A stretch of 64,000 nucleotides of DNA from Octopus bimaculoides (Eukaryota), in assembly GCF_001194135.2 (NCBI RefSeq), contig NC_068984.1, positions 11,391,815 through 11,455,814 on the forward strand, read 5' to 3'. Under the pieces are notes generated by a model. The model saw nothing but the letters and a program-made list of their open reading frames with translations, ran no database searches and was not told the origin of the DNA. Below are positions 1-64,000 of the stretch, piece after piece. The position numbers and the translations under genes are program-made. The stretch's first letter is position 1. The number at the start of each line of letters is the position of its first letter.

Positions 1-88
1 TTCTTTTTTTTTTTTTTTCTTAATTCTCAGATTAAATTGAATGTGTATTTGTTTTCCATCTTTGTAATTGCTGATTTCCTATTTTCAG

Positions 89-129
89 GTATGCTTGCTC
101 CCTGAACATGTCCTCTCAGAACTTGTGAA
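89..129 (+). CDS. DCAF1: DCAF1 exon (1st in window): [13 protein letters not shown]
   Basis: ttttcag|GTATGC...GTGAA|gtaagt; phase 2 joins the next exon. Confidence 0.88.
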
Positions 130-3100
130 GTAAGTATTTGCCTCAACAGAGACAAGTAGAAACTTACATTTTGATGTATTTGTTGTATTTATTTTGTTTT
201 AGTGTGTATGCCAACTGATTTGTAGACTAATTTTGTGATTGGTTTTATAGGCATAGCAATTAACTAAAGTGTTTGTGAGGGCCAAGCTAGCTTTAAATAG
301 CCAAGATTTCTTTGTGAAGGTAGGTTATTTCCTGACTACAAGGTTATTGCTTCTTTCATTGCACTGTGCTATACTGCACATGGTAGTGTACAGTACCTCT
401 TCTCATGGTACATCTGTACATGTTCCTTTGTGTGTATAGTTGAAACAGATACCTTTCTCGATTAATTGCTGAAAAGATTTCTAGCAGTTTACTTACAAAT
501 TATCAAATCTATAAAATTCATGTAAAGCAAATGATACGAAAAAAGGTAGAGAAAGTCAATTTGATATGAGTTGTCAAATTGTTACTACCAATTCAGCATA
601 TATTAGTTAATTAGCCAAAATGGAATAAGCCGTTGTGTTTTTCTGTCCAGTTGAGACCTTTATTGACAGTTGGACATCAAACTAAAGATTTATGTATTGA
701 TAAATAATGTTGATCGTATATTTTTCATTGCTTTATCCTTTTGATATTTGTGTTTCAGTTATGTGTTGTGGTTACTTGAATGCTCACATGAGTCAAGTCG
801 TTGCCATGCTGCAATATTCTTGGATCATGCGTTCGCTTTCCGGATCATTCTAGATTTATTTGATCAGAAAGACGGGCTCCGTCGTTTAATTAATGTGGTA
901 AGCTAGAATTATATTTTTAAAAGCAATTTTGATATATTTTACCATATGCAATTAACAATGTTCATGCCCTGCTTATAAATATTGATATACAATCATGTAT
1001 CTGTACAGCATTGTTGCCCTGAGCAAAACCTTCAATTTTAGTATGAGAGCCAACAAGAAAATTTCCTTTATAACAGCTCTGTCTCATTTCTTTTATCTGA
1101 AGTTTCATATTGGATTGCTCCTGTACAGCATATGTTAACAGGACACACTCCTCCAATTTCTATCAACTCTGGTTTATCTCATGGTTTACTTATATCCCTG
1201 ATCATCCTGTAGATTAATAACCTTGCTGGCGTTTCTAACAGCACATATTTCTTTGTCGATGACAGCCTTCTTGAACTTTTTGCACACTGGTGCCATCCAC
1301 ATGCAACCTAGAAATCTCAAACTAAACTCACACTTCTTCATACCCCACACATCTTTCAATGGCAGTGGGTTCTCATAATCATCTGATCTCTATCAATTGG
1401 ACCAAGAGACAATCACTTTTCATATCAGAGTAGTAGTTTGATGACACATTGACCTCACATGTGAATAACTCATTACTAAAATCCTCCAAAGTGCTGCAAA
1501 TGGTGGGTCTCTTCTTCAGACTTATAACATTGACAAAACTGCATCCCAAACACTTGGCTTACTTTTCAAAACCAGAAAACACTTCAACCTCAATCATTTG
1601 CTGCTCACATATTCGGGATAGTGTTGCTGCTACTATACTCAGGCATTCTAGTATATCCCAATCATCCCAAAATGGCTATTCATCTATTTGGATAGGCTTG
1701 CTAACCCACAGTTTTCACAGAAACACTGCTCTTTTCCTCTTCTATTAGTGGCTTCGTGCCAGTACTCCCCAGTCACCTGTCTTGCCTCCTCATCCTTACT
1801 GGATCTCAACATGTCAAACCGCTTCCTAAACAGCTCAGTCATTCCTTCCTAGATCTGCCACTACCTGGAATTTACGTTCATGCCCTTTCACTTGCAGAAG
1901 TTCAAGCTGAACTTTAGTTACCTTGACCTGACCTCACCATTGACCTAATGTCATGGCCACTTTGGTTCATTTCTTCGATTTTGTAATCCATGTTTATTTT
2001 CATTTCTCTCTGTTCCTGTCTGCAACAGGAATGATATGGTTTTCTAAATCTGGCTCAAATTCATGTTCTAATATTTAGTTTTGCTACACTTTTAAGCATC
2101 TCTTATAGCTACATCAAAAAGTTAGATGATGATGATAGTCTGGATCTTAAGGATTTATTCAATGTACAGTTTTTAAATTTGACATTGTTCTTTTCACCCT
2201 ACTGTTAAAAAGTAATTTTAAATTATTTCTTCTATGAATGCCAGCATGGAAAAATGGATGTAAAATGATGACGATGACTGTTTTGACATCTATGATTTCT
2301 TTTCTTACTTTCTATTTAAAAAAAAAAAGGTGAGCACACTCCCCATTTTATATTTTGATGCATCGGTTGAACAACCAATGGAAAACAAGCTCTATACAAT
2401 GCGACAGATAGCTCGCTATGTTTGTATTGCTTTTAAGAAATACATGGAAGCTCATTTGATTCTACATGCAGATGAAATAAGGCGATCTCACCTGCGTAAC
2501 GAGAATGGCTCTCCTGTTACTGAAATGCCTGCAAACAAGGTAAGTTATTTTTTATTAATGTTATATTAAAAGACCCTTTCAGGGTCAATTAAATAAGTAC
2601 CAGCTGAGCACTGGGGTCGTAATTAACTTATCACTTCCCCCGAAATTGCTGGCCTTGTGCCAAAATTTGAAACCAGTATTATAATAAAGGAATATTAGAT
2701 TGGAGCCTGGTGCAGCCTCCTGGCTTGCCAGTCCTCAGTCAATCCATCCAACACATGTCAGCATGGAAAGCAGACGTTAAGTGATGATGATGATCATCAT
2801 CATTTAACATCCGCTTTCCATGCTAGCATGGGTTGGATACTTTGACTGAGGACTGGCAAGCCAGGAGGCTGCACCAGGCTCCAATCTGATCTGGCAGAGT
2901 TTCTACAGCTGGATGCCCTCCAAGAGTGTAGTGGGTGCTTTTACGTGCTAGCGGTACTGGCAATGGCCACGCTCAAATGGTGTTTTTTATGTGCCACCTG
3001 CACAGGAGTCAGTCTCTTTTGCCAAGCTCCTAAGTTATGGGGGTGTAAGCACACCAACATCGGTTGTCAAGGGATGGTGGGAGGACAAACACAGACACAC

Positions 3101-6100
3101 ATATACAATCAGCTTCTTTCAGTTTTCATCTACTAAGTCCACTCACAAGGCTTTGGTTGGCCTAAGGCTACAATAGAAAACAATAGCCTAAGGTGCTACC
3201 TATTAAAAATATAATCATGATAAAGCTTAGTCTTCTTTGTTTGAACTCTTATTAGCTGCATTATCACAGTATATTTTTAAACCGTGTCTTTATTTCTTCA
3301 ATTCAGGCATTAAAGTTGACATTTGAAGTGGTGCAAGAAAACATAGAAATGTTACTTGATCTAATGCCTGTCCGAATGGTCTGGCGTCCTGTTGCTCAAT
3401 TCAAGCAGCTTGGTGGCATAAGTCTAGTGATTCAGCTGTTAGCTATTGCACAAAACTGGAACAATTATCCCAGCAAGTAAGTTTTGTTTTATTTTTTCTC
3501 TTTTCTAAGGGCTATTTAATGGAGGTGAGATTGTATGACATTCATGCTGTTATCCAAGTATACTAGTAATATGAGAAGTGAATTGGCTTGTTTAAAGGTT
3601 ACTTCTTGTTCTACAGGTCATATGATATACTTGTTTCAGTCATTTGACCGTGGCCATGCTGAAGCACCGCCTTTAGTCAAACAAATCAACCCCAGAATTT
3701 ATTCTTTGTGAGCCTGGTACTTATTCTATTGGTCTCTTTTGCCGAACCAAGTTTCGGGGATGTAAACACACACACAGATACATACATATATAGCAGACAC
3801 TGAGACATGGCACAGATCTCTGACCCTTCAGATCCTGCCAAACCATCTGAACCATGCCAGCCTGGAAACTGTTTGTTAAAAGATTATTATGGTGATATCT
3901 AACGTAGCACAATGTCACAACTTATGTGGAATTTGTTTTTTTTTTTTTTGTTACCTAGTACTAAAAATTCTTTCTAATGTCTTCCTTTTCTTTCCCTGTC
4001 TATTTCACTCTGTAGCAGATCTGTAATGCTAGTTGACATGTAAGAAAATATTAATTACTGTAGAATACTTTACAATAAACTTGAAATTCNNNNNNNNNNN
4101 NNNNNNNNNNNNNNNNNNNNNNNNNNNNNCCCACCCACCCCCTCCATTTTCTGTTTTCTATCTTGAAACTATGTTTGTCTTTTGTAGGTCTGAAACCTTG
4201 TGCAGTGCAATGGATGTCTTAGCAGTCTGTACAATTATGCCTCAGTGCCAACTTGCTATGCTTGAACCCCTCCCAGTAGGCTTGGAGTTTACAGCCTCTG
4301 CTATCAAGTTAGTAACATCTAAAAATTAGTATTTCAAATATTTGTATATTTTTTTATCTCTGCATATTTTTATTTTTTAAGTTTACAAATGCATGGTTTG
4401 CATTTCAAACAGAAATGCATTTGCTAAGAGATCATATATCAGTTCAGTTTATTATTTCATCAGCTGCCTTGTACTTGTGAATGAGCCACGTAATTCTTCT
4501 TGGAACTGGTTGATTACCAGTTTCCATTTCTGAGTTGTAAGAAGACCATCGAGTTGTGAGAAAAAATTTGTCTATAACTATATAAAAATTTACTCAAACC
4601 ACTTCATCTATTCTTACATGCAAAAAAAGGAATGCAGAACAGTAATACTAGTGTGAACAAATGAATTAGTGATTAGCATTTAAATATATATATATTGATG
4701 AAGATATATTGTATGCTAGCCTGGAAAGCAGGTGTAAAATGATGATGGTCTTATATTTCATTATCATTATTGTCATTTTCTGTCTGTTTTCTATGCTGAT
4801 AGGAACCAGGTGAGTCATTTCTGCTCCCCTAGTAAAGTGAATTCATTGTGTTTCAGTTTTAAATTACTCCATTTTTCTGAAGAAAACATCTGAAAAATGC
4901 GCAATGGTGTTAAGTTTTCATAGCATTTTTAAAACAAAAATATTTATATGTCTATAATATACCTATATATGTAAATATGTATTTCCTTCTTTTAAGCATA
5001 ATGATTGGTCTGGCTGAAGGCAAAACTGTTCAAGACCCTGAGGTACAAAAATCTGCTTTAAATGTCATCATAAATTGTGTCTGGGGACCAATGGAAAGGG
5101 TAAGTGTAATATTCTAATTACATATGATAACTGCTGTGAAAAACCTTTTGGCAATTTTACTCTTTTTTTTTTCTATAACATTTTGTGAAATCAAATATAG
5201 TTAACTGTCATCTAATTTAAAGGTATATGTAACCTAGTACATGAAAAATATTTTTTATCATCCTTTGCAGAGTAACATTAAGTGAAATTCATAGCATGCT
5301 GTTCTATCAGCATCCCATTATCATTGCTACATTGTATTACTATCAAAGAAACAACTTTCATTAGATCTATTCACATAACTAATTTTGGTAGCATGAAGTG
5401 GCATAGTCAACGGTCATGGGCTGAAAATTCTTTTATTAGTTTTAACATTTCCAAATTCAAATTTTTCTATGATTCTAGATAAAATGAGAAGCCACTGCTG
5501 TGTATTTTTCTCTGAATCATTGTATGGAGGAGGATTTTCACTAGCGTTCTAATACATGATGGTTGGGAGTTTTAGCTATTGGACTATCAACTCAATGGTC
5601 ATACATTTGAATTATAATTATAGGGTATTTCTAAGTCCATATTGCGATAAAAGTACAATTTCAATCTCTTTGTTCACATTTTAAGTTCTTCCATTTAAAT
5701 AATTTCTACAGAATTTGGTGAACCTCTTAGCCATATCAGCAGAGAATGAAACTATGAAAATATGTTTGATAAAAGCATCAGTAATTTGTGTAGTTCCAGA
5801 TTTAATATATTGTCACCTGTTTTAAAATGTACCAATCCACGGTTTAAAAATTTGGCGGTATTGGCTTAAGTCTAACTTAACTCTTCTGATGTTCAAGAAT
5901 TAATTCTTCATTGTGTTGTAGGATTATGAAACAGCCTTCCATAAAATAAACTTCTAAATTTGTATATATAACACCAAGATGTATTCTCCCTTTACAGCTT
6001 GGCGGTGGAGTAGGTCGATTCAAAGGATCTGGTTCTAAAAAGAGGATTAATTGGAAGGTTGGAGAAGATGTCTTGGGTAAAATGTGGGATGGAATTAGAG

Positions 6101-9100
6101 GAAACAATGGCATCATGGTGAGTTATTTTTGTTTTTGTCTTTTTGTCTTATGACTCTTCATTTGAATGCAATCTGGGGTAACTTGAGGGTTTATGTTTTA
6201 ATAATTCATCATCATCATCATTTAACGTCCGCTCTCCATGCCAGCATGGGTTTGACGCTTTGACTGGGGACTGGTGAACCAGGTGGCGACACCAGACTCC
6301 AATCTGATCTGGCAGAGTTTCTACAGCTGGATGCCCTTCCTAACGCCAACCACTCTGAGTGTGTAGTGGGTGCCTTTTACGTGCCACCGGCACGAGGGCC
6401 AGTCTGGCGGTACTGGCAACAGCCACGCTCAAATGGTGTTTTTTACATGCCACCTGCACAGGAGTCAGTCCAATGTTTTGTTTTGAATGAAAATAAAAAA
6501 AAAAGATGCTGGTAATTTCCCCCACCCCAAAAAGAAATCTTTGATATTATATTTAATTATTTTACCTTCAGTTATCAAATTGAGACAAGTTATTAACCTG
6601 GATCATTTTCTTTAGTATATATAAACATCATGATAAAATTACATCCTAAAAACATAAGACAAGTGTTACACACACACGTAATCTACAATAAATATTGAAA
6701 GTAAAACATTAGATATCTTTCATCTTTTACTTGTTTTGCTCATTAAACTGCAGCCATGCTGGAGCACTGTCTTCAAGAATTTTTAGTTGAATAAGACTTA
6801 ATTGTTGAAGTCTAGTACTTATTCTTTTGGCTCCTTTTGCTGAACTTCTAAGTTACTGGGATGTAAACACACCAACACTGGTTTTGAAACTGTGGTGGGA
6901 AACATACAAAGACACATGCACATGCATACATGACGGGCTTCTTTCAGTTTCCATCTACCAAATCTACTCACAAGGCTTTGGTCAGCCTAAGGCCATAGCA
7001 GAAGACACTTGCCAAGGTATCACGCAGTAGGACTGAACCTGGGACCATGTGGATTTATTTACAATATCTTATTAATCCAATTTAACCTCTATTTCTTCTA
7101 ATACCTTTCTCTTTCATATATCACAGACCAAAAATAAATTTAATTAAGAATAAGGTTGTCTTCTCAATTTGTAAAACAAAGACAATGATTACAAAAATTT
7201 CACCACAACAGTCAGTATATAAACAGATAGCATAACACAATTTAGTACATAAATATATATGTTAAAAATTGTTTGTGGTTAGATAAATATTATTGCTGTT
7301 ATTTGAATTTTGAGTATAATTTGTTGTTTGTATTGTTTTCTAGGTTCTTCTGAAGTTATTATCTCAGAAAACTCCCATTAGCGAAGCTGATAATATTCGT
7401 GCTTTAGCGTGTAAAGTAAGGCAATGTTTTAATATATTCTCAACATAGTTTTTTTATTGTACCTTCTTTATGTCTTTTCAAATGTGATTCAGATACTGCA
7501 ATGATTATTAGTAATAATTATCGTTATGAGGAGTTATTAAAGTTATTTAATTTAATCCCTGTTACTATATTGTGGTATTTATACAGTTACTTGGAACATA
7601 CTCTATTTTATTTGTTTCAGTCATTTGACTGTGGCCATGCTGGAGCACCGCCTCTTTAGTCGAGCAAATCGACCCAGGACTTATTCTTTGTAAGCCTAGT
7701 ACTTATTCTATCGGTTTCTTCTGCCGAACCGCTCAGTTACGGGGACCTAAACACACCAGCATCGGTTGTCAAGCAATGTTGGGGGGGGGGGGTCAAACAC
7801 AGACACACATACATATATACGACGGGCTTCTTCCAGTTTCCGTCTACCAAATCCACTCACAAGGCTTTGGTCGGCCCAAGGCTATAGTAGAAGACACTTG
7901 CCCAAGGTCCCACGCAGTGAGACTGAACCCAGAACCATGTGGTTCGTAAGCAAGCTACTTACCACACAGCCATTCCTATGCCATGTGAATTTTGACAGTT
8001 GGGACACCCTTGTAAAAGTGTTCAACTCTGAAGTGAATCTGCTACTTATTTTCAGATAAATAGATCTTCTTTGTCACGGAACTTAACACAACAAATATTA
8101 GGTTTTTAATTTATGATATTGCAGTTCTGTATTTCTAAGATAAGTTTAGATATTTTTTATTTTTACTAATACACTATTTGGATCTGGGTATTTTAGGATT
8201 GTTTTCACATATTGTATTTGTACATGTGATTATTTCCTTGTGTTTGGACTGCATTCCTAAACTGCTATTGCACTCTCAATGATAAAACCCAGCTTAGAAT
8301 GTGTCTAAATACTGTTTTGCTAACTGCTCACTTTCTCATCTATATTTTTAACTTCATTTGTTGTTTTTTGTTTGTTTATTGTTTGGGTTTTTTTTTTAGC
8401 TTTTGCATCAGTCCTTATTCTAAAATAAATCGTTCACATAGTAGTGGCGATTCTCATCATCATCATTGTTTAACGTCTGCTTTCCATGCTGGCTTGGGTT
8501 GGACAGTTTGACTGAAGGCTGGTGAGCCAGAAGGCTGCACCAGGCTCCAATCTGATCTGGCAATGTTTCTACAGCTGGGTACCCTTCCTGATGCCAACCA
8601 CTCCGAGAGTGTAGTGGGTGCTTTTTATGTGCCACCGGCATGAGGGCCAGACAAGTGGTACTGGCATTGGCCACGCTTGAATGGTGCGTGATCGTTGCCA
8701 GTGCCTGCTGGAATCAACTTTGATTTTCCTATCTCTAGAGTTGGTAAAATAAATATTAGCCATGTACTGAGTTAGTTAATACTTATTAGTCTTTTGGAAC
8801 TTAGTAGCCTTGTACTAGTGAGAAGCATTTATATTGAAGTTAATCACAATACTGAGTCTTCTATGTTCTGAGTTCACATTTTGCCAAAATCAACTTTTCA
8901 TCATTCTATATATGTGCTACAAATTTTTTAACATTATTTAATATCAATAAATTCATTATTATTATTAAGACAGTTCGCTGGCAGAATCGTTAGCGCATCA
9001 GGCAAAATGCTTAGCAGAATTTCATCCGTTTTTGTGTTCTGAGTTCAAATTCCGCCAATGTTGACTTTGCCTTTCATCAATAAATTAAGTACCAGTAAAA

Positions 9101-12100
9101 CACTAGAGTCGATGTAATTAATTAGTCCCCTCCCCACAAAATTTCAGGCCTTGTGCTTTCAGCAGAAAGGATTTTTATTATTATTATCTTAAATGATTTC
9201 TTCAAGTATTTCCTTCTAAAATAATGTTGATAAAACTTTCATAATAAGTGTTAAATATAATATACTATTTGTAATAAAAATTAAAAACATTTAAAATCTC
9301 TTAAATAAGATTGTCTTTACTTTCTTAGGCTCTTGTTGGTTTGTCTCGGTCCGAAACAGTTCGGCAGATCATTGGGAAACTTCCTTTATTCAATAATGGT
9401 TTATTGCAACGTGAGTGTCGATATTTTCACCTATATTTTTGTCCATCTGTCAGTAAATATTTGTGATTATTAAATTCTGAAAGAAATATCACTTGATGTA
9501 CTATGTGGTTTTTATTGATCTTATCAATTAAGTTTTGTAATTTTTGGGGTTTCTTTGTAAAGTTTTAATGGATGCCATTCTGAAGTAACTTTGTTGCAGT
9601 AATTCGGTAGAGTTTGGATTCAGATATTGCATTAATTTGATAATTGGTATAAAAACATAAATAAAACATCAAATTTCGGTTACACCACAACTGATGTCTA
9701 TAAACCCAATATTGATGTCTATCATAAAATCTTTAAATGGTTTTGAACTATGCAAACTTCCAAAGTAAAGTGCGTTAATAAAGTACTTTTATCTTTATTA
9801 AATAGTTTCCACAAATATTTATGGGTAGGATCAGAGACAGAAATACACAGACTGAATATTTTACTTTACATCTTTAAACTGTTTTCTTTTAATACAGAGC
9901 TTATGAAAGAACCTGTTCTTCAAGACAAGCGACAAGCACATGTCAAATTTTGCAAGTATTCCAATGAATTAATTGAACGTGTGTCTGGAAAACACCATAA
10001 TGCAAATATTGAAGCTTCTCTTCAAGACATCAGGAAGGTAATTGAAAGATGTATGGTTTTTCCTGGCTTCAAAAAAAAAATATATATGCATAGATTTGTA
10101 TTGTGTCACTGAATAAATATTTTTATGTTGATGGGAGGAGGTGCTGCTGTAAGTATTTGGAAAATAAACAGTCCTGTATTTGTCATGTGAAACAGCTCAG
10201 AATTGAAATGTGTAGATATAATATTGAACTACCAGCTAAAACAATTTAAGTTTAAATTCATTGAAGATGTCTCATTGTGTATTTGGATGGTTAGACTTAA
10301 TTCTATAGGTTTCAGTTGATTTAGTTGTCAGAAATAGATACCAGACAGTCTGGGGAAATTACCTGAGATAGATTGGCCTCTTATACAGGAGATTTATCTC
10401 TATTTCAGTTTATATCCTGAAACAGCTACCAGAAAAGATCTTTTGTTTTTATGAAACGAGACATTAGTCTGTAATCTGACAAGATTCCATGAAATTCTTA
10501 GTATGTAGTTTGTATGTAACCCAGTGCCCTACTCTCAAGGAGTTATTCAAGATATCAATATATGTAACCACAATCACTCAAAATGTTAATTTAACAAATG
10601 TTTGTGTGTTCATTAACTGTCAAAACAGTTTGATGCATATAAAATATAGGATTTTAGGTTGATGTTTTTGTCAGCCATGATAAGGAGGATCTGTGATCAA
10701 AGGTATTTTAGCTATGACATTGCCCACGTTTGGATGGTGCTTTTTATGTGCCACCAGCACGGGGAGCCAATCAGGCAGCACTGAGGTGCTTATTGCATGC
10801 CACCATCAGTGGCAATATTAATTTATTTGTTGAAATAAACAGTTTTTGTTTGAATTAATTTTGAAAATGAATTTAGTAAAATAATTTTGCTATTAATTAA
10901 GCTGGTTTTCAGAACATAAATTAGCATAAAATTTTCATATCACTTTAAACCAGGGAATTCATATCATAGAGTCAAACGCAGGCTGTGATGGGTTGTTATC
11001 TTCCGATAAATCATTTAAAATTTTTTCCAAATGCTTTAAAAAAATTATCCTTTCTTGTTTTCAAGGCTGATATTGTAGCTCAGACGAAAATTACTTTCCA
11101 GAAGAGAGAATTATTTCATTTGATCCACGAGTATCTTTTGTCTGAAGGTTAGTTTTTTTTTTTTTTTTTACACTCTTAAAACATTACCTATCTTTGCTAT
11201 CACCATCATCATAACCTCTGCCAAGGAAAGAGGTTCTGTTTTCATTGGCGTTTGTTTGTCTGTCTGTGTGCAAAATAACTCAAAAAGTTGTGAACGGTAT
11301 TCGATGAAACTTATAGGAAAAGTTAGTAATGACACAAGGAACAGATGATGAAATGTTGGTCATGATCCAGGAATTTTTATGGATTCTTGAAGAATTTTTC
11401 ATTTGTTATATTTACTTTACATGAAGTATTACAATGTTACGTTCTTTGATTATCTCCCTTCAAAACACGTTCATCGTTGTTGTTTCCAAAGTTTATTTTC
11501 GTTTCTCTATTAGTAATTTTACTTGCGTATCTATCTTAAAATGAACTGGTTGGCAGAGGATGACATGACAAACCTTGACTATTGGGATCGACTCAAAAAG
11601 CTCAGGCTTTGCTCCCTCCACCGCTGCTGTGAGCTCTATATCATGTATGATGTGGAAAATATTCCATCAACATTGCCCATCTTTAAAATTCGTTCAAGGC
11701 TTCCCCCCCCCCCCGTGCTATCTGTCCACTACAGACTGTGTATCTCTTCCAGGTGGTGTTATTGAATTAGATATGGCCTGAGTCAACTTCGGCCGAAACT
11801 TATCTAAGTAATCTAATCTATGCTGTAACCTTTTAATCAAAGCATCACAACATCGGTAGAGGCTGATCTCTTAACATTTCTGATGGTCTTAAGTATAAGA
11901 AAAATTATTAAAGATTTATATAGAACCACAGTCAGAGTATGTCTATAAGCTGTGTTTAGACCTGGTTTCTATCCTCAAACTGTTCCATTTTGTAGATGTA
12001 ATTTTTTAATTTTTTTTTTTAATAAAGCACTCCAAAATTAGAAATATCAAAAATCTGCAACAATCTTGGTCCCATGAGTATCAGATAATGGATTTTCAAC

Positions 12101-15100
12101 TGTGTAAAGAAAATGATTGTAGTGATTGTAGTTTTGATGGTTTGGGAAATTGGGCAATTTTCAGCATGCGTGTATATGGGTAGAAATTAGCTGCTTGGCA
12201 GAGGTCTGCGCTCTCTCAGTGCTTTTCTAGTTGTCTTTACATCCATTTTTTCCTATGTGGTGTTTCCATTGAAAAGCAGTCTCACTAAATTTAACTTTAT
12301 ATTCTTTTGTTTCAGGTTGTGTCAATTCAGCAACTGCCCTTCAGACAGAGGCTAACTTACCTTGCAATATGTCCATTCCTACAGTCCATCCAACAAACCC
12401 GCTGATTAACCCAATTATGACCACACCAAAAGCTGTAAGATATTTTTCTTTACTATCTCTAATATGGGAAATGAGTGGTGTTTTTTGTTGGCTACTAATA
12501 AAGGATTATTTTAATAATGGCTTTATTACATCTGAATAAACAAATAAATGTAATAGTTCTTAATGAGATACTTTAATTAATATTTTGCACTGTTGTAAAA
12601 TAGATAAAACAAATTGCGAAAGTATTTTTTAATATAAATATTACAGTTGTGATATTTACTCATCTGTGGTTGCCAAAACTACAAACTCTGGTTGCTTAGA
12701 AATTATGAAATACAATTGTATTGGTTTCTTGAAAGTTAATATTTTTGTCAAGTGCTATAGAGCAATTGTAGTGAAAGATGAAGCTACTACCTTTTATGTA
12801 TGCATGCAAACCCCTTATTTCAACCAAATGAAACTCTCATTAGCTGATCAGTCTTTTAATAGCAAGACATATCAAGATCGCCTATATGCAAAGTTAGGTC
12901 TCTCATAAGCTTTAATGTACTAAAAACCTTTTTTTCCTAAATATGTTCTGCTGAGGGGTATGCCCATGTGTTTTTAATGCTATCAAATATGATATTTAGT
13001 TAAACTTTCATCTGTGAAAGAATTGTACACAACCCAATTGAAACACATGTTTATTGTTACTCATTTGTTTACTTGTTTGTATTTGCAGTCACGTCAACTG
13101 AGTCCATTACCAACTAGTCACAATTCTAACCAAACCCCATCTCTATTATCACATTCCTCTGGTGCCAGTATCCTCAACACCAATGGCACTTTAGGTCCTG
13201 TAAAGTTCTCACTTAATCGACACTCTGCTGCTTCTCCTGTAATTGCTTCAACACCAACTATCAAAGTAAGGGCCACATTTTGTTTTCCTCTTATTTCAAT
13301 TTAGGTAATTTGTTAATCGTTTCAATGTCCCTAAAATATATATCATCATCATTTTTACAGCCATTTTTCCCCGCTAGAATGTCTTAGATAAAAGTTTGAA
13401 GCAGATTTCCTACAACTGGTTGCTCTTTCTGGTGCTGATCCATACTTGTTTTTCAAGTAAGGAATTATCTCATTCCACCAGTTAGCACATGTCTGTGGAT
13501 CTATGGAGAAAATAAACAATGTCACCATCTGTTGATTAGCCAGACAATGTTCTGGCTCAACATTCACCACACCTCCACACCATCTGCATTTAACATCCAC
13601 TTTAGGCTGGTACAGTTGGATGTTTTGATCCAATAAGTCAGAGAACTATGTCTGGCTCCAGTGTTCCAGTTTGTACATGGCTTCTACAACCAGGTGACCT
13701 TCCTAATGCCAACCACTTTACTGAATATACTGGGTGCTTGCTTTTTTTTTCATGGTACAAGCACTAATAATGTTGCCGTGTTGCTTGCAACATTAAAGAT
13801 ACCCCTTGACTGAGGGTGGGGGGGTAGAAGATTGGATGGGCACTTCAAGTGAAATATTGATATGGTGGGGTAAGTTGGGCATACATGTTTATGATGGGCT
13901 TCCTTGAAGTTTCTGTTTACCAATTTCACTCAGTAGATATCAGGTGGCCCAGGACTATAATAGCACATCAAAATATATTTTTAAATGCTTCAAACTTATG
14001 TAGATATTTTGTGTGTGTGTTTTACTTCATACTGTCTGTCTAAAAAGTTACTTTCACTCATTTAATCATTTCCTCTTTTCAAATAAATATATAATCGATT
14101 TGTTTCCATTTAGGCCAACCAGGCAGCTAATGCCAGGTCTCAGCTTACGAAAGATCGACTAGAAGACATGACCATCATGAAAAATATGATTCACAAGCAC
14201 CATTCTGATAATGAGGTAACATTGGATGGCATTGTTACAGAATATCTCAGGAAACAACATGCACTCTGTAAGAACCCCATGGTAACGTGTCCCCCAATGT
14301 CACTCTTCACGTAAGTGTTGACCAATTTTCAATTTCTCCGCTTACTTTAAGCAGGAATGGGAGGGTATCTGTTAAAACAAAAATCACTGGTATCATTGAA
14401 TTAGAAAATAAAGGCTGGAGAATAAATTCCAGTATCATCATCTTCATTTAATGTCCACTTTTCCATGTTTGCATGGGCCAGATGGAATTTACTGAGGTAG
14501 ATTTTCTACAGCCAAATGACCCTCTTGTCACCAACCGATACCTGTTTGTAAGTGAGGGAATGTTTCCCTATGACCAGACATGATTTCTTAGAATATTGGA
14601 AATGAGTGACATTCATTTACAACAACCATGTGATGTTTACACAAGGAGACACTAAGTAGGCCTCTTTCAGTTTCTATCTACCAAATCCATTTACTAGGCT
14701 TTGGTCAGCCCAGGACTTAAGTAGAAGGCACTTGTCCAAAGTACCACACAGTGGGACTGAACCTGAAACATTGTTAGCTGGGAAGCAAATGCCTGCTCCT
14801 GAAAAGAACTGAATTTTATATCTTAGCTTGATGAAACCAACTATTTTTGTTCATTAAGCCATTATTCCAGGAGACATTTGTATTTAAGGGGTTGATTTGT
14901 GATGGTCTGAATTTTGGCTTTGTCTTTTTTAATCTGTCACTCTTGAGAAGTTTGATCATGTTCATAAAAGTTTGTGATTTCAGAAATTGTATGACAACCT
15001 TGTAATATTGTAATAACAAAATTTCATCTCATAATTATCAAATTCTGAAACATTTACATTTACATCAGAAACTATTGAACAGAGCTTTATGGAGGGTACT

Positions 15101-18100
15101 CAATAAATAATTGTTTTAATTAGTATTTCAAATATTTATTGGTTAAAATTTGAGTATTTCAGTCCTGTTTCTGTAAGGCCGTTTACAAATTGGTGAAAAA
15201 TGGCATTGACCATATGTTCTGTTTCCTAATGTTTTCCTTTGTATACATTTGTTTAAAACGAGAAAGATAATGGAGCTTTTGTCATTTTCAGTCCTCATAA
15301 ATGTCCTGATCCTCGAGGAAGTAGATTTGCTCCTACTTGCATTACAGCTAGAGTTAATAGAGCTATGGTACGTATTGAACATTAAAATAATGTTATTGTT
15401 TTTGTATTTGTTGTGTGTTATTTGATTCACTCATTCTCGATATTTATTCAAAGCCAGAAGACAGTGTTTGAATAAGTCCTTTTACTCAATGAAATATCTT
15501 CACTAATATTTAGATATACTTCTTAATAGCCAACTAACCTTAAAATACATTTGGTACCAAGAATTCATCTTCTATGGTATTTGCTTGATTATAAAACTTG
15601 GAATACTATTTATTTGTTACTTTTTAAATTTTGCTTATTTACAGAAATGTAATACTATATCTTACTTTACAGTATTTTCTTTGTACATACATTTTAACCA
15701 ATAAAGCACGACTGTTTTATTCAATGCTTGAAAATATTTTAGTATATTACTCATCGTATTAATCAAAAACACTCAAAACTGAATTCAAATTTTCTGACCC
15801 AATTCTTATATCATTAACTAAAATCTGAACATGGTGGACCCTGCAAAGTCTCAAATTTAGCATATTAGATTAAAATTTTTTTAATTGATAAAAGCAATAT
15901 TTATTGTCTCTGAAACAATTTATTTTGATATGTGTTAATGTATTTTTTTCTGGTTTTTCTTTATATAGATCTCTCCTAAATTTGGTGGTATTGATGGATT
16001 TAAGTGCCACAAAAAATATGTTTACAGCAGGTTTGTTTATTTTTTTAACTTTAAAACTTAGATGTTCCTGTCAGGTTAGTTAGACTAGCAGAACATAGAT
16101 TTGAAATGTCAAAGACGTCTTCTGTATTTCCTGACCATCAACCTAATACACCCTGTTCTTTCACTTTGTTTTTGTGTTTTCTTTATTTTTGGACAATAGT
16201 TAGACTTTATTAAATATGTCACATTGCCTAACTTTGCCTGTAATATACAGATTAAATTATCCCTGTTTATATAAAGAGTAATTTTATTTAAAATCACTAC
16301 TTCCATACCTTCTGCTCTTTAGAGCCAGAAACTGAACACAAAAATAAGTGGTTTTAATTGTCAATCCTTTGTGTGCGTTTGCTTTTCATTTCGATAACTG
16401 CTAAATATTCTGATGTATCTGTTAAAAGAATCTCCCCAAATTATCCCATCTTTCTATCTTCTGTTAGACTTTTAAGTAAGGGAAGAAAGATTCCTCTGAT
16501 GGGTCTTTTAAGAGAAGCCCTTCTCATTAGGCTTTACAATTTCACATCTAGCTCCTGTTTCAGGGGTTTAAGTAGGATCTTGGGCATTATTCTAAAACAC
16601 TGCATCCGTGCTAGTGACACAATCCTGTGTTTTACCTCAACCTTTTCTTTTGGTGCTGTGTCATCTAATGAAGATCCAATATTTCACTTTAAAAACATTA
16701 TAACCATATAAGAAGAGCTGTCTTAGACTCGAATATCCATGAGCAATTCTCAGCTTAAGCTATACATTCTAGGATGCACAAATACAGTGCTCTACTACCA
16801 GGATGTCCCACATTTTTATCAGTCTAAAATTGCCCAGAAAAGACTAACATCCTTTGCAGGATTAAGAAACACTTTACTCATTACTGACTGCTACTTGTCC
16901 TTGTGATTCATGTCCTTGGTCTCTACCATACTTGGTATATTCAGAAAAAAGTCACTTGTCTGGTTGATAAACCATCCCTTTTCTCTGTTTTCCTTGAATT
17001 TAACATTGATTTTTGGTGTTGTTTTCAGATTCAAACCTATCCGCACATTCCGTGATCCAGATGAAGATGGTTATTCTTCTTGTACATTTATTGTAAGTTG
17101 TTTTGTTTTAAATACATTATTCTATATATGATGACATTATTCTAACTTATAAACTAAACAGTTTAGCCAGTTATAGTTTATTAACATAATTATCAATTTG
17201 AGAGTTTCTTTTCTTTAAAAGCATTTAAAATATGTCAGATTTATAAAGCTTGGATTTAGTAAAAAAAAAAAAAAGTTAGACTCAATTCAAGTATATTGTT
17301 GTTGTTGTTATTATCAACAATCCATCCATCTCTGGGGTGGGGGTGGGTGATTCCTCAGGCACCTCCTCCATACGGTCGTATTAGAAGCAACCATCATTTC
17401 CGGCTGAATCTCCAAATGTTACTAACGAAGACCTTGGATATTATCCACCCATCTTGTTCTTGGTCTACCCTTAAGTTTCCTGCTAGTTGACTTGACTTGA
17501 AGAATCTGTCTTGTGATTCATTCCTGCAACATTCTAATCACATGTCCATTGTACCAGAAAAGTAGCAACTTCACTGGAGAGACTCCCTGATCTGTGAGCT
17601 AGGCACCCTGTCAAGTAACATCACTCCAGAGACCCTTCAAAGGAATCCTGTTTCAGTTGCTTGTATTTGTGATTGTACTTTTTTGGTCATTACCCAACAT
17701 TCATGATCACAGGTGAGGACAGGCATGGAAACCAAATTGAATTTAACGGGTTAGGTTTTTTGCCAACCTCTCCGCTCAGGAAGATTAAATGCTGAAGCTG
17801 GTGCATTACTGTGCCAGCATCTGTAATTCTAGCACCTAATTCAGCCTCCTGCCTCTTATCACTTGTGAATATAGTCCTGAAATATTTGAGCTTCTCCACT
17901 TGCCTCTGTGATGTTCCACTAACATGCAGAGTGCACTGGGAAGATTTTCTTGGGAGCACCAATATCTCATCCCTGCCTTGCAGCAATCAACAGTAAACCC
18001 ATTCAGTGCATGTTGGTGATCACCTTCTGATGAGCCCAATATTTCTGTGTCGTCTGCAATTATCAACCAACACCCACTGATTGCAATACTACTTTCACGA

Positions 18101-19811
18101 TGGCTGTGAACATCAATCCAGTTTGTGAAAATTATTATTACCTCCACCTTAGCGAAGGCAGCGGTATTGTTTTCGGTCATGTTAGTTTGTCTGTGGACAA
18201 GATATCTCAAGAACCACTGGATGGATTCGGATGAAACTTGCAGGGATGTTTGGCCTTGTGACTGGCATGAACTGATTAGGGTTTGGGATCGATTCAGTAC
18301 CCTGGGTTATTTTTCCTTTTTTTTTTTTTACTTAATTTTTGAGAGTGGTTGGGTTCATTTTTAGTATTTTCATTTTATGAGAGCAATCAAGTTTATTTCA
18401 GATATTCTTATTTTTAAAAATCATCTCTTGCTAATCGTTGAGAGGACGTTGGTGTTGCCTTGGCAGAGGTTAGCACTCTCTGAGTACTCTTGTTTATCAT
18501 TTATTTTTTTTACTTCCAGTCTTCCAGTAATTTTCTTCTTCTGGGTACATATTCCGGTGATTTAAAGCCTGTTAATATTCAAACTGGAGAGGTAAGTTAG
18601 TGTTTACTACACTTTTATTCTTGTATAAGAGGATTCTCTTGGCATTGTAAACCACCGAGCTATTGGTCTTATACCACTTAGTTCAGTAATCCACATTTGA
18701 ATCATTCTCTATCATTGTTCCTATCTGCTCTGCTGTCAAGTCCTGTAGAATTGGATTAGAACTCAAATCTTCCCTTAAGGTGCTGATACTTGATTCACTC
18801 AGCTATTAAAACACCCGTTTCATATATCTTTTATTTTTTACTTGTTTCAATCATTAGCTTGTGACCATGCTGGGGCACTGCTTTGAAGCATTTTAGTCGA
18901 ATGAATCCCCAATGCTTCATCATCATCATTGTTTAACGTCTGCTTTCCATGCTAGCATGGGTTGGACGATTTGTCTGAGGACTGGCGAACCAGATGGCTG
19001 CATCAGGCTCTAATCTGATCTGACCGAGTTTCTACAGCTGGATGCCCTTCCTAATGCCAACCACTCCGAGAATGTAGTGGGTGCTTTTACGTGCCACCGG
19101 CACGAAGGCCAGTCACATGGTACTGGCAACGGCCATGCTCAAATGGTATTTTTTACATGCCACCTGCACTGATTGTCAAACGGTGGTAGGGAAAACAGAC
19201 ACAGATGCATACACACACACACATATTTTGCATCTTATCACGGTACCACCACTTTTTCATAAACTCATATTCAGTCCTTTTAAATATCTTCCTCTCAATA
19301 TTTATAACTCATAGACCACTTACGTAACATATTGTCCAAATCTTGCTCCTAAGAGGTATATACTTCTGCAGCTCCATTTATATCCCCCATGTTTACTCAT
19401 TTATTATGAAACTGTATTAATTTGATTATTCTGACTGTTTACAGGAGGGCCGAAGTTATAACTGTCACTCATCTCCTATCACAAACTGCCGACAGACAAA
19501 GGTAAATTATTTCTTTCTACTACAAACTTATATAACGGTGGATATTATTATTATGCAAATACTATAGAACAGCAGTCGAGCTATATATATATATTTTTAT
19601 ATATGACGTTGACCACTAACGTGGACATTTAATGTGCTAGAAATAGATCACATCTTGTGTCTAAAAAGACCTAAATTGTTCTCAACATGAAATATAGCGT
19701 GATCTATTTCTAGCACATTAAATGTCCACGTTAGTGGTCAACGTCATATATAAAAATGTACTTTAATCCCCTGAGATTGCAGATACTGTTTCTGAATCTC
19801 TTTGATTTTTT

Positions 19812-19849
<38 letters not shown>

Positions 19850-22800
19850 TACTTTCAGTTTCTAGTTTGTTTTCATTTCATTTCACTTGTGTAAGGTTTT
19901 TTATTTTTTACTGTAGCTTTAATTTCTGATGTTATTGGCTGCTTTGAGATTCAAAGACTTGAACAGTTGTTAATATCCAGTATTTTGTCTCCAACAAAAT
20001 CTTTCAGAAATTACTTCCTGAGAATCTTTTATCTTAAAATTAATTATTATTTGCTTTTTTTCTTTCTTTCTTCCTTAACAGGATGGTAACCTTCTGGTTA
20101 CTTCAGCATCATGGGGAACACCTCTTTCTTCTTTGTGGAAAAGTTTAGACAGACTTGAAAACCAGTAAGTGGTTTTTATGTTTCACTATCCAGTATATAT
20201 ACATTACTCATTTTAATGATTTGAGAAGAGCCTAAATCAAGTGTCTATTGTATTAAAGCAACATGAAAATAAATTTAGTAAAGTTTATTTGCCAACAGAA
20301 TGTGGCAGTCCTATACAAGGATGATGTTACTGATGTTTAGCCCCAGGAAAACATATTTTCCAGCTGGCTACTGACACACTGTTTGTGTTCATATAGCATA
20401 AGCGAGGAAAGTCATTGCTTCCATCTCCAGCCTTTGTGATACAGACCTAGGTTTCTGGGTTGTTTCCCGTCCTCAGTGCGAAATAATCACAGGCTAGTGA
20501 TGAGGGCTTCTTTGACTTGCTCATACTATATACTTTCTAAGCGACACACAGTTGCTGATCTTGTAAAGAGATAAACAGCTAGTTTTAAATCTCTGAGCAA
20601 GAGATATGCAGTAACAGTACTGAATTGTAGAGTTTATTTGCCAACAGAATGTGGCAGTCCTATACAAGGACGACATTACTGTTGTTTAGTCCAGGAAAAG
20701 AATTTTTCCAGCTGGCTACCGACAGTTTGTGTCTGTATAGCATGAGCAAGGGAGGTCATCACTACCATCTCCAGCCTTTCTGATGATACTCACAGACCTA
20801 GGTTTCTTTCCACCCTTGGTGCATGACAATCACAAGCTAGTGATGGGGGCTCATACTATATATTTTTTAAGTGACACACAGTTGCTGATCTCATAAAGAG
20901 AGAAATTAGTTTTAAATCTCTATATAACAGTTTGATTCGCTTCCATGCTACTTCATTTCGCAGGCCCCTAATGGGAGCCCGATTCCTTCAGACTTCAAGT
21001 TGGAGGTATGACTGGTGTGGTTCAGAATGTGGTTTTGAGTTCAGTTCCACTACAGGGCACTATAGGCAAATATCTTGTACTATAGCTCCCAGGCCAATCA
21101 AAGCCATGTGAGTGGATTTGGCAGATGGAAACCGAAATAAGCTTGTCATATATGTATGTCTGTGTGTGCATGGAGGTGTGTGTATGTCTCCTTGTTTTGA
21201 CATTACATATTAGTTGTACACAAGTGTCACTCTCATTGAAGCAGTGTCCTTCATTTCCAATCTTCCACAGAAGCAGGTGATGGTTAATAACAAGAGCATC
21301 CAGCCATTGAAAATCTTCTTCAGTAAATTCTGTCTGATCCATGCAAGCATGGAAAACTAGACATCAAAATGAGAACGATGGTGTGTGTGTGCGTGTGTGC
21401 GCATATGTTATTTTGTCAGTGAAAATGTCTGATGTTCCCAAAACAATCAAAATTATGCTTTCAAAGTGTTTGATGATATGTCTTGAAAGGATGTCTTCTT
21501 TTGTAATTTTCAGGAAAAATTTCCCTGAAGACAATTATATGGAATTTAGCAAAAAGGTGCAGGATAAACTCATTGGAACGCGGGAAGAGAAAGCTTATGT
21601 AAGTATATTTGGGAATGCATGTGTGCACATGCATGTTTTTTTGGGGTTTTTTCCACTTCCGAACATGCAAATGAAGGTAATGTTTTTTTTTTTGTGGGGT
21701 TCAGGAGTGGCACAAACTCTAGCTACGCTAGTGTCCATTCTTGCTATATTTTGTATAGATATATGTGATGAAGCATTTTTTGTCAGATATTTTAAAGCAG
21801 TGCTTCTCAAACTTTTTTAACTATTGGCTCTCTTGTACTAACATTTTTTCAGTGCCTCCTTACAATATTTTTGTTGATATTATATTTTACTATCCTACTT
21901 TAGACAATACAGCATTTTTTACTCTGTCTAACAATACTGATTTATTATTTTAGATAGTGTGGAGTTCTGTATTGTTTGACAGTACAAAACCATACTCTAC
22001 CTTAGAGAATTTTAATACTGAAAATATTTTACTATAGCTTCAGAATACTAAATTATCATCCCTCTTTAGATAGTGTAATGTTTTAGTTGTTTCTTTATTA
22101 AATCTTTTCATATATTCGGCTTCCTTATTTAACTTGCAAATGTTTTTCTTCTCCTTAGATCTATGACATAAACACAGGTCAGCAAATAATGGAAATATTT
22201 GATCAAGAAAAGGCCAACTACTACACATCAAACCGAGCCACATTTGACCCCTCTGATGATTTGGTGCTGAATGATGGTGTGTTATGGGATGTAAGAGTTG
22301 GTAAAGCTGTACATAAATTCGATAAGTTCAATGCAGCAATAAGTGGACTTTTCCACCCAATGGGACTGGAGATCATCATTAATTCAGAAGTCGTATCCTT
22401 TATCAAATTGAAACAAAATGTATAGATTTCTTTAATTTTTTTTATCTCTCACTTGTTTCAGTCATTTAGATTGCAGCCATGCTGGAGCACTGCTGTGAAA
22501 AATTTTAGTCAAATGCATCAACCCCAGTATTTTTTTGTTTAGACCTGTTACTTATTCTATCATCCTCTTTTGCCAGACTGTTAAGTTATGGGGGTGTAAA
22601 TGCAGCAATACCCATTAAGTGATGTTGAGTGGGGGAACACATATATGTGTATGTTTATATATGACAGGCTTCTTTTAGTTTCCATCTGTCAAATCTGCTC
22701 ACAGGGCTTTGGTTGCCTTGGGTGTCTTCAGGATAACTCTGAACCATGTAGTTGGGAAGCAAGCTTCTTACCACATAGCCAACAAATATTTTGTCATGAA

Positions 22801-24237
22801 TGAGTGTCCTTATGAGTGAAGCTATGTCCTTCATCTCTGGTCTTCTGTGAACATGTCTGATCCAACCTATGCAAGCATGGAAAAGTGGACATTAAAACAA
22901 CAATGATGATGATAAGCGCTGTCACGGCTGTCTTATTACAAAGTTTGTTTTGCAATCACCTGGTTTTGTGTTCAGTCTTGCTGTAGCAGTGGTTCTCAAC
23001 TGGAATCCATATAAGATTTTGTTATTAAAATTTAAGTGAAATAAATTACTTGTACTTCTACAATTCACAAAATGTTTTATCTTTTATACAATTCCTAATA
23101 ATATTATAAAAATACAGCAGGATTTGTTTTATATACAGCAAATGGCTATGGAGGCCCAGTGGAATAAAATAGGAATCAAAGGGCTCCCTAGGCCAAAAAT
23201 GATTAAGAACCAATGTGCTCTAGCCTTGTCTTCTGGTGTAGTCTTCAGTCAGACAATGCCTTGTGAGTGAACTTAGTTGATGGAAACTGTGAAGAAGCTC
23301 ATCATGTATGTGTGTGAGAGAGCATTAAATATCAATACAAAGTGTTGTTATCGGCAGCATCTGAATGGCAAACACTGACATTGTTTACTTTCTCTGTTGA
23401 ATAAATGCTCCATAGTTTAGCAGGTGTGTATCAATTGGCAGAAAGAAAATAAACACCCAACTTGGAAAACAATTAGGGATTGGTCGCAGGAGAAAGAGAC
23501 ATAAAAACAGTGATGATAGTGTGCCATGGCATTGATGTTTTGTGTTGATCTATAATATACAGTAATTGTCTAGTTTAGTGCAGTTTCTATGGCTAGATGC
23601 CATTCCAAATGCCTACCACTTCACAGTGTGTACTAGGTGCTTTTTACGTGGTATTAGCATCAGCACTTTTTACAAAGTATAAATGAATATCTATACTCTT
23701 GGAGTGGTTGGTGTTAGGAAGGGCATCCAGCTGTAGAAACTCTGCCAGATCAGATTGGAGCCTGGTGCAGCCTTCTGGTTCGCCAGTCCTCAGTCAAATC
23801 GTCCAACCCATGCTAGCATGGAAGGCGGATATTAAAGGATGATGATGATTGATTAGCTACAGGAAAGATAGTAATGAAGTTGTTGTTTTAACCATAGTAA
23901 TGTTGACTATAACACATGTTCCTTAACAATTTGTTCAGTGGGATATGAGAACATTTAGACTTCTTCATACTGTACCTAGTCTCGACCAATGTCAGCTGAA
24001 CTTCAACTACACAAATGAAATAATTTATGGCAGTAAGTACTTGTCTTTTTTTACTAAATTCTATTTATATGCTCGTTTAAATGTATTTCTTTTTCAAATA
24101 AACATGGCTCTGTAGTTAAGAAGTTTGCTTCCAAACCACATTGTTTCAGGTTCGTTTTCACTGCATGGTACCTTGGCCAAGTGTCTTGTGCTATAGGTCA
24201 AACAAATCCTTGTGAGTGGATTTGGTTGAGAAAGAAC

Positions 24238-24272
<35 letters not shown>

Positions 24273-27200
24273 CTCCTTGTCTTGATGGTTGTAAATGGAT
24301 GTTGCTGCCATACAAGCGGTGTCATTTGTTTTTAATCTTCCGTGAGAATATGGACAATAATATTTCCCATGAAAATGTTTCATAGGAAATACTTCCTTGC
24401 TTGGAAACAAGAGTTAGTAACAGAAAGGGCATCCATCCATAGAAACTCAACAAGTCCTAACTAACCCATCTTCAGCATCGTCATCATCATCATCCAAACG
24501 ATTTTGACTTGGTAACAAGTACCGAACTTTTGCTGTTTTGGGTGCCTATGTAGTTGGACACCGTCTTGATCTTGCCGCTCTTGAACCAGCAAAATATCAA
24601 GGATGTGACAAGTGGAAGGAGAATGGGCTGCACCAACATGGCTGGTACGACTCCTCTCCAGCTAAGTGGATTGGAACAATGTGAAATGATGTGCTTTGCT
24701 CAAAGACACAGCCTGCTACCCTGGCAGCTTTTGGACCCAGAACTCTAACTTCTAGGTCATGTACAGATTGTGTAAAAGTGCTATGATAGCTTATCATTTT
24801 CATTTAATATACATTTTCAATGCTGGCATGGGTTGGACGGTTTGACAGGAGTTGGCAAGCCAGAGAACTGCACAAGGCTCCATTGTCTAGCTTAGTGCAG
24901 TTTCTATGGCTAGATACCCTTTCAAAAATGCCTACCACTTTACAGTGTGTACTAGGTGCTTTTTACGTGGTATTAGCATCAGCGCTTTTTACAAAGCATA
25001 AATGAATATCTACACTCTTGGAGTGGTTGGCGATAGGAAGGGCATCCAGCTGTAGAAACTCTGCCAGATCAGATTGAAGCCTGGTGCAGCCATCTGGTTC
25101 GCAGTCCTCAGTCAAATCGTCCAACCCATGCTAGCATGGAAAGCGGACGTTAAATGATGATGATTGATTAGCTATAGGAAAGTTGTAAAGACAAAGAAAT
25201 TAGGGTTTTTGTTGGGGTTTTTTTCCCCTTCCACTAATTTCTTCCTACCATTCTATGCAATTTGTGTGTGTTAATATATTTTCGTTTGTTTATTTTGTAA
25301 ATGACGTGTATTAGTAAATGTGTTTCTGTCTCTCCTTCAGCAATACACATGTTAGATGAACGTCGACGGGACAAACGGTACAATAGCATATATGCTTCTA
25401 CATTCAGAACATTTGATTCCCGAGACTATAGCTGCATATGTAAGTAAACTGATTTATTGATTGTTGTATGATATTGTATAGAGTTGGAGTTATATTGTGT
25501 GTGTACATGGCAGTGTTATAAAAAAGGATTATTTTAACATGGCGCACAAACTTTTTCCTCAACCAAATAAAATATTCATATCATTGAAATCTTGAAGCTA
25601 CAAAAATGCAGGATTAATTCCAAACAATGTCAATAAAAAAGCATCACATTTGACAGAATGAATTGAATGCTAGATGGTTAAACAGCTACTGTGATAGAAG
25701 TTGCCTGTGTAAAATTTAAGTTTGTCTTTTTCCCAGCAACATATGATGTCAAGTCAAGAAGCATCTGTAACCTTGCTGCAGACACCCGAGAGTATCATAT
25801 TGCAGTAGTTGAGGTAATCGATTTTGTTTGGTTGCTTTTTTGTTTTTTAATATGTTTCATTAGCCTGAAGCCAATTTACATATTTTACCTGCTCCAGTCA
25901 TTAGACTACAGCCAATTTACATATTTTACCTGCTCCAGTCATTAGACTACAGCCATGCTGGGGCACTGCCTTGAAGTATTCTTAGTCGAATGAATTGACT
26001 CCAGCACTTTTTCTGTTTTGTAAGCCTAGTACATATTGTATTGGTCTCTTTCACTGAATTGCTAAGTTACAGAGACATAAACACATCAATGCTTGTTGTC
26101 AAGTAGTGGTGGGGGACAAACACAGATAAAAAGGGGCACACACGCCATATGTTTGTGTGTGCATATATATATATATATCCTATTCTACTCTAGGCTCAAT
26201 ACCATAATATATTTAGGAAACAACATAAGCAGTCAGCAAAGTATTGATTTAAATGGCTGTGTACTTAAGAAGTTTACTTCACAGCCATGTGATACCTGGT
26301 TTTATCCTACTGATTGGTGTATTGCCTCAGGTTAACCAATATTTCATAAGAATGGAATTTAGCTGACAAAACCTGTGCAGAAGCCTGTAGTGTGTACACA
26401 TGTACATGCATTCTTTTTTGCCAATTTGTATCAGTAAAGAACCAAAGAAAAATAAAAAAACTACTGCTCCTCAAACAGTTATTTGCAGTATTAGTTCTGT
26501 ACTGAGTTACAGGCACTTCCTGTTAGTCTCATTACCTGAAACATCATAAACCCAATGATTGATATATTAAAAACCTATAACTATCAATGGGATGGCTTAC
26601 CATTCGTGATAAATATAAGCAAATGATTTAGAAGGCAATTGGTTTTAGAAAACTGCTATCTGGTTTGTTGTGCTCCTGAGCATTATATACAATAAGCTCA
26701 TTATTATCAATGACAAGCTGACAGAATTGTGAGAAGAAATGTTTTGCAGTATTTCCTTCGGCACTTTGTTCTGAGTTCAAACCCCACCAAAGTCAACTCC
26801 ACGTTTCATTCCTTTCCAAGTACTGACGTTGATGTGATCAACTAACCCACTCTCTCTAAAATTGCTGGCTGTGTGTCAAAATTTGGAAAAGTAAGGTAAT
26901 GAGCTGGTGGAATTGCTGGCACATTAGTCTAAATGGCTGGCTGTATGTCGTCCAGCTGTTTATGTTCTGAGTTTAAATCCCATCAACACCCACTTTGCCT
27001 TTCATCCTTTCAGGGTCAATAAAATAAAGTACCGGTCAAGTACCAGGGCCAATGTAATCAAGTAGCCATCTCCCACTGAAATGGCTGGCCTTGTGCCAAA
27101 ATTTGAATCCATTATTATCATTATTTTGGTTTGGTTCAGGTTCGGTCTTATTCCTGGTAGGAATTATATGGATAATGGGTTACTACTTGTGATCTTAGGT

Positions 27201-27282
27201 ATCCACAAGTTTTTAGCAGTCTTTCAGGTGCTTAGAACCTTCCTGATAATCCTTGCTGTCCCTAAGAGACCAATTTTGTCTA

Positions 27283-27313
<31 letters not shown>

Positions 27314-28907
27314 TGTTTTAAGGCAGCTAGTTGGCAGAGTCGTTAGCATGCTTGATGAAATGCTTAACGGTATTTCACCTGTCGCTATGTTCTGAGTTCA
27401 AATTCAGTCTAGGTCAGCTTTGCCTTTCATCCTTTAGGGGTTAATCAATTAAGAACCAGTGAAACACTGGGGTCAATGAAATTGATTATCCCACTCCCCC
27501 AAATTTCAGACGTTGTGCCTATATAGTAGAAAGAATTATTATTTGTTTTCAAATTTTCCTTCTAGACTCAACAATATGGTGATACAAATGTTGAAGAAAA
27601 TGTCTGCAGATTGTATGAGATTGGCAAATTAAAAGATGACGACGATGACCAAGTGAGTGGCTTGCACATTTTATATTTTGGGTGGAGCGATTTATTTTAC
27701 AGAAGTTAAAATACGATTTTGGTTGGAGAGCTAGAGATACCTAGTATTGATTTTAACTTGAATTTTAATTACCTTGTCATTTTTAGGGTGATGACGATGA
27801 TGATGATGAAGATGAGGGAATTGACGATGATGATGATGACGATGATGAAGATGACGACATTGTCCATGTATCAGCTTTAGGTGATGGATCAAGTGATATA
27901 GAAGGTACTGTTCATTTCTTTTCTAATTATATGCTTATCTAGTGAATTACTTGGTGACCTCACTAGTGCCAGGGCCACAAAAAAGCACTCAATACACTCT
28001 GTAAAGTGGTCAGCATTAGATAGGATATCCAGTCGTAGAAACCATGCTAAAGTAGACATTGGAGTTCAATGCTTGACAGGATCCAACTTGTCAGATCCTG
28101 TCAAACCATTCAACACAGAATATGGACATCACATGATGTTTTCTGTGAGAGTTTCTTATAAGGGTTGAGGGGATTGTCAAACAGGCAGGCAAACAGCCTT
28201 GTTTAGTAAATTAAAATGGTTTATCAACTTACTGAACACCACGGGGAAGATGCCCTCCCTGTCACCAACCCTCACCTTCAAGCAAGATAATATTTCTCCA
28301 TGGAAGACTGAAAATGTACATCATTTGTATGATGGTGATGTCAAGACAAGGGTTCTCTCTCTCTCTCACATGCATACAATGAGCTTCTTTCAGTTTCCAT
28401 ATACCAAATCCACTCACAAGACTATATTATAGAGTTTTCTGCTATACCAAAGAGTATAGAAGACACTTGCCCAAGGTGCTGTGCAATGGGACTGAACTCA
28501 AAATGACAAGGCGACACTGGCAACAACCACGCTTGAGTAGTGTTTTTTATGTGCCACAGGCACAGGAGCCAGTCAGGCGGCACTGGCAACAGTCACGCTT
28601 GAATGGTGCTTTTAACATACCGCTGGCACGGGTGCCAATCGGGCAATACTGTCATCAGCAATATGTAGAAAATCTGAATTTTTTTATTTGTCAAAGTCAG
28701 ATTATTTGCAGATTTGATGTTGAATTCTATCATGTTTGGTATGTGACTCATTCATTTTTTTCAGATGATGATGACGACGATGACGATGATGATGACGACG
28801 ATGATCTTGTTGATAATTTGCTTGGTTCTGGCGATGAAAGTGATATGAACGAAAATGACAACGATTTTGACGACAATGTCTTATTTGAACTCTCTTCTGA
28901 CTTGTGA
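89..28907 (+). CDS. DCAF1: DDB1- and CUL4-associated factor 1 (VprBP), 5'-partial, 28 coding exons in window
   Basis: 28 GT-AG-bounded exons join in one frame (3123 nt). Translation matches recalled human DCAF1 throughout: [21 protein letters not shown], Lis[48 protein letters not shown], acidic tail, TGA stop at 28905-28907. Confidence 0.97.
759..897 (+). CDS. DCAF1: DCAF1 exon 2w: [17 protein letters not shown]...DGLRRLINV
   Basis: tttcag|T...GTG|gtaagc; 139 nt, frame-consistent. Confidence 0.95.
1160..1960 (+). mobile_element. Degenerate non-LTR retrotransposon RT fragment (CR1/L2/Jockey-like)
   Basis: INSGLSHG...*INNL...FFVDDS (1162-1266) resembles the SGVPQGS...YINDL...FADD motifs; [17 protein letters not shown] at 1535. 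Confidence 0.6.
2330..2539 (+). CDS. DCAF1: DCAF1 exon 3w: VSTLPIL...KYMEAHL...PANK
   Basis: aaag|GTG...AAG|gtaagt; 210 nt; overlaps ORF 2330..2569. Confidence 0.92.
2697..3010. mobile_element. Two RTE-LINE 3' ends joined tail-to-tail (inverted pair)
   Basis: ...gacgttaagtgatgatgatgat|catcatcatttaacatccg...; arms about 95 bp. Confidence 0.8.
3307..3476 (+). CDS. DCAF1: DCAF1 exon 4w: ALKLTFE...[13 protein letters not shown]...QNWNNYPS
   Basis: ttcag|GCA...AA|gtaagt; 170 nt. Confidence 0.93.
4090..4129. other. Assembly gap
   Basis: N run. Confidence 1.
4188..4307 (+). CDS. DCAF1: DCAF1 exon 5w: [18 protein letters not shown]...
   Basis: tttgtag|G...AA|gttagt; 120 nt. Confidence 0.92.
4997..5099 (+). 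CDS. DCAF1: DCAF1 exon 6w: IMIGLAEG...[17 protein letters not shown]
   Basis: tttaag|C...AGG|gtaagt; 103 nt. Confidence 0.95.
5998..6117 (+). CDS. DCAF1: DCAF1 exon 7w: LGGGVGRF...[15 protein letters not shown]
   Basis: tttacag|CTT...ATG|gtgagt; 120 nt. Confidence 0.93.
6207..6471 (-). mobile_element. RTE-LINE 3' UTR fragment with (GAT)n tail
   Basis: Matches the 3' UTR of the 60459-61065 copy; sister copies at about 8455-8712, 18918-19170, 30093-30410, 31072-31160, 38132-38325 and 61674-61952 (all minus). Confidence 0.8.
7344..7415 (+). CDS. DCAF1: DCAF1 exon 8w: [24 protein letters not shown]
   Basis: ttctag|GTT...AAA|gtaagg; 72 nt. Confidence 0.95.
7606..7982 (-). mobile_element. tRNA-headed SINE, family A (full length)
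   Basis: Head TGGCTGTGTGGTAAG...GGTTCAGTC (A/B-box-like), central microsatellite, tail ...GACTGAAACAA; over 15 related copies in window (e.g. 6730-7055, 22450-22790, 37735-38090, 49070-49436, 51829-51985, 52800-53090, 54797-55000, 63455-63700). Confidence 0.85.
8967..9187 (+). mobile_element. tRNA-headed SINE, family B, (ATT)n tail
   Basis: TGGCAGAATCGTTAGC...GAGTTCAAATTCC...GCCTTTCATC...AAGTACCAG; many related copies in window. Confidence 0.8.
9329..9410 (+). CDS. DCAF1: DCAF1 exon 9w: [21 protein letters not shown]
   Basis: tttcttag|GCT...C|gtgagt; 82 nt. Confidence 0.95.
9898..10037 (+). CDS. DCAF1: DCAF1 exon 10w: [20 protein letters not shown]...IRK
   Basis: atacag|AG...AAG|gtaatt; 140 nt. 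Confidence 0.96.
11066..11147 (+). CDS. DCAF1: DCAF1 exon 11w: [25 protein letters not shown] (LisH start)
   Basis: ttttcaag|GCT...G|gttagt; 82 nt. Confidence 0.94.
11207..12232 (+). mobile_element. Helentron/HINE-like non-autonomous element with inserted CR1 fragment
   Basis: 12-bp subterminal inverted repeat ACCTCTGCCAAG (11214-11225) / CTTGGCAGAGGT (12194-12205), GTCT microsatellite, 3' stem-loop. Confidence 0.6.
11555..11700 (+). mobile_element. CR1-type LINE ORF2 C-terminal fragment
   Basis: [23 protein letters not shown] resembles the CR1 motif LxYWxRLKxLxLxSLxRRR. Confidence 0.65.
12316..12434 (+). CDS. DCAF1: DCAF1 exon 12w: [15 protein letters not shown]...TTPKA
   Basis: tttcag|GT...GCT|gtaaga; 119 nt. 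Confidence 0.9.
13089..13265 (+). CDS. DCAF1: DCAF1 exon 13w: S/T/P-rich linker SRQLSPLP...TPTIK
   Basis: tttgcag|TCA...AAA|gtaagg; 177 nt, phase 0/0; poorly conserved region, so support is mainly splice sites and an open frame. Confidence 0.8.
14114..14310 (+). CDS. DCAF1: DCAF1 exon 14w: ...[31 protein letters not shown]
   Basis: catttag|GCC...AC|gtaagt; 197 nt. Confidence 0.95.
15292..15367 (+). CDS. DCAF1: DCAF1 exon 15w: [25 protein letters not shown]
   Basis: ttttcag|T...ATG|gtacgt; 76 nt. Confidence 0.92.
15969..16030 (+). CDS. DCAF1: DCAF1 exon 16w: [20 protein letters not shown]
   Basis: tatag|ATC...AG|gtttgt; 62 nt. Confidence 0.92.
16400..16700 (-). mobile_element. Degenerate LINE RT C-terminal fragment
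   Basis: Minus frame IGSSLDD...[11 protein letters not shown] resembles the YLGS...EVxxRI motif. Confidence 0.4.
17029..17092 (+). CDS. DCAF1: DCAF1 exon 17w: [21 protein letters not shown] (WD40 start)
   Basis: ttttcag|A...ATT|gtaagt; 64 nt. Confidence 0.94.
17296..18120 (-). mobile_element. RTE/RTEX-like LINE 3' fragment with (AAC)n tail
   Basis: [23 protein letters not shown]...[29 protein letters not shown] (ORFs 17836..18210, 17690..17986). Confidence 0.8.
18132..18493 (+). mobile_element. Helentron/HINE-like element (second subfamily)
   Basis: TTACCTCCACC...CCTTGGCAGAGGT plus 3' hairpin AGCACTCTCTGAGTACT; homologous reverse copy at 42298-42640. Confidence 0.6.
18520..18591 (+). CDS. 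DCAF1: DCAF1 exon 18w: [24 protein letters not shown]
   Basis: ttccag|TCT...GAG|gtaagt; 72 nt. Confidence 0.92.
19445..19501 (+). CDS. DCAF1: DCAF1 exon 19w: [19 protein letters not shown]
   Basis: tttacag|GAG...AAG|gtaaat; 57 nt. Confidence 0.93.
19593..19757. repeat. Perfect 59-bp inverted repeat, 47-nt spacer (foldback/MITE-like)
   Basis: 19593-19651 is the exact reverse complement of 19699-19757. Confidence 0.9.
20082..20164 (+). CDS. DCAF1: DCAF1 exon 20w: [20 protein letters not shown]
   Basis: taacag|GAT...CA|gtaagt; 83 nt. Confidence 0.94.
20282..20921 (+). repeat. Diverged tandem duplication of a unit of about 300 bp
   Basis: 20282-20594 vs 20631-20921; both start AGTTTATTTGCCAACAGAATGTGGCAGTCCTATACAAGG and end AGTTTTAAATCTCT. 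Confidence 0.85.
21003..21380 (+). mobile_element. SINE family A' (family A head plus RTE-like 3' tail)
   Basis: Head and centre like family A; tail GAGCATCCAGCC...CCATGCAAGCATGGAAAA resembles the RTE 3' end; others at about 24100-24490 (+) and 14440-14790 (-). Confidence 0.65.
21514..21598 (+). CDS. DCAF1: DCAF1 exon 21w: [28 protein letters not shown]
   Basis: ttttcag|G...TAT|gtaagt; 85 nt. Confidence 0.94.
22159..22392 (+). CDS. DCAF1: DCAF1 exon 22w: IYDINTG...[14 protein letters not shown]...[10 protein letters not shown]
   Basis: ccttag|ATC...GTC|gtatcctt (U12-type donor); 234 nt. Confidence 0.95.
22987..23215 (+). mobile_element. hAT-type MITE
   Basis: TIRs CAGTGGTTCTCAAC / GATTAAGAACCAATG; 8-bp TSD TGCTGTAG / TGCTCTAG; related truncated copy at 50823-51065. 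Confidence 0.75.
23565..23867 (+). repeat. Copy 1 of a 300-bp local duplication
   Basis: Shares both internal junctions with 24882-25182. Confidence 0.85.
23939..24032 (+). CDS. DCAF1: DCAF1 exon 23w: [18 protein letters not shown]...IIYG
   Basis: gttcag|TGG...A|gtaagt; 94 nt. Confidence 0.96.
24882..25182 (+). repeat. Copy 2 of a 300-bp local duplication
   Basis: ATTGTCTAG...TTGATTAGCTA(C/T)AGGAAAG shared with 23565-23867. Confidence 0.85.
25341..25439 (+). CDS. DCAF1: DCAF1 exon 24w: ...[18 protein letters not shown]
   Basis: ccttcag|CA...T|gtaagt; 99 nt. Confidence 0.93.
25737..25813 (+). CDS. DCAF1: DCAF1 exon 25w: [25 protein letters not shown]
   Basis: ttcccag|CA...GAG|gtaatc; 77 nt. 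Confidence 0.93.
26715..27543 (+). mobile_element. Cluster of three family B SINEs
   Basis: Copies at about 26715-26890, 26895-27125 and 27320-27543. Confidence 0.7.
27566..27652 (+). CDS. DCAF1: DCAF1 exon 26w: ...[19 protein letters not shown]
   Basis: ttctag|ACT...CAA|gtgagt; 87 nt. Confidence 0.94.
27787..27904 (+). CDS. DCAF1: DCAF1 exon 27w: acidic tail
   Basis: ttttag|GGT...G|gtactg; 118 nt, D/E-rich. Confidence 0.88.
28765..28907 (+). CDS. DCAF1: DCAF1 last exon: D-rich ...[16 protein letters not shown]
   Basis: tttttcag|AT...TGA; 143 nt; phase matches the preceding exon. Confidence 0.9.
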
Positions 28908-29151
28908 TAAATTTCAAAATGGAATATTCATCAAGACCAAATTGAATTTGGTTTTTAATCTAAATATATCTCCAAAGTTGTTGTCAACTCAAATATTTTT
29001 ACAACATGGATCACTCATTGATCCGTCAGTTTGACAACAATTGGGAAAATTAAAATTTTTTTAATATCTTCAATAAAATATATTAAAAATATAAAAGACA
29101 GCATATTTTTGGAAATGTAAACATTGGATGTCACCATTTTAACATTCTAAA

Positions 29152-29161
29152 AATAAATAAA
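29152..29161 (+). terminator. Candidate DCAF1 polyadenylation signal (overlapping AATAAA hexamers)
   Basis: AATAAATAAA about 245 nt after the stop, followed by a T-run at about 29198-29232; an alternative AATAAA is at 29072-29077. Confidence 0.4.
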
Positions 29162-29200
29162 TAACTATTCATTAAATCCGTCTGAGTCTTGTAATCCTTT

Positions 29201-29238
<38 letters not shown>

Positions 29239-31169
29239 CCATTATATGTTGCAAATGCAAACTTACTAGGTAAGAAATAATGGAAATTATTTGAAATCTC
29301 TTGTCTCAAAATATTTTCTCTCTTCATCCAAAAACCAGACTTTGACACATACGTAAGTGTGATGTTACATAACCTTGAATATGAAAGATGTGTGGAGACA
29401 AGCATGATCTGAAGTTATGTAATGTCATTTTCAAAGGCAAGTACGGATTCTAAGAGATTAGTTGAGGTGTTAATGGCGTCGACTGAAATGAACAGGGGAG
29501 ACAACTGTGCTGGTACAGATATAATGTAAATGGCGGATGTTCTTGGTTGAGGTTAAACAGGCCATTTAGCCTCTCAGACGAGACAGGTGTTGTATAAAAT
29601 AACTAAAAGTGGGTCAGGGAACAATAAAATATCGATCAGGCTCCCTTCGTCGCAAACTTGCATATGGGTCTTTTTTTTTTAGTTTTTTTCAGGTTTCATA
29701 TTTTGCAGTTTGGTGTTATTCATGGCTACCTGAAATCTTTATATTCTCTCTGTTTCAACAGCCGAGTCTGTCTAGATGTAAATATGTACCACGTTCAGAT
29801 ACAGCTCCTAGCTTTATGCACAGGGTGTGAAGTATTCTGTTATCTTGCTATGTTGAAGCTAAAACCTAAGAATTGCTGAAGAGGAGACGAATTACCACTT
29901 TCCAAAGTGATGTCAATAGGGCAAAACAGCCAAACAATTGGTTTCGTTTACATTATCACTTGTGTATGGTAAATGAATAACTGATAATATTGCCTAACAT
30001 TGTGAGAGATATTTTAATGTGTGGATAAGCCTACAGTACCTAATGCTCAAAGATTTAAATGACCAAGTGAAGGCCATGCATTAGTTCTCATTCATCATTA
30101 TCATCATTTAACGTCCGCTTTCCATGCTAGCATGGGTTGGACGATTTGACTGGGGACTGGCAAACCAGATGGCTGCACCAGGCTCCAATCTGATCTGGCA
30201 GAGTTTCTACAGCTGGATGCCCTTTCTAATGCCAACCACTCTGAGAGTGTAGTGGGTGCTTTTACGTGCCACCGGCATGAGGGCCAGTCAGGCAGTACTG
30301 GCAACGGCCACGCTCAAAATGGTGTTTTTTACGTGCCACCTGTCTAGTAGCACTGGCAACGACCTCACTCGAATGATTTTCTAAATGTGCCACCGGTACA
30401 AGTGCCAGTATCAAAATTACTGAGATACAGGATGTATTGTTTTATAGATTACGTGAACATAACATCACTGTTGCCCACAGTGTCAACACCAAATCATCAC
30501 AGTTGTACAATTATATTACAATTAAATAATGGGGAAAAAATCATTAAAGTAATTAAGATAAAATTATCAAGAGGAAAAACCCATAACTACCAAAGAGAGA
30601 ACTAAAGAGGAGCGGGGCAAGTAATAGGTTGTAACACCCCAGAACAAATGTCCTGTTTAGCCACGCCTTGCAGACTATGATTACAAAGGCATTTCCACAA
30701 AGAATGGCCAGCGACACTCATTACAGCAACCACACCACCTTGCAAGGTTCAAGTCTCAGATGAGCCACAGTTATCCTGATTTTGCAGAGGAAATTGGCAA
30801 TGTGAGATCTGAGAACAACTGATGTCTTGACAGTGACCAGCACAAACTGATAGCGGCCAGTCAGGCTCCTGTAGCCCTATCTTTTGTTAATTTATTTCAA
30901 TACATCCAAAAATTATCCACTTATTACATTTCAATAGTGTTATTTCAGTTAATGATATCTTCAATCTAAGCACAAGATCAGAGTAAGTACTGAACTAACA
31001 GGTTCCAACTTTTCCAAAAGAATATAACAATGCAAATAGTGAAAGCAAGGTAAAGTTGTCGAATCTGTACATCATCATCGTTTAACGTCTACTTTCCATG
31101 CTGGCATGGGTTGGACGATTTGACTGAGGACTGGCAAACCAGATGGCTGCACCAGACTCCATAAACAAT

Positions 31170-32315
31170 AATCTTCTATACAAAACAGAACGTACCTACA
31201 CAAGTGTGCTCCCATCACAAAATTAGTTTCCTCATAACTTTCAGAAAAATGGATATTTTTTATATGAAATTTTCAACAAATATATTCCAGATGATGTAGA
31301 TAACGGTTATATTAGAATTTGTTGCAAAAGAATTTTTCTGAAGGTGAGAAGGAGTTTTGGAAAATTCACTCAAGTCAGCTTTGTTGCTGATGACTTTTAG
31401 AAAAATAGGTATTTTTAATGAACTTTTCTACAAATGCATAGGAGTGGCTATGTGATAAGTAGCTTGCTTAACAACCACATGGTTCCGGGTTCAGTCCCAC
31501 TGCGTGGCACCTTGGGCAAGTGTCTTCTACTATAGCCTCGAGTCGACCAAAGCCTTGTGAGTGGATTTGGTAGACGGAAACTGAAAGAAGCCCGTCGTAT
31601 ATATGTATGTATGTGTGTATATGTTTGTGTGTCTGTGTTTGTCCCCCTAACATCGCTTGAGAACCGATGCTGGTGTGTTTACGCCTCCGTAACTTAGTGG
31701 TTTGGCAAAAGAGACCGATAGAATAAGTACTAGGCTTACAAAGAATAAGTCCTAGAGTCAATTTGCTCAACTAAAGGCGGTGCTCCAGCATGGCCACAGT
31801 CAAATTACTGAAACAAGTAAAGGAGTAAATACGTCTCAGATGCTGTAGATTACAATTATATCAGAATTTAATATGATAAAAATTGGTGGGCTTGCATACA
31901 TTCATACTGATACATTACACATCAACAAAATGAAACTTGAAATTATGAAAAAAAGATGTAATGCACATCAGTATGTAGGTATACATCCCACCATTTTTAT
32001 TTACTTAACATTAGATTCCAATATAATCGTAATATACACCATCTGAAAGGTATTCGTAAAAAATTTCATTAAAAAATACCTATTTTTCTGAAAGTTATGA
32101 GGAAACAAAGCCAACTCCAGTGAATTTTCAGAAACTTCTTTTCCCACCCTTGGAAAAAATGTTTTCCCAACAAATTCCGATGTAATTGAAATCTTCACCA
32201 TACGAAAAGTATTTGTAGAAGGTTTCTTTGAAAAATATCCATTTTTCTGAAAGTTATGAGGAAACAAATTCAAGGGGCAGAATTGTGTATGTCCAGAACA
32301 GGTGGGGTTACATAG
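31170..32315. mobile_element. Foldback element with long bipartite inverted arms, SINE inserted inside
   Basis: 31226-31260 is the exact reverse complement of 32231-32265; second subunit about 31385-31440 mirrors 32050-32106. Confidence 0.6.
31436..31829 (+). mobile_element. SINE family A (full length)
   Basis: GGAGTGGCT...GGTTCAGTCCCACTGCGTGGCACCTTGGGCAAG...GAAACAAGTAAAGGAG. Confidence 0.85.
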
Positions 32316-32325
32316 AAACGACATG

Positions 32326-32557
32326 CTACTCTACTCTCTTTTTTTTACTCTTTTACTCTCTTTTACTTGTTTCAGTCATTTGACTGCGGCCATGGTGGAG
32401 CACCGCCTTTAGTCGAGCAAATCGACCCCAGGACTTATTCTTTGTAAGCCTAGTACTTATTCTATTGGGCTCTTTTTGCCGAACCGCTAAGTTACTGGGG
32501 CATAAACACACCAGCATCGGTTGTCAAGCGATGTTGGGGGAGGGGGGACAAACACAG

Positions 32558-32607
<50 letters not shown>

Positions 32608-32721
32608 GACGGGCTTCTTTCAGTTTCCATCTACCAAATCCACTCACAAGGCTTTGGTCGGCCCGAGGCTATAGTAGAAGACACTTGCCCAAGGTGCCAC
32701 GCAGTGGGACTGAACCCGGAC
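32326..32721 (-). mobile_element. SINE family A, with expanded internal (TA)n
   Basis: Reverse copy; (TA)n at about 32563-32606. Confidence 0.85.
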
Positions 32722-33088
32722 CCAATTTTCAAATAAGCCATCATTTTTACATTAAGTGAAAAATGATAATAGAACTGAGTTAATTACAGTTTTATGGCAT
32801 ATTTTATAGACATAAAACAGCACACTGGAGTTTTAGTAGACAAGCGAGGATTTCGCATGTGCAGTGTAAATAATATTTTATGAAGTTGAAATTGCTAAAA
32901 CTAATTAAACTGATTTAATTACTGTTTAATAGTATATTTTATAAACAAATAAAACAACATAGTTCAGGATTTTTGAAGGCATTCAGTGAGTCCAGCATTT
33001 AGTCTGTGTGTGGTTCCATCCGTTTTGTATGGAGGTCATTCTTTGCAGGGCTGATGCATAACATAATCAGTTGTGAACAAGAGGAAAT

Positions 33089-33980
33089 GTTTGCCGGTTG
33101 TTCCAACTCTTTATTTTTTTGTGTTCAAAACCCACGCAGGTCAAATTTACCTGTGTTCCCTCTAGGGTTGATAAAATAAAGTACCAGTCAAGTACTTTGA
33201 GGTTATTGGAATTGACCAACCACCTCCCCTCAAAATTGCTGGCCTTGTGCTTAAACCAGAAACCATCATCATCATCATTATTATTATTATTATTATTATT
33301 ATCATTATTCCACCAAGGTCCACATTGCCTTTCATCCTTTTGGGGTTAATAAATTAAGTACCAGTGAAACACTGGGTCGATATAATTGACTAATCCCCTT
33401 TCCCCAAATTTCAGGTCTTGCGCCTTTAGTAAAAAAGATTATTATTATTATTATTATTATTTATTTTTATTGTTGTTGTCGTGTAAAGCAGCAAGCTAGC
33501 AAAATCGCTAGATCATTGGATAAAATGCTTAGTGCTAGTTCCTATGACTCATTATGTTCCAAGTTCAAATTCCACTCCGAGATTGACTTTGCTTTTCATC
33601 CCTTTGGGGGTCAATGAAATAAGTACCAGTTACACACAGGGGTCAATGTTGTTGACTAGACCCCCTCCCTCAAAATTTCAGGCCTTGTGCCTTTAGCAGA
33701 AAGGATGATTATTATTACCATTATTATTATGTAAGGCAGCAAACTGGTAGAATCGTTAGCACGCTGGGCAAAATGCTTAGCAGCATTTCTTCCGTCTTTA
33801 TGTTCTGAGTTCAAATTCTGCAGAGGTCAACTTTGCTTTTCATCCTTTCAGGAGTTGATAAAATAAGTACCAGTTAAACACTGGAGTCAATGTAATCGAC
33901 TCATCCCCTCCCTCAAAATTGCTGCCCTTGTGGCAAAATTTGAAACTATTATTATCATTATTATTATTGTTGTTGTTGTT
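33089..33980 (+). mobile_element. Head-to-tail array of four family B SINEs
   Basis: Copies at about 33089-33310, 33311-33461, 33483-33730 and 33731-33980, each ending in (ATT)n. Confidence 0.75.
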
Positions 33981-34493
33981 GAGAAAGTGGAAATGGGTGA
34001 TGGAATTGAGAGAAAATGAAATTCTTTGCAGTATTTAGTTTAGTGAATTCAAATATTGCCTTTTCGTCCACCCAATGTTGATGAAATAAATAGCAGACGT
34101 ATATTAGAGGCCAATTTAATCAAGTAACATCCTCTTCCACCCTCTTCCACCACCCCGAAAAACAGTGAAAAATTGCTGCTTGATAGAAATTTCTATCATA
34201 AAAACAGGAAATTAACAGAAACAGTTGTTTGCCAAAATCAAATGTTTTATAGTTTTGAAAGAGCAATATGGATTGGAAATCGGTTAGAATTGGTAGAGCA
34301 TCAGACAAAAAGCTTTGAAATATCCTTGTTGGTAACCTTATGTTTTTCACCCTTGCATGGTCAAAAGAATCCTTAATAGTCAAGAACAGAAGATGACTTA
34401 GTGAACTGTCAACATGCCTATCACAAATCTACTCCGCCTCATTTTTGTTCCTCCATAACTTGCAGAAAAAATATTTTCTTCATGAAATTTTCT

Positions 34494-34850
34494 GTGGCTG
34501 TGTGGTAAGAAGCTTGCTTCCCAACCACATGATTCCAAGTTCAGTCCCACTGTATGGCACTTTGGACAAGTGTCTTCACTTACTATAGCCTCGGGCTGAC
34601 CAAAGCCTTATAAGTAGCTTTGGTAGACGGAAACTGAAAGAAGCCTATTGTGTGTGTGTTTGTGACCATCACTTGACAACCGATGCTGGTGTGTTTACAT
34701 CCTCGTAACGTAGTGGTTCAGCAAAAGAGACCAATAGCATAAGTACTAAGCTTTCAGAGAATAAGTCTTGCAGTCAATATGTCCCACTAAGGCAGTGCTC
34801 CAGCACGGCCACAATCAAATGACTGAAACAAGTAAAAGAATAAAATAAAA
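34494..34850 (+). mobile_element. SINE family A
   Basis: Full head-to-tail match to 31436-31829. Confidence 0.8.
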
Positions 34851-34969
34851 TAACCTGAAAACAATTATACCAAAGAGTTAAAACCAAGCTGCAAATTGTG
34901 TTCACCAAGAATTCGTTACTGCAGCGACAAAGAATCAGTTCAACGAATGGGTTACAGTACGAAGATTCT

Positions 34970-35175
34970 GAAGGGGTCGAGGGAGGGGCTGGGGGTAAGA
35001 GGAAAGGGATGGAGGGAAGAGAGAAATGATGTAATAGAGGGGGGGAGATAAAGTGTTGTAATAGATGGCGGGGTAAGGGGGAGAGAGAGAAGTGTTGCAT
35101 GGGTAAAAGAGAGGTGATGTAAGAGAGAGAGAGAGAGTTGAGGAGAAGAGGGAGAGAAACGTGTTGTAAGTAAGG
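34970..35175 (+). promoter_or_regulatory. Purine-rich tract with G-quadruplex motif upstream of SUMF1
   Basis: GGGG-tcga-GGG-a-GGGG-ct-GGGGG at 34973-34995, then a degenerate G/A-rich minisatellite; regulatory role not shown. Confidence 0.35.
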
Positions 35176-35347
35176 GAGATAACTGTTTGTTTATCTTGTC
35201 CAATTATTCCAAGACGTTAGGGTTTTATTCCCTTAAAGTGGACAACACGCCGTGACCACAGACAGATACCTCTATGGACCCACTTTTGCCAACTCGGACC
35301 AATTCTAACCACTTCAAATTCTTCTAATTAATTTATATTTCACTAAG

Positions 35348-35731
35348 ATGCCTAACTATTCCATTCCTAGGCTTGTGAGTTTGTTTATACTCGCCTGTCT
35401 GGTAATTAATATTACAAAAGGAGATGTTCCTGAAAAGCCCAGTTGCGGCTGTTCTACGAGTCGTGGTCAATGTGGACAAGAAACAAATTCAGAAGAAAAC
35501 AGTAAATATTCCTCAGAAGCAAATACTCCCAGTTCTTCCATCCCACACACGAACGAAATGTCATTTATTCCAGCGGGAAAGTTTCTAATGGGTACAAACA
35601 GACCGGTATTTGTCGCTGATGGAGAGGGTCCAGAGAGAGAAATAGAGATAAAATCATTCTATATGGATATTCATGAAGTTAGTAATGCAGAATTCGAAAA
35701 GTTTGTGATCGCAACTGGTTACGTTACTGAG
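35348..35731 (+). CDS. SUMF1: SUMF1 exon 1 (128 codons)
   Basis: ATG at 35348 ... GAG|gtaaaa. Confidence 0.95.
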
Positions 35732-38700
35732 GTAAAATATAACTACAGTGTTTTTTTGCTTTTTAATGCATGTAGCGGCTGGAGTAACGGGTACGGACTT
35801 ATTAGAGTAATGAATTGGCCAGATTAGATTGTTATTCGATAATTCCATATACAGTAATCCCTCAGCTTATCGTAAGTGTTACGTTCCAAAACCCTCCGCG
35901 ATTTGTGAAAACCTGCGATGTAGAAAAAAATATTGTACTGTATATTTTTAAAATTTTTATAATTTGTATATATTTATTTTATTATAAATGCAAAACAACA
36001 CCATTGAGGAATCGACGTAAGCAAATTAAGTATCAGAGAAACACGGTTTGGGCTTTTACAGAATTAGCTTTGTTGTTTCGTGAAAGAAAAAAGAATTGAT
36101 ATATTTCACAACTTGTATAATGTAACACAGTTCTTCACTAAGTTCGACTTCCTACTTGCAATTTCGTTTTAGATACAGAGTTTGGTTAAACTAAAGCGTT
36201 TGACCCGAGCAAAAAGAAAAATAGTGTAATAGGGGTAAAACAACTTGCCTTAAATGAATATGAAAAAAAATGCGCGCTCGCGAACGGGGGGGGGTGAGAG
36301 GACTCGGAACATTCACATCGTGAATGTTCCGAGTCGCCTCACCAGAGCCAAGAAACAAAAGAAAAATAGTGGAATAGGTGTAAAACAACTTGCTCTAAAC
36401 TAATATGAAAAGAAAAATGCGCTGGGGGAGAGGACTCGGAAAATTCACATCGTCAGTTTTTCTTTTAATTAATTATTGCCCTCTGAAAATTTCAAATATT
36501 GCAATTATAAAACTAAGAAGAAACCACTGTTTTTACTATATTGCAGAAAAGATAGCTGCTTGTTTAGTGTTTTGAATGGTAAAGTCAAATAAATCTTAAT
36601 CTACAATTTATTTTAAAGAAATATCTTCTGTATGTAAAACGAAAGTTCATTTTACACTTTACCACTCGTAACTGCTCGGCAGTACATATACTAAAATTGG
36701 AATGTTTACAAAGCACACACGTGTAGTGTTTATGTGTGTACTGCTATGTAAACAAGGTACATTGACATCCCAACGAGGGAGCCTCAACGTGGTCGCTCGA
36801 CCTGCTAGAATTAGCCGTCGAATTTGTCACACCCTTATCCTAAATAAAAAAGATTTTTTTTTTTAAATAATGATCACTACTAAAAATTCTTTCATCGTAA
36901 GTCTACTCATTCTATACTGACCTAGGGCTAAACAACAAGCTACTTTGATTAAGAACTAATTTCATCTGCTTTTTTAATTAAAATGTATTAGCGATAATTA
37001 TAGGTCCTCGAGTAATTTATTTAACCGAATGAATTGAGGACATAATGGAGAATAGAGTAGGTAACTCAATATCAAATAAGTTCAGATCTTCAGACGTCTG
37101 TGTTAACTGTGTATTGTTGTTCACCAACATTATCCAAGCGACACCCTAAACGGCAAGCAAGTCTTACGTCTTATTTACACTTATCTTTTACTGTGCATAT
37201 AGTGTTTCTAACAAAACTTGTAATCTTGAGGAGGAGGAGGGCGCGTGTTGATAATATCGCCGTCAGCATTTGACTGATACTTTATTTCATCGATCCCGGA
37301 GAAATGAAAGGTACAGTTGACCTCGGTGGGATTTAAACTCAGAATGTGAAGTGTTCGAACAAATACAACGCGGTATTTTTAACAGAAAATAAAACATGCA
37401 ATTATAAATATAACATTATTCCAACCACGAATATGAGAAAATAACCAACCGTAAAGGTGGTTATTTTCTCATATTGGAACAAGAGTATAGACATCATGCT
37501 ACAACATTTCCCGACTTGTCTATATTTCCTTTCACCACTAATGTACAAAATTTAAACTAAACATTAGTCAGAATAATCTCTTGGCACTGCCCATCTTCCT
37601 CCAAATGATAATTTCTTGAAGTTCCATTACTGCACCCTAAACATACTCCTTCACTATTGTAAATAATTTTAGTCATTTTATAGAAACCTTATATTAATAT
37701 ATAGATTCAGATTGTTTAGTAGGAATCCAACCCCATGGTTCCGGGTTCAGTCCCATTGCATCCCACCTTGGGCAAGTGCCTTCTACTATAGCCTTGGGCT
37801 GACCAAAGCCTTGTAAGTGGATTTTGTTGATGGAAACTAAAAGAAGCCCATCATATGTTTATAGATATGTGTGTATGTCTTTGTGTCTGTGTTTGTCCCC
37901 CACCACTGCTTGACAGTTGGTGTTGGTGTGTTTACATCCCCATAAACTAGCAGTTCAGCAAAAGACTGATAGAATAAGTACCAGGCTTACAAAAGAAAGT
38001 CCTGGGGTCAATTCATTTGACTAAAAATTCATGAAGGCAGTGCCCCAGCATGGCCACAGTCTAATGACTGAAACAAGTAAAAGATAAAAGATTTTAATCA
38101 TCTTTATTTCAAACATTTTCCTTTCAAAAATCATCATCATCATCATCATCGTTTAACGTCCGCTTTCCATGCTAGCATGGGTTGGACGATTTGACTGAGG
38201 ACTGGTGAAACCGGATGGCAACACCAGGCTCCAGTCTGATTTGGCAGAGTTTCTACAGCTGGATGCCCTTCCTAACGCCAACCACTCAGAGAGTGTAGTG
38301 GGTGCTTTTACGTGTCACCCGCACGAAAATGTAGAGTTTAATCCTAAATTCCAGAACTATAGCATCATCATCATCATGATTACATATATTTCTATGTTCC
38401 AGCATGGCCATATCCAGTGGCTGAGATTGCTAAAACATTAAAAGAATATCTTAAATATATTTGAAATAAACAGCTAAATGCACAAGCATGGCTTTGTGGC
38501 TGTGAAGTTTGCTTCCCGGCTATGTGGTCTCAGGTTCAGTCCCACTGCATGGTACTTTGGGCAAGTATCTGCTCCCTTAGCCCCAGGCCAACCAAAGCCT
38601 TGTGAGTGGATTTGGTAGATGGAAACAGAAAGATGCCCATTGTGTCTGTCTACACTTACACTGAGTATTCTGACCATGACAATCATGTTTTTTTCCTATA

Positions 38701-40746
38701 TGCACCAGGGAATTCAGAACATGTCCTTTTCAAGACAGTTGGATAGGATCTGATAAATATTCTAGCTTCTATTTCTAGCAAGTCAAGTGTTCATATAGAT
38801 ATTCACACATCAAGTAATAACAATTTCTAAGACAGGTGTAGCCTCAAATTTCTGGCAGGGGATACGGTAAATTTGACTCAGTATTTGGTTCTGGTATTTA
38901 TTTTATCCATACTGGAAGGACAAAAAGCAAGGATTTGAACTCAGATTATGAAGAAATGTAGCTAAATATCACAAGGTACTATTCAGCACTTTGCCATTTC
39001 TGCTAATCCAGTGTCTATGTCATAATCATCACTGTCATCTTCATTTTACATCTGTTTTCACTGCTGGCATGGGTTGGAAGACACCTTGCTTAAATGTTTC
39101 AGTTTGGGAATGATTTCTTCAGGTGGATGACCTTCCTAATACTTACCATTTTACAGAGTATACTGGTGCATCTTTTTATGGCACTAGCACTCAAGAGGTT
39201 GTCATGTCCCTTGGCAGCATTAAAGAATCTTTGTCTCTATTCCCTCACCAACCCCTTTACAAAGTATATGGGTTGCTTTTTCAATGCCAGCAATTCTAGT
39301 GAGGTCACTTTGTAACTTGTAAGACTGAAGAACTCTCACCTCCCTGGAAAGGAGAATATGAGGGAGAGTGATGACGTATTGTGAGGAGTTCTTACTGGCA
39401 TCGGTTATGGTGACAAGGGTTCCAGTTGATCTAATCCAAAATTTACATGCAAGTGACTGAGCACTCCACAGATACGGCGAGCTGGCAGAAACGTTAGCAT
39501 GCCGGGCGAAATGCTTAGCAGTATTTTGTCTACCGTTACATTCTGAGTTCAAATTTTGCCGAGGTCGACTTTACCTTTCATCCTTTTGGGGGTCGATAAA
39601 TTAAGTACCAGTTATGCACTGGGGTTGATGTAATCGACTTAATCCCTTTGTCTGTCCTTGTTTGTTCCCCCCTATGTTTAGCCCCTTGTGGGCAATAAAA
39701 AAAAAAGATACATGTAACCTTAACAGAGTTCTCAGGGAGATTCAGAGTGACACAGAATGTGACCAGGCTGGCCCCTTTGAATTACAGGTCCTACTCAGTT
39801 TTGCCAGCTGAACGAACTGGAGCAATGTTAAATCAAGTGTCTTGCTCAAGGACACAACACACCATTGGGTTTTGAACTCACAACCTTACTACAATTGTGA
39901 ACCAAATACCCTAACCACTTAGCCATGCACCTTTACATTGAGAGAAGTATTTGTGGGAGGAATAGATTTATTGTTGTGAGGGGGGATGGAAAGAGTATGT
40001 TAGTAATGAAGGGGGTGAAGAAAGGGCAAGAATAGTGTCAGGGATTAGTGAAAATAAGAAAGACGGAGTGGTAAAGATGAAAGGCAGGGATCTAGTGCTG
40101 TTCCATATTAAAAGAATATGGACAGGTGACATGGGTGTGGTTGAATTGCTGAGTGAAAGAGAGATTGAAATGAGAATGATGAGCTGGAAAAGCTCTAGGA
40201 AGAGGATCAGTGAAAGAAAGAGAGGTGAGCATAGAAGTGAAGAGTGACCAGAGTGAGGGAGGTGGCATGGAGAAGGGATCAATGAGGGAAAGTGAGGTAG
40301 TGGTGGGGAGCTGTTCGAGTTACTCTACTCCATCACTATCTGCTTTAGTGTTCTCTTTGCCATACTCACAAAAAATTGTAGGTTTTCTCCAGCAGAGACG
40401 GTCCTTGTCATCTCTTTTGTAAAGTTCAGCGTCTTGAGATCAGTCTGCACCACTTATCCTATGACATTTTAGGTCTTCCTCTTCCATAGGCATTATTCTC
40501 TTTGAGTGCTAATCATGTTTTTTAAGCTTTTTTCTCATCATAATTATTATGGATCACCTGCCAATACTAACGCAGTCTTCTCCCTTGCATACTTGTTTCA
40601 CTTATGTACAGCTAATTGTACATAAGTCAAATCAATGTACTCCATTGTTCACACACCTTAACATTAATCATCCAGCAAAGCATGCTTGCTTCATTTCTTT
40701 GTAGTCTTTGTAAATCTTTTGCATTCAAAGCCCATGTCTCATTCTC

Positions 40747-40789
<43 letters not shown>

Positions 40790-41000
40790 CTTTCTAACTA
40801 AAGGCACAAGGCCTGAAATTTTGGAGGCAGAGACTAGTCAATTACATCAACGCAATACTCCACTGGTACTTAATTTATTGACCCCCACAAGGAGAAAGGC
40901 AAAGTCGATCTGGGCAGAATTTGAACTCAGAATGTGCAGACGTATGAACTACAGCTAAGCATTTTGCCCAGCGTGCTAACGATTCTGCCAGCTTGCCACC

Positions 41001-41097
<97 letters not shown>

Positions 41098-42856
41098 NNN
41101 NNNNNNNNNNNNNNNNNNNNNNNNNNNNNNNNNNNNNNNNNNNNNNNNNNNNNNNNNNNNNNNNNNNNNNNNNNNNNNNNNNNNNNNNNNNNNNNNNNNN
41201 NNNNNNNNNNNNNNNNNNNNNNNNNNNNNNNNNNNNNNNNNNNNNNNNNNNNNNNNNNNNNNNNNNNNNNNNNNNNNNNNNNNNNNNNNNNNNNNNNNNN
41301 NNNNNNNNNNNNNNNNNNNNNNNNNNNNNNNNNNNNNNNNNNNNNNNNNNNNNNNNNNNNNNNNNNNNNNNNNNNNNNNNNNNNNNNNNNNNNNNNNNNN
41401 NNNNNNNNNNNNNNNNNNNNNNNNNNNNNNNNNNNNNNNNNNNNNNNNNNNNNNNNNNNNNNNNNNNNNNNNNNNNNNNNNNNNNNNNNNNNNNNNNNNN
41501 NNNNNNNNNNNNNNNNNNNNNNNNNNNNNNNNNNNNNNNNNNNNNNNNNNNNNNNNNNNNNNNNNNNNNNNNNNNNNNNNNNNNNNNNNNNNNNNNNNNN
41601 NNNNNNNNNNNNNNNNNNNNNNNNNNNNNNNNNNNNNNNNNNNNNNNNNNNNNNNNNNNNNNNNNNNNNNNNNNNNNNNNNNNNNNNNNNNNNNNNNNNN
41701 NNNNNNNNNNNNNNAATAATAATAATAATAATAATAGTTTCAAATTTTGCCACAAGGGCAGCCGTTTGTTGGGAGAGGGGATAAGTCGATTACATCAACC
41801 CCAGTGTTTCATTGGTACTTAATTTATCGACCCCGAAAGGATGAAAGGCAAAGTCGACCTCAGCGGAATTTGAACTCAGAACATAGCAGTAGCCGAAATA
41901 CTGCTAAGCATTTCGCCTGGCATGCTAATGATTCTGCCAGCTCGCCGCCTTAATAATAATAATAATAATGATGGTGATGATAATTTCTTTATAATTAGAA
42001 TAATAATAATAATGATGATGATAATTTCTTTATAATTAGAATAATAATGATGATGATAATTTCTTTATAATTAGAATAATAATAATAATAATGATAATAA
42101 GAATGGTTGCAAATTTTGGGGAAGAATTTCGTTAGCCTCAGTGATCAACTGGTAGTCATTTTATTGACCCTGGAAGGATAAAAGGAAAAGTTGACCTCAG
42201 CAGAATTTGAACCCAGAACATAAATACAAATGAAATTCCAGTAAACATTTTGTCCGACATGGGAACAATTCTGTCAGTTCTCTGCCTTATTAACAAATCT
42301 CTGCCAAGGCAACACCAACATCCTCTCAGTGATTAGCCAGAGATGATTTTTAAAATGAGAATATCTGAAATAAACTCGACTGCTCTCACAAACGAGAATA
42401 CTAAAAATGAACCCGACCACTCTCAAAAATTAAGTAAAGAAAACGGAAAAATTATCCAGGATCCTTGTCCGGTGCTGGATCAATCTCAAAATCTAATCAG
42501 TTTGTGCGAGTCATGAGGCCAAATATACCTGAAAGTTTCATCCAAATCCATCCAGTGGTTCTTGAGATATCTTGTCCACGGACAAACAAACAAACATAAC
42601 TGAAAACAATACCACCACCTTTGCTAAGGCGGAAGTAATAGTAATAATAATTGTTTCTAACACAGACACAAGGCCTGAAATTTTGAGGAAGGCATTTAGT
42701 TGATACCATCAAACCAGAACTTTAGTTTACCGACCCTGAAAGGATGACAGATAAAGTTGACTTCAGCAGGATTTGAATTCAGTACGTAGAGATCTGAAGG
42801 ATATGTTGCTGAGCATTTTGTCTTTTGTGCTAATAATTTTAGCCAGCTCACTGCCT

Positions 42857-42897
<41 letters not shown>

Positions 42898-43392
42898 CCT
42901 TTTTATTATAGATTCAAAGCCTGAAATTTTGGGGGAGTGGCTAGTCAATTACATCGACCCCAGTGCTCAACTGGTACTAATTTTATTGACCCCAAAGGCA
43001 AAGCTGACCTTGGTAGAATTTGAACTCAGAATGTATAGAACAGAAGAAATGCTGTTAGCATTTTGTCAGACATGCTAACAGTCCTGTCTGCTTGCCACCT
43101 TAATAATAATAATAATAATAATCCTTTCTACTATAGGCACAAGGCCTGAAATTTGGACGGAGGGGACCAGTCCATTACATCAACCTCAGTGTTTCACTGG
43201 TCCTTCATTTATCGACCCCAAAAGGATGAAAGGCAAAGCCAACTATGACAGAATTTGAACTCAGAATGTAGTGACAGGCGAAGTGCCACTAAGCATTTTG
43301 CCCAGCATGCTAATGATTCTGCCAGCTCGCCACCTTCTTAATAATAATAATAATAATCATGATGATGATGATGGTGATGATGATGACGATGA

Positions 43393-43424
<32 letters not shown>

Positions 43425-46400
43425 TTGATGATGATGATGGAGTCAAAATTAAAAGAAGAGTGCCATTTGCTATCTCGTGAGCAATATTTCGGCATCTTGC
43501 GTGTCTTCCCCTGGTTCAAAAAATAAATTTGTCAATCTACTTCATTTTCGTTTATATAGAAAGGATTGAGGTAACTCCTCCTGAAGATATAGAGTCAAAA
43601 TTAAAAGAAGAGTGCCATNNNNNNNNNNNNNNNNNNNNNNNNNNNNNNNNNNNNNNNNNNNNNNNNNNNNNNNNNNNNNNNNNNNNNNNNNNNNNNNNNN
43701 NNNNNNNNNNNNNNNNNNNNNNNNNNNNNNNNNNNNNNNNNNNNNNNNNNNNNNNNNNNNNNNNNNNNNNNNNNNNNNNNNNNNNNNNNNNNNNNNNNNN
43801 NNNNNNNNNNNNNNNNNNNNNNNNNNNNNNNNNNNNNNNNNNNNNNNNNNNNNNNNNNNNNNNNNNNNNNNNNNNNNNNNNNNNNNNNNNNNNNNNNNNN
43901 NNNNNNNNNNNNNNNNNNNNNNNNNNNNNNNNNNNNNNNNNNNNNNNNNNNNNNNNNNNNNNNNNNNNNNNNNNNNNNNNNNNNNNNNNNNNNNNNNNNN
44001 NNNNNNNNNNNNNNNNNNNNNNNNNNNNNNNNNNNNNNNNNNNNNNNNNNNNNNNNNNNNNNNNNNNNNNNNNNNNNNNNNNNNNNNNNNNNNNNNNNNN
44101 NNNNNNNNNNNNNNNNNNNNNNNNNNNNNNNNNNNNNNNNNNNNNNNNNNNNNNNNNNNNNNNNNNNNNNNNNNNNNNNNNNNNNNNNNNNNNNNNNNNN
44201 NNNNNNNNNNNNNNNNNNNNNNNNNNNNNNNNNNNNNNNNNNNNNNNNNNNNNNNNNNNNNNNNNNNNNNNNNNNNNNNNNNNNNNNNNNNNNNNNNNNN
44301 NNNNNNNNNNNNNNNNNNNNNNNNNNNNNNNNNCTGTTTATCTTGATATGAGATCACCGTGTCGTGCACATGCGGCTGTGATGCATGTGCCTGGTGTACC
44401 CTTATCAGACGGGTAGTCATGATGGGTATAATGGGCTTCATATATTTTACCCCAGTGTCACTTTGATGGCATGCATTGCTCTCTCACTCAATAATAATAA
44501 TAATAATAAGATGATGAAGAATTTGACAAACATTATTTCCTCTTTTTTAGGCTGAAAAATTTGGCAATTCATTTGTAATGGAAAACTATCTGAGTAAAGC
44601 TACTTTAAAAAATGTTACTCAAGCTGTAAGTATCTTTTTTATCCTCTTCATCATTTGATAAGACACAGGTCATCTTTTGACAAGAACACAACAATATTGA
44701 CCACTACAAAATATTTCATTTCCTTATCCTTGATGGACTTAACTCTCCTTTCCACTGTTCTCAAATACTATTAGTCTTATCTTTATTCTTATTTTTATTT
44801 TTTTCTTGATTTCATTTACTTTTTTTCTCTTCTTCTCCTTTCTGCCTTCCTCTTGTTGTTGTTGTTCTTCCTCCTCTTCTTCCTCACACATGCTTTTGTA
44901 TTTTTAAAAATATATTTTTAATATTTTTTCCCCATTTTTATGCATTCTTTTTTTTTGTATCTGTACTTGCTTTACACACCAGAAGGACCAGTCTTAACAC
45001 TTCTACTACAGAGTACGTTTTTTCTTGAGTACAGCAAGGTACCAGGTATCTCTGTCCTTTGTCTTCGCACCTGAAAGTTTCGGCATCCTGAGGTCATCCC
45101 TTGTACTTCATCCCACGTGTTCCATCTATTTGAAGAGATCAGCAATTCTTTATGGAGCTGTCAGCATCCATCCACATCACCATCTATCTCAACACCTTTC
45201 CCCCTCTCGGTTGAGGGATTTTTGTCTTGCTAGTTACTTGGTGAGCTCGCCAGTGCTGGTGCTACTTAAAAAGCATCTTGTCCACTCTGTAAAATGGTAT
45301 TAGGAAAGGTATCTGTTGTGGCAAGAGTACGACACCCCCTGACTAGAATAGACTGCACCACTGCTTATATATAGTAGTGGTCTGATGTAGTTGGCAGTTC
45401 ATAGTTTTGTCTTCAAAGTCCAGGTACAGTTCGAGTTAGTGTGTTGGAAATATTGATTGTTGGTTCGTTACATGTTTGTTTCTGTCACTGTTTCTATTTT
45501 ATATTGTTATAACACTGTTACGTGGAGGCGCAATGGCCCAGTGGTTAGGGCAGCGGACTCGCGGTCATAGGATCGCGGTTTCGATTCCCAGACCGGGCGT
45601 CGTGAGTGCTTATTGAGCGAAAACACCTAAAGCTCCACGAGGCTCCGGCAGGGATGGTGGCAAACCCCGCTGTACTCTTTCACCACAGCTTTCTCTCACT
45701 CTTACTTCCTATTTCTGTTGTTCCTGTAATTCAAAGGGTCAGCCTTGTCACACTGTGTCACGCTGAATATCCCCAAGAACTACGTTAAGGGTACACGTGT
45801 CTGTGGAGTGCTCAACCACTTGCACATTAATTTCACGAGCAGGCTGTTCCGTTGATCGGATCAACTGGAACCCTTGACGTTGTAAGCGACGGAGTGCCAA
45901 CAACATGACACTGTTACAGTGTATTCTTTATCTGCTGTTGACAATATCAACCGTACTACAATATTGGAGGCCTAAGGATATAACATCTGGCGACAAGGAT
46001 TTTTCAAAGCTCACATACTGTTACTTGACAATTTGTGTGACATACAAATTATTAAATTATGGAGAACCTATTAGTTGCTGTAATACAGCTTCAAGAGAAG
46101 CAACAGGAACAACTACAGGAGTTGCAGAAGCAAATATTACAACAACAACAAGAAGAACAACAACAGCAGTTAATTGAGTTAGAGTCAAGGAAGTCTGAAA
46201 ATTCAGTAAGTTCATTTACGCCAGACAGTGTGGTGAACTCAATTTCTGAATTCACTTATAATCCAGAGGAGGGTATTATATTTCGTGTATACTATAGAAG
46301 GTATGAGGAAATTTTTAAGAAAGATTGTAAGTTATGGTCTGATGAGAAGAAAGTGAGGCTATTGCTATGCAAGGTAGCTCCAGCCAAGCATGAACACTAC

Positions 46401-49400
46401 TGTAACTTTATATTGCTCAAAAAGGTGAGTGAGATTAGTTTCCAAGAAACTATTGCGTTACTATCAAAGATCTTTTCTGACAAGAGTTAATTATTTAACA
46501 CTCGAATGGAGCGTCAGAATTTTACAAAAACTGACAATGATGACTTTATTACATATGCCAGAGTAGTCAACTGTATGTGTGAAAAATTTAAACTTCAGGA
46601 ACTCACTCAGGATATGTTTAAATCCCTTTTCTTCGTACAAAGCCTTAGGGCAACCAGAGAAAAAGAAATTCAGGCAAGGATTCTCTCAAAAATGGGAGCA
46701 AGTGAACCAAGACTTAACCCTACAAACCATTGCAGAAGAATGTCAAACAATGGTAAATCTGAAACACGACGTGAAAAAAATTTAAGAGAAAGATTCAGCA
46801 AAAATATAGATGTGTTGACCTGGAAAGTACAACCAAAAGAGAGTGCCAGACCCCAATCCATGTTATGCATGTCGAGGCCTATACTTCAGAAAAGTGTGTC
46901 TGTTTAAAAATCAGAAACGCTATAGTTGTCAAAAACTTGGTCACAAGAGCTCACACTGCAGGACAAGATTATGAGAGTTGAACTCAAAAAGTTGTGTTCA
47001 AGAAAATTAAAGAGTACATTATTATATCATTTGCATCACAGATCTCCAGCAGCCTTGTACCCTCCTCATTTTGGTAACCAATTCCGGCTCCTGCTTGCAC
47101 TTCATGAAAGATACCTTGGTGCCACCCAATATATCCATTGAAATCACCAGCCATGAAGATAAGGTCACAGTCATTTATCTTTAAAATGGCCTGCAGAAGT
47201 ATCATATAAACAGTCCTTCTGTTCATTTGGCAAACCCAGTCGGCAGGCGGGGGGAGATGATTATTGTTGTGCTATTATGCAGAACTAGTCTAACCTTAAG
47301 TACTCTATCACATACTCTGGTTACTTCAATCACTTTATTCACCCATTTCTCTGCTAGAACTATGCCAACACCTATCCCATCACTGTTGCCTTCCCAGAAT
47401 TTATACCTATGTCTCCTCTCCACAAGACTTCTTGGATGCAGCACACATCAACCTGTCTCCTTTCAAGCATCTCAACAATCTCACCAGACCCACCCTTCAA
47501 TGTGCTTATATTGACAGTGCTGATTCTGAGTGGACATAAAGGGATGCTGGAGGTAACATGGAGAGCGATAACCGCGACTCTCAGTATCTGAAAAGAAGGT
47601 TGTAATGAGCATTTGCCAGCAAACATGTCATTAGCAGTTGTCCTCGCATTTAATCCTCCATCATTCATGTCACACTTGCTACTGCCACTGGACATGGGTG
47701 TTGCGCTGGCATTAGTACAGAAGTGTTAGTACAGATACCAGTAAATACTTATATAGCTTAAGGAGTTAATCGAGTATTATGACCACCAACACTGGCATCC
47801 GTGCAAAGCAATGTTAATACAAATACAGGTAAGTAAATTAGGTAGAGAAATAGAGTAAAGGTAGTTAATTTATTGAATTAGGTAGGTAGAGAGGATAAGG
47901 GAAGTTGATTCATCATGTATTGCTGGTGATGAATTAGTAAAGCTATAGGAGCTGAGTGCAACATGCTCACCTTTAGTTCTGTTTTTAGGGGAGCAAAGTA
48001 CCCAGCCACAGTGTATGTATGTGTGTGTGTGTGTTTTGCAGCAAAGTGGGTGACACTACTGGGCGAGGAGATGGGGCCAGGGAGGGTTGCCATGAAAGGT
48101 TCCAGTGCAGAAGAGAGATTTTTGGTATAAGTGGTGGGGGTGGGAATGGGTTGGCACATCACACATGAGCAAACATCTTGGTAGATACAGGCAAATTCTG
48201 TTTATATTTATATTTACATTTATGGATCAAGCATAAAATAAACTAATTGAATTTAGCACTGTCGGTGCCAGCATAAAATTAAATAAAGTTAAATCAAAAT
48301 GAATCAGGTTACATTAAAATTAGATTGAAGTAAGTTGGAAGTTAATAGAGTGACAAGAAGATCTAGAATAGCTGTAGACAAGAACTCTTAACTTATCTCT
48401 GCATAATCTCAGCATGCAATGTGTGTCTGGTAAGAATGTGTGTGTATGTGTATAAAATAAGGAGTAAATATTCATGTAGATGTTATTATTATCTGCAGTA
48501 AAAATAAATAATTGATAATAACAACAACAGGTGGCAGCAGGCATTAAACAGTGCTAGATAGATATACAATTAAAATTTATATTTATCATAAGGGCACTTA
48601 AGGCGCCTACCTGCTAGAAAGTGGAGTTAAAACTCTCAACTTAACCACCAATGACACAAAAAAGTTTAGCATACCATCACAGCTTAATGCTATATAGTTT
48701 GGCATTTGGAAATTCAACTCATCATGTTGGAGTCTGCTGGCATTCTGAATTGTTTCACATCAAATTCAGAACAATTTCAGCGTAAATATATTTATAATAA
48801 GGAGTAAATATTCAACATAATGAGTTGAATTTTTCACTTGATAAGACTTGCTGAAGACAGTTAAGACATTTCGCCAAAACTCGAAATCATGATACAAGTA
48901 TATCCAAATGCGAAGCTGTGATGGTATGTTAAATTGTTTTGCTTGTGTACCCGACTACTCTTGTTGTCTGTTGAATTTTTCAGTGTCATTGGTGGTTAAG
49001 TTGAGGGTTTTAACTCCACTTTCTAGCAGGTAGGTGCCCTTATGATAAATATATATCCTTTTCTTTTTCTTTTATTCTTTTACTTGTTTCAGTCATTTGA
49101 CTGCAGCCATGCTGGAGCACCACCTTTAGTCAAACAAATCAACCCTAGGACTTATAATTTGTTAGCCTAGTACTATTGGTCTCTTTTGCTGATCCGCTAG
49201 GTTACGGGGATGTAAACACACCAGCATTGGTTGTCAAGCGATGTTGTGGGGGGGGGGGACAAACACACACACACACACACATATAACAGGCTTCTTTCAG
49301 TTTCCGTCTACCAAATTCACTCACAAGGCTTTGTTCAGCCCAAAGCTATAGTAGAAGACACTTGCCCAAGGTGCCACACAGTGGGACTGAACCCGGAACC

Positions 49401-52400
49401 ATGTGGTTGGTAAGCAAGCTACTTACCACACAGCCATGATTTAATGTTCACTTTCTATGCTGGCATGGGTTGGATGATTTGACAGGAGCTGACAAGCCAA
49501 GGATCTGCACCAGGCTCCAATTGTCTGTTTTAACATGGTTTCTATGGCTGAATGCTCTTCCTACTGCCAACTACTTTACAGAGTGTACAGGGTGCTTTTT
49601 ACGTCTCACGCACACACGTGTTATTGGCATGCAAGTAGTGTCCTTCATCTCCAATCTTTCATGAAAACATGTCTGTTCATGGGGAAATATTACCTTACTT
49701 GGAAGCAGGTGAGGGTTGGTGACAGCAAGGACAGCCAACCATACAAAAAATGCCTTCTACAACTGAATTCCCTCGCAATGCTACAGTAGACAACACTTGC
49801 CTAAGGTACCACATAGTGGGACTGAACCCAAAACCACTTGGTTGGCAAGCAAGCTTCTTAACAACACTGCCACACCTGCTCTTATACCCCACCCCCCTGC
49901 ACCTAAATCTTTAATCTCATTTCCTCTGACACTCACATCTTTTCCCCCTGTCTCTAACACAACACTGCTGCCAGGATACAATCTATATTCCAACTTATTT
50001 AGAAAGGTGCTGACAGCAGAGTCTAATTTTCTCTTTGTTCTACATAGAACAGCCACACAAAGTAATATCAAACCATTGCAGTTAAGCATTGTTACTAGGA
50101 GGATCTCTCAGAGATTTTTAAACCAGCCACTTTAGCTTGTTACAAGATCAGTGACTGGTAGTCGCTTCTTTGTTTACATATTGTGAGTAGGGACAGGTAG
50201 CTGCCATGTCTAGTGGGCAAACATCCAGTACTGAGGACAGAAAAGCATCTAGAAACCTGACCAGGTCTACTGGTTTTGCCATGCTGGAGTGGGGGTGGTT
50301 CACTCCCTTACTTGCAATAGAACAGACACAGATTATGTGTTGTTAACCAGTGGGAAAATATGTTTTCCTGGGGTTAAAATGTAGTAGCATTTGTTCTACA
50401 TAGAACAGCCACATAAAGTGGTATCAGAATGTTATGATAAACTGATTACTCTTGCTGAAAATCTTTCTCTCATTCATCATCATCATCATCATTTAATGTC
50501 TGCCTTCCATGCTAGCATGAGTGGGACAGTTTCACAAGAGCCGGCCAGGCAGAAGCCTGCACCAGACTTCTGTGACTGTTTTGGCAGGATTTTTACACCT
50601 TGATGCTCTTCCTAACACCAACCACTCAGCAGAGTGGACTTAGTGCTTTTTACGGGGCACAAGCACAGGTGAGGTTAGTTTTGGAAAGGTTTTTACAGCT
50701 GGAAGCCCTTCCGAACACCAAGCACTTTACAGTGTGGACTGGGTGCTTTTAAGTGGCATCTGCACTGACAGGGTCATCAAATATTTGCAAGACTGAAAAA
50801 AAAAAAAAACATTCTTCTGAATCAGTGGTTTTCAGCCAGGGTGCATGTGACCATTGGGTGGGGTCTGTATAATATTTACTTGTTAATATGCAATCAGTTA
50901 GTTATACCTCTACAATACACAGAATACTTTAACAATTTTTTAATACAATTCCTAATAATGAATAAATTATAAGAATATTATAGGATTTTTTAAGCATCAA
51001 ATGGCTATGGGGGTCCACCAGTTGAAATAGGAATCTAAGGGGTGCATAGGGACAAAAATGGTTAATCTGTTAATCTGTGGTCGTCATCACTCTCCAAACT
51101 CATTACTATTACCAAAGATTATTTAATTATCTTTTGTTTTACATTGATGACAACTGTCTAATCCTACTTCTCCCTGTCTCACCATCATCATCTTAGGTAA
51201 CTTCACTGCACCATCTCTTAGCTCCCACATTGACACTGTTGACATAGACAGCTCAGAATGGTAAATCATTCTCAAGCTTTAATTTTGTCTGTTACTCTCT
51301 CTCTCTCTCTGAATATTAATGACCTGCCTGCTCTAACTTCTACACACTGTTACTTCTACATAGATGATACTACCATTCGTTTCTATTAAACTTCCACAGA
51401 CAAATCTAGACACTCCCTGCTAGATCTGCACAACCTTCATGTACAGAAACCAGGAAAAAAACCAAAAAAAAAAACAAAACAAAGAAAAACATTTTCTAGT
51501 GACACATGTTAACATAGTTTCATTGAAAAGTAGAAAAACACAATCATTCTGTATATCTATGAAACAGGTTTCTGTTTCACTTGATCTACATATGAACAAC
51601 TCACAACTGAAACTGTCAAGTTGCTTCACAAAAATTGCTTCAAGTTGCTTCACAAAAATCCAGTGATCTTTCAAAGCATTTTCACCAACAGTCACATGTG
51701 CAGATGACGTACATTATTACTAATACTGCACTGACTACAAAGCCACTTTTCCAGTAGTATTATTCTCCAATGTTATGTATTACTGTTGATATATAACAGC
51801 ATAAAGTTGTAATTAATTATACTTTTCATAGGCGCAGGGGTGGCTGTGTGGTAAGTAGCTCGCTTACCAACCACATGGTTCTGGGTTCAGTCCCACTGTG
51901 TGGCACCTTGGGAAAGTGTCTTCTACTATAGCCTCGGGCCGACCAGAGCCTTGTGAGTGGATTTGGTAGACGGAAACTGAAAGAANNNNNNNNNNNNNNN
52001 NNNNNNNNNNNNNNNNNNNNNNNNNNNNNNNNNNNNNNNNNNNNNNNNNNNNNNNNNNNNNNNNNNNNNNNNNNNNNNNNNNNNNNNNNNNNNNNNNNNN
52101 NNNNNNNNNNNNNNNNNNNNNNNNNNNNNNNNNNNNNNNNNNNNNNNNNNNNNNNNNNNNNNNNNNNNNNNNNNNNNNNNNNNNNNNNNNNNNNNNNNNN
52201 NNNNNNNNNNNNNNNNNNNNNNNNNNNNNNNNNNNNNNNNNNNNNNNNNNNNNNNNNNNNNNNNNNNNNNNNNNNNNNNNNNNNNNNNNNNNNNNNNNNN
52301 NNNNNNNNNNNNNNNNNNNNNNNNNNNNNNNNNNNNNNNNNNNNNNNNNNNNNNNNNNNNNNNNNNNNNNNNNNNNNNNNNNNNNNNNNNNNNNNNNNNN

Positions 52401-55400
52401 NNTATAATCTATCAAGTATTTAGGAAATTTAAAAGCATTTATTTTTGACTTGTTTTAGGGATTAGATTGCAGCCATGCTGGGGCACCACCTTGAAGAATT
52501 TTAGTCAAATGAATCAACACTCATACTTTTTTTTTAAAAGCTTGATACTTATTTTTTTGGTATTTTATTTCTTTATTGCCCACAAGGGGCTAAACATAGA
52601 GGGGACAAACAAGGACAGACAAAGGGATTAAGTCGATTACATCGTCCCCAGTGCGTAACTGGTACTTAATTTATCGACCCCGAAAGGATGAAAGGCAAAG
52701 TCAACCTCGGCGGAATTTGAACTCAGACCGTAGCGGCAGACGAAGTACCGCTAAGCATTTCGCCCAACGTGCTAACGTTTCTGCCAGCTCACCGCCTTAT
52801 TTTTTTGGTATCTATTTGCTGAACTACCAAGTTACAAGGATGTAAACACACCAACACCAGTTGTAAAGTGGTGATGGGGGACAAACACAGATACAAAGAC
52901 ACAGACGTGCACATAGATATATGTGTGTGTGTATGACAGGCTTCTTTCCGTTTCCATCTACCGAATCCACTCACAAGGCTTTGGTCGACCTGAGGCTGTA
53001 GTTGATGATACTTGCCTAATATGCCATGCAGTGGGACTGAACCCAGAACCGTGTGATTGGGAGGCAAACTTCTTACCACACTGCCACACCAGTGTTTCTT
53101 CATAAATATAACAATATAAATTAGTTGTATATAAACTCCCAATCTTTCATTTTCCTATGTATCAACAGAAAACCTTGAGCTTGACAGGTCTTATTGGGCA
53201 AAATAATGTAACTTGTTGCACAGTGTCTATTGTTGAAGAAAAATATCTGAAAAACATCTGAAATCAGATGAGATTTCACAATGTTTTTCATAAAGTTTTT
53301 TTATGGTAAATTAAAACATGTTTAACCCATTAATGTTCAGATTACTCTGTTAAATGTAATAATTTTTCACTCAAATTGTTTTTAATTAATCATGCATTAT
53401 CTCATAGCTTTGAGGTTTCAAAGATGTGATTATTTATTTTTAGAATGTCAATGTAGGTTAGGTGTGAGAGGCTAGATATGGCTAGTCCAAATATAAAACA
53501 TGAAGAATATTTGGGCCAGATATGGTCAGTTTAAATGCTAAATGATTAACCCATTTGTTACCATATTTCTGTTGAAATACACCCATTTATTTCAGTTAAT
53601 TTTTAAAATAATGAAAAAAACAGTATTATAATTTATCATTATTAAACAGATTTTTGAAACACAAGTTAACATGAAATTTTTAATGAGGAATTTTAATTTA
53701 GATCACTTTAACCCTTTTATTACCATATTTCTGTTGAGAAACTCGGTGTTTCTTTCAATTAATTTTAAATATAACAAAGAATTTAGTATAATAATTTAGT
53801 TATCATTAAGCTAGTGTTAGGAACATAAAACTGTGACTAAGGTTTGGTGTAAGATTTTAATTCAGAACTTTTGGAAACAAGACATTTGTTCTACAGAGCC
53901 AGAGGCCGTTTCAGGTGGGTTGATATCAAAACGGTTAAAGTATGAAGTTTGTATCATAGAATCAGGCGTAACCCCAGCCAGGTTAGTATTAAAAAGGTTA
54001 AATTTAGTGTCTGCTAGAAACAGCACAAGAAATAGAATTTGGAATGTGAAAATGTAATCTGTTAAAAGAGAATTTAGCAACTGTTCGTAAAATGTAGATG
54101 AAACCATAATAGAAATATTGTTAATTCAAAAGTCATGGTGTCTAATTGTAACAGCAGTGTGTGTGTGAAGACAAATGTGTCTGTTAGAATATTAATATCT
54201 ATATAAACATATGGATGAGAGAGTGTGTATGTTAGTTTGAGAGCTCAAAAAGTCCTTTTTCTACTCTGTTCAGTGGATGTTAGCAAGTTGTTTGTTGAAC
54301 AGTGAGCATACCAAAAGTAAACAATTTGATTGGCTGAAAACAGCCAATGAAAATAGTTATGTGATGTGCTTCTGAAAATGTTTTCTGCTCTGTCTGAAAA
54401 AGTGATTTGGTCCACATGACAAACAAACAAGTCAGCTCAATACTTGTGATAATTGGGTAATGGAACCATGTGACAATTAAAAAGTGCACCAAAATTAAGA
54501 CAAACAAAATTATGATAATAGCAGCTGATTGCAATAGTGTATAATGTATCTGTGTATGTTTATCTCCCTGCCTCTGTGTGTATGTGTGAGAGAAAGAGAG
54601 AGAGAGAATATGAAAGGATAGCAGGGTAACAATTACACAAGTTGTTGTAGTAGAGCCTCAACATTGATTGTGCAAACTTATGGTGTCAAAGGTATTCTAG
54701 CTATGACCATTCTACTTTTTCTCTTTTGTCATAGTGTATCCAGGACTATATTTTCCAACATGTGCTTCCCTTTCTTTTTAAAACGATAAGGTATGATAGG
54801 CGTAGAAGTGGCTGTGTGGTAAGTAGTTTGCTCACCAACCACATGGTTTCGGGTTCAGTCCCACTGTGTGGCACCTTGGGCAAGTGTCTTCTGCTATAGC
54901 CTCGGGCCGACTAAAGCCTTGTGAGTGGATTTGGTAGACGGAAACTGAAAGAAGCCCGTCGTATATATGTATATATATATGTATGTGTGTGTGTGTATGT
55001 ATAAAATTGTATATTAAGCACTTTGTGTTTGTTATGGTTTGATCCCCAGGCTATGGAAAAGCTGTCTTGCACAGAACTGATCCATTGTGCAAAAAATATT
55101 GGGGATTGCTGATTGTTATATTCTTATGCCTCCAATATTGTGCCGTTTTAAGGCGGCAAGCTAACAGAGACATTAGCAGGCGAGGCAAAATGCTTAGCAG
55201 TATTTTCTGTCTTTACATTCTGAGTTCTAATTCCACCGAGGTCGACTTTTCCTTTCATCCTTTCGAGGTTGATAAATTGAATACCAGTTGTGTACTGGGG
55301 TCGATCTAATCGACTGCCCCCTCCCCCCACCTCCCCAAAAATTTCGGGCCTTGCACCTAGAGTAGAAAAGAATATCGCAGCACGGTTGATCATGTCGACA

Positions 55401-58400
55401 ATAGGTAAAGAATACACTGTAACAGTGTTATAACAATACAAAATAGAAACAGCAGCAGTAATAAACACATAACGAACCAACAATCAATATTTCCAACACA
55501 CTAACTCAGACTGTACCTGGACTTCGAAGATCAAATTACAAACTACATCAGACCTCTACTATGCATATGTAGTGGTCTTGTCTATTCTCATCAAAGAGTC
55601 TTGTACTCTCGCCACAACACTGATCTATAGGATTGTAGATAACTTGTTAAAGATTAATTTTATGTTTGATTTCCATGGTATATATCTTCTTGTTTTTCTT
55701 TTTCTTTAGGTAACAGCTGCTCCTTGGTGGGTGTCTGTTAATGGAGCTTTCTGGAGAGCACCAGAAGGTAATGATTCATCAATAAAAGACAGGTGTGTAT
55801 CTGACTTTGAATCATTATAAAATACCTGTATAAATATTTCATAGCTGTGTGTATGAGCTACCTCTCTCTCTGTCTAACTGCCCATCTGTCCAACTATCCA
55901 TAAGCTTGTTTCTAGTTGTCGATGTATAGGGAACTGTGAGTATGAGGATGCTGCATTTCATCAGGGTACAATGCTACAGATTTATAGTAGAGTGAAATGA
56001 AATGATGTTGCTGAGAATAACTAACAGTGCAAGGAAAGGTATAGCTGTGTGGTTCAGTAGTTTGCTTCACAATCACATGGTTCAGCCAGATGCTCTTCCT
56101 GTCACCAACCCTTATCTGTTTTCGTGCAAATTAATATTTCCCCATGGCCAGACATGTATTCATGAAGGATTGGAAATGAATGAGATTGCTTATATGATGG
56201 TGACACTCATTTACAACTGCAATATAATGTCAACACACACACACTCAGATATTGGCAGGATGGGCTTTTTTCAGTTCCTGTCTGCCAAATCCACTTGCAT
56301 CCACTTTAATCAATCTGGGGCTGTACAGTGGAACTGAACCTAAAGTGTGTTTAGGAAGAGAATTTTTCAATCACTTAGTCATACTATATGTATGTACATT
56401 ATCTTTCTTTGTGTGTGTTAGTGTTGAGTGGTTTTATGCTGTTGTTTTTTATTTTACTTTTTTTTTTTGTGAGAGGAAATCATACTAATACAGACACACA
56501 CACATACACACCGAAATTTGCATTTATTAACATTGATGTATATATTATGTGTACATTGTTTTTGCTTGTGTGTGTGTGTGTTTTGTTTTGTGGAATGAAA
56601 CCAGGAACCTATATGAGAACACACAGAAATTCACTGTTATCAATATAGATTTGTTCACCCTTGAAAGGGTGAAAGGCAGAGTTCAGCATCAACAAGATTT
56701 GAACACAGAACAGAAAGACAAGGAATTTTGTCTCGCACTCTAATGTTTCTTCAAATCCATCCGTTTCATATCTTAATATCATCCTCATCATTGTATGTCT
56801 GTTCTCATTCAGGGTTAATATTCGCCATGGAGCACCATATCTCACATGTACAATTTATTTAGGCATGGTTTCTATGACTAGATGTCCTTAACACCAACCA
56901 CCTTACAGAATGTATTGTGTGTATTTTATCATAGCACCAGCACAAGAAAGGTTGTCCTTAAATGACTCTACCAACCAACAATTCTATTATTATTAATAGT
57001 AAGGGCAGCTGTCTGGCTTCTGTGCCAGTCGCATGTAAATAGCACCATTTGAGCGTGATCGTTACCAGTGTCGCCTTACTAGCACTTGTGCCGGTGGCAC
57101 GTTAGAAAATGTTCGAGCAAGGTCGTTGCCTGTGCCGCTGGACTGGCTCCTGTGCAGGTGGCACATAAAATACACTATTTTAAGCGTGACCGTTGCCAGT
57201 ACTGCCTGACTGGCCTTCGTGCTGGTGGCACATAAAGAGCACCCACTACACTCTCAGAGTGTAGAAACTCTGCCAAATCAGATTGGAGCCTGGTGTAGCC
57301 ATCTGGTTCAACAGTCCTCAGTCAAATCGTCCAACCCATGCTAGCATAGAAGGCAGACGTTAAATGATGATGATGATGAATAAGAAAAATGGTTACATGT
57401 TACAGTTATGTGTCAACAGAATTTTAAACAAAACATAAACAGCTGGGTATTAAGAAAGTAAGCCCTTACTACTGTTTTGTATGTGAATGAGACAAAAAAA
57501 GGGGAAAAATGTGTGAGAGAGAGAGAGAGAGAACAGAAGAAAGAGAAAGAGAGAGAATTTTGTAAGCGTGCCTTATGTGTTAAGACCAAACTGTTTTGGT
57601 GATATCAAACATGGTATTTGTCTAGATTATGGTAAAATATAAGAACGCCTGGCTGCAGATGTTAATCTACTGTTTCATATCTCTCAGGGATCAATACAAA
57701 CATTGGTTAATGTTTACTTAATATGTTCATTTACTATTATGTTGTGGTAAAATGGCTATTAAATTCTGAAATGAAATTCTCATGAATTTGAAAGTTATGT
57801 TAATTTGATGTAAATACTGAAATGTAAATGTGATTATAAGTTAACGACCATTTTTTCTGCTGAGAGCTTATATGCCCCAGCGTTAGACTATTTTTTACAG
57901 TCAATACATGATGAAAACTCAATCATATTTACAAAATTTTCACTTGTCACTCTTTCTTAACTTACACAAAATACTGAAAAGTAATTTTTACAAAGTTGAT
58001 TAGTTATTACCAGTATACATTATACTACAGCTTTGTTTGTTATAATGAATTTTGGTTGTTTATTATATCTAATTATAATTAATAAAGAGAGGAGATGGCT
58101 AAAGAGGCTGCATTATATATGGAGGTCTCAAAATGCACTCTGTACACTCTTAACCCTTTAGCATTCAGATTATTCTATCAAACTTAATACTTCTTCATCC
58201 ATATTGTTTTAAGCTAATCATGCATTATTTCGTAGCTTCAAGGTTTCAATGATGTTATCACCTATTTTTAGAATGACATTATAGGTTGGTGTGAGATATC
58301 AAATCTGGGTAGTTTTAACATAAAACAGGTAGATCATTTTGGGCCGGATATGGCCAGTTTAAACACTAAAGGGTTAAAGTGGTTGGCAAATGTATGGAGA

Positions 58401-61061
58401 TAGAGAACATTCCTTAGTTTTGATGAGAACATGGCAACCTCTCTAGTGCTGGTGCTATGATAAAATGCATACAGTACATTTTGTAAGGTGGTTGGTGTTA
58501 AGAAGGATATCCAGCCATAGAAACCATGTGTAAATAAATTGTACATGTGAGACATGGTGCTCCGACACATCATGGAGAGTATTAACCCTAAATGAGAACT
58601 GATTTAGGCTGTGACAATCCATCCAAGCCAAGCCAGCATGGAAACAGGCATAAAATGATGAGGGTGATATTAAGATGTAGAACTGATAGATTTGAAAAAA
58701 ACATCAGAGTGCTAGATAAAATTCCTTGTCTTCTGTTACAGTCATTTCTGTTCTGTGTTCAAATCTCACTGATGCCAACTCTGCCTTTGAAAGGTGAACA
58801 AATCTATATCAATCAAAGTGAATATCTGTCCGTGTGTCCACAGGGCTTCGTGGCTTCTTCCCACAAAAACAGAAGTACAGGCACCTTGATAGAATTGCTA
58901 GAACAACAAATGCCTTGTGGTGTTTTTTGGCTCTTTATGTTCTGAGCTCAAATCCTATTGAAGTCAACTTTGCTTTCATCTCTCTGGAATTGATGAAATA
59001 TAGTACCAGTCAAATACTGGGGTAAATAATATTGACTAACATTCTCTTCCAAAACTTTCTGGCCTTTTGCCTATGATAGGAATGACAACAACAACAATAA
59101 TAACCATTTCTAGTATAGACACAAGGCCTGAAATCTTTGCTGGAGGGGGGGGGGTGTTAAGTCAATTACATTGGCCCTAGTGCGTAACTGGTACTTATTT
59201 AATCGACCCTGAAAGGATGAAAGGCAAAGTCGACCTCGGTGGAATTTGAACTCAGAACGTAGTGACGGGCGAAATACTGCTAAGCATTTTGTCCAGTGTG
59301 CTAACGACTCTGCCAGCTTGTTGCCTTAATAATAATAATAATAATAATGTTTCTAATTTAGACACAAAGCCAGCAATTTTAAGAAGAAGGTATTCAGCAA
59401 TACCATCAACTCTCATACTTTATTTCATCAAATCCTGCAAAGATGAAATACCAAGCTGACTTTGGCAGTTCTCATATGTAGACACATCTTTAATTTTACA
59501 GAAGGAAACAGTTGATTATGTCAAATCCAGTACTTGTCTGGCACTAAAGAAAAAAAAAAAATTATTATAATAATAATAATCACTATACCAGCAAATGAGG
59601 AAGCCTCTAGATAGCCATCCAAAACTTGTTAGAAATAGCAATTGAATCTTTTTCAAATCACATTCTGCCATCTTGAATAATAAAAAAAAAAAAAAAGGAC
59701 ACCTAGAATAATGTTAACTTACAATCTCCAAAAGGACAGGATGGCCATGGTTAGAATGCTTTTGATCATATCTGCTCAAACAAGTTGACTTGGAGCTAAA
59801 CAACAGCAATAATTTTACTGTATGAACAGAACTGGTTGAGATTTTAAATATCCTGTAGTAGCTTACCCTAATAACCTTTCCAACCAATTAACAATCTCAA
59901 AATGTCAAATCATTTATCAAGCGTCTTGTTTTTAAACATTTCTAGTTTGGCTCTATATCAGATTTATAATTCTAGTGGCTCTCTCTCATATTTTTTTATG
60001 TTAAACTTTTATTTCATGATTTGAAATTTTAATTCCTTTTTTTTTTTTCTCTTTTTGTCAAGTTCTGTTTGGGTTTATTAAACAGTCATGTAGGCACCGG
60101 CATAGCCAGGTGGTTTTGAAGCTTGGTTTGCAACCCTTTGGTTTCTGGTTCAGTTCTACTATGGGCCCCAGGCCAACCAATGCCTTATGAGTGAATTTAG
60201 TAGACAGAAACTGAACTGTGTGGAAATCTGTTGTATATATATTATAATGTGTGTCTTGCACCAAGTATCATTGTAGGACTCAACTCAAAACCATGTGATC
60301 AAGAAGCACAAATCGCAGTTTTTTTTTTAGACATTTTATCTTTCATTCTACAAACTTTATAGTTAATAATGTAAGCATACATACACCTCTTATATATTTC
60401 ATTAAATTATTTTAGTTAATGAAAAACACCATTTCTTTATAATATATTATATTATATTCCTAGACCCAGGAAGACCTGGGATGAGGTGGTGAAGCACGAC
60501 CTTCGAACATTAGGCTTCACCGAGGCAATGACTAGTGACCGAGACCTTTGAAAATATGCAGTGCATGAGAAGACCCAGCAAGCCAAGTGAGACCATAACC
60601 CATGGCCTATGCCAGCGGTGTAACCAGTACAGTGGAGCGCTAAGAGCACCATCCGAGTGTGATCGCTGCCAGAGCAGCTGACTGGCTTCCATGCCAGTGG
60701 CACGTAAAAAGCACCATTTGAACGTGTTCGTTACCAGCGTCGCCTTACTGGCACTTGCGCTGGTGGCACATGAAAAAACATTTCGAGCAAGGTTGTTGCC
60801 AATGCCGTTGGACTGGCTCCTGTGCAGGTGGCATGTAAAAAACACCACATGAGCATGGCCGTTGCCAGTACTGCCTGACTGCCGTTGGCATGTAAAAGCA
60901 CCCATACACTCTTGGAGTGGTTGGCGTTAGGAAGGGCATCCAGCTGTAGAAACTCTGCCAGATCAGATTGGAGCCTGGTGCAGCCATCAGGTTCGCCAGT
61001 CCTTAATCAAATCATCCAACCCATGCTAGCATGGAAAGCTGACGTTAAACGATGATGATGA

Positions 61062-61105
<44 letters not shown>

Positions 61106-61949
61106 TATGAACAGCAATTTGCAATGTTTCACCAAAAAAGAGAATTACAAATGTCACTAAATGTGACTAGGGTGTTAGGAAACACCTACATTGCTAGAAA
61201 TAAGAACTAAAGCACTCTAATGCTATAGTTAACGCACATGAATCAAAACATACACTAACAGGGACTTTAATTGTCCGAAATATGCTGATTGAGAATTCTT
61301 GATACTGACGTCAGTATAAAATGCTGTTTATACTAATTTTATATACACACATTAGCAAATCATGAAATCATCTAATAATTTGGATAATGGAAATATAAAT
61401 ACTAATAGCGAAGCAAGCCCAGAAAAATCCCAACATTCGAGCGGGCTTAACTGATGAGGCAACTGAAATTGCCAAAACTGATGTGGGTATTAAGAAATCT
61501 CGATCAGCATTTTTCAGACAAGTAAGGTCCCTGTTAGTGTGTATGTTTTCATTCATGTGCGTTAAGTACAGCATTAGAGTGCTTTAGTTCTTATTTCTAG
61601 CAATGTAGGTGTTTACTAACAGCCTAGTCACATTCAGTGACAATTATATGTATGTGTGTGTATGTGTATATATCATCATCATTATCGTTTAACGTCCGCC
61701 TTCCATGCTAGCATGAGTTGGATGATTTGGCTGAGTTCTGGCGAACCAGATGGCTGCACCAGGCTCCAATCTGATCTGGCAGAGTTTCTACAGCTGGATG
61801 CCCTTCCTAACGCCAACCACTCTGAGAGTGTAGTGGGTGCTTTTACGTGCCACTGGCACAAGGGCCAGTCAGGCAGTACTAGCAACGGCCAATCTCAAAA
61901 TGGTGTTTTTTATGTGCCACCTGCACAGGAACCAGTCCAGCGATGCTGG

Positions 61950-61980
<31 letters not shown>

Positions 61981-63420
61981 CAGGTCATCCCATAAGTTCT
62001 ATCTGAGTTTTGAATAAAGAAAATAAGTGATCAAATTTTATAATTAATTGAAATTTAATCATCAATGTACTTTCCTTGATTATCTATGACTTCCTTTCAT
62101 CTATTTACAAGCTTTTTAATCCCATCAATGTAAAACTCTTTTGGTTTCAAAGCAAAGAACTCTGAAATGTCAGTTTCAACCTCCTCCTGGCTTGCGAAAA
62201 TTATGTCCCCCAAATGATTCTGTAAACTACCAAACAAATGGTAGTCTGAAGGAGCAAGGTCAGGAGAATAAGGTGGGTGAGGAACTTTTTCCCAGCCAGG
62301 CTCTTCGATCTTCTGTGATGTGATCTTTGCAGTGTATGGTCGCGCATTGTCCTGATGAAACATCACTCCTTTTCAATTCACTAAAGCGGGTTTTTTTTTT
62401 TTCAAAGCTTGGTTTAAACGCTCTAATTGCTGACAGTAGACTTGAGCATTGATTGTTGCATTAGGTGGTAACAATTCAAAGTGAATTACTCCTTTCCAAT
62501 CCCACCAGATAAAGAGAAGAACCTTTTTCCCATGAAGTTCCCTTCTAAGTTGTGGTTGAGCTTTTTCCCTTTTATCAAGCCATTGTTTACGATGTTTAAC
62601 ATTTCGATAGAAGATCCATTTTTTTTCACCAGTCACAAGTCTATCCAAAAAGGGTGAAATGAGTTTGCAAGAATGGAGAGAAGAGCAGATGTCAACTCGG
62701 GATTTGTGGTTGCTTTCAGACAATTCACGAGGCACCCATTTTCCAAGTTTAGGAACATTTCCAAGTTGTTGAAGATGACGATGAACAGTTGTATGGTTCG
62801 AACTAAGCTTTATTGCCAATTCTTCAAATGATAATGCAAGAGTTTCTTCAAGTAATGCCTCAAGGAGCTTATCATCAAACTCAACTGGATGTCCTGTTCG
62901 ATCTTCATCTTCAAGGCTGAAATCTCCACTTCTGAATATTGCAAACCATCTTCTGCAAGTCCTTTCATTCAAGCATTCTTTCCCATAAACTGAGTGTATA
63001 TTTCGAGTCGCTTCGGCTGCAGAGTTTCGTTTTTTATACTCATAAAGCATTATGTGCCTTAAATGATCTTTGGATACTTCCATGTTAGAAAGGGTTTTAA
63101 TCAAAGAAATTTTAATTCTATTATTCTGTAAAATAATATTTAATTAGTTTAAATATACACAAATGCATAAAAATAATTTTTAATTCCATTAGACATTGTA
63201 NNNNNNNNNNNNNNNNNNNNNNNNNNNNNNNNNNNNNNNNNNNNNNNNNNNNNNNNNNNNNNNNNNNNNNNNNNNNNNNNNNNNNNNNNNNNNNNNNNNN
63301 NNNNNNNNNNNNNNNNNNNNNNNNNNNNNNNNNNNNNNNNNNNNNNNNNNNNNNNNNNNNNNNNNNNNNNNNNNNNNNNNNNNNNNNNNNNNNNNNNNNN
63401 NNNNNNNNNNNNNNNNNNNN

Positions 63421-63467
<47 letters not shown>

Positions 63468-64000
63468 ATATAAATGTCTGTGTGTATTATTGTGCCTGTA
63501 CTTTTTTTCACCCCAACCACCACTTAACAAGTGCTAGTTTGTTTACATCCCTGTAATTTAGCTGTTCAGCGAAAGAGACAGATTAAGTAAATACCAAATT
63601 TAAAAAGAATAAGTACAAGGGTTGATTTGTTCAACTAAAACCTTTCAAGGCAGTACCCCAGCATGGCCACAGCCGAATGACTCAAACAAATAAAACATAT
63701 AGTGTCACTTGATAATTAGTGATTTTTCTTTTGTTTGTCAAGTTTTGTTTGGGTTTAATATGCAAAGACCGGAAACTGTCTTGTAATAATTTTTTTCTTT
63801 TTTTTTAACTTGGTTCAAAGTTCAGTTTTATAAGAGAAGAGATAAAAGATAATAAATCAGGTTTAGTCTGGGTTTTATCAGTCTTTGTGCTTTTCAATGT
63901 CAACATGTATATTTATATCTTATCTTAGGCACAAGTAATAAATAAATAAATATTAACTCGTATTTGTATATATTCTTTTTTAGAATGAACCATCCAGTTC
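35348..64000 (+). CDS. SUMF1: Formylglycine-generating enzyme (sulfatase-modifying factor 1), 3'-partial, 4 exons in window
   Basis: Signal peptide, SCGC motif, IPAGKFLMGT, DGEGP, FYMDIHEVSNAEFEKFV..TGYVTE|AEKFGNSFV, AAPWW...W...PEG, RMNHPV; exon phases consistent. Confidence 0.95.
36676..36702 (+). pseudogene. U6 snRNA 5' fragment
   Basis: TCGGCAGTACATATACTAAAATTGGAA matches the U6 5' region (TCGGCAGCACATATACTAAAATTGGAA, human) at 26/27. Confidence 0.7.
39475..39705 (+). mobile_element. SINE family B (alternative tail)
   Basis: GGCGAGCTGGCAGAAACGTTAGC...GTTTAGCCCCTTGTGGGCAATAAAA; reverse copy with the same tail at 52560-52800. Confidence 0.8.
39715..39930 (-). mobile_element. tRNA-headed SINE family C
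   Basis: Minus: TGGCTAAGTGGTTAGG...GAGTTCAAAACCC...TCCTTGAGCAAGACACTT; 3' part shared with the 45522-45907 SINE. Confidence 0.6.
40746..43440 (-). mobile_element. Array of six reverse family B SINEs separated by (AAT)n, plus a HINE-like element and (GAT/GAC)n
   Basis: Copies at about 40790-41001, 41733-41950, 42098-42290, 42653-42858, 42895-43100 and 43122-43338; gap at 41098-41714. Confidence 0.75.
41098..41714. other. Assembly gap within (AAT)n
   Basis: N run flanked by AAT repeats. Confidence 1.
43619..44333. other. Assembly gap
   Basis: N run. Confidence 1.
44551..44625 (+). CDS. SUMF1: SUMF1 exon 2: AEKFGNSFVMENYLSKATLKNVTQA
   Basis: ttttag|GCT...GCT|gtaagt; 75 nt. Confidence 0.95.
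44970..45230 (-). mobile_element. RTE ORF2 C-terminal fragment
   Basis: Minus: WDEV / RDDLRMPKL...KDRDTWYLAVLKK (frameshifted). Confidence 0.55.
45314..45985 (+). mobile_element. 5' LTR of a Gypsy element (about 276 bp without the inserted SINE)
   Basis: Starts TGTTGT, ends ATAACA; followed by PBS-like TGGCGACAAGGAT (45988-46000); homologous to 55371-55619. Confidence 0.8.
45522..45907 (+). mobile_element. Young tRNA-headed SINE family D inserted in the LTR
   Basis: A-box TGGCCCAGTGG, B-box GGTTTCGATTCC, (AAC) tail; 10-bp TSD ACACTGTTAC at 45512-45521 and 45908-45917. Confidence 0.85.
46059..46975 (+). pseudogene. Gypsy (Mag/K02A2.6-like) gag, disrupted
   Basis: YYRRYEEIF..DC..WSDEKKVRLLL...YCNFIL; in-frame stop at 46488-46490; frameshifts; degenerate Cys/His knuckles CYACRGLYFRKVC...CQKLGHKSSHC near 46860-46965. 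Confidence 0.85.
47020..47540 (-). pseudogene. RTE-clade LINE APE endonuclease fragment
   Basis: LRISTVNISTLKG...VDVCCIQEVLWRG; GVGIVL...DRVLKVRL; MAGDFNGYIG...NEEGTRLLE. Confidence 0.8.
48579..49052. mobile_element. Foldback/MITE with terminal inverted repeats of about 80 bp and nested inner inverted repeat
   Basis: ATATTTATCATAAGGGCAC...CTACCTGCTAGAAAGTGGAGTTAAAAC...CCAATGACAC mirrored at 48980-49052. Confidence 0.75.
51300..51780 (+). mobile_element. Degenerate LINE RT fragment (same type as 1160-1960)
   Basis: LNINDLPALTSTHCYFYIDDT at 51309-51371. Confidence 0.6.
51986..52401. other. Assembly gap within a SINE
   Basis: N run. Confidence 1.
53326..53997. mobile_element. Three stacked/nested piggyBac-type MITEs
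   Basis: TTAA at 53322-25, 53546-49, 53708-11, 53935-38 and 53998-54001; termini resemble CCC...GG. Confidence 0.7.
55150..55375 (+). mobile_element. SINE family B
   Basis: Full head-to-tail match to the family. Confidence 0.75.
55371..55619 (-). mobile_element. Solo (3'-clipped) LTR of the same Gypsy family
   Basis: Reverse complement TGTTGTGGCGAGAGTAC...ATAACACTGTTACAGTGTATTC aligns to 45314-45965 without the SINE. Confidence 0.8.
55710..55792 (+). CDS. SUMF1: SUMF1 exon 3: [27 protein letters not shown]
   Basis: ctttag|GTA...AG|gtgtgt; 83 nt. Confidence 0.95.
57003..57378 (+). mobile_element. RTE-LINE 3' UTR copy with four 65-nt units
   Basis: Aligns to 60670-61065; ends (GAT)n. Confidence 0.8.
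58154..58373. mobile_element. piggyBac-type MITE, 220 bp
   Basis: TTAA|CCCTTTAG...CTAAAGGG|TTAA; internal similarity to 53326-53545. Confidence 0.8.
58900..59330. mobile_element. Two family B SINEs in inverted, tail-to-tail arrangement
   Basis: Plus copy about 58900-59090, minus copy about 59110-59328. Confidence 0.65.
60459..61065 (+). mobile_element. 5'-truncated RTE LINE: ORF2 C-terminus plus 3' UTR plus (GAT)n
   Basis: PRPRKTWDEVVKHDLRTLGFTEAMTSDRDL*KYAVHEKTQQAK* (60459-60590), then UTR. Confidence 0.85.
61149..61645. mobile_element. Foldback element with inverted arms of about 157 bp
   Basis: 61149-61305 vs reverse complement of 61487-61645, roughly 90% identical by eye. Confidence 0.85.
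61981..63200 (-). mobile_element. Mariner (DD34D) DNA transposon, near full length; one TIR hidden in gap
   Basis: TIR-like CAGGTCATCCCATAAGTTCT after (TA)n at 61981; transposase inside; (TA)n again after the gap at 63421. Confidence 0.9.
62055..63083 (-). pseudogene. Mariner transposase, 342 codons, two nonsense mutations, no frameshift
   Basis: MEVSKDHLRH...WVPREL...TGEKKW...HQDNARP...YSPDLAPSDY; D-34-D spacing counted; stops at 62373-75 and 62097-99. Confidence 0.9.
63201..63420. other. Assembly gap at the mariner 5' end
   Basis: N run followed by (TA)n. Confidence 1.
63984..64000 (+). CDS. SUMF1: SUMF1 exon 4 start: (R)MNHPV, cut by window end
   Basis: tttttag|A ATG AAC CAT CCA GTT; phase completes AG+A=Arg; matches the expected HPVLHVSW segment. 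Confidence 0.8.

Follow-up and report, generated by a model that had tools for sequence, protein, structure and literature searches.

How is the intron at positions 22393-23938 of this octopus DNA removed? It lies in a DCAF1/VprBP gene within the window, the 64-kb (64,000-nucleotide) stretch that we analysed in full, and the splice signals at its two ends raise the question of whether it belongs to the U12-type class. U12-type introns of the GT-AG kind are marked by an RTATCCTT donor starting at the first base of the intron and, some 10-15 nt before its 3' end, by a TCCTTRAY branch site, the distance between branch and 3' splice site being tolerated up to the low 20s, and the terminal dinucleotides of the class are either GT-AG or AT-AC. 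The original prediction placed the intron in this class. We reach the same view from the sequence evidence and conclude that 22393-23938 is very probably a genuine U12-type intron of the GT-AG subtype, situated in the region of the WD40 propeller of DCAF1/VprBP. This assignment is carried by direct observations on the signals, their geometry and spacing, their uniqueness in the gene, the exon junction and the conservation across species, including ten orthologous loci.

The host gene

DCAF1 is a substrate receptor of CRL4. The window begins inside the gene, near human residue 443, and contains the following part of it:

757-28904, + strand: portion of a DCAF1/VprBP orthologue that runs from near human residue 443 through the acidic tail to the stop codon (tblastn and spliced mapping)

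A protein search for eukaryotic DCAF1 returned single-exon ORF fragments and no full-length proteins, and we therefore located the exons with a human sequence that served as a probe and nothing more. This yielded 23 collinear exon matches by tblastn covering human residues 443-1401, to be taken as a lead only. Each of these 23 exon segments has an open reading frame and splice sites compatible with it. The database check covers the exon pair flanking the intron, with the rest of the exons mapped by the human probe. This pair (22159-24031) matches 13 distinct solved DCAF1/VprBP chains with E-values from 2.5e-42 to 4.4e-41, and its alignment extends over 93/95 residues, corresponding to human DCAF1 residues 1218-1310. 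In orthologous loci, the Pfam domains DCAF1_helical and DCAF1_4th were found upstream.

It had been claimed that the other 26 introns of the gene have ordinary donors. This holds for the 21 that we mapped precisely, whose donors are all of the GTAAGT, GTGAGT, GTAAxx or GTTxGT type. A total near 27 introns is plausible and not fully verified, with the exon structure only roughly resolved at 11.1-14.1 kb, which is of low complexity, and in the acidic tail.

Splice signals of the intron and their placement

The intron and its signals are as follows:

22393-23938, + strand: very probable U12-type intron of the GT-AG subtype, 1,546 nt, phase 0 (sequence reading and spliced mapping)
22393-22401, + strand: 5' splice site GTATCCTTT, adjoining the exon end ...INSEV
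23919-23927, + strand: branch-point sequence TTCCTTAAC, with candidate branch adenosines at 23925 and 23926
23937-23938, + strand: 3' splice site AG, the first AG downstream of the branch box

Both predicted signals are present base for base, with GTATCCTTT starting at 22393 and TTCCTTAAC separated from the intron end by exactly 11 nt (aatttgttcag). The candidate branch adenosines are 12-13 nt from the last intron base, and the terminal dinucleotides are GT at 22393-94 and AG at 23937-38. The 11 nt that follow the box fit the U12 range, and orthologous loci show 11-19 nt.

We scored these signals against those of the 21 other mapped introns. The donor matches the U12 consensus GTATCCTTT at 9/9 positions, whereas none of the others exceeds 6/9. 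The branch box matches TCCTTAAC at 8/8 positions, as compared with at most 6/8 elsewhere in the zone 6-30 nt before the acceptor, and a full 8/8 match at that distance is found in this intron only among the 22 mapped. The same donor agrees with the U1-type consensus CAG/GTAAGT at only 3/9 positions, while the other introns score 6-8/9. A further mark of the class is that no strong polypyrimidine tract precedes the acceptor. Here the pyrimidine fraction at -20 to -3 is 0.72 versus a mean of 0.76 (sd 0.11) in the other introns, the branch box itself being pyrimidine-rich, and this value does not set the intron apart from the others.

Neither motif is over-represented in the 64-kb window, where RTATCCTT was observed 6 times with 5.15 expected and TTCCTTRAC 3 times with 1.44 expected, and the case is therefore argued from placement and conservation, not from enrichment. 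The sole + strand RTATCCTT within the gene span is the donor at 22393, positioned exactly at the exon end, and the branch box is 11 nt away from the acceptor that belongs to it. If the gene has about 27 introns, shuffle frequencies give a rough estimate of about 1e-7 for the joint chance of such a placement.

We also considered other occurrences of the motifs. A second copy of TTCCTTAAC, at 20071-20079, was rejected as a further U12 signal; it is a decoy that directly abuts the AG (0 nt between them) inside the pyrimidine tract of an ordinary intron whose donor is GTAAAT. Two more + strand ATATCCTT sites, at 34320 and 49053, were set aside as well, both being outside DCAF1 and adjoined by no recognisable exon. 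An Rfam search of all 64 kb, aimed at minor snRNAs and at any RNA hosted by the intron, gave no match at the gathering score.

Conservation at the same position in other genomes

We compared the position across loci drawn from metagenome, Logan and NCBI assemblies, among which "vertebrate-type" denotes 92-100% identity to the human exon and nothing further. Ten orthologous loci, nine of them distinct (L001, L002, L003, L004, L008, L009, L010, L011, L012 and L013), have an intron at the identical codon boundary that carries GTATCCT and, 11-19 nt ahead of its AG, a box resembling TCCTTAAC. The same 8-9 bases of the donor recur in L001-L004, L008-L010, L012 and L013, and L011 has GTATCCTCT. These introns range from 134 to 8,273 nt in length, and in each of four 20-kb loci the sole + strand RTATCCTT is the orthologous donor. 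A larger sample came from 193 ORF fragments that read past the upstream exon: 141 go on with VSF or VSL, as GTATCCTT requires, and a further 12 with VSS and 5 with VSY fit variants of GTATCCT. When the DNA was fetched for ten of the VSF/VSL/VSS loci, GTATCCT was found in 10/10.

Nothing except the signals is conserved between the window intron and that of L012, the closest available relative. Both closest relatives keep the two signals, although the remainder of their intron can no longer be recognised against the window, a pattern that points to selection acting on the signals. Not every locus retains them. Two have a short U2-type intron at the same position, with a GTAAGA donor and a T-run in L006 and a GTACGT donor in L007, and L005 has no intron there (...GSAV WDIRTW...). 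The intron is old. It is U12-type at the same boundary in many animal genomes, vertebrate-type DCAF1 included, and it has been converted to a short U2-type intron in a few lineages and lost in others.

The U2-type introns of L006 and L007 bear on a competing explanation, namely that the major (U2-type) spliceosome removes the octopus intron and that its U12-like motifs are relics or coincidence, as in lineages where minor splicing is lost or on its way out. These two loci tell us that conversion does occur, and the GT-AG ends of the octopus intron and a pyrimidine fraction near the acceptor that is not unusually low would both suit such a history. Yet a converted intron would hardly combine a perfect donor and a perfect branch box at the correct spacing with a match to the U1-type consensus so far below the 6/9 or better of every other mapped intron, nor would its signals be expected to persist in the two closest relatives though the remaining intron is unrecognisable against the window. 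In addition, molluscs are reported to be relatively rich in minor introns (PMC10639083). We consider U2-type removal very unlikely and retain the U12-type assignment.

Exon junction and reading frame

The exons that flank the intron are the following:

22159-22392, + strand: upstream exon (IYDINTGQQ...), 78 codons of the WD40 propeller, in phase 0 at both ends (translation and mapping)
23939-24032, + strand: downstream exon, beginning WDMRTF (tgg gat atg aga aca ttt; translation, alignment and mapping)

The 3' end of the upstream exon reads aat tca gaa gtc (N S E V), with 22392 as its last base, and the exon aligns with human DCAF1 as far as I1279. After the downstream exon comes an ordinary donor, gca/GTAAGT, at 24033. 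Translation of both exons confirms the reading frame across 22392/23939 and with it the phase-0 junction NSEV/WDMRTF proposed originally. The human counterpart, given there as NTEI/WDLRTF, is borne out by alignment to the solved DCAF1 chains, which places the equivalent junction at I1279/W1280. Across the junction, the residue count is unchanged in 20 read-through ORFs and in L005, and these intron-less orthologues thus support its exact position.

The same orthologues weigh on a second alternative, according to which splicing uses another donor, for example the GT at 22390 or at 22420, so that GTATCCTTT would be partly exonic or would lie within a differently bounded intron. Each of these sites is in frame with the acceptor at 23938. 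However, the GT at 22390 (gaa/GTCGTA) has almost no donor consensus, and its use would lose the Val/Ile found in every orthologue, the intron-less ones included (E[IV]WD), while the GT at 22420 would add nine residues, VSFIKLKQN, that are seen in no orthologue. The alignment scores are lower for both, and both leave unexplained why GTATCCTT sits exactly at the boundary in ten other loci, which makes an alternative donor highly improbable. The finding is of use chiefly for annotation, since gene predictors trained on GTAAGT donors can misplace this junction; the correct one is 22392/23939.

Least credible of all is a non-functional copy or a mis-assembly whose apparent intron has no splicing significance, since, for all the N gaps in the assembly and the mid-gene stretch at 11.1-14.1 kb that is not split into exons, the mapped exon segments (23/23) have open reading frames and keep the order of DCAF1 between residue 443 and the C-terminus, their splice sites are frame-compatible, and the intron and its surroundings are free of gaps.

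Predicted splicing and consequences of retention

For a U12-type intron at 22393-23938, we infer that the minor spliceosome acts on it. From what is established for minor splicing, the 5' splice site GTATCCTTT would pair with U11 snRNA and later with U6atac, and TTCCTTAAC would pair with U12 snRNA, leaving a bulged branch adenosine 12-13 nt ahead of the AG. Removal of the intron would then join ...INSEV to WDMRTF... in phase 0. If the intron were retained, translation would run into the following stop:

22423-22425, + strand: in-frame TAG on retention, after 10 intron-encoded codons, 31 nt into the intron

The read-through codons are gta tcc ttt atc aaa ttg aaa caa aat gta TAG, and translation would end after 10 extra codons. 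That this stop truncates the propeller, as had been foreseen, follows directly from the sequence: the retained product would be without everything from the equivalent of human W1280 on, and so would lack the end of the propeller together with the acidic tail. With five or more exon junctions further downstream, retained transcripts would probably be subject to nonsense-mediated decay. It could further be supposed that the intron is more than a passive inheritance and has stayed U12-type since before this lineage and vertebrates parted because slow or regulated minor splicing, with retention leading to the stop and to decay, sets the dose of DCAF1; we regard this as an unlikely proposal.

Relation to known minor introns

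U12-type introns have been surveyed across eukaryotes, with those of cephalopods and other molluscs catalogued genome-wide, and the minor introns reported in Octopus sinensis and other molluscs are conserved with other animals (PMC10639083). In mouse, a recent study lists Dcaf1 among the minor-intron genes and validates it experimentally; its minor intron is in phase 0 and is retained upon U11 ablation (PMC12956336). Beyond that study, we found nothing relevant in the literature on DCAF1/VPRBP and a U12-type intron, and the exact intron number or coordinates in human or mouse were not found in the literature covered.

DCAF1 is thus already known as a minor-intron gene in mouse, and the octopus intron is the expected ortholog of a known minor intron. 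The gene and the phase 0 are the same as in mouse (PMC12956336), and in the vertebrate-type loci L008, L009/L010 and L011 the U12-type intron falls exactly at the human I1279/W1280 boundary; equating the octopus intron with the mammalian one rests on this phase and on these loci. Disruption of the protein, predicted here on retention, was demonstrated in mouse after U11 ablation. There are also differences. The vertebrate-type loci have an intron of 134-500 nt, and the octopus intron, with 1,546 nt, is much longer; interspersed repeat accounts for two thirds of it, and its branch box is a perfect TTCCTTAAC where those loci have the weaker TTCTTTAAC, TGCTTTAAC and GGCCTTGAC.

Set against the U12-type GT-AG class in general, the intron has all the sequence hallmarks plus deep positional conservation, and its architecture is no different. 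Phase 0 is under-represented in the class, yet it agrees with the mouse orthologue. Conversion to U2-type and loss, both known for the class, are seen at this position (L006 and L007 for the former, L005 for the latter), and a position that is U12-type in vertebrate-type and several more distant animal sequences, U2-type in two loci and without an intron in others shows the usual pattern of minor introns. Since the same codon boundary is U12-type in many animal genomes, we regard the intron as real but ordinary. It contributes one further observation on how old the DCAF1 minor intron is and opens no new question. For spermatogenesis genes, the mouse study states that the stability of minor-intron status is largely confined to chordates (PMC12956336); DCAF1 would run counter to this trend if the window is from a protostome.

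Repeats inside the intron

The original prediction also held that the intron has tolerated insertions of transposable elements, and blastn of the intron against the window indeed recovered repeat copies. Interspersed repeats make up about 65% of the intron interior, in the following segments:

22427-22722, unstranded: interspersed-repeat segment, up to 10 diverged copies at 65-86% identity in the window, on both strands
22735-22917, unstranded: two short stretches of repeat origin, 22735-22801 and 22854-22917, with 2-4 further copies in the window
23037-23316, unstranded: repeat-derived segments, 23037-23206 with 1 other copy and 23226-23316 with 8 others
23564-23877, unstranded: composite repeat; over 23565-23877 it shares 92% identity with 24882-25191, which lies in the next intron

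Unique sequence is confined to the first ~34 nt and the last ~61 nt, which hold the splice signals, both intact. The interior is free to vary, with the signal-bearing ends kept. Within the composite repeat, a SINE-like unit of about 159 nt (23691-23849) is present in at least 10 copies of 85-92% identity.

Splice signals of the DCAF1 intron

The original prediction placed a minor-spliceosome (U12-type) intron in the WD40 domain of DCAF1 (VprBP), and its coordinates and motifs proved exact on direct reading of the sequence:

up to 22392 (+): upstream exon, open, last codons aat tca gaa gtc (N S E V)
22393-23938 (+): intron, 1,546 nt
22393-22401 (+): donor GTATCCTTT, the first nine intron bases
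22423-22425 (+): TAG reached after 10 codons when the intron is read in frame
23919-23927 (+): branch box TTCCTTAAC, followed by aatttgttcAG
from 23939 (+): downstream exon, opening tgg gat atg aga aca ttt (WDMRTF)

Translations bear out phase 0 and the frames of both flanking exons. The branch box lies 11 nt from the intron end (23938), and the acceptor is the first AG past it. An alternative donor at 22390 is argued against by intron-less sequences, in which the number of residues spanning the junction (E/A-[IV]-W-D) is unchanged. Runs of N, marking assembly gaps, occupy 4090-4129, 41098-41714, 43619-44333, 51986-52402 and 63201-63420, none of them near the intron.

The two flanking exons, once joined (95 aa), match 13 distinct solved human DCAF1/VprBP chains with E values of 2.5e-42 to 4.4e-41, the match in 7v7b_A (a 1,507-residue chain) covering residues 1218-1310. 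Alignment to these chains sets the junction at I1279/W1280 of human DCAF1 (...iinTEI/WDLRTF...), bearing out the human junction sequence given with the prediction. Pfam returned weak, generic beta-propeller matches for the same fragment. We provisionally placed the exons beyond this pair by tblastn with a human DCAF1 sequence as a probe only, which gave 23 collinear forward-strand matches between 757 and 27652, corresponding to about human residues 443 to 1401. Since the first match falls at about residue 443, the window begins mid-gene; the acidic C-terminal exons run on to a stop near 28904.

Two stretches of the gene are less sharply mapped. The low-complexity middle (11150-14125, about human residues 862-1003) holds open segments at 11569-11778, 12273-12536 and 12993-13301, candidate Ser/Pro/Thr-rich exons with ambiguous splice sites. 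Intron 1 was mapped to an acceptor (...TTTAAAAAAAAAAAG/gtg, 2329) that has an A-run upstream in place of a pyrimidine tract (2305-2329, pyrimidine fraction 0.39); either the acceptor is unusual or the mapped boundary is a few codons off.

Comparison with the other introns of the gene

Simple spliced mapping fixed 21 other DCAF1 introns, whose donors are GTAAGT (11), GTGAGT (3) and, for the rest, GTAAxx, GTACGT, GTTAGT or GTTTGT. We scored all mapped introns against the U12 donor GTATCCTTT, the U1-type CAG/GTAAGT and the branch box TCCTTAAC at 6-30 nt from the acceptor. The intron at 22393-23938 matched the U12 donor at 9/9 positions, the U1-type donor at 3/9 and the branch box at 8/8, with a spacing of 11 nt. 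None of the 21 others exceeded 6/9 for the U12 donor or 6/8 for the branch box, and all reached at least 6/9 for the U1-type donor. Pyrimidine content near the acceptor (0.72, versus a mean of 0.76) gave no discrimination.

RTATCCTT occurs once on the forward strand within the gene span, so that the part of DCAF1 within the window has no second intron with a consensus U12 donor, whatever the structure at 11.1-14.1 kb. Across the whole window neither motif is enriched (RTATCCTT, 6 versus 5.15 expected; TTCCTTRAC, 3 versus 1.44 expected); the evidence for the U12 intron is motif placement, not abundance. A second TTCCTTAAC at 20071 runs straight into an acceptor AG that belongs to an ordinary intron (20071-20081; donor aag/GTAAAT at 19502) and was rejected as a decoy in a pyrimidine tract, which shows that the branch-box motif is uninformative without the right spacing and donor.

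Conservation at orthologous loci

Among 193 single-exon ORF fragments (protein collection, eukaryotic contigs) reading from the exon into adjoining sequence, the continuation was VSF in 94 and VSL in 47, which fits GTA TCC TTN; VSS (12), VSY (5) and VR. (4) were rarer, and 20 continued directly into WD..., indicating no intron or a cDNA source. Because "VS" alone is also compatible with GTAAGT, we fetched the DNA of twelve fragments, giving thirteen loci (P0139 is both L009 and L010).

Orthologous DCAF1 loci at the same codon boundary (vertebrate-type, a label resting on 92-100% identity to the human exon)
L001, L002, L003: GTATCCTTT and TCCTTAAC, 11 nt from AG; introns of 394, 8,273 and 589 nt
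L004: GTATCCTTA and TTCCTTGAC, 13 nt
L008, vertebrate-type: GTATCCTTC and TTCTTTAAC; 134 nt
L009, L010, vertebrate-type: GTATCCTTT and TGCTTTAAC
L011, vertebrate-type: intron 7892-8391; variant donor GTATCCTCT, weak branch box GGCCTTGAC 12 nt from AG
L012, L013: GTATCCTTT and ATCCTTAAC, 17-19 nt from AG; introns of 528 and 541 nt
L006, 421-488: 68-nt GTAAGA...T10AG intron, U2-type
L007, 3302-3385: 84-nt GTACGT intron, U2-type
L005 (NCBI assembly GCA_052426985.1), 339-340: no intron

A U12-type intron thus sits at the identical boundary in 10 of the 13 loci. L012 and L013 are the window's closest relatives among them (95-97% amino-acid identity). Over the final 62 residues of the matching human exon, the L008 exon shows 100% identity. 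Each of four 20-kb loci contains a single forward-strand RTATCCTT, which is the DCAF1 U12 donor. The 12 VSS fragments suggest that the L011 donor variant GTATCCTCT may be common to an entire group of species. L006, L007 and L005 are examples of minor-intron conversion and loss.

Donor, branch box and spacing, and the U12-type introns at orthologous loci, support the predicted U12-type identity; the feature is real and conserved, but ordinary. Dcaf1 is already recognised as a minor-intron gene in mouse (PMC12956336), and molluscs are described as relatively enriched in minor introns by a survey covering over 3,000 eukaryotic genomes, which also identified such introns in Octopus sinensis (PMC10639083). 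As the orthologue of a known minor intron, the present one is thus expected, and it is quite possibly already present in published data sets. Of some small interest is a contrast: the mouse study reports that spermatogenesis genes keep a stable minor-intron status mainly within chordates (PMC12956336), whereas many DCAF1 sequences clearly outside the vertebrate type have a U12-type intron at this boundary.

Repeats within the intron

Comparison of the intron with the window by blastn revealed six segments with copies elsewhere, on both strands, which account for roughly 1,000 nt of the intron's 1,546:

22427-22722
22735-22801
22854-22917
23037-23206
23226-23316
23564-23877

The unique ends, about 34 nt (5') and 61 nt (3'), hold the splice signals. 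A SINE-like interspersed repeat of about 159 nt (23691-23849), ending in a GATGATGAT run, has at least 10 copies of 85-92% identity on both strands, among them those at about 2790-2919, 6202-6366, 8456-8614, 18919-19077, 30094-30252, 38139-38298, 60905-61062 and 61675-61833; it matched no Rfam family or tRNA. A 313-nt composite repeat, 23565-23877, is 92% identical, in the same orientation, to 24882-25191 in the next DCAF1 intron, the best repeat match within the window. An Rfam scan of the whole window returned no family match at gathering score, and hence the intron hosts no known RNA.

Nucleotide similarity between the window and L012 ends 9 nt into the intron and returns 3 nt before its end; L012 and L013 can be aligned to one another throughout. 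Together with the repeat segments, this divergence upholds the earlier remark that the intron has absorbed insertions, and it shows that, at the window-L012 distance, the splice signals alone are conserved within it.

Predicted splicing and retention

From established minor-splicing knowledge, we infer that U11 snRNA, and later U6atac, would pair with the extended donor and U12 snRNA with the branch box, the AG being chosen by its short fixed distance from that box. Failure of splicing would lead to the stop after 10 codons, and the product would lack the residue equivalent to human W1280 and all that follows, roughly the final third of the WD40 domain as crystallised plus the acidic tail. Because at least five exon junctions lie downstream, the retained transcript would probably be a target of nonsense-mediated decay. 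When U11 was ablated in mouse, the Dcaf1 minor intron (described as phase 0) was retained, mis-splicing occurred and DCAF1 protein fell (PMC12956336).

Neighbouring features

Further features lie downstream of DCAF1:

35309-35824 (+): open segment clearly matching Pfam FGE-sulfatase (sulfatase-modifying factor 1-like; E 7.8e-14)
46056-46487 (+) and 46987-47725 (-): an open frame matching Pfam DUF7083 (E 3.8e-19), adjoined by further long open frames without Pfam match
62100-63143 (-): mariner/Mos1-type transposase remnant (Pfam HTH_48 and Transposase_1, weak DDE_3)

The FGE-sulfatase segment probably belongs to an adjacent SUMF-like gene, as its initial coding exon. The mariner/Mos1-type remnant lies in two reading frames, split at about 62372-62376, and adjoins the assembly gap 63201-63420. 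The DUF7083 frame and its adjoining open frames are probably retroelement remnants.
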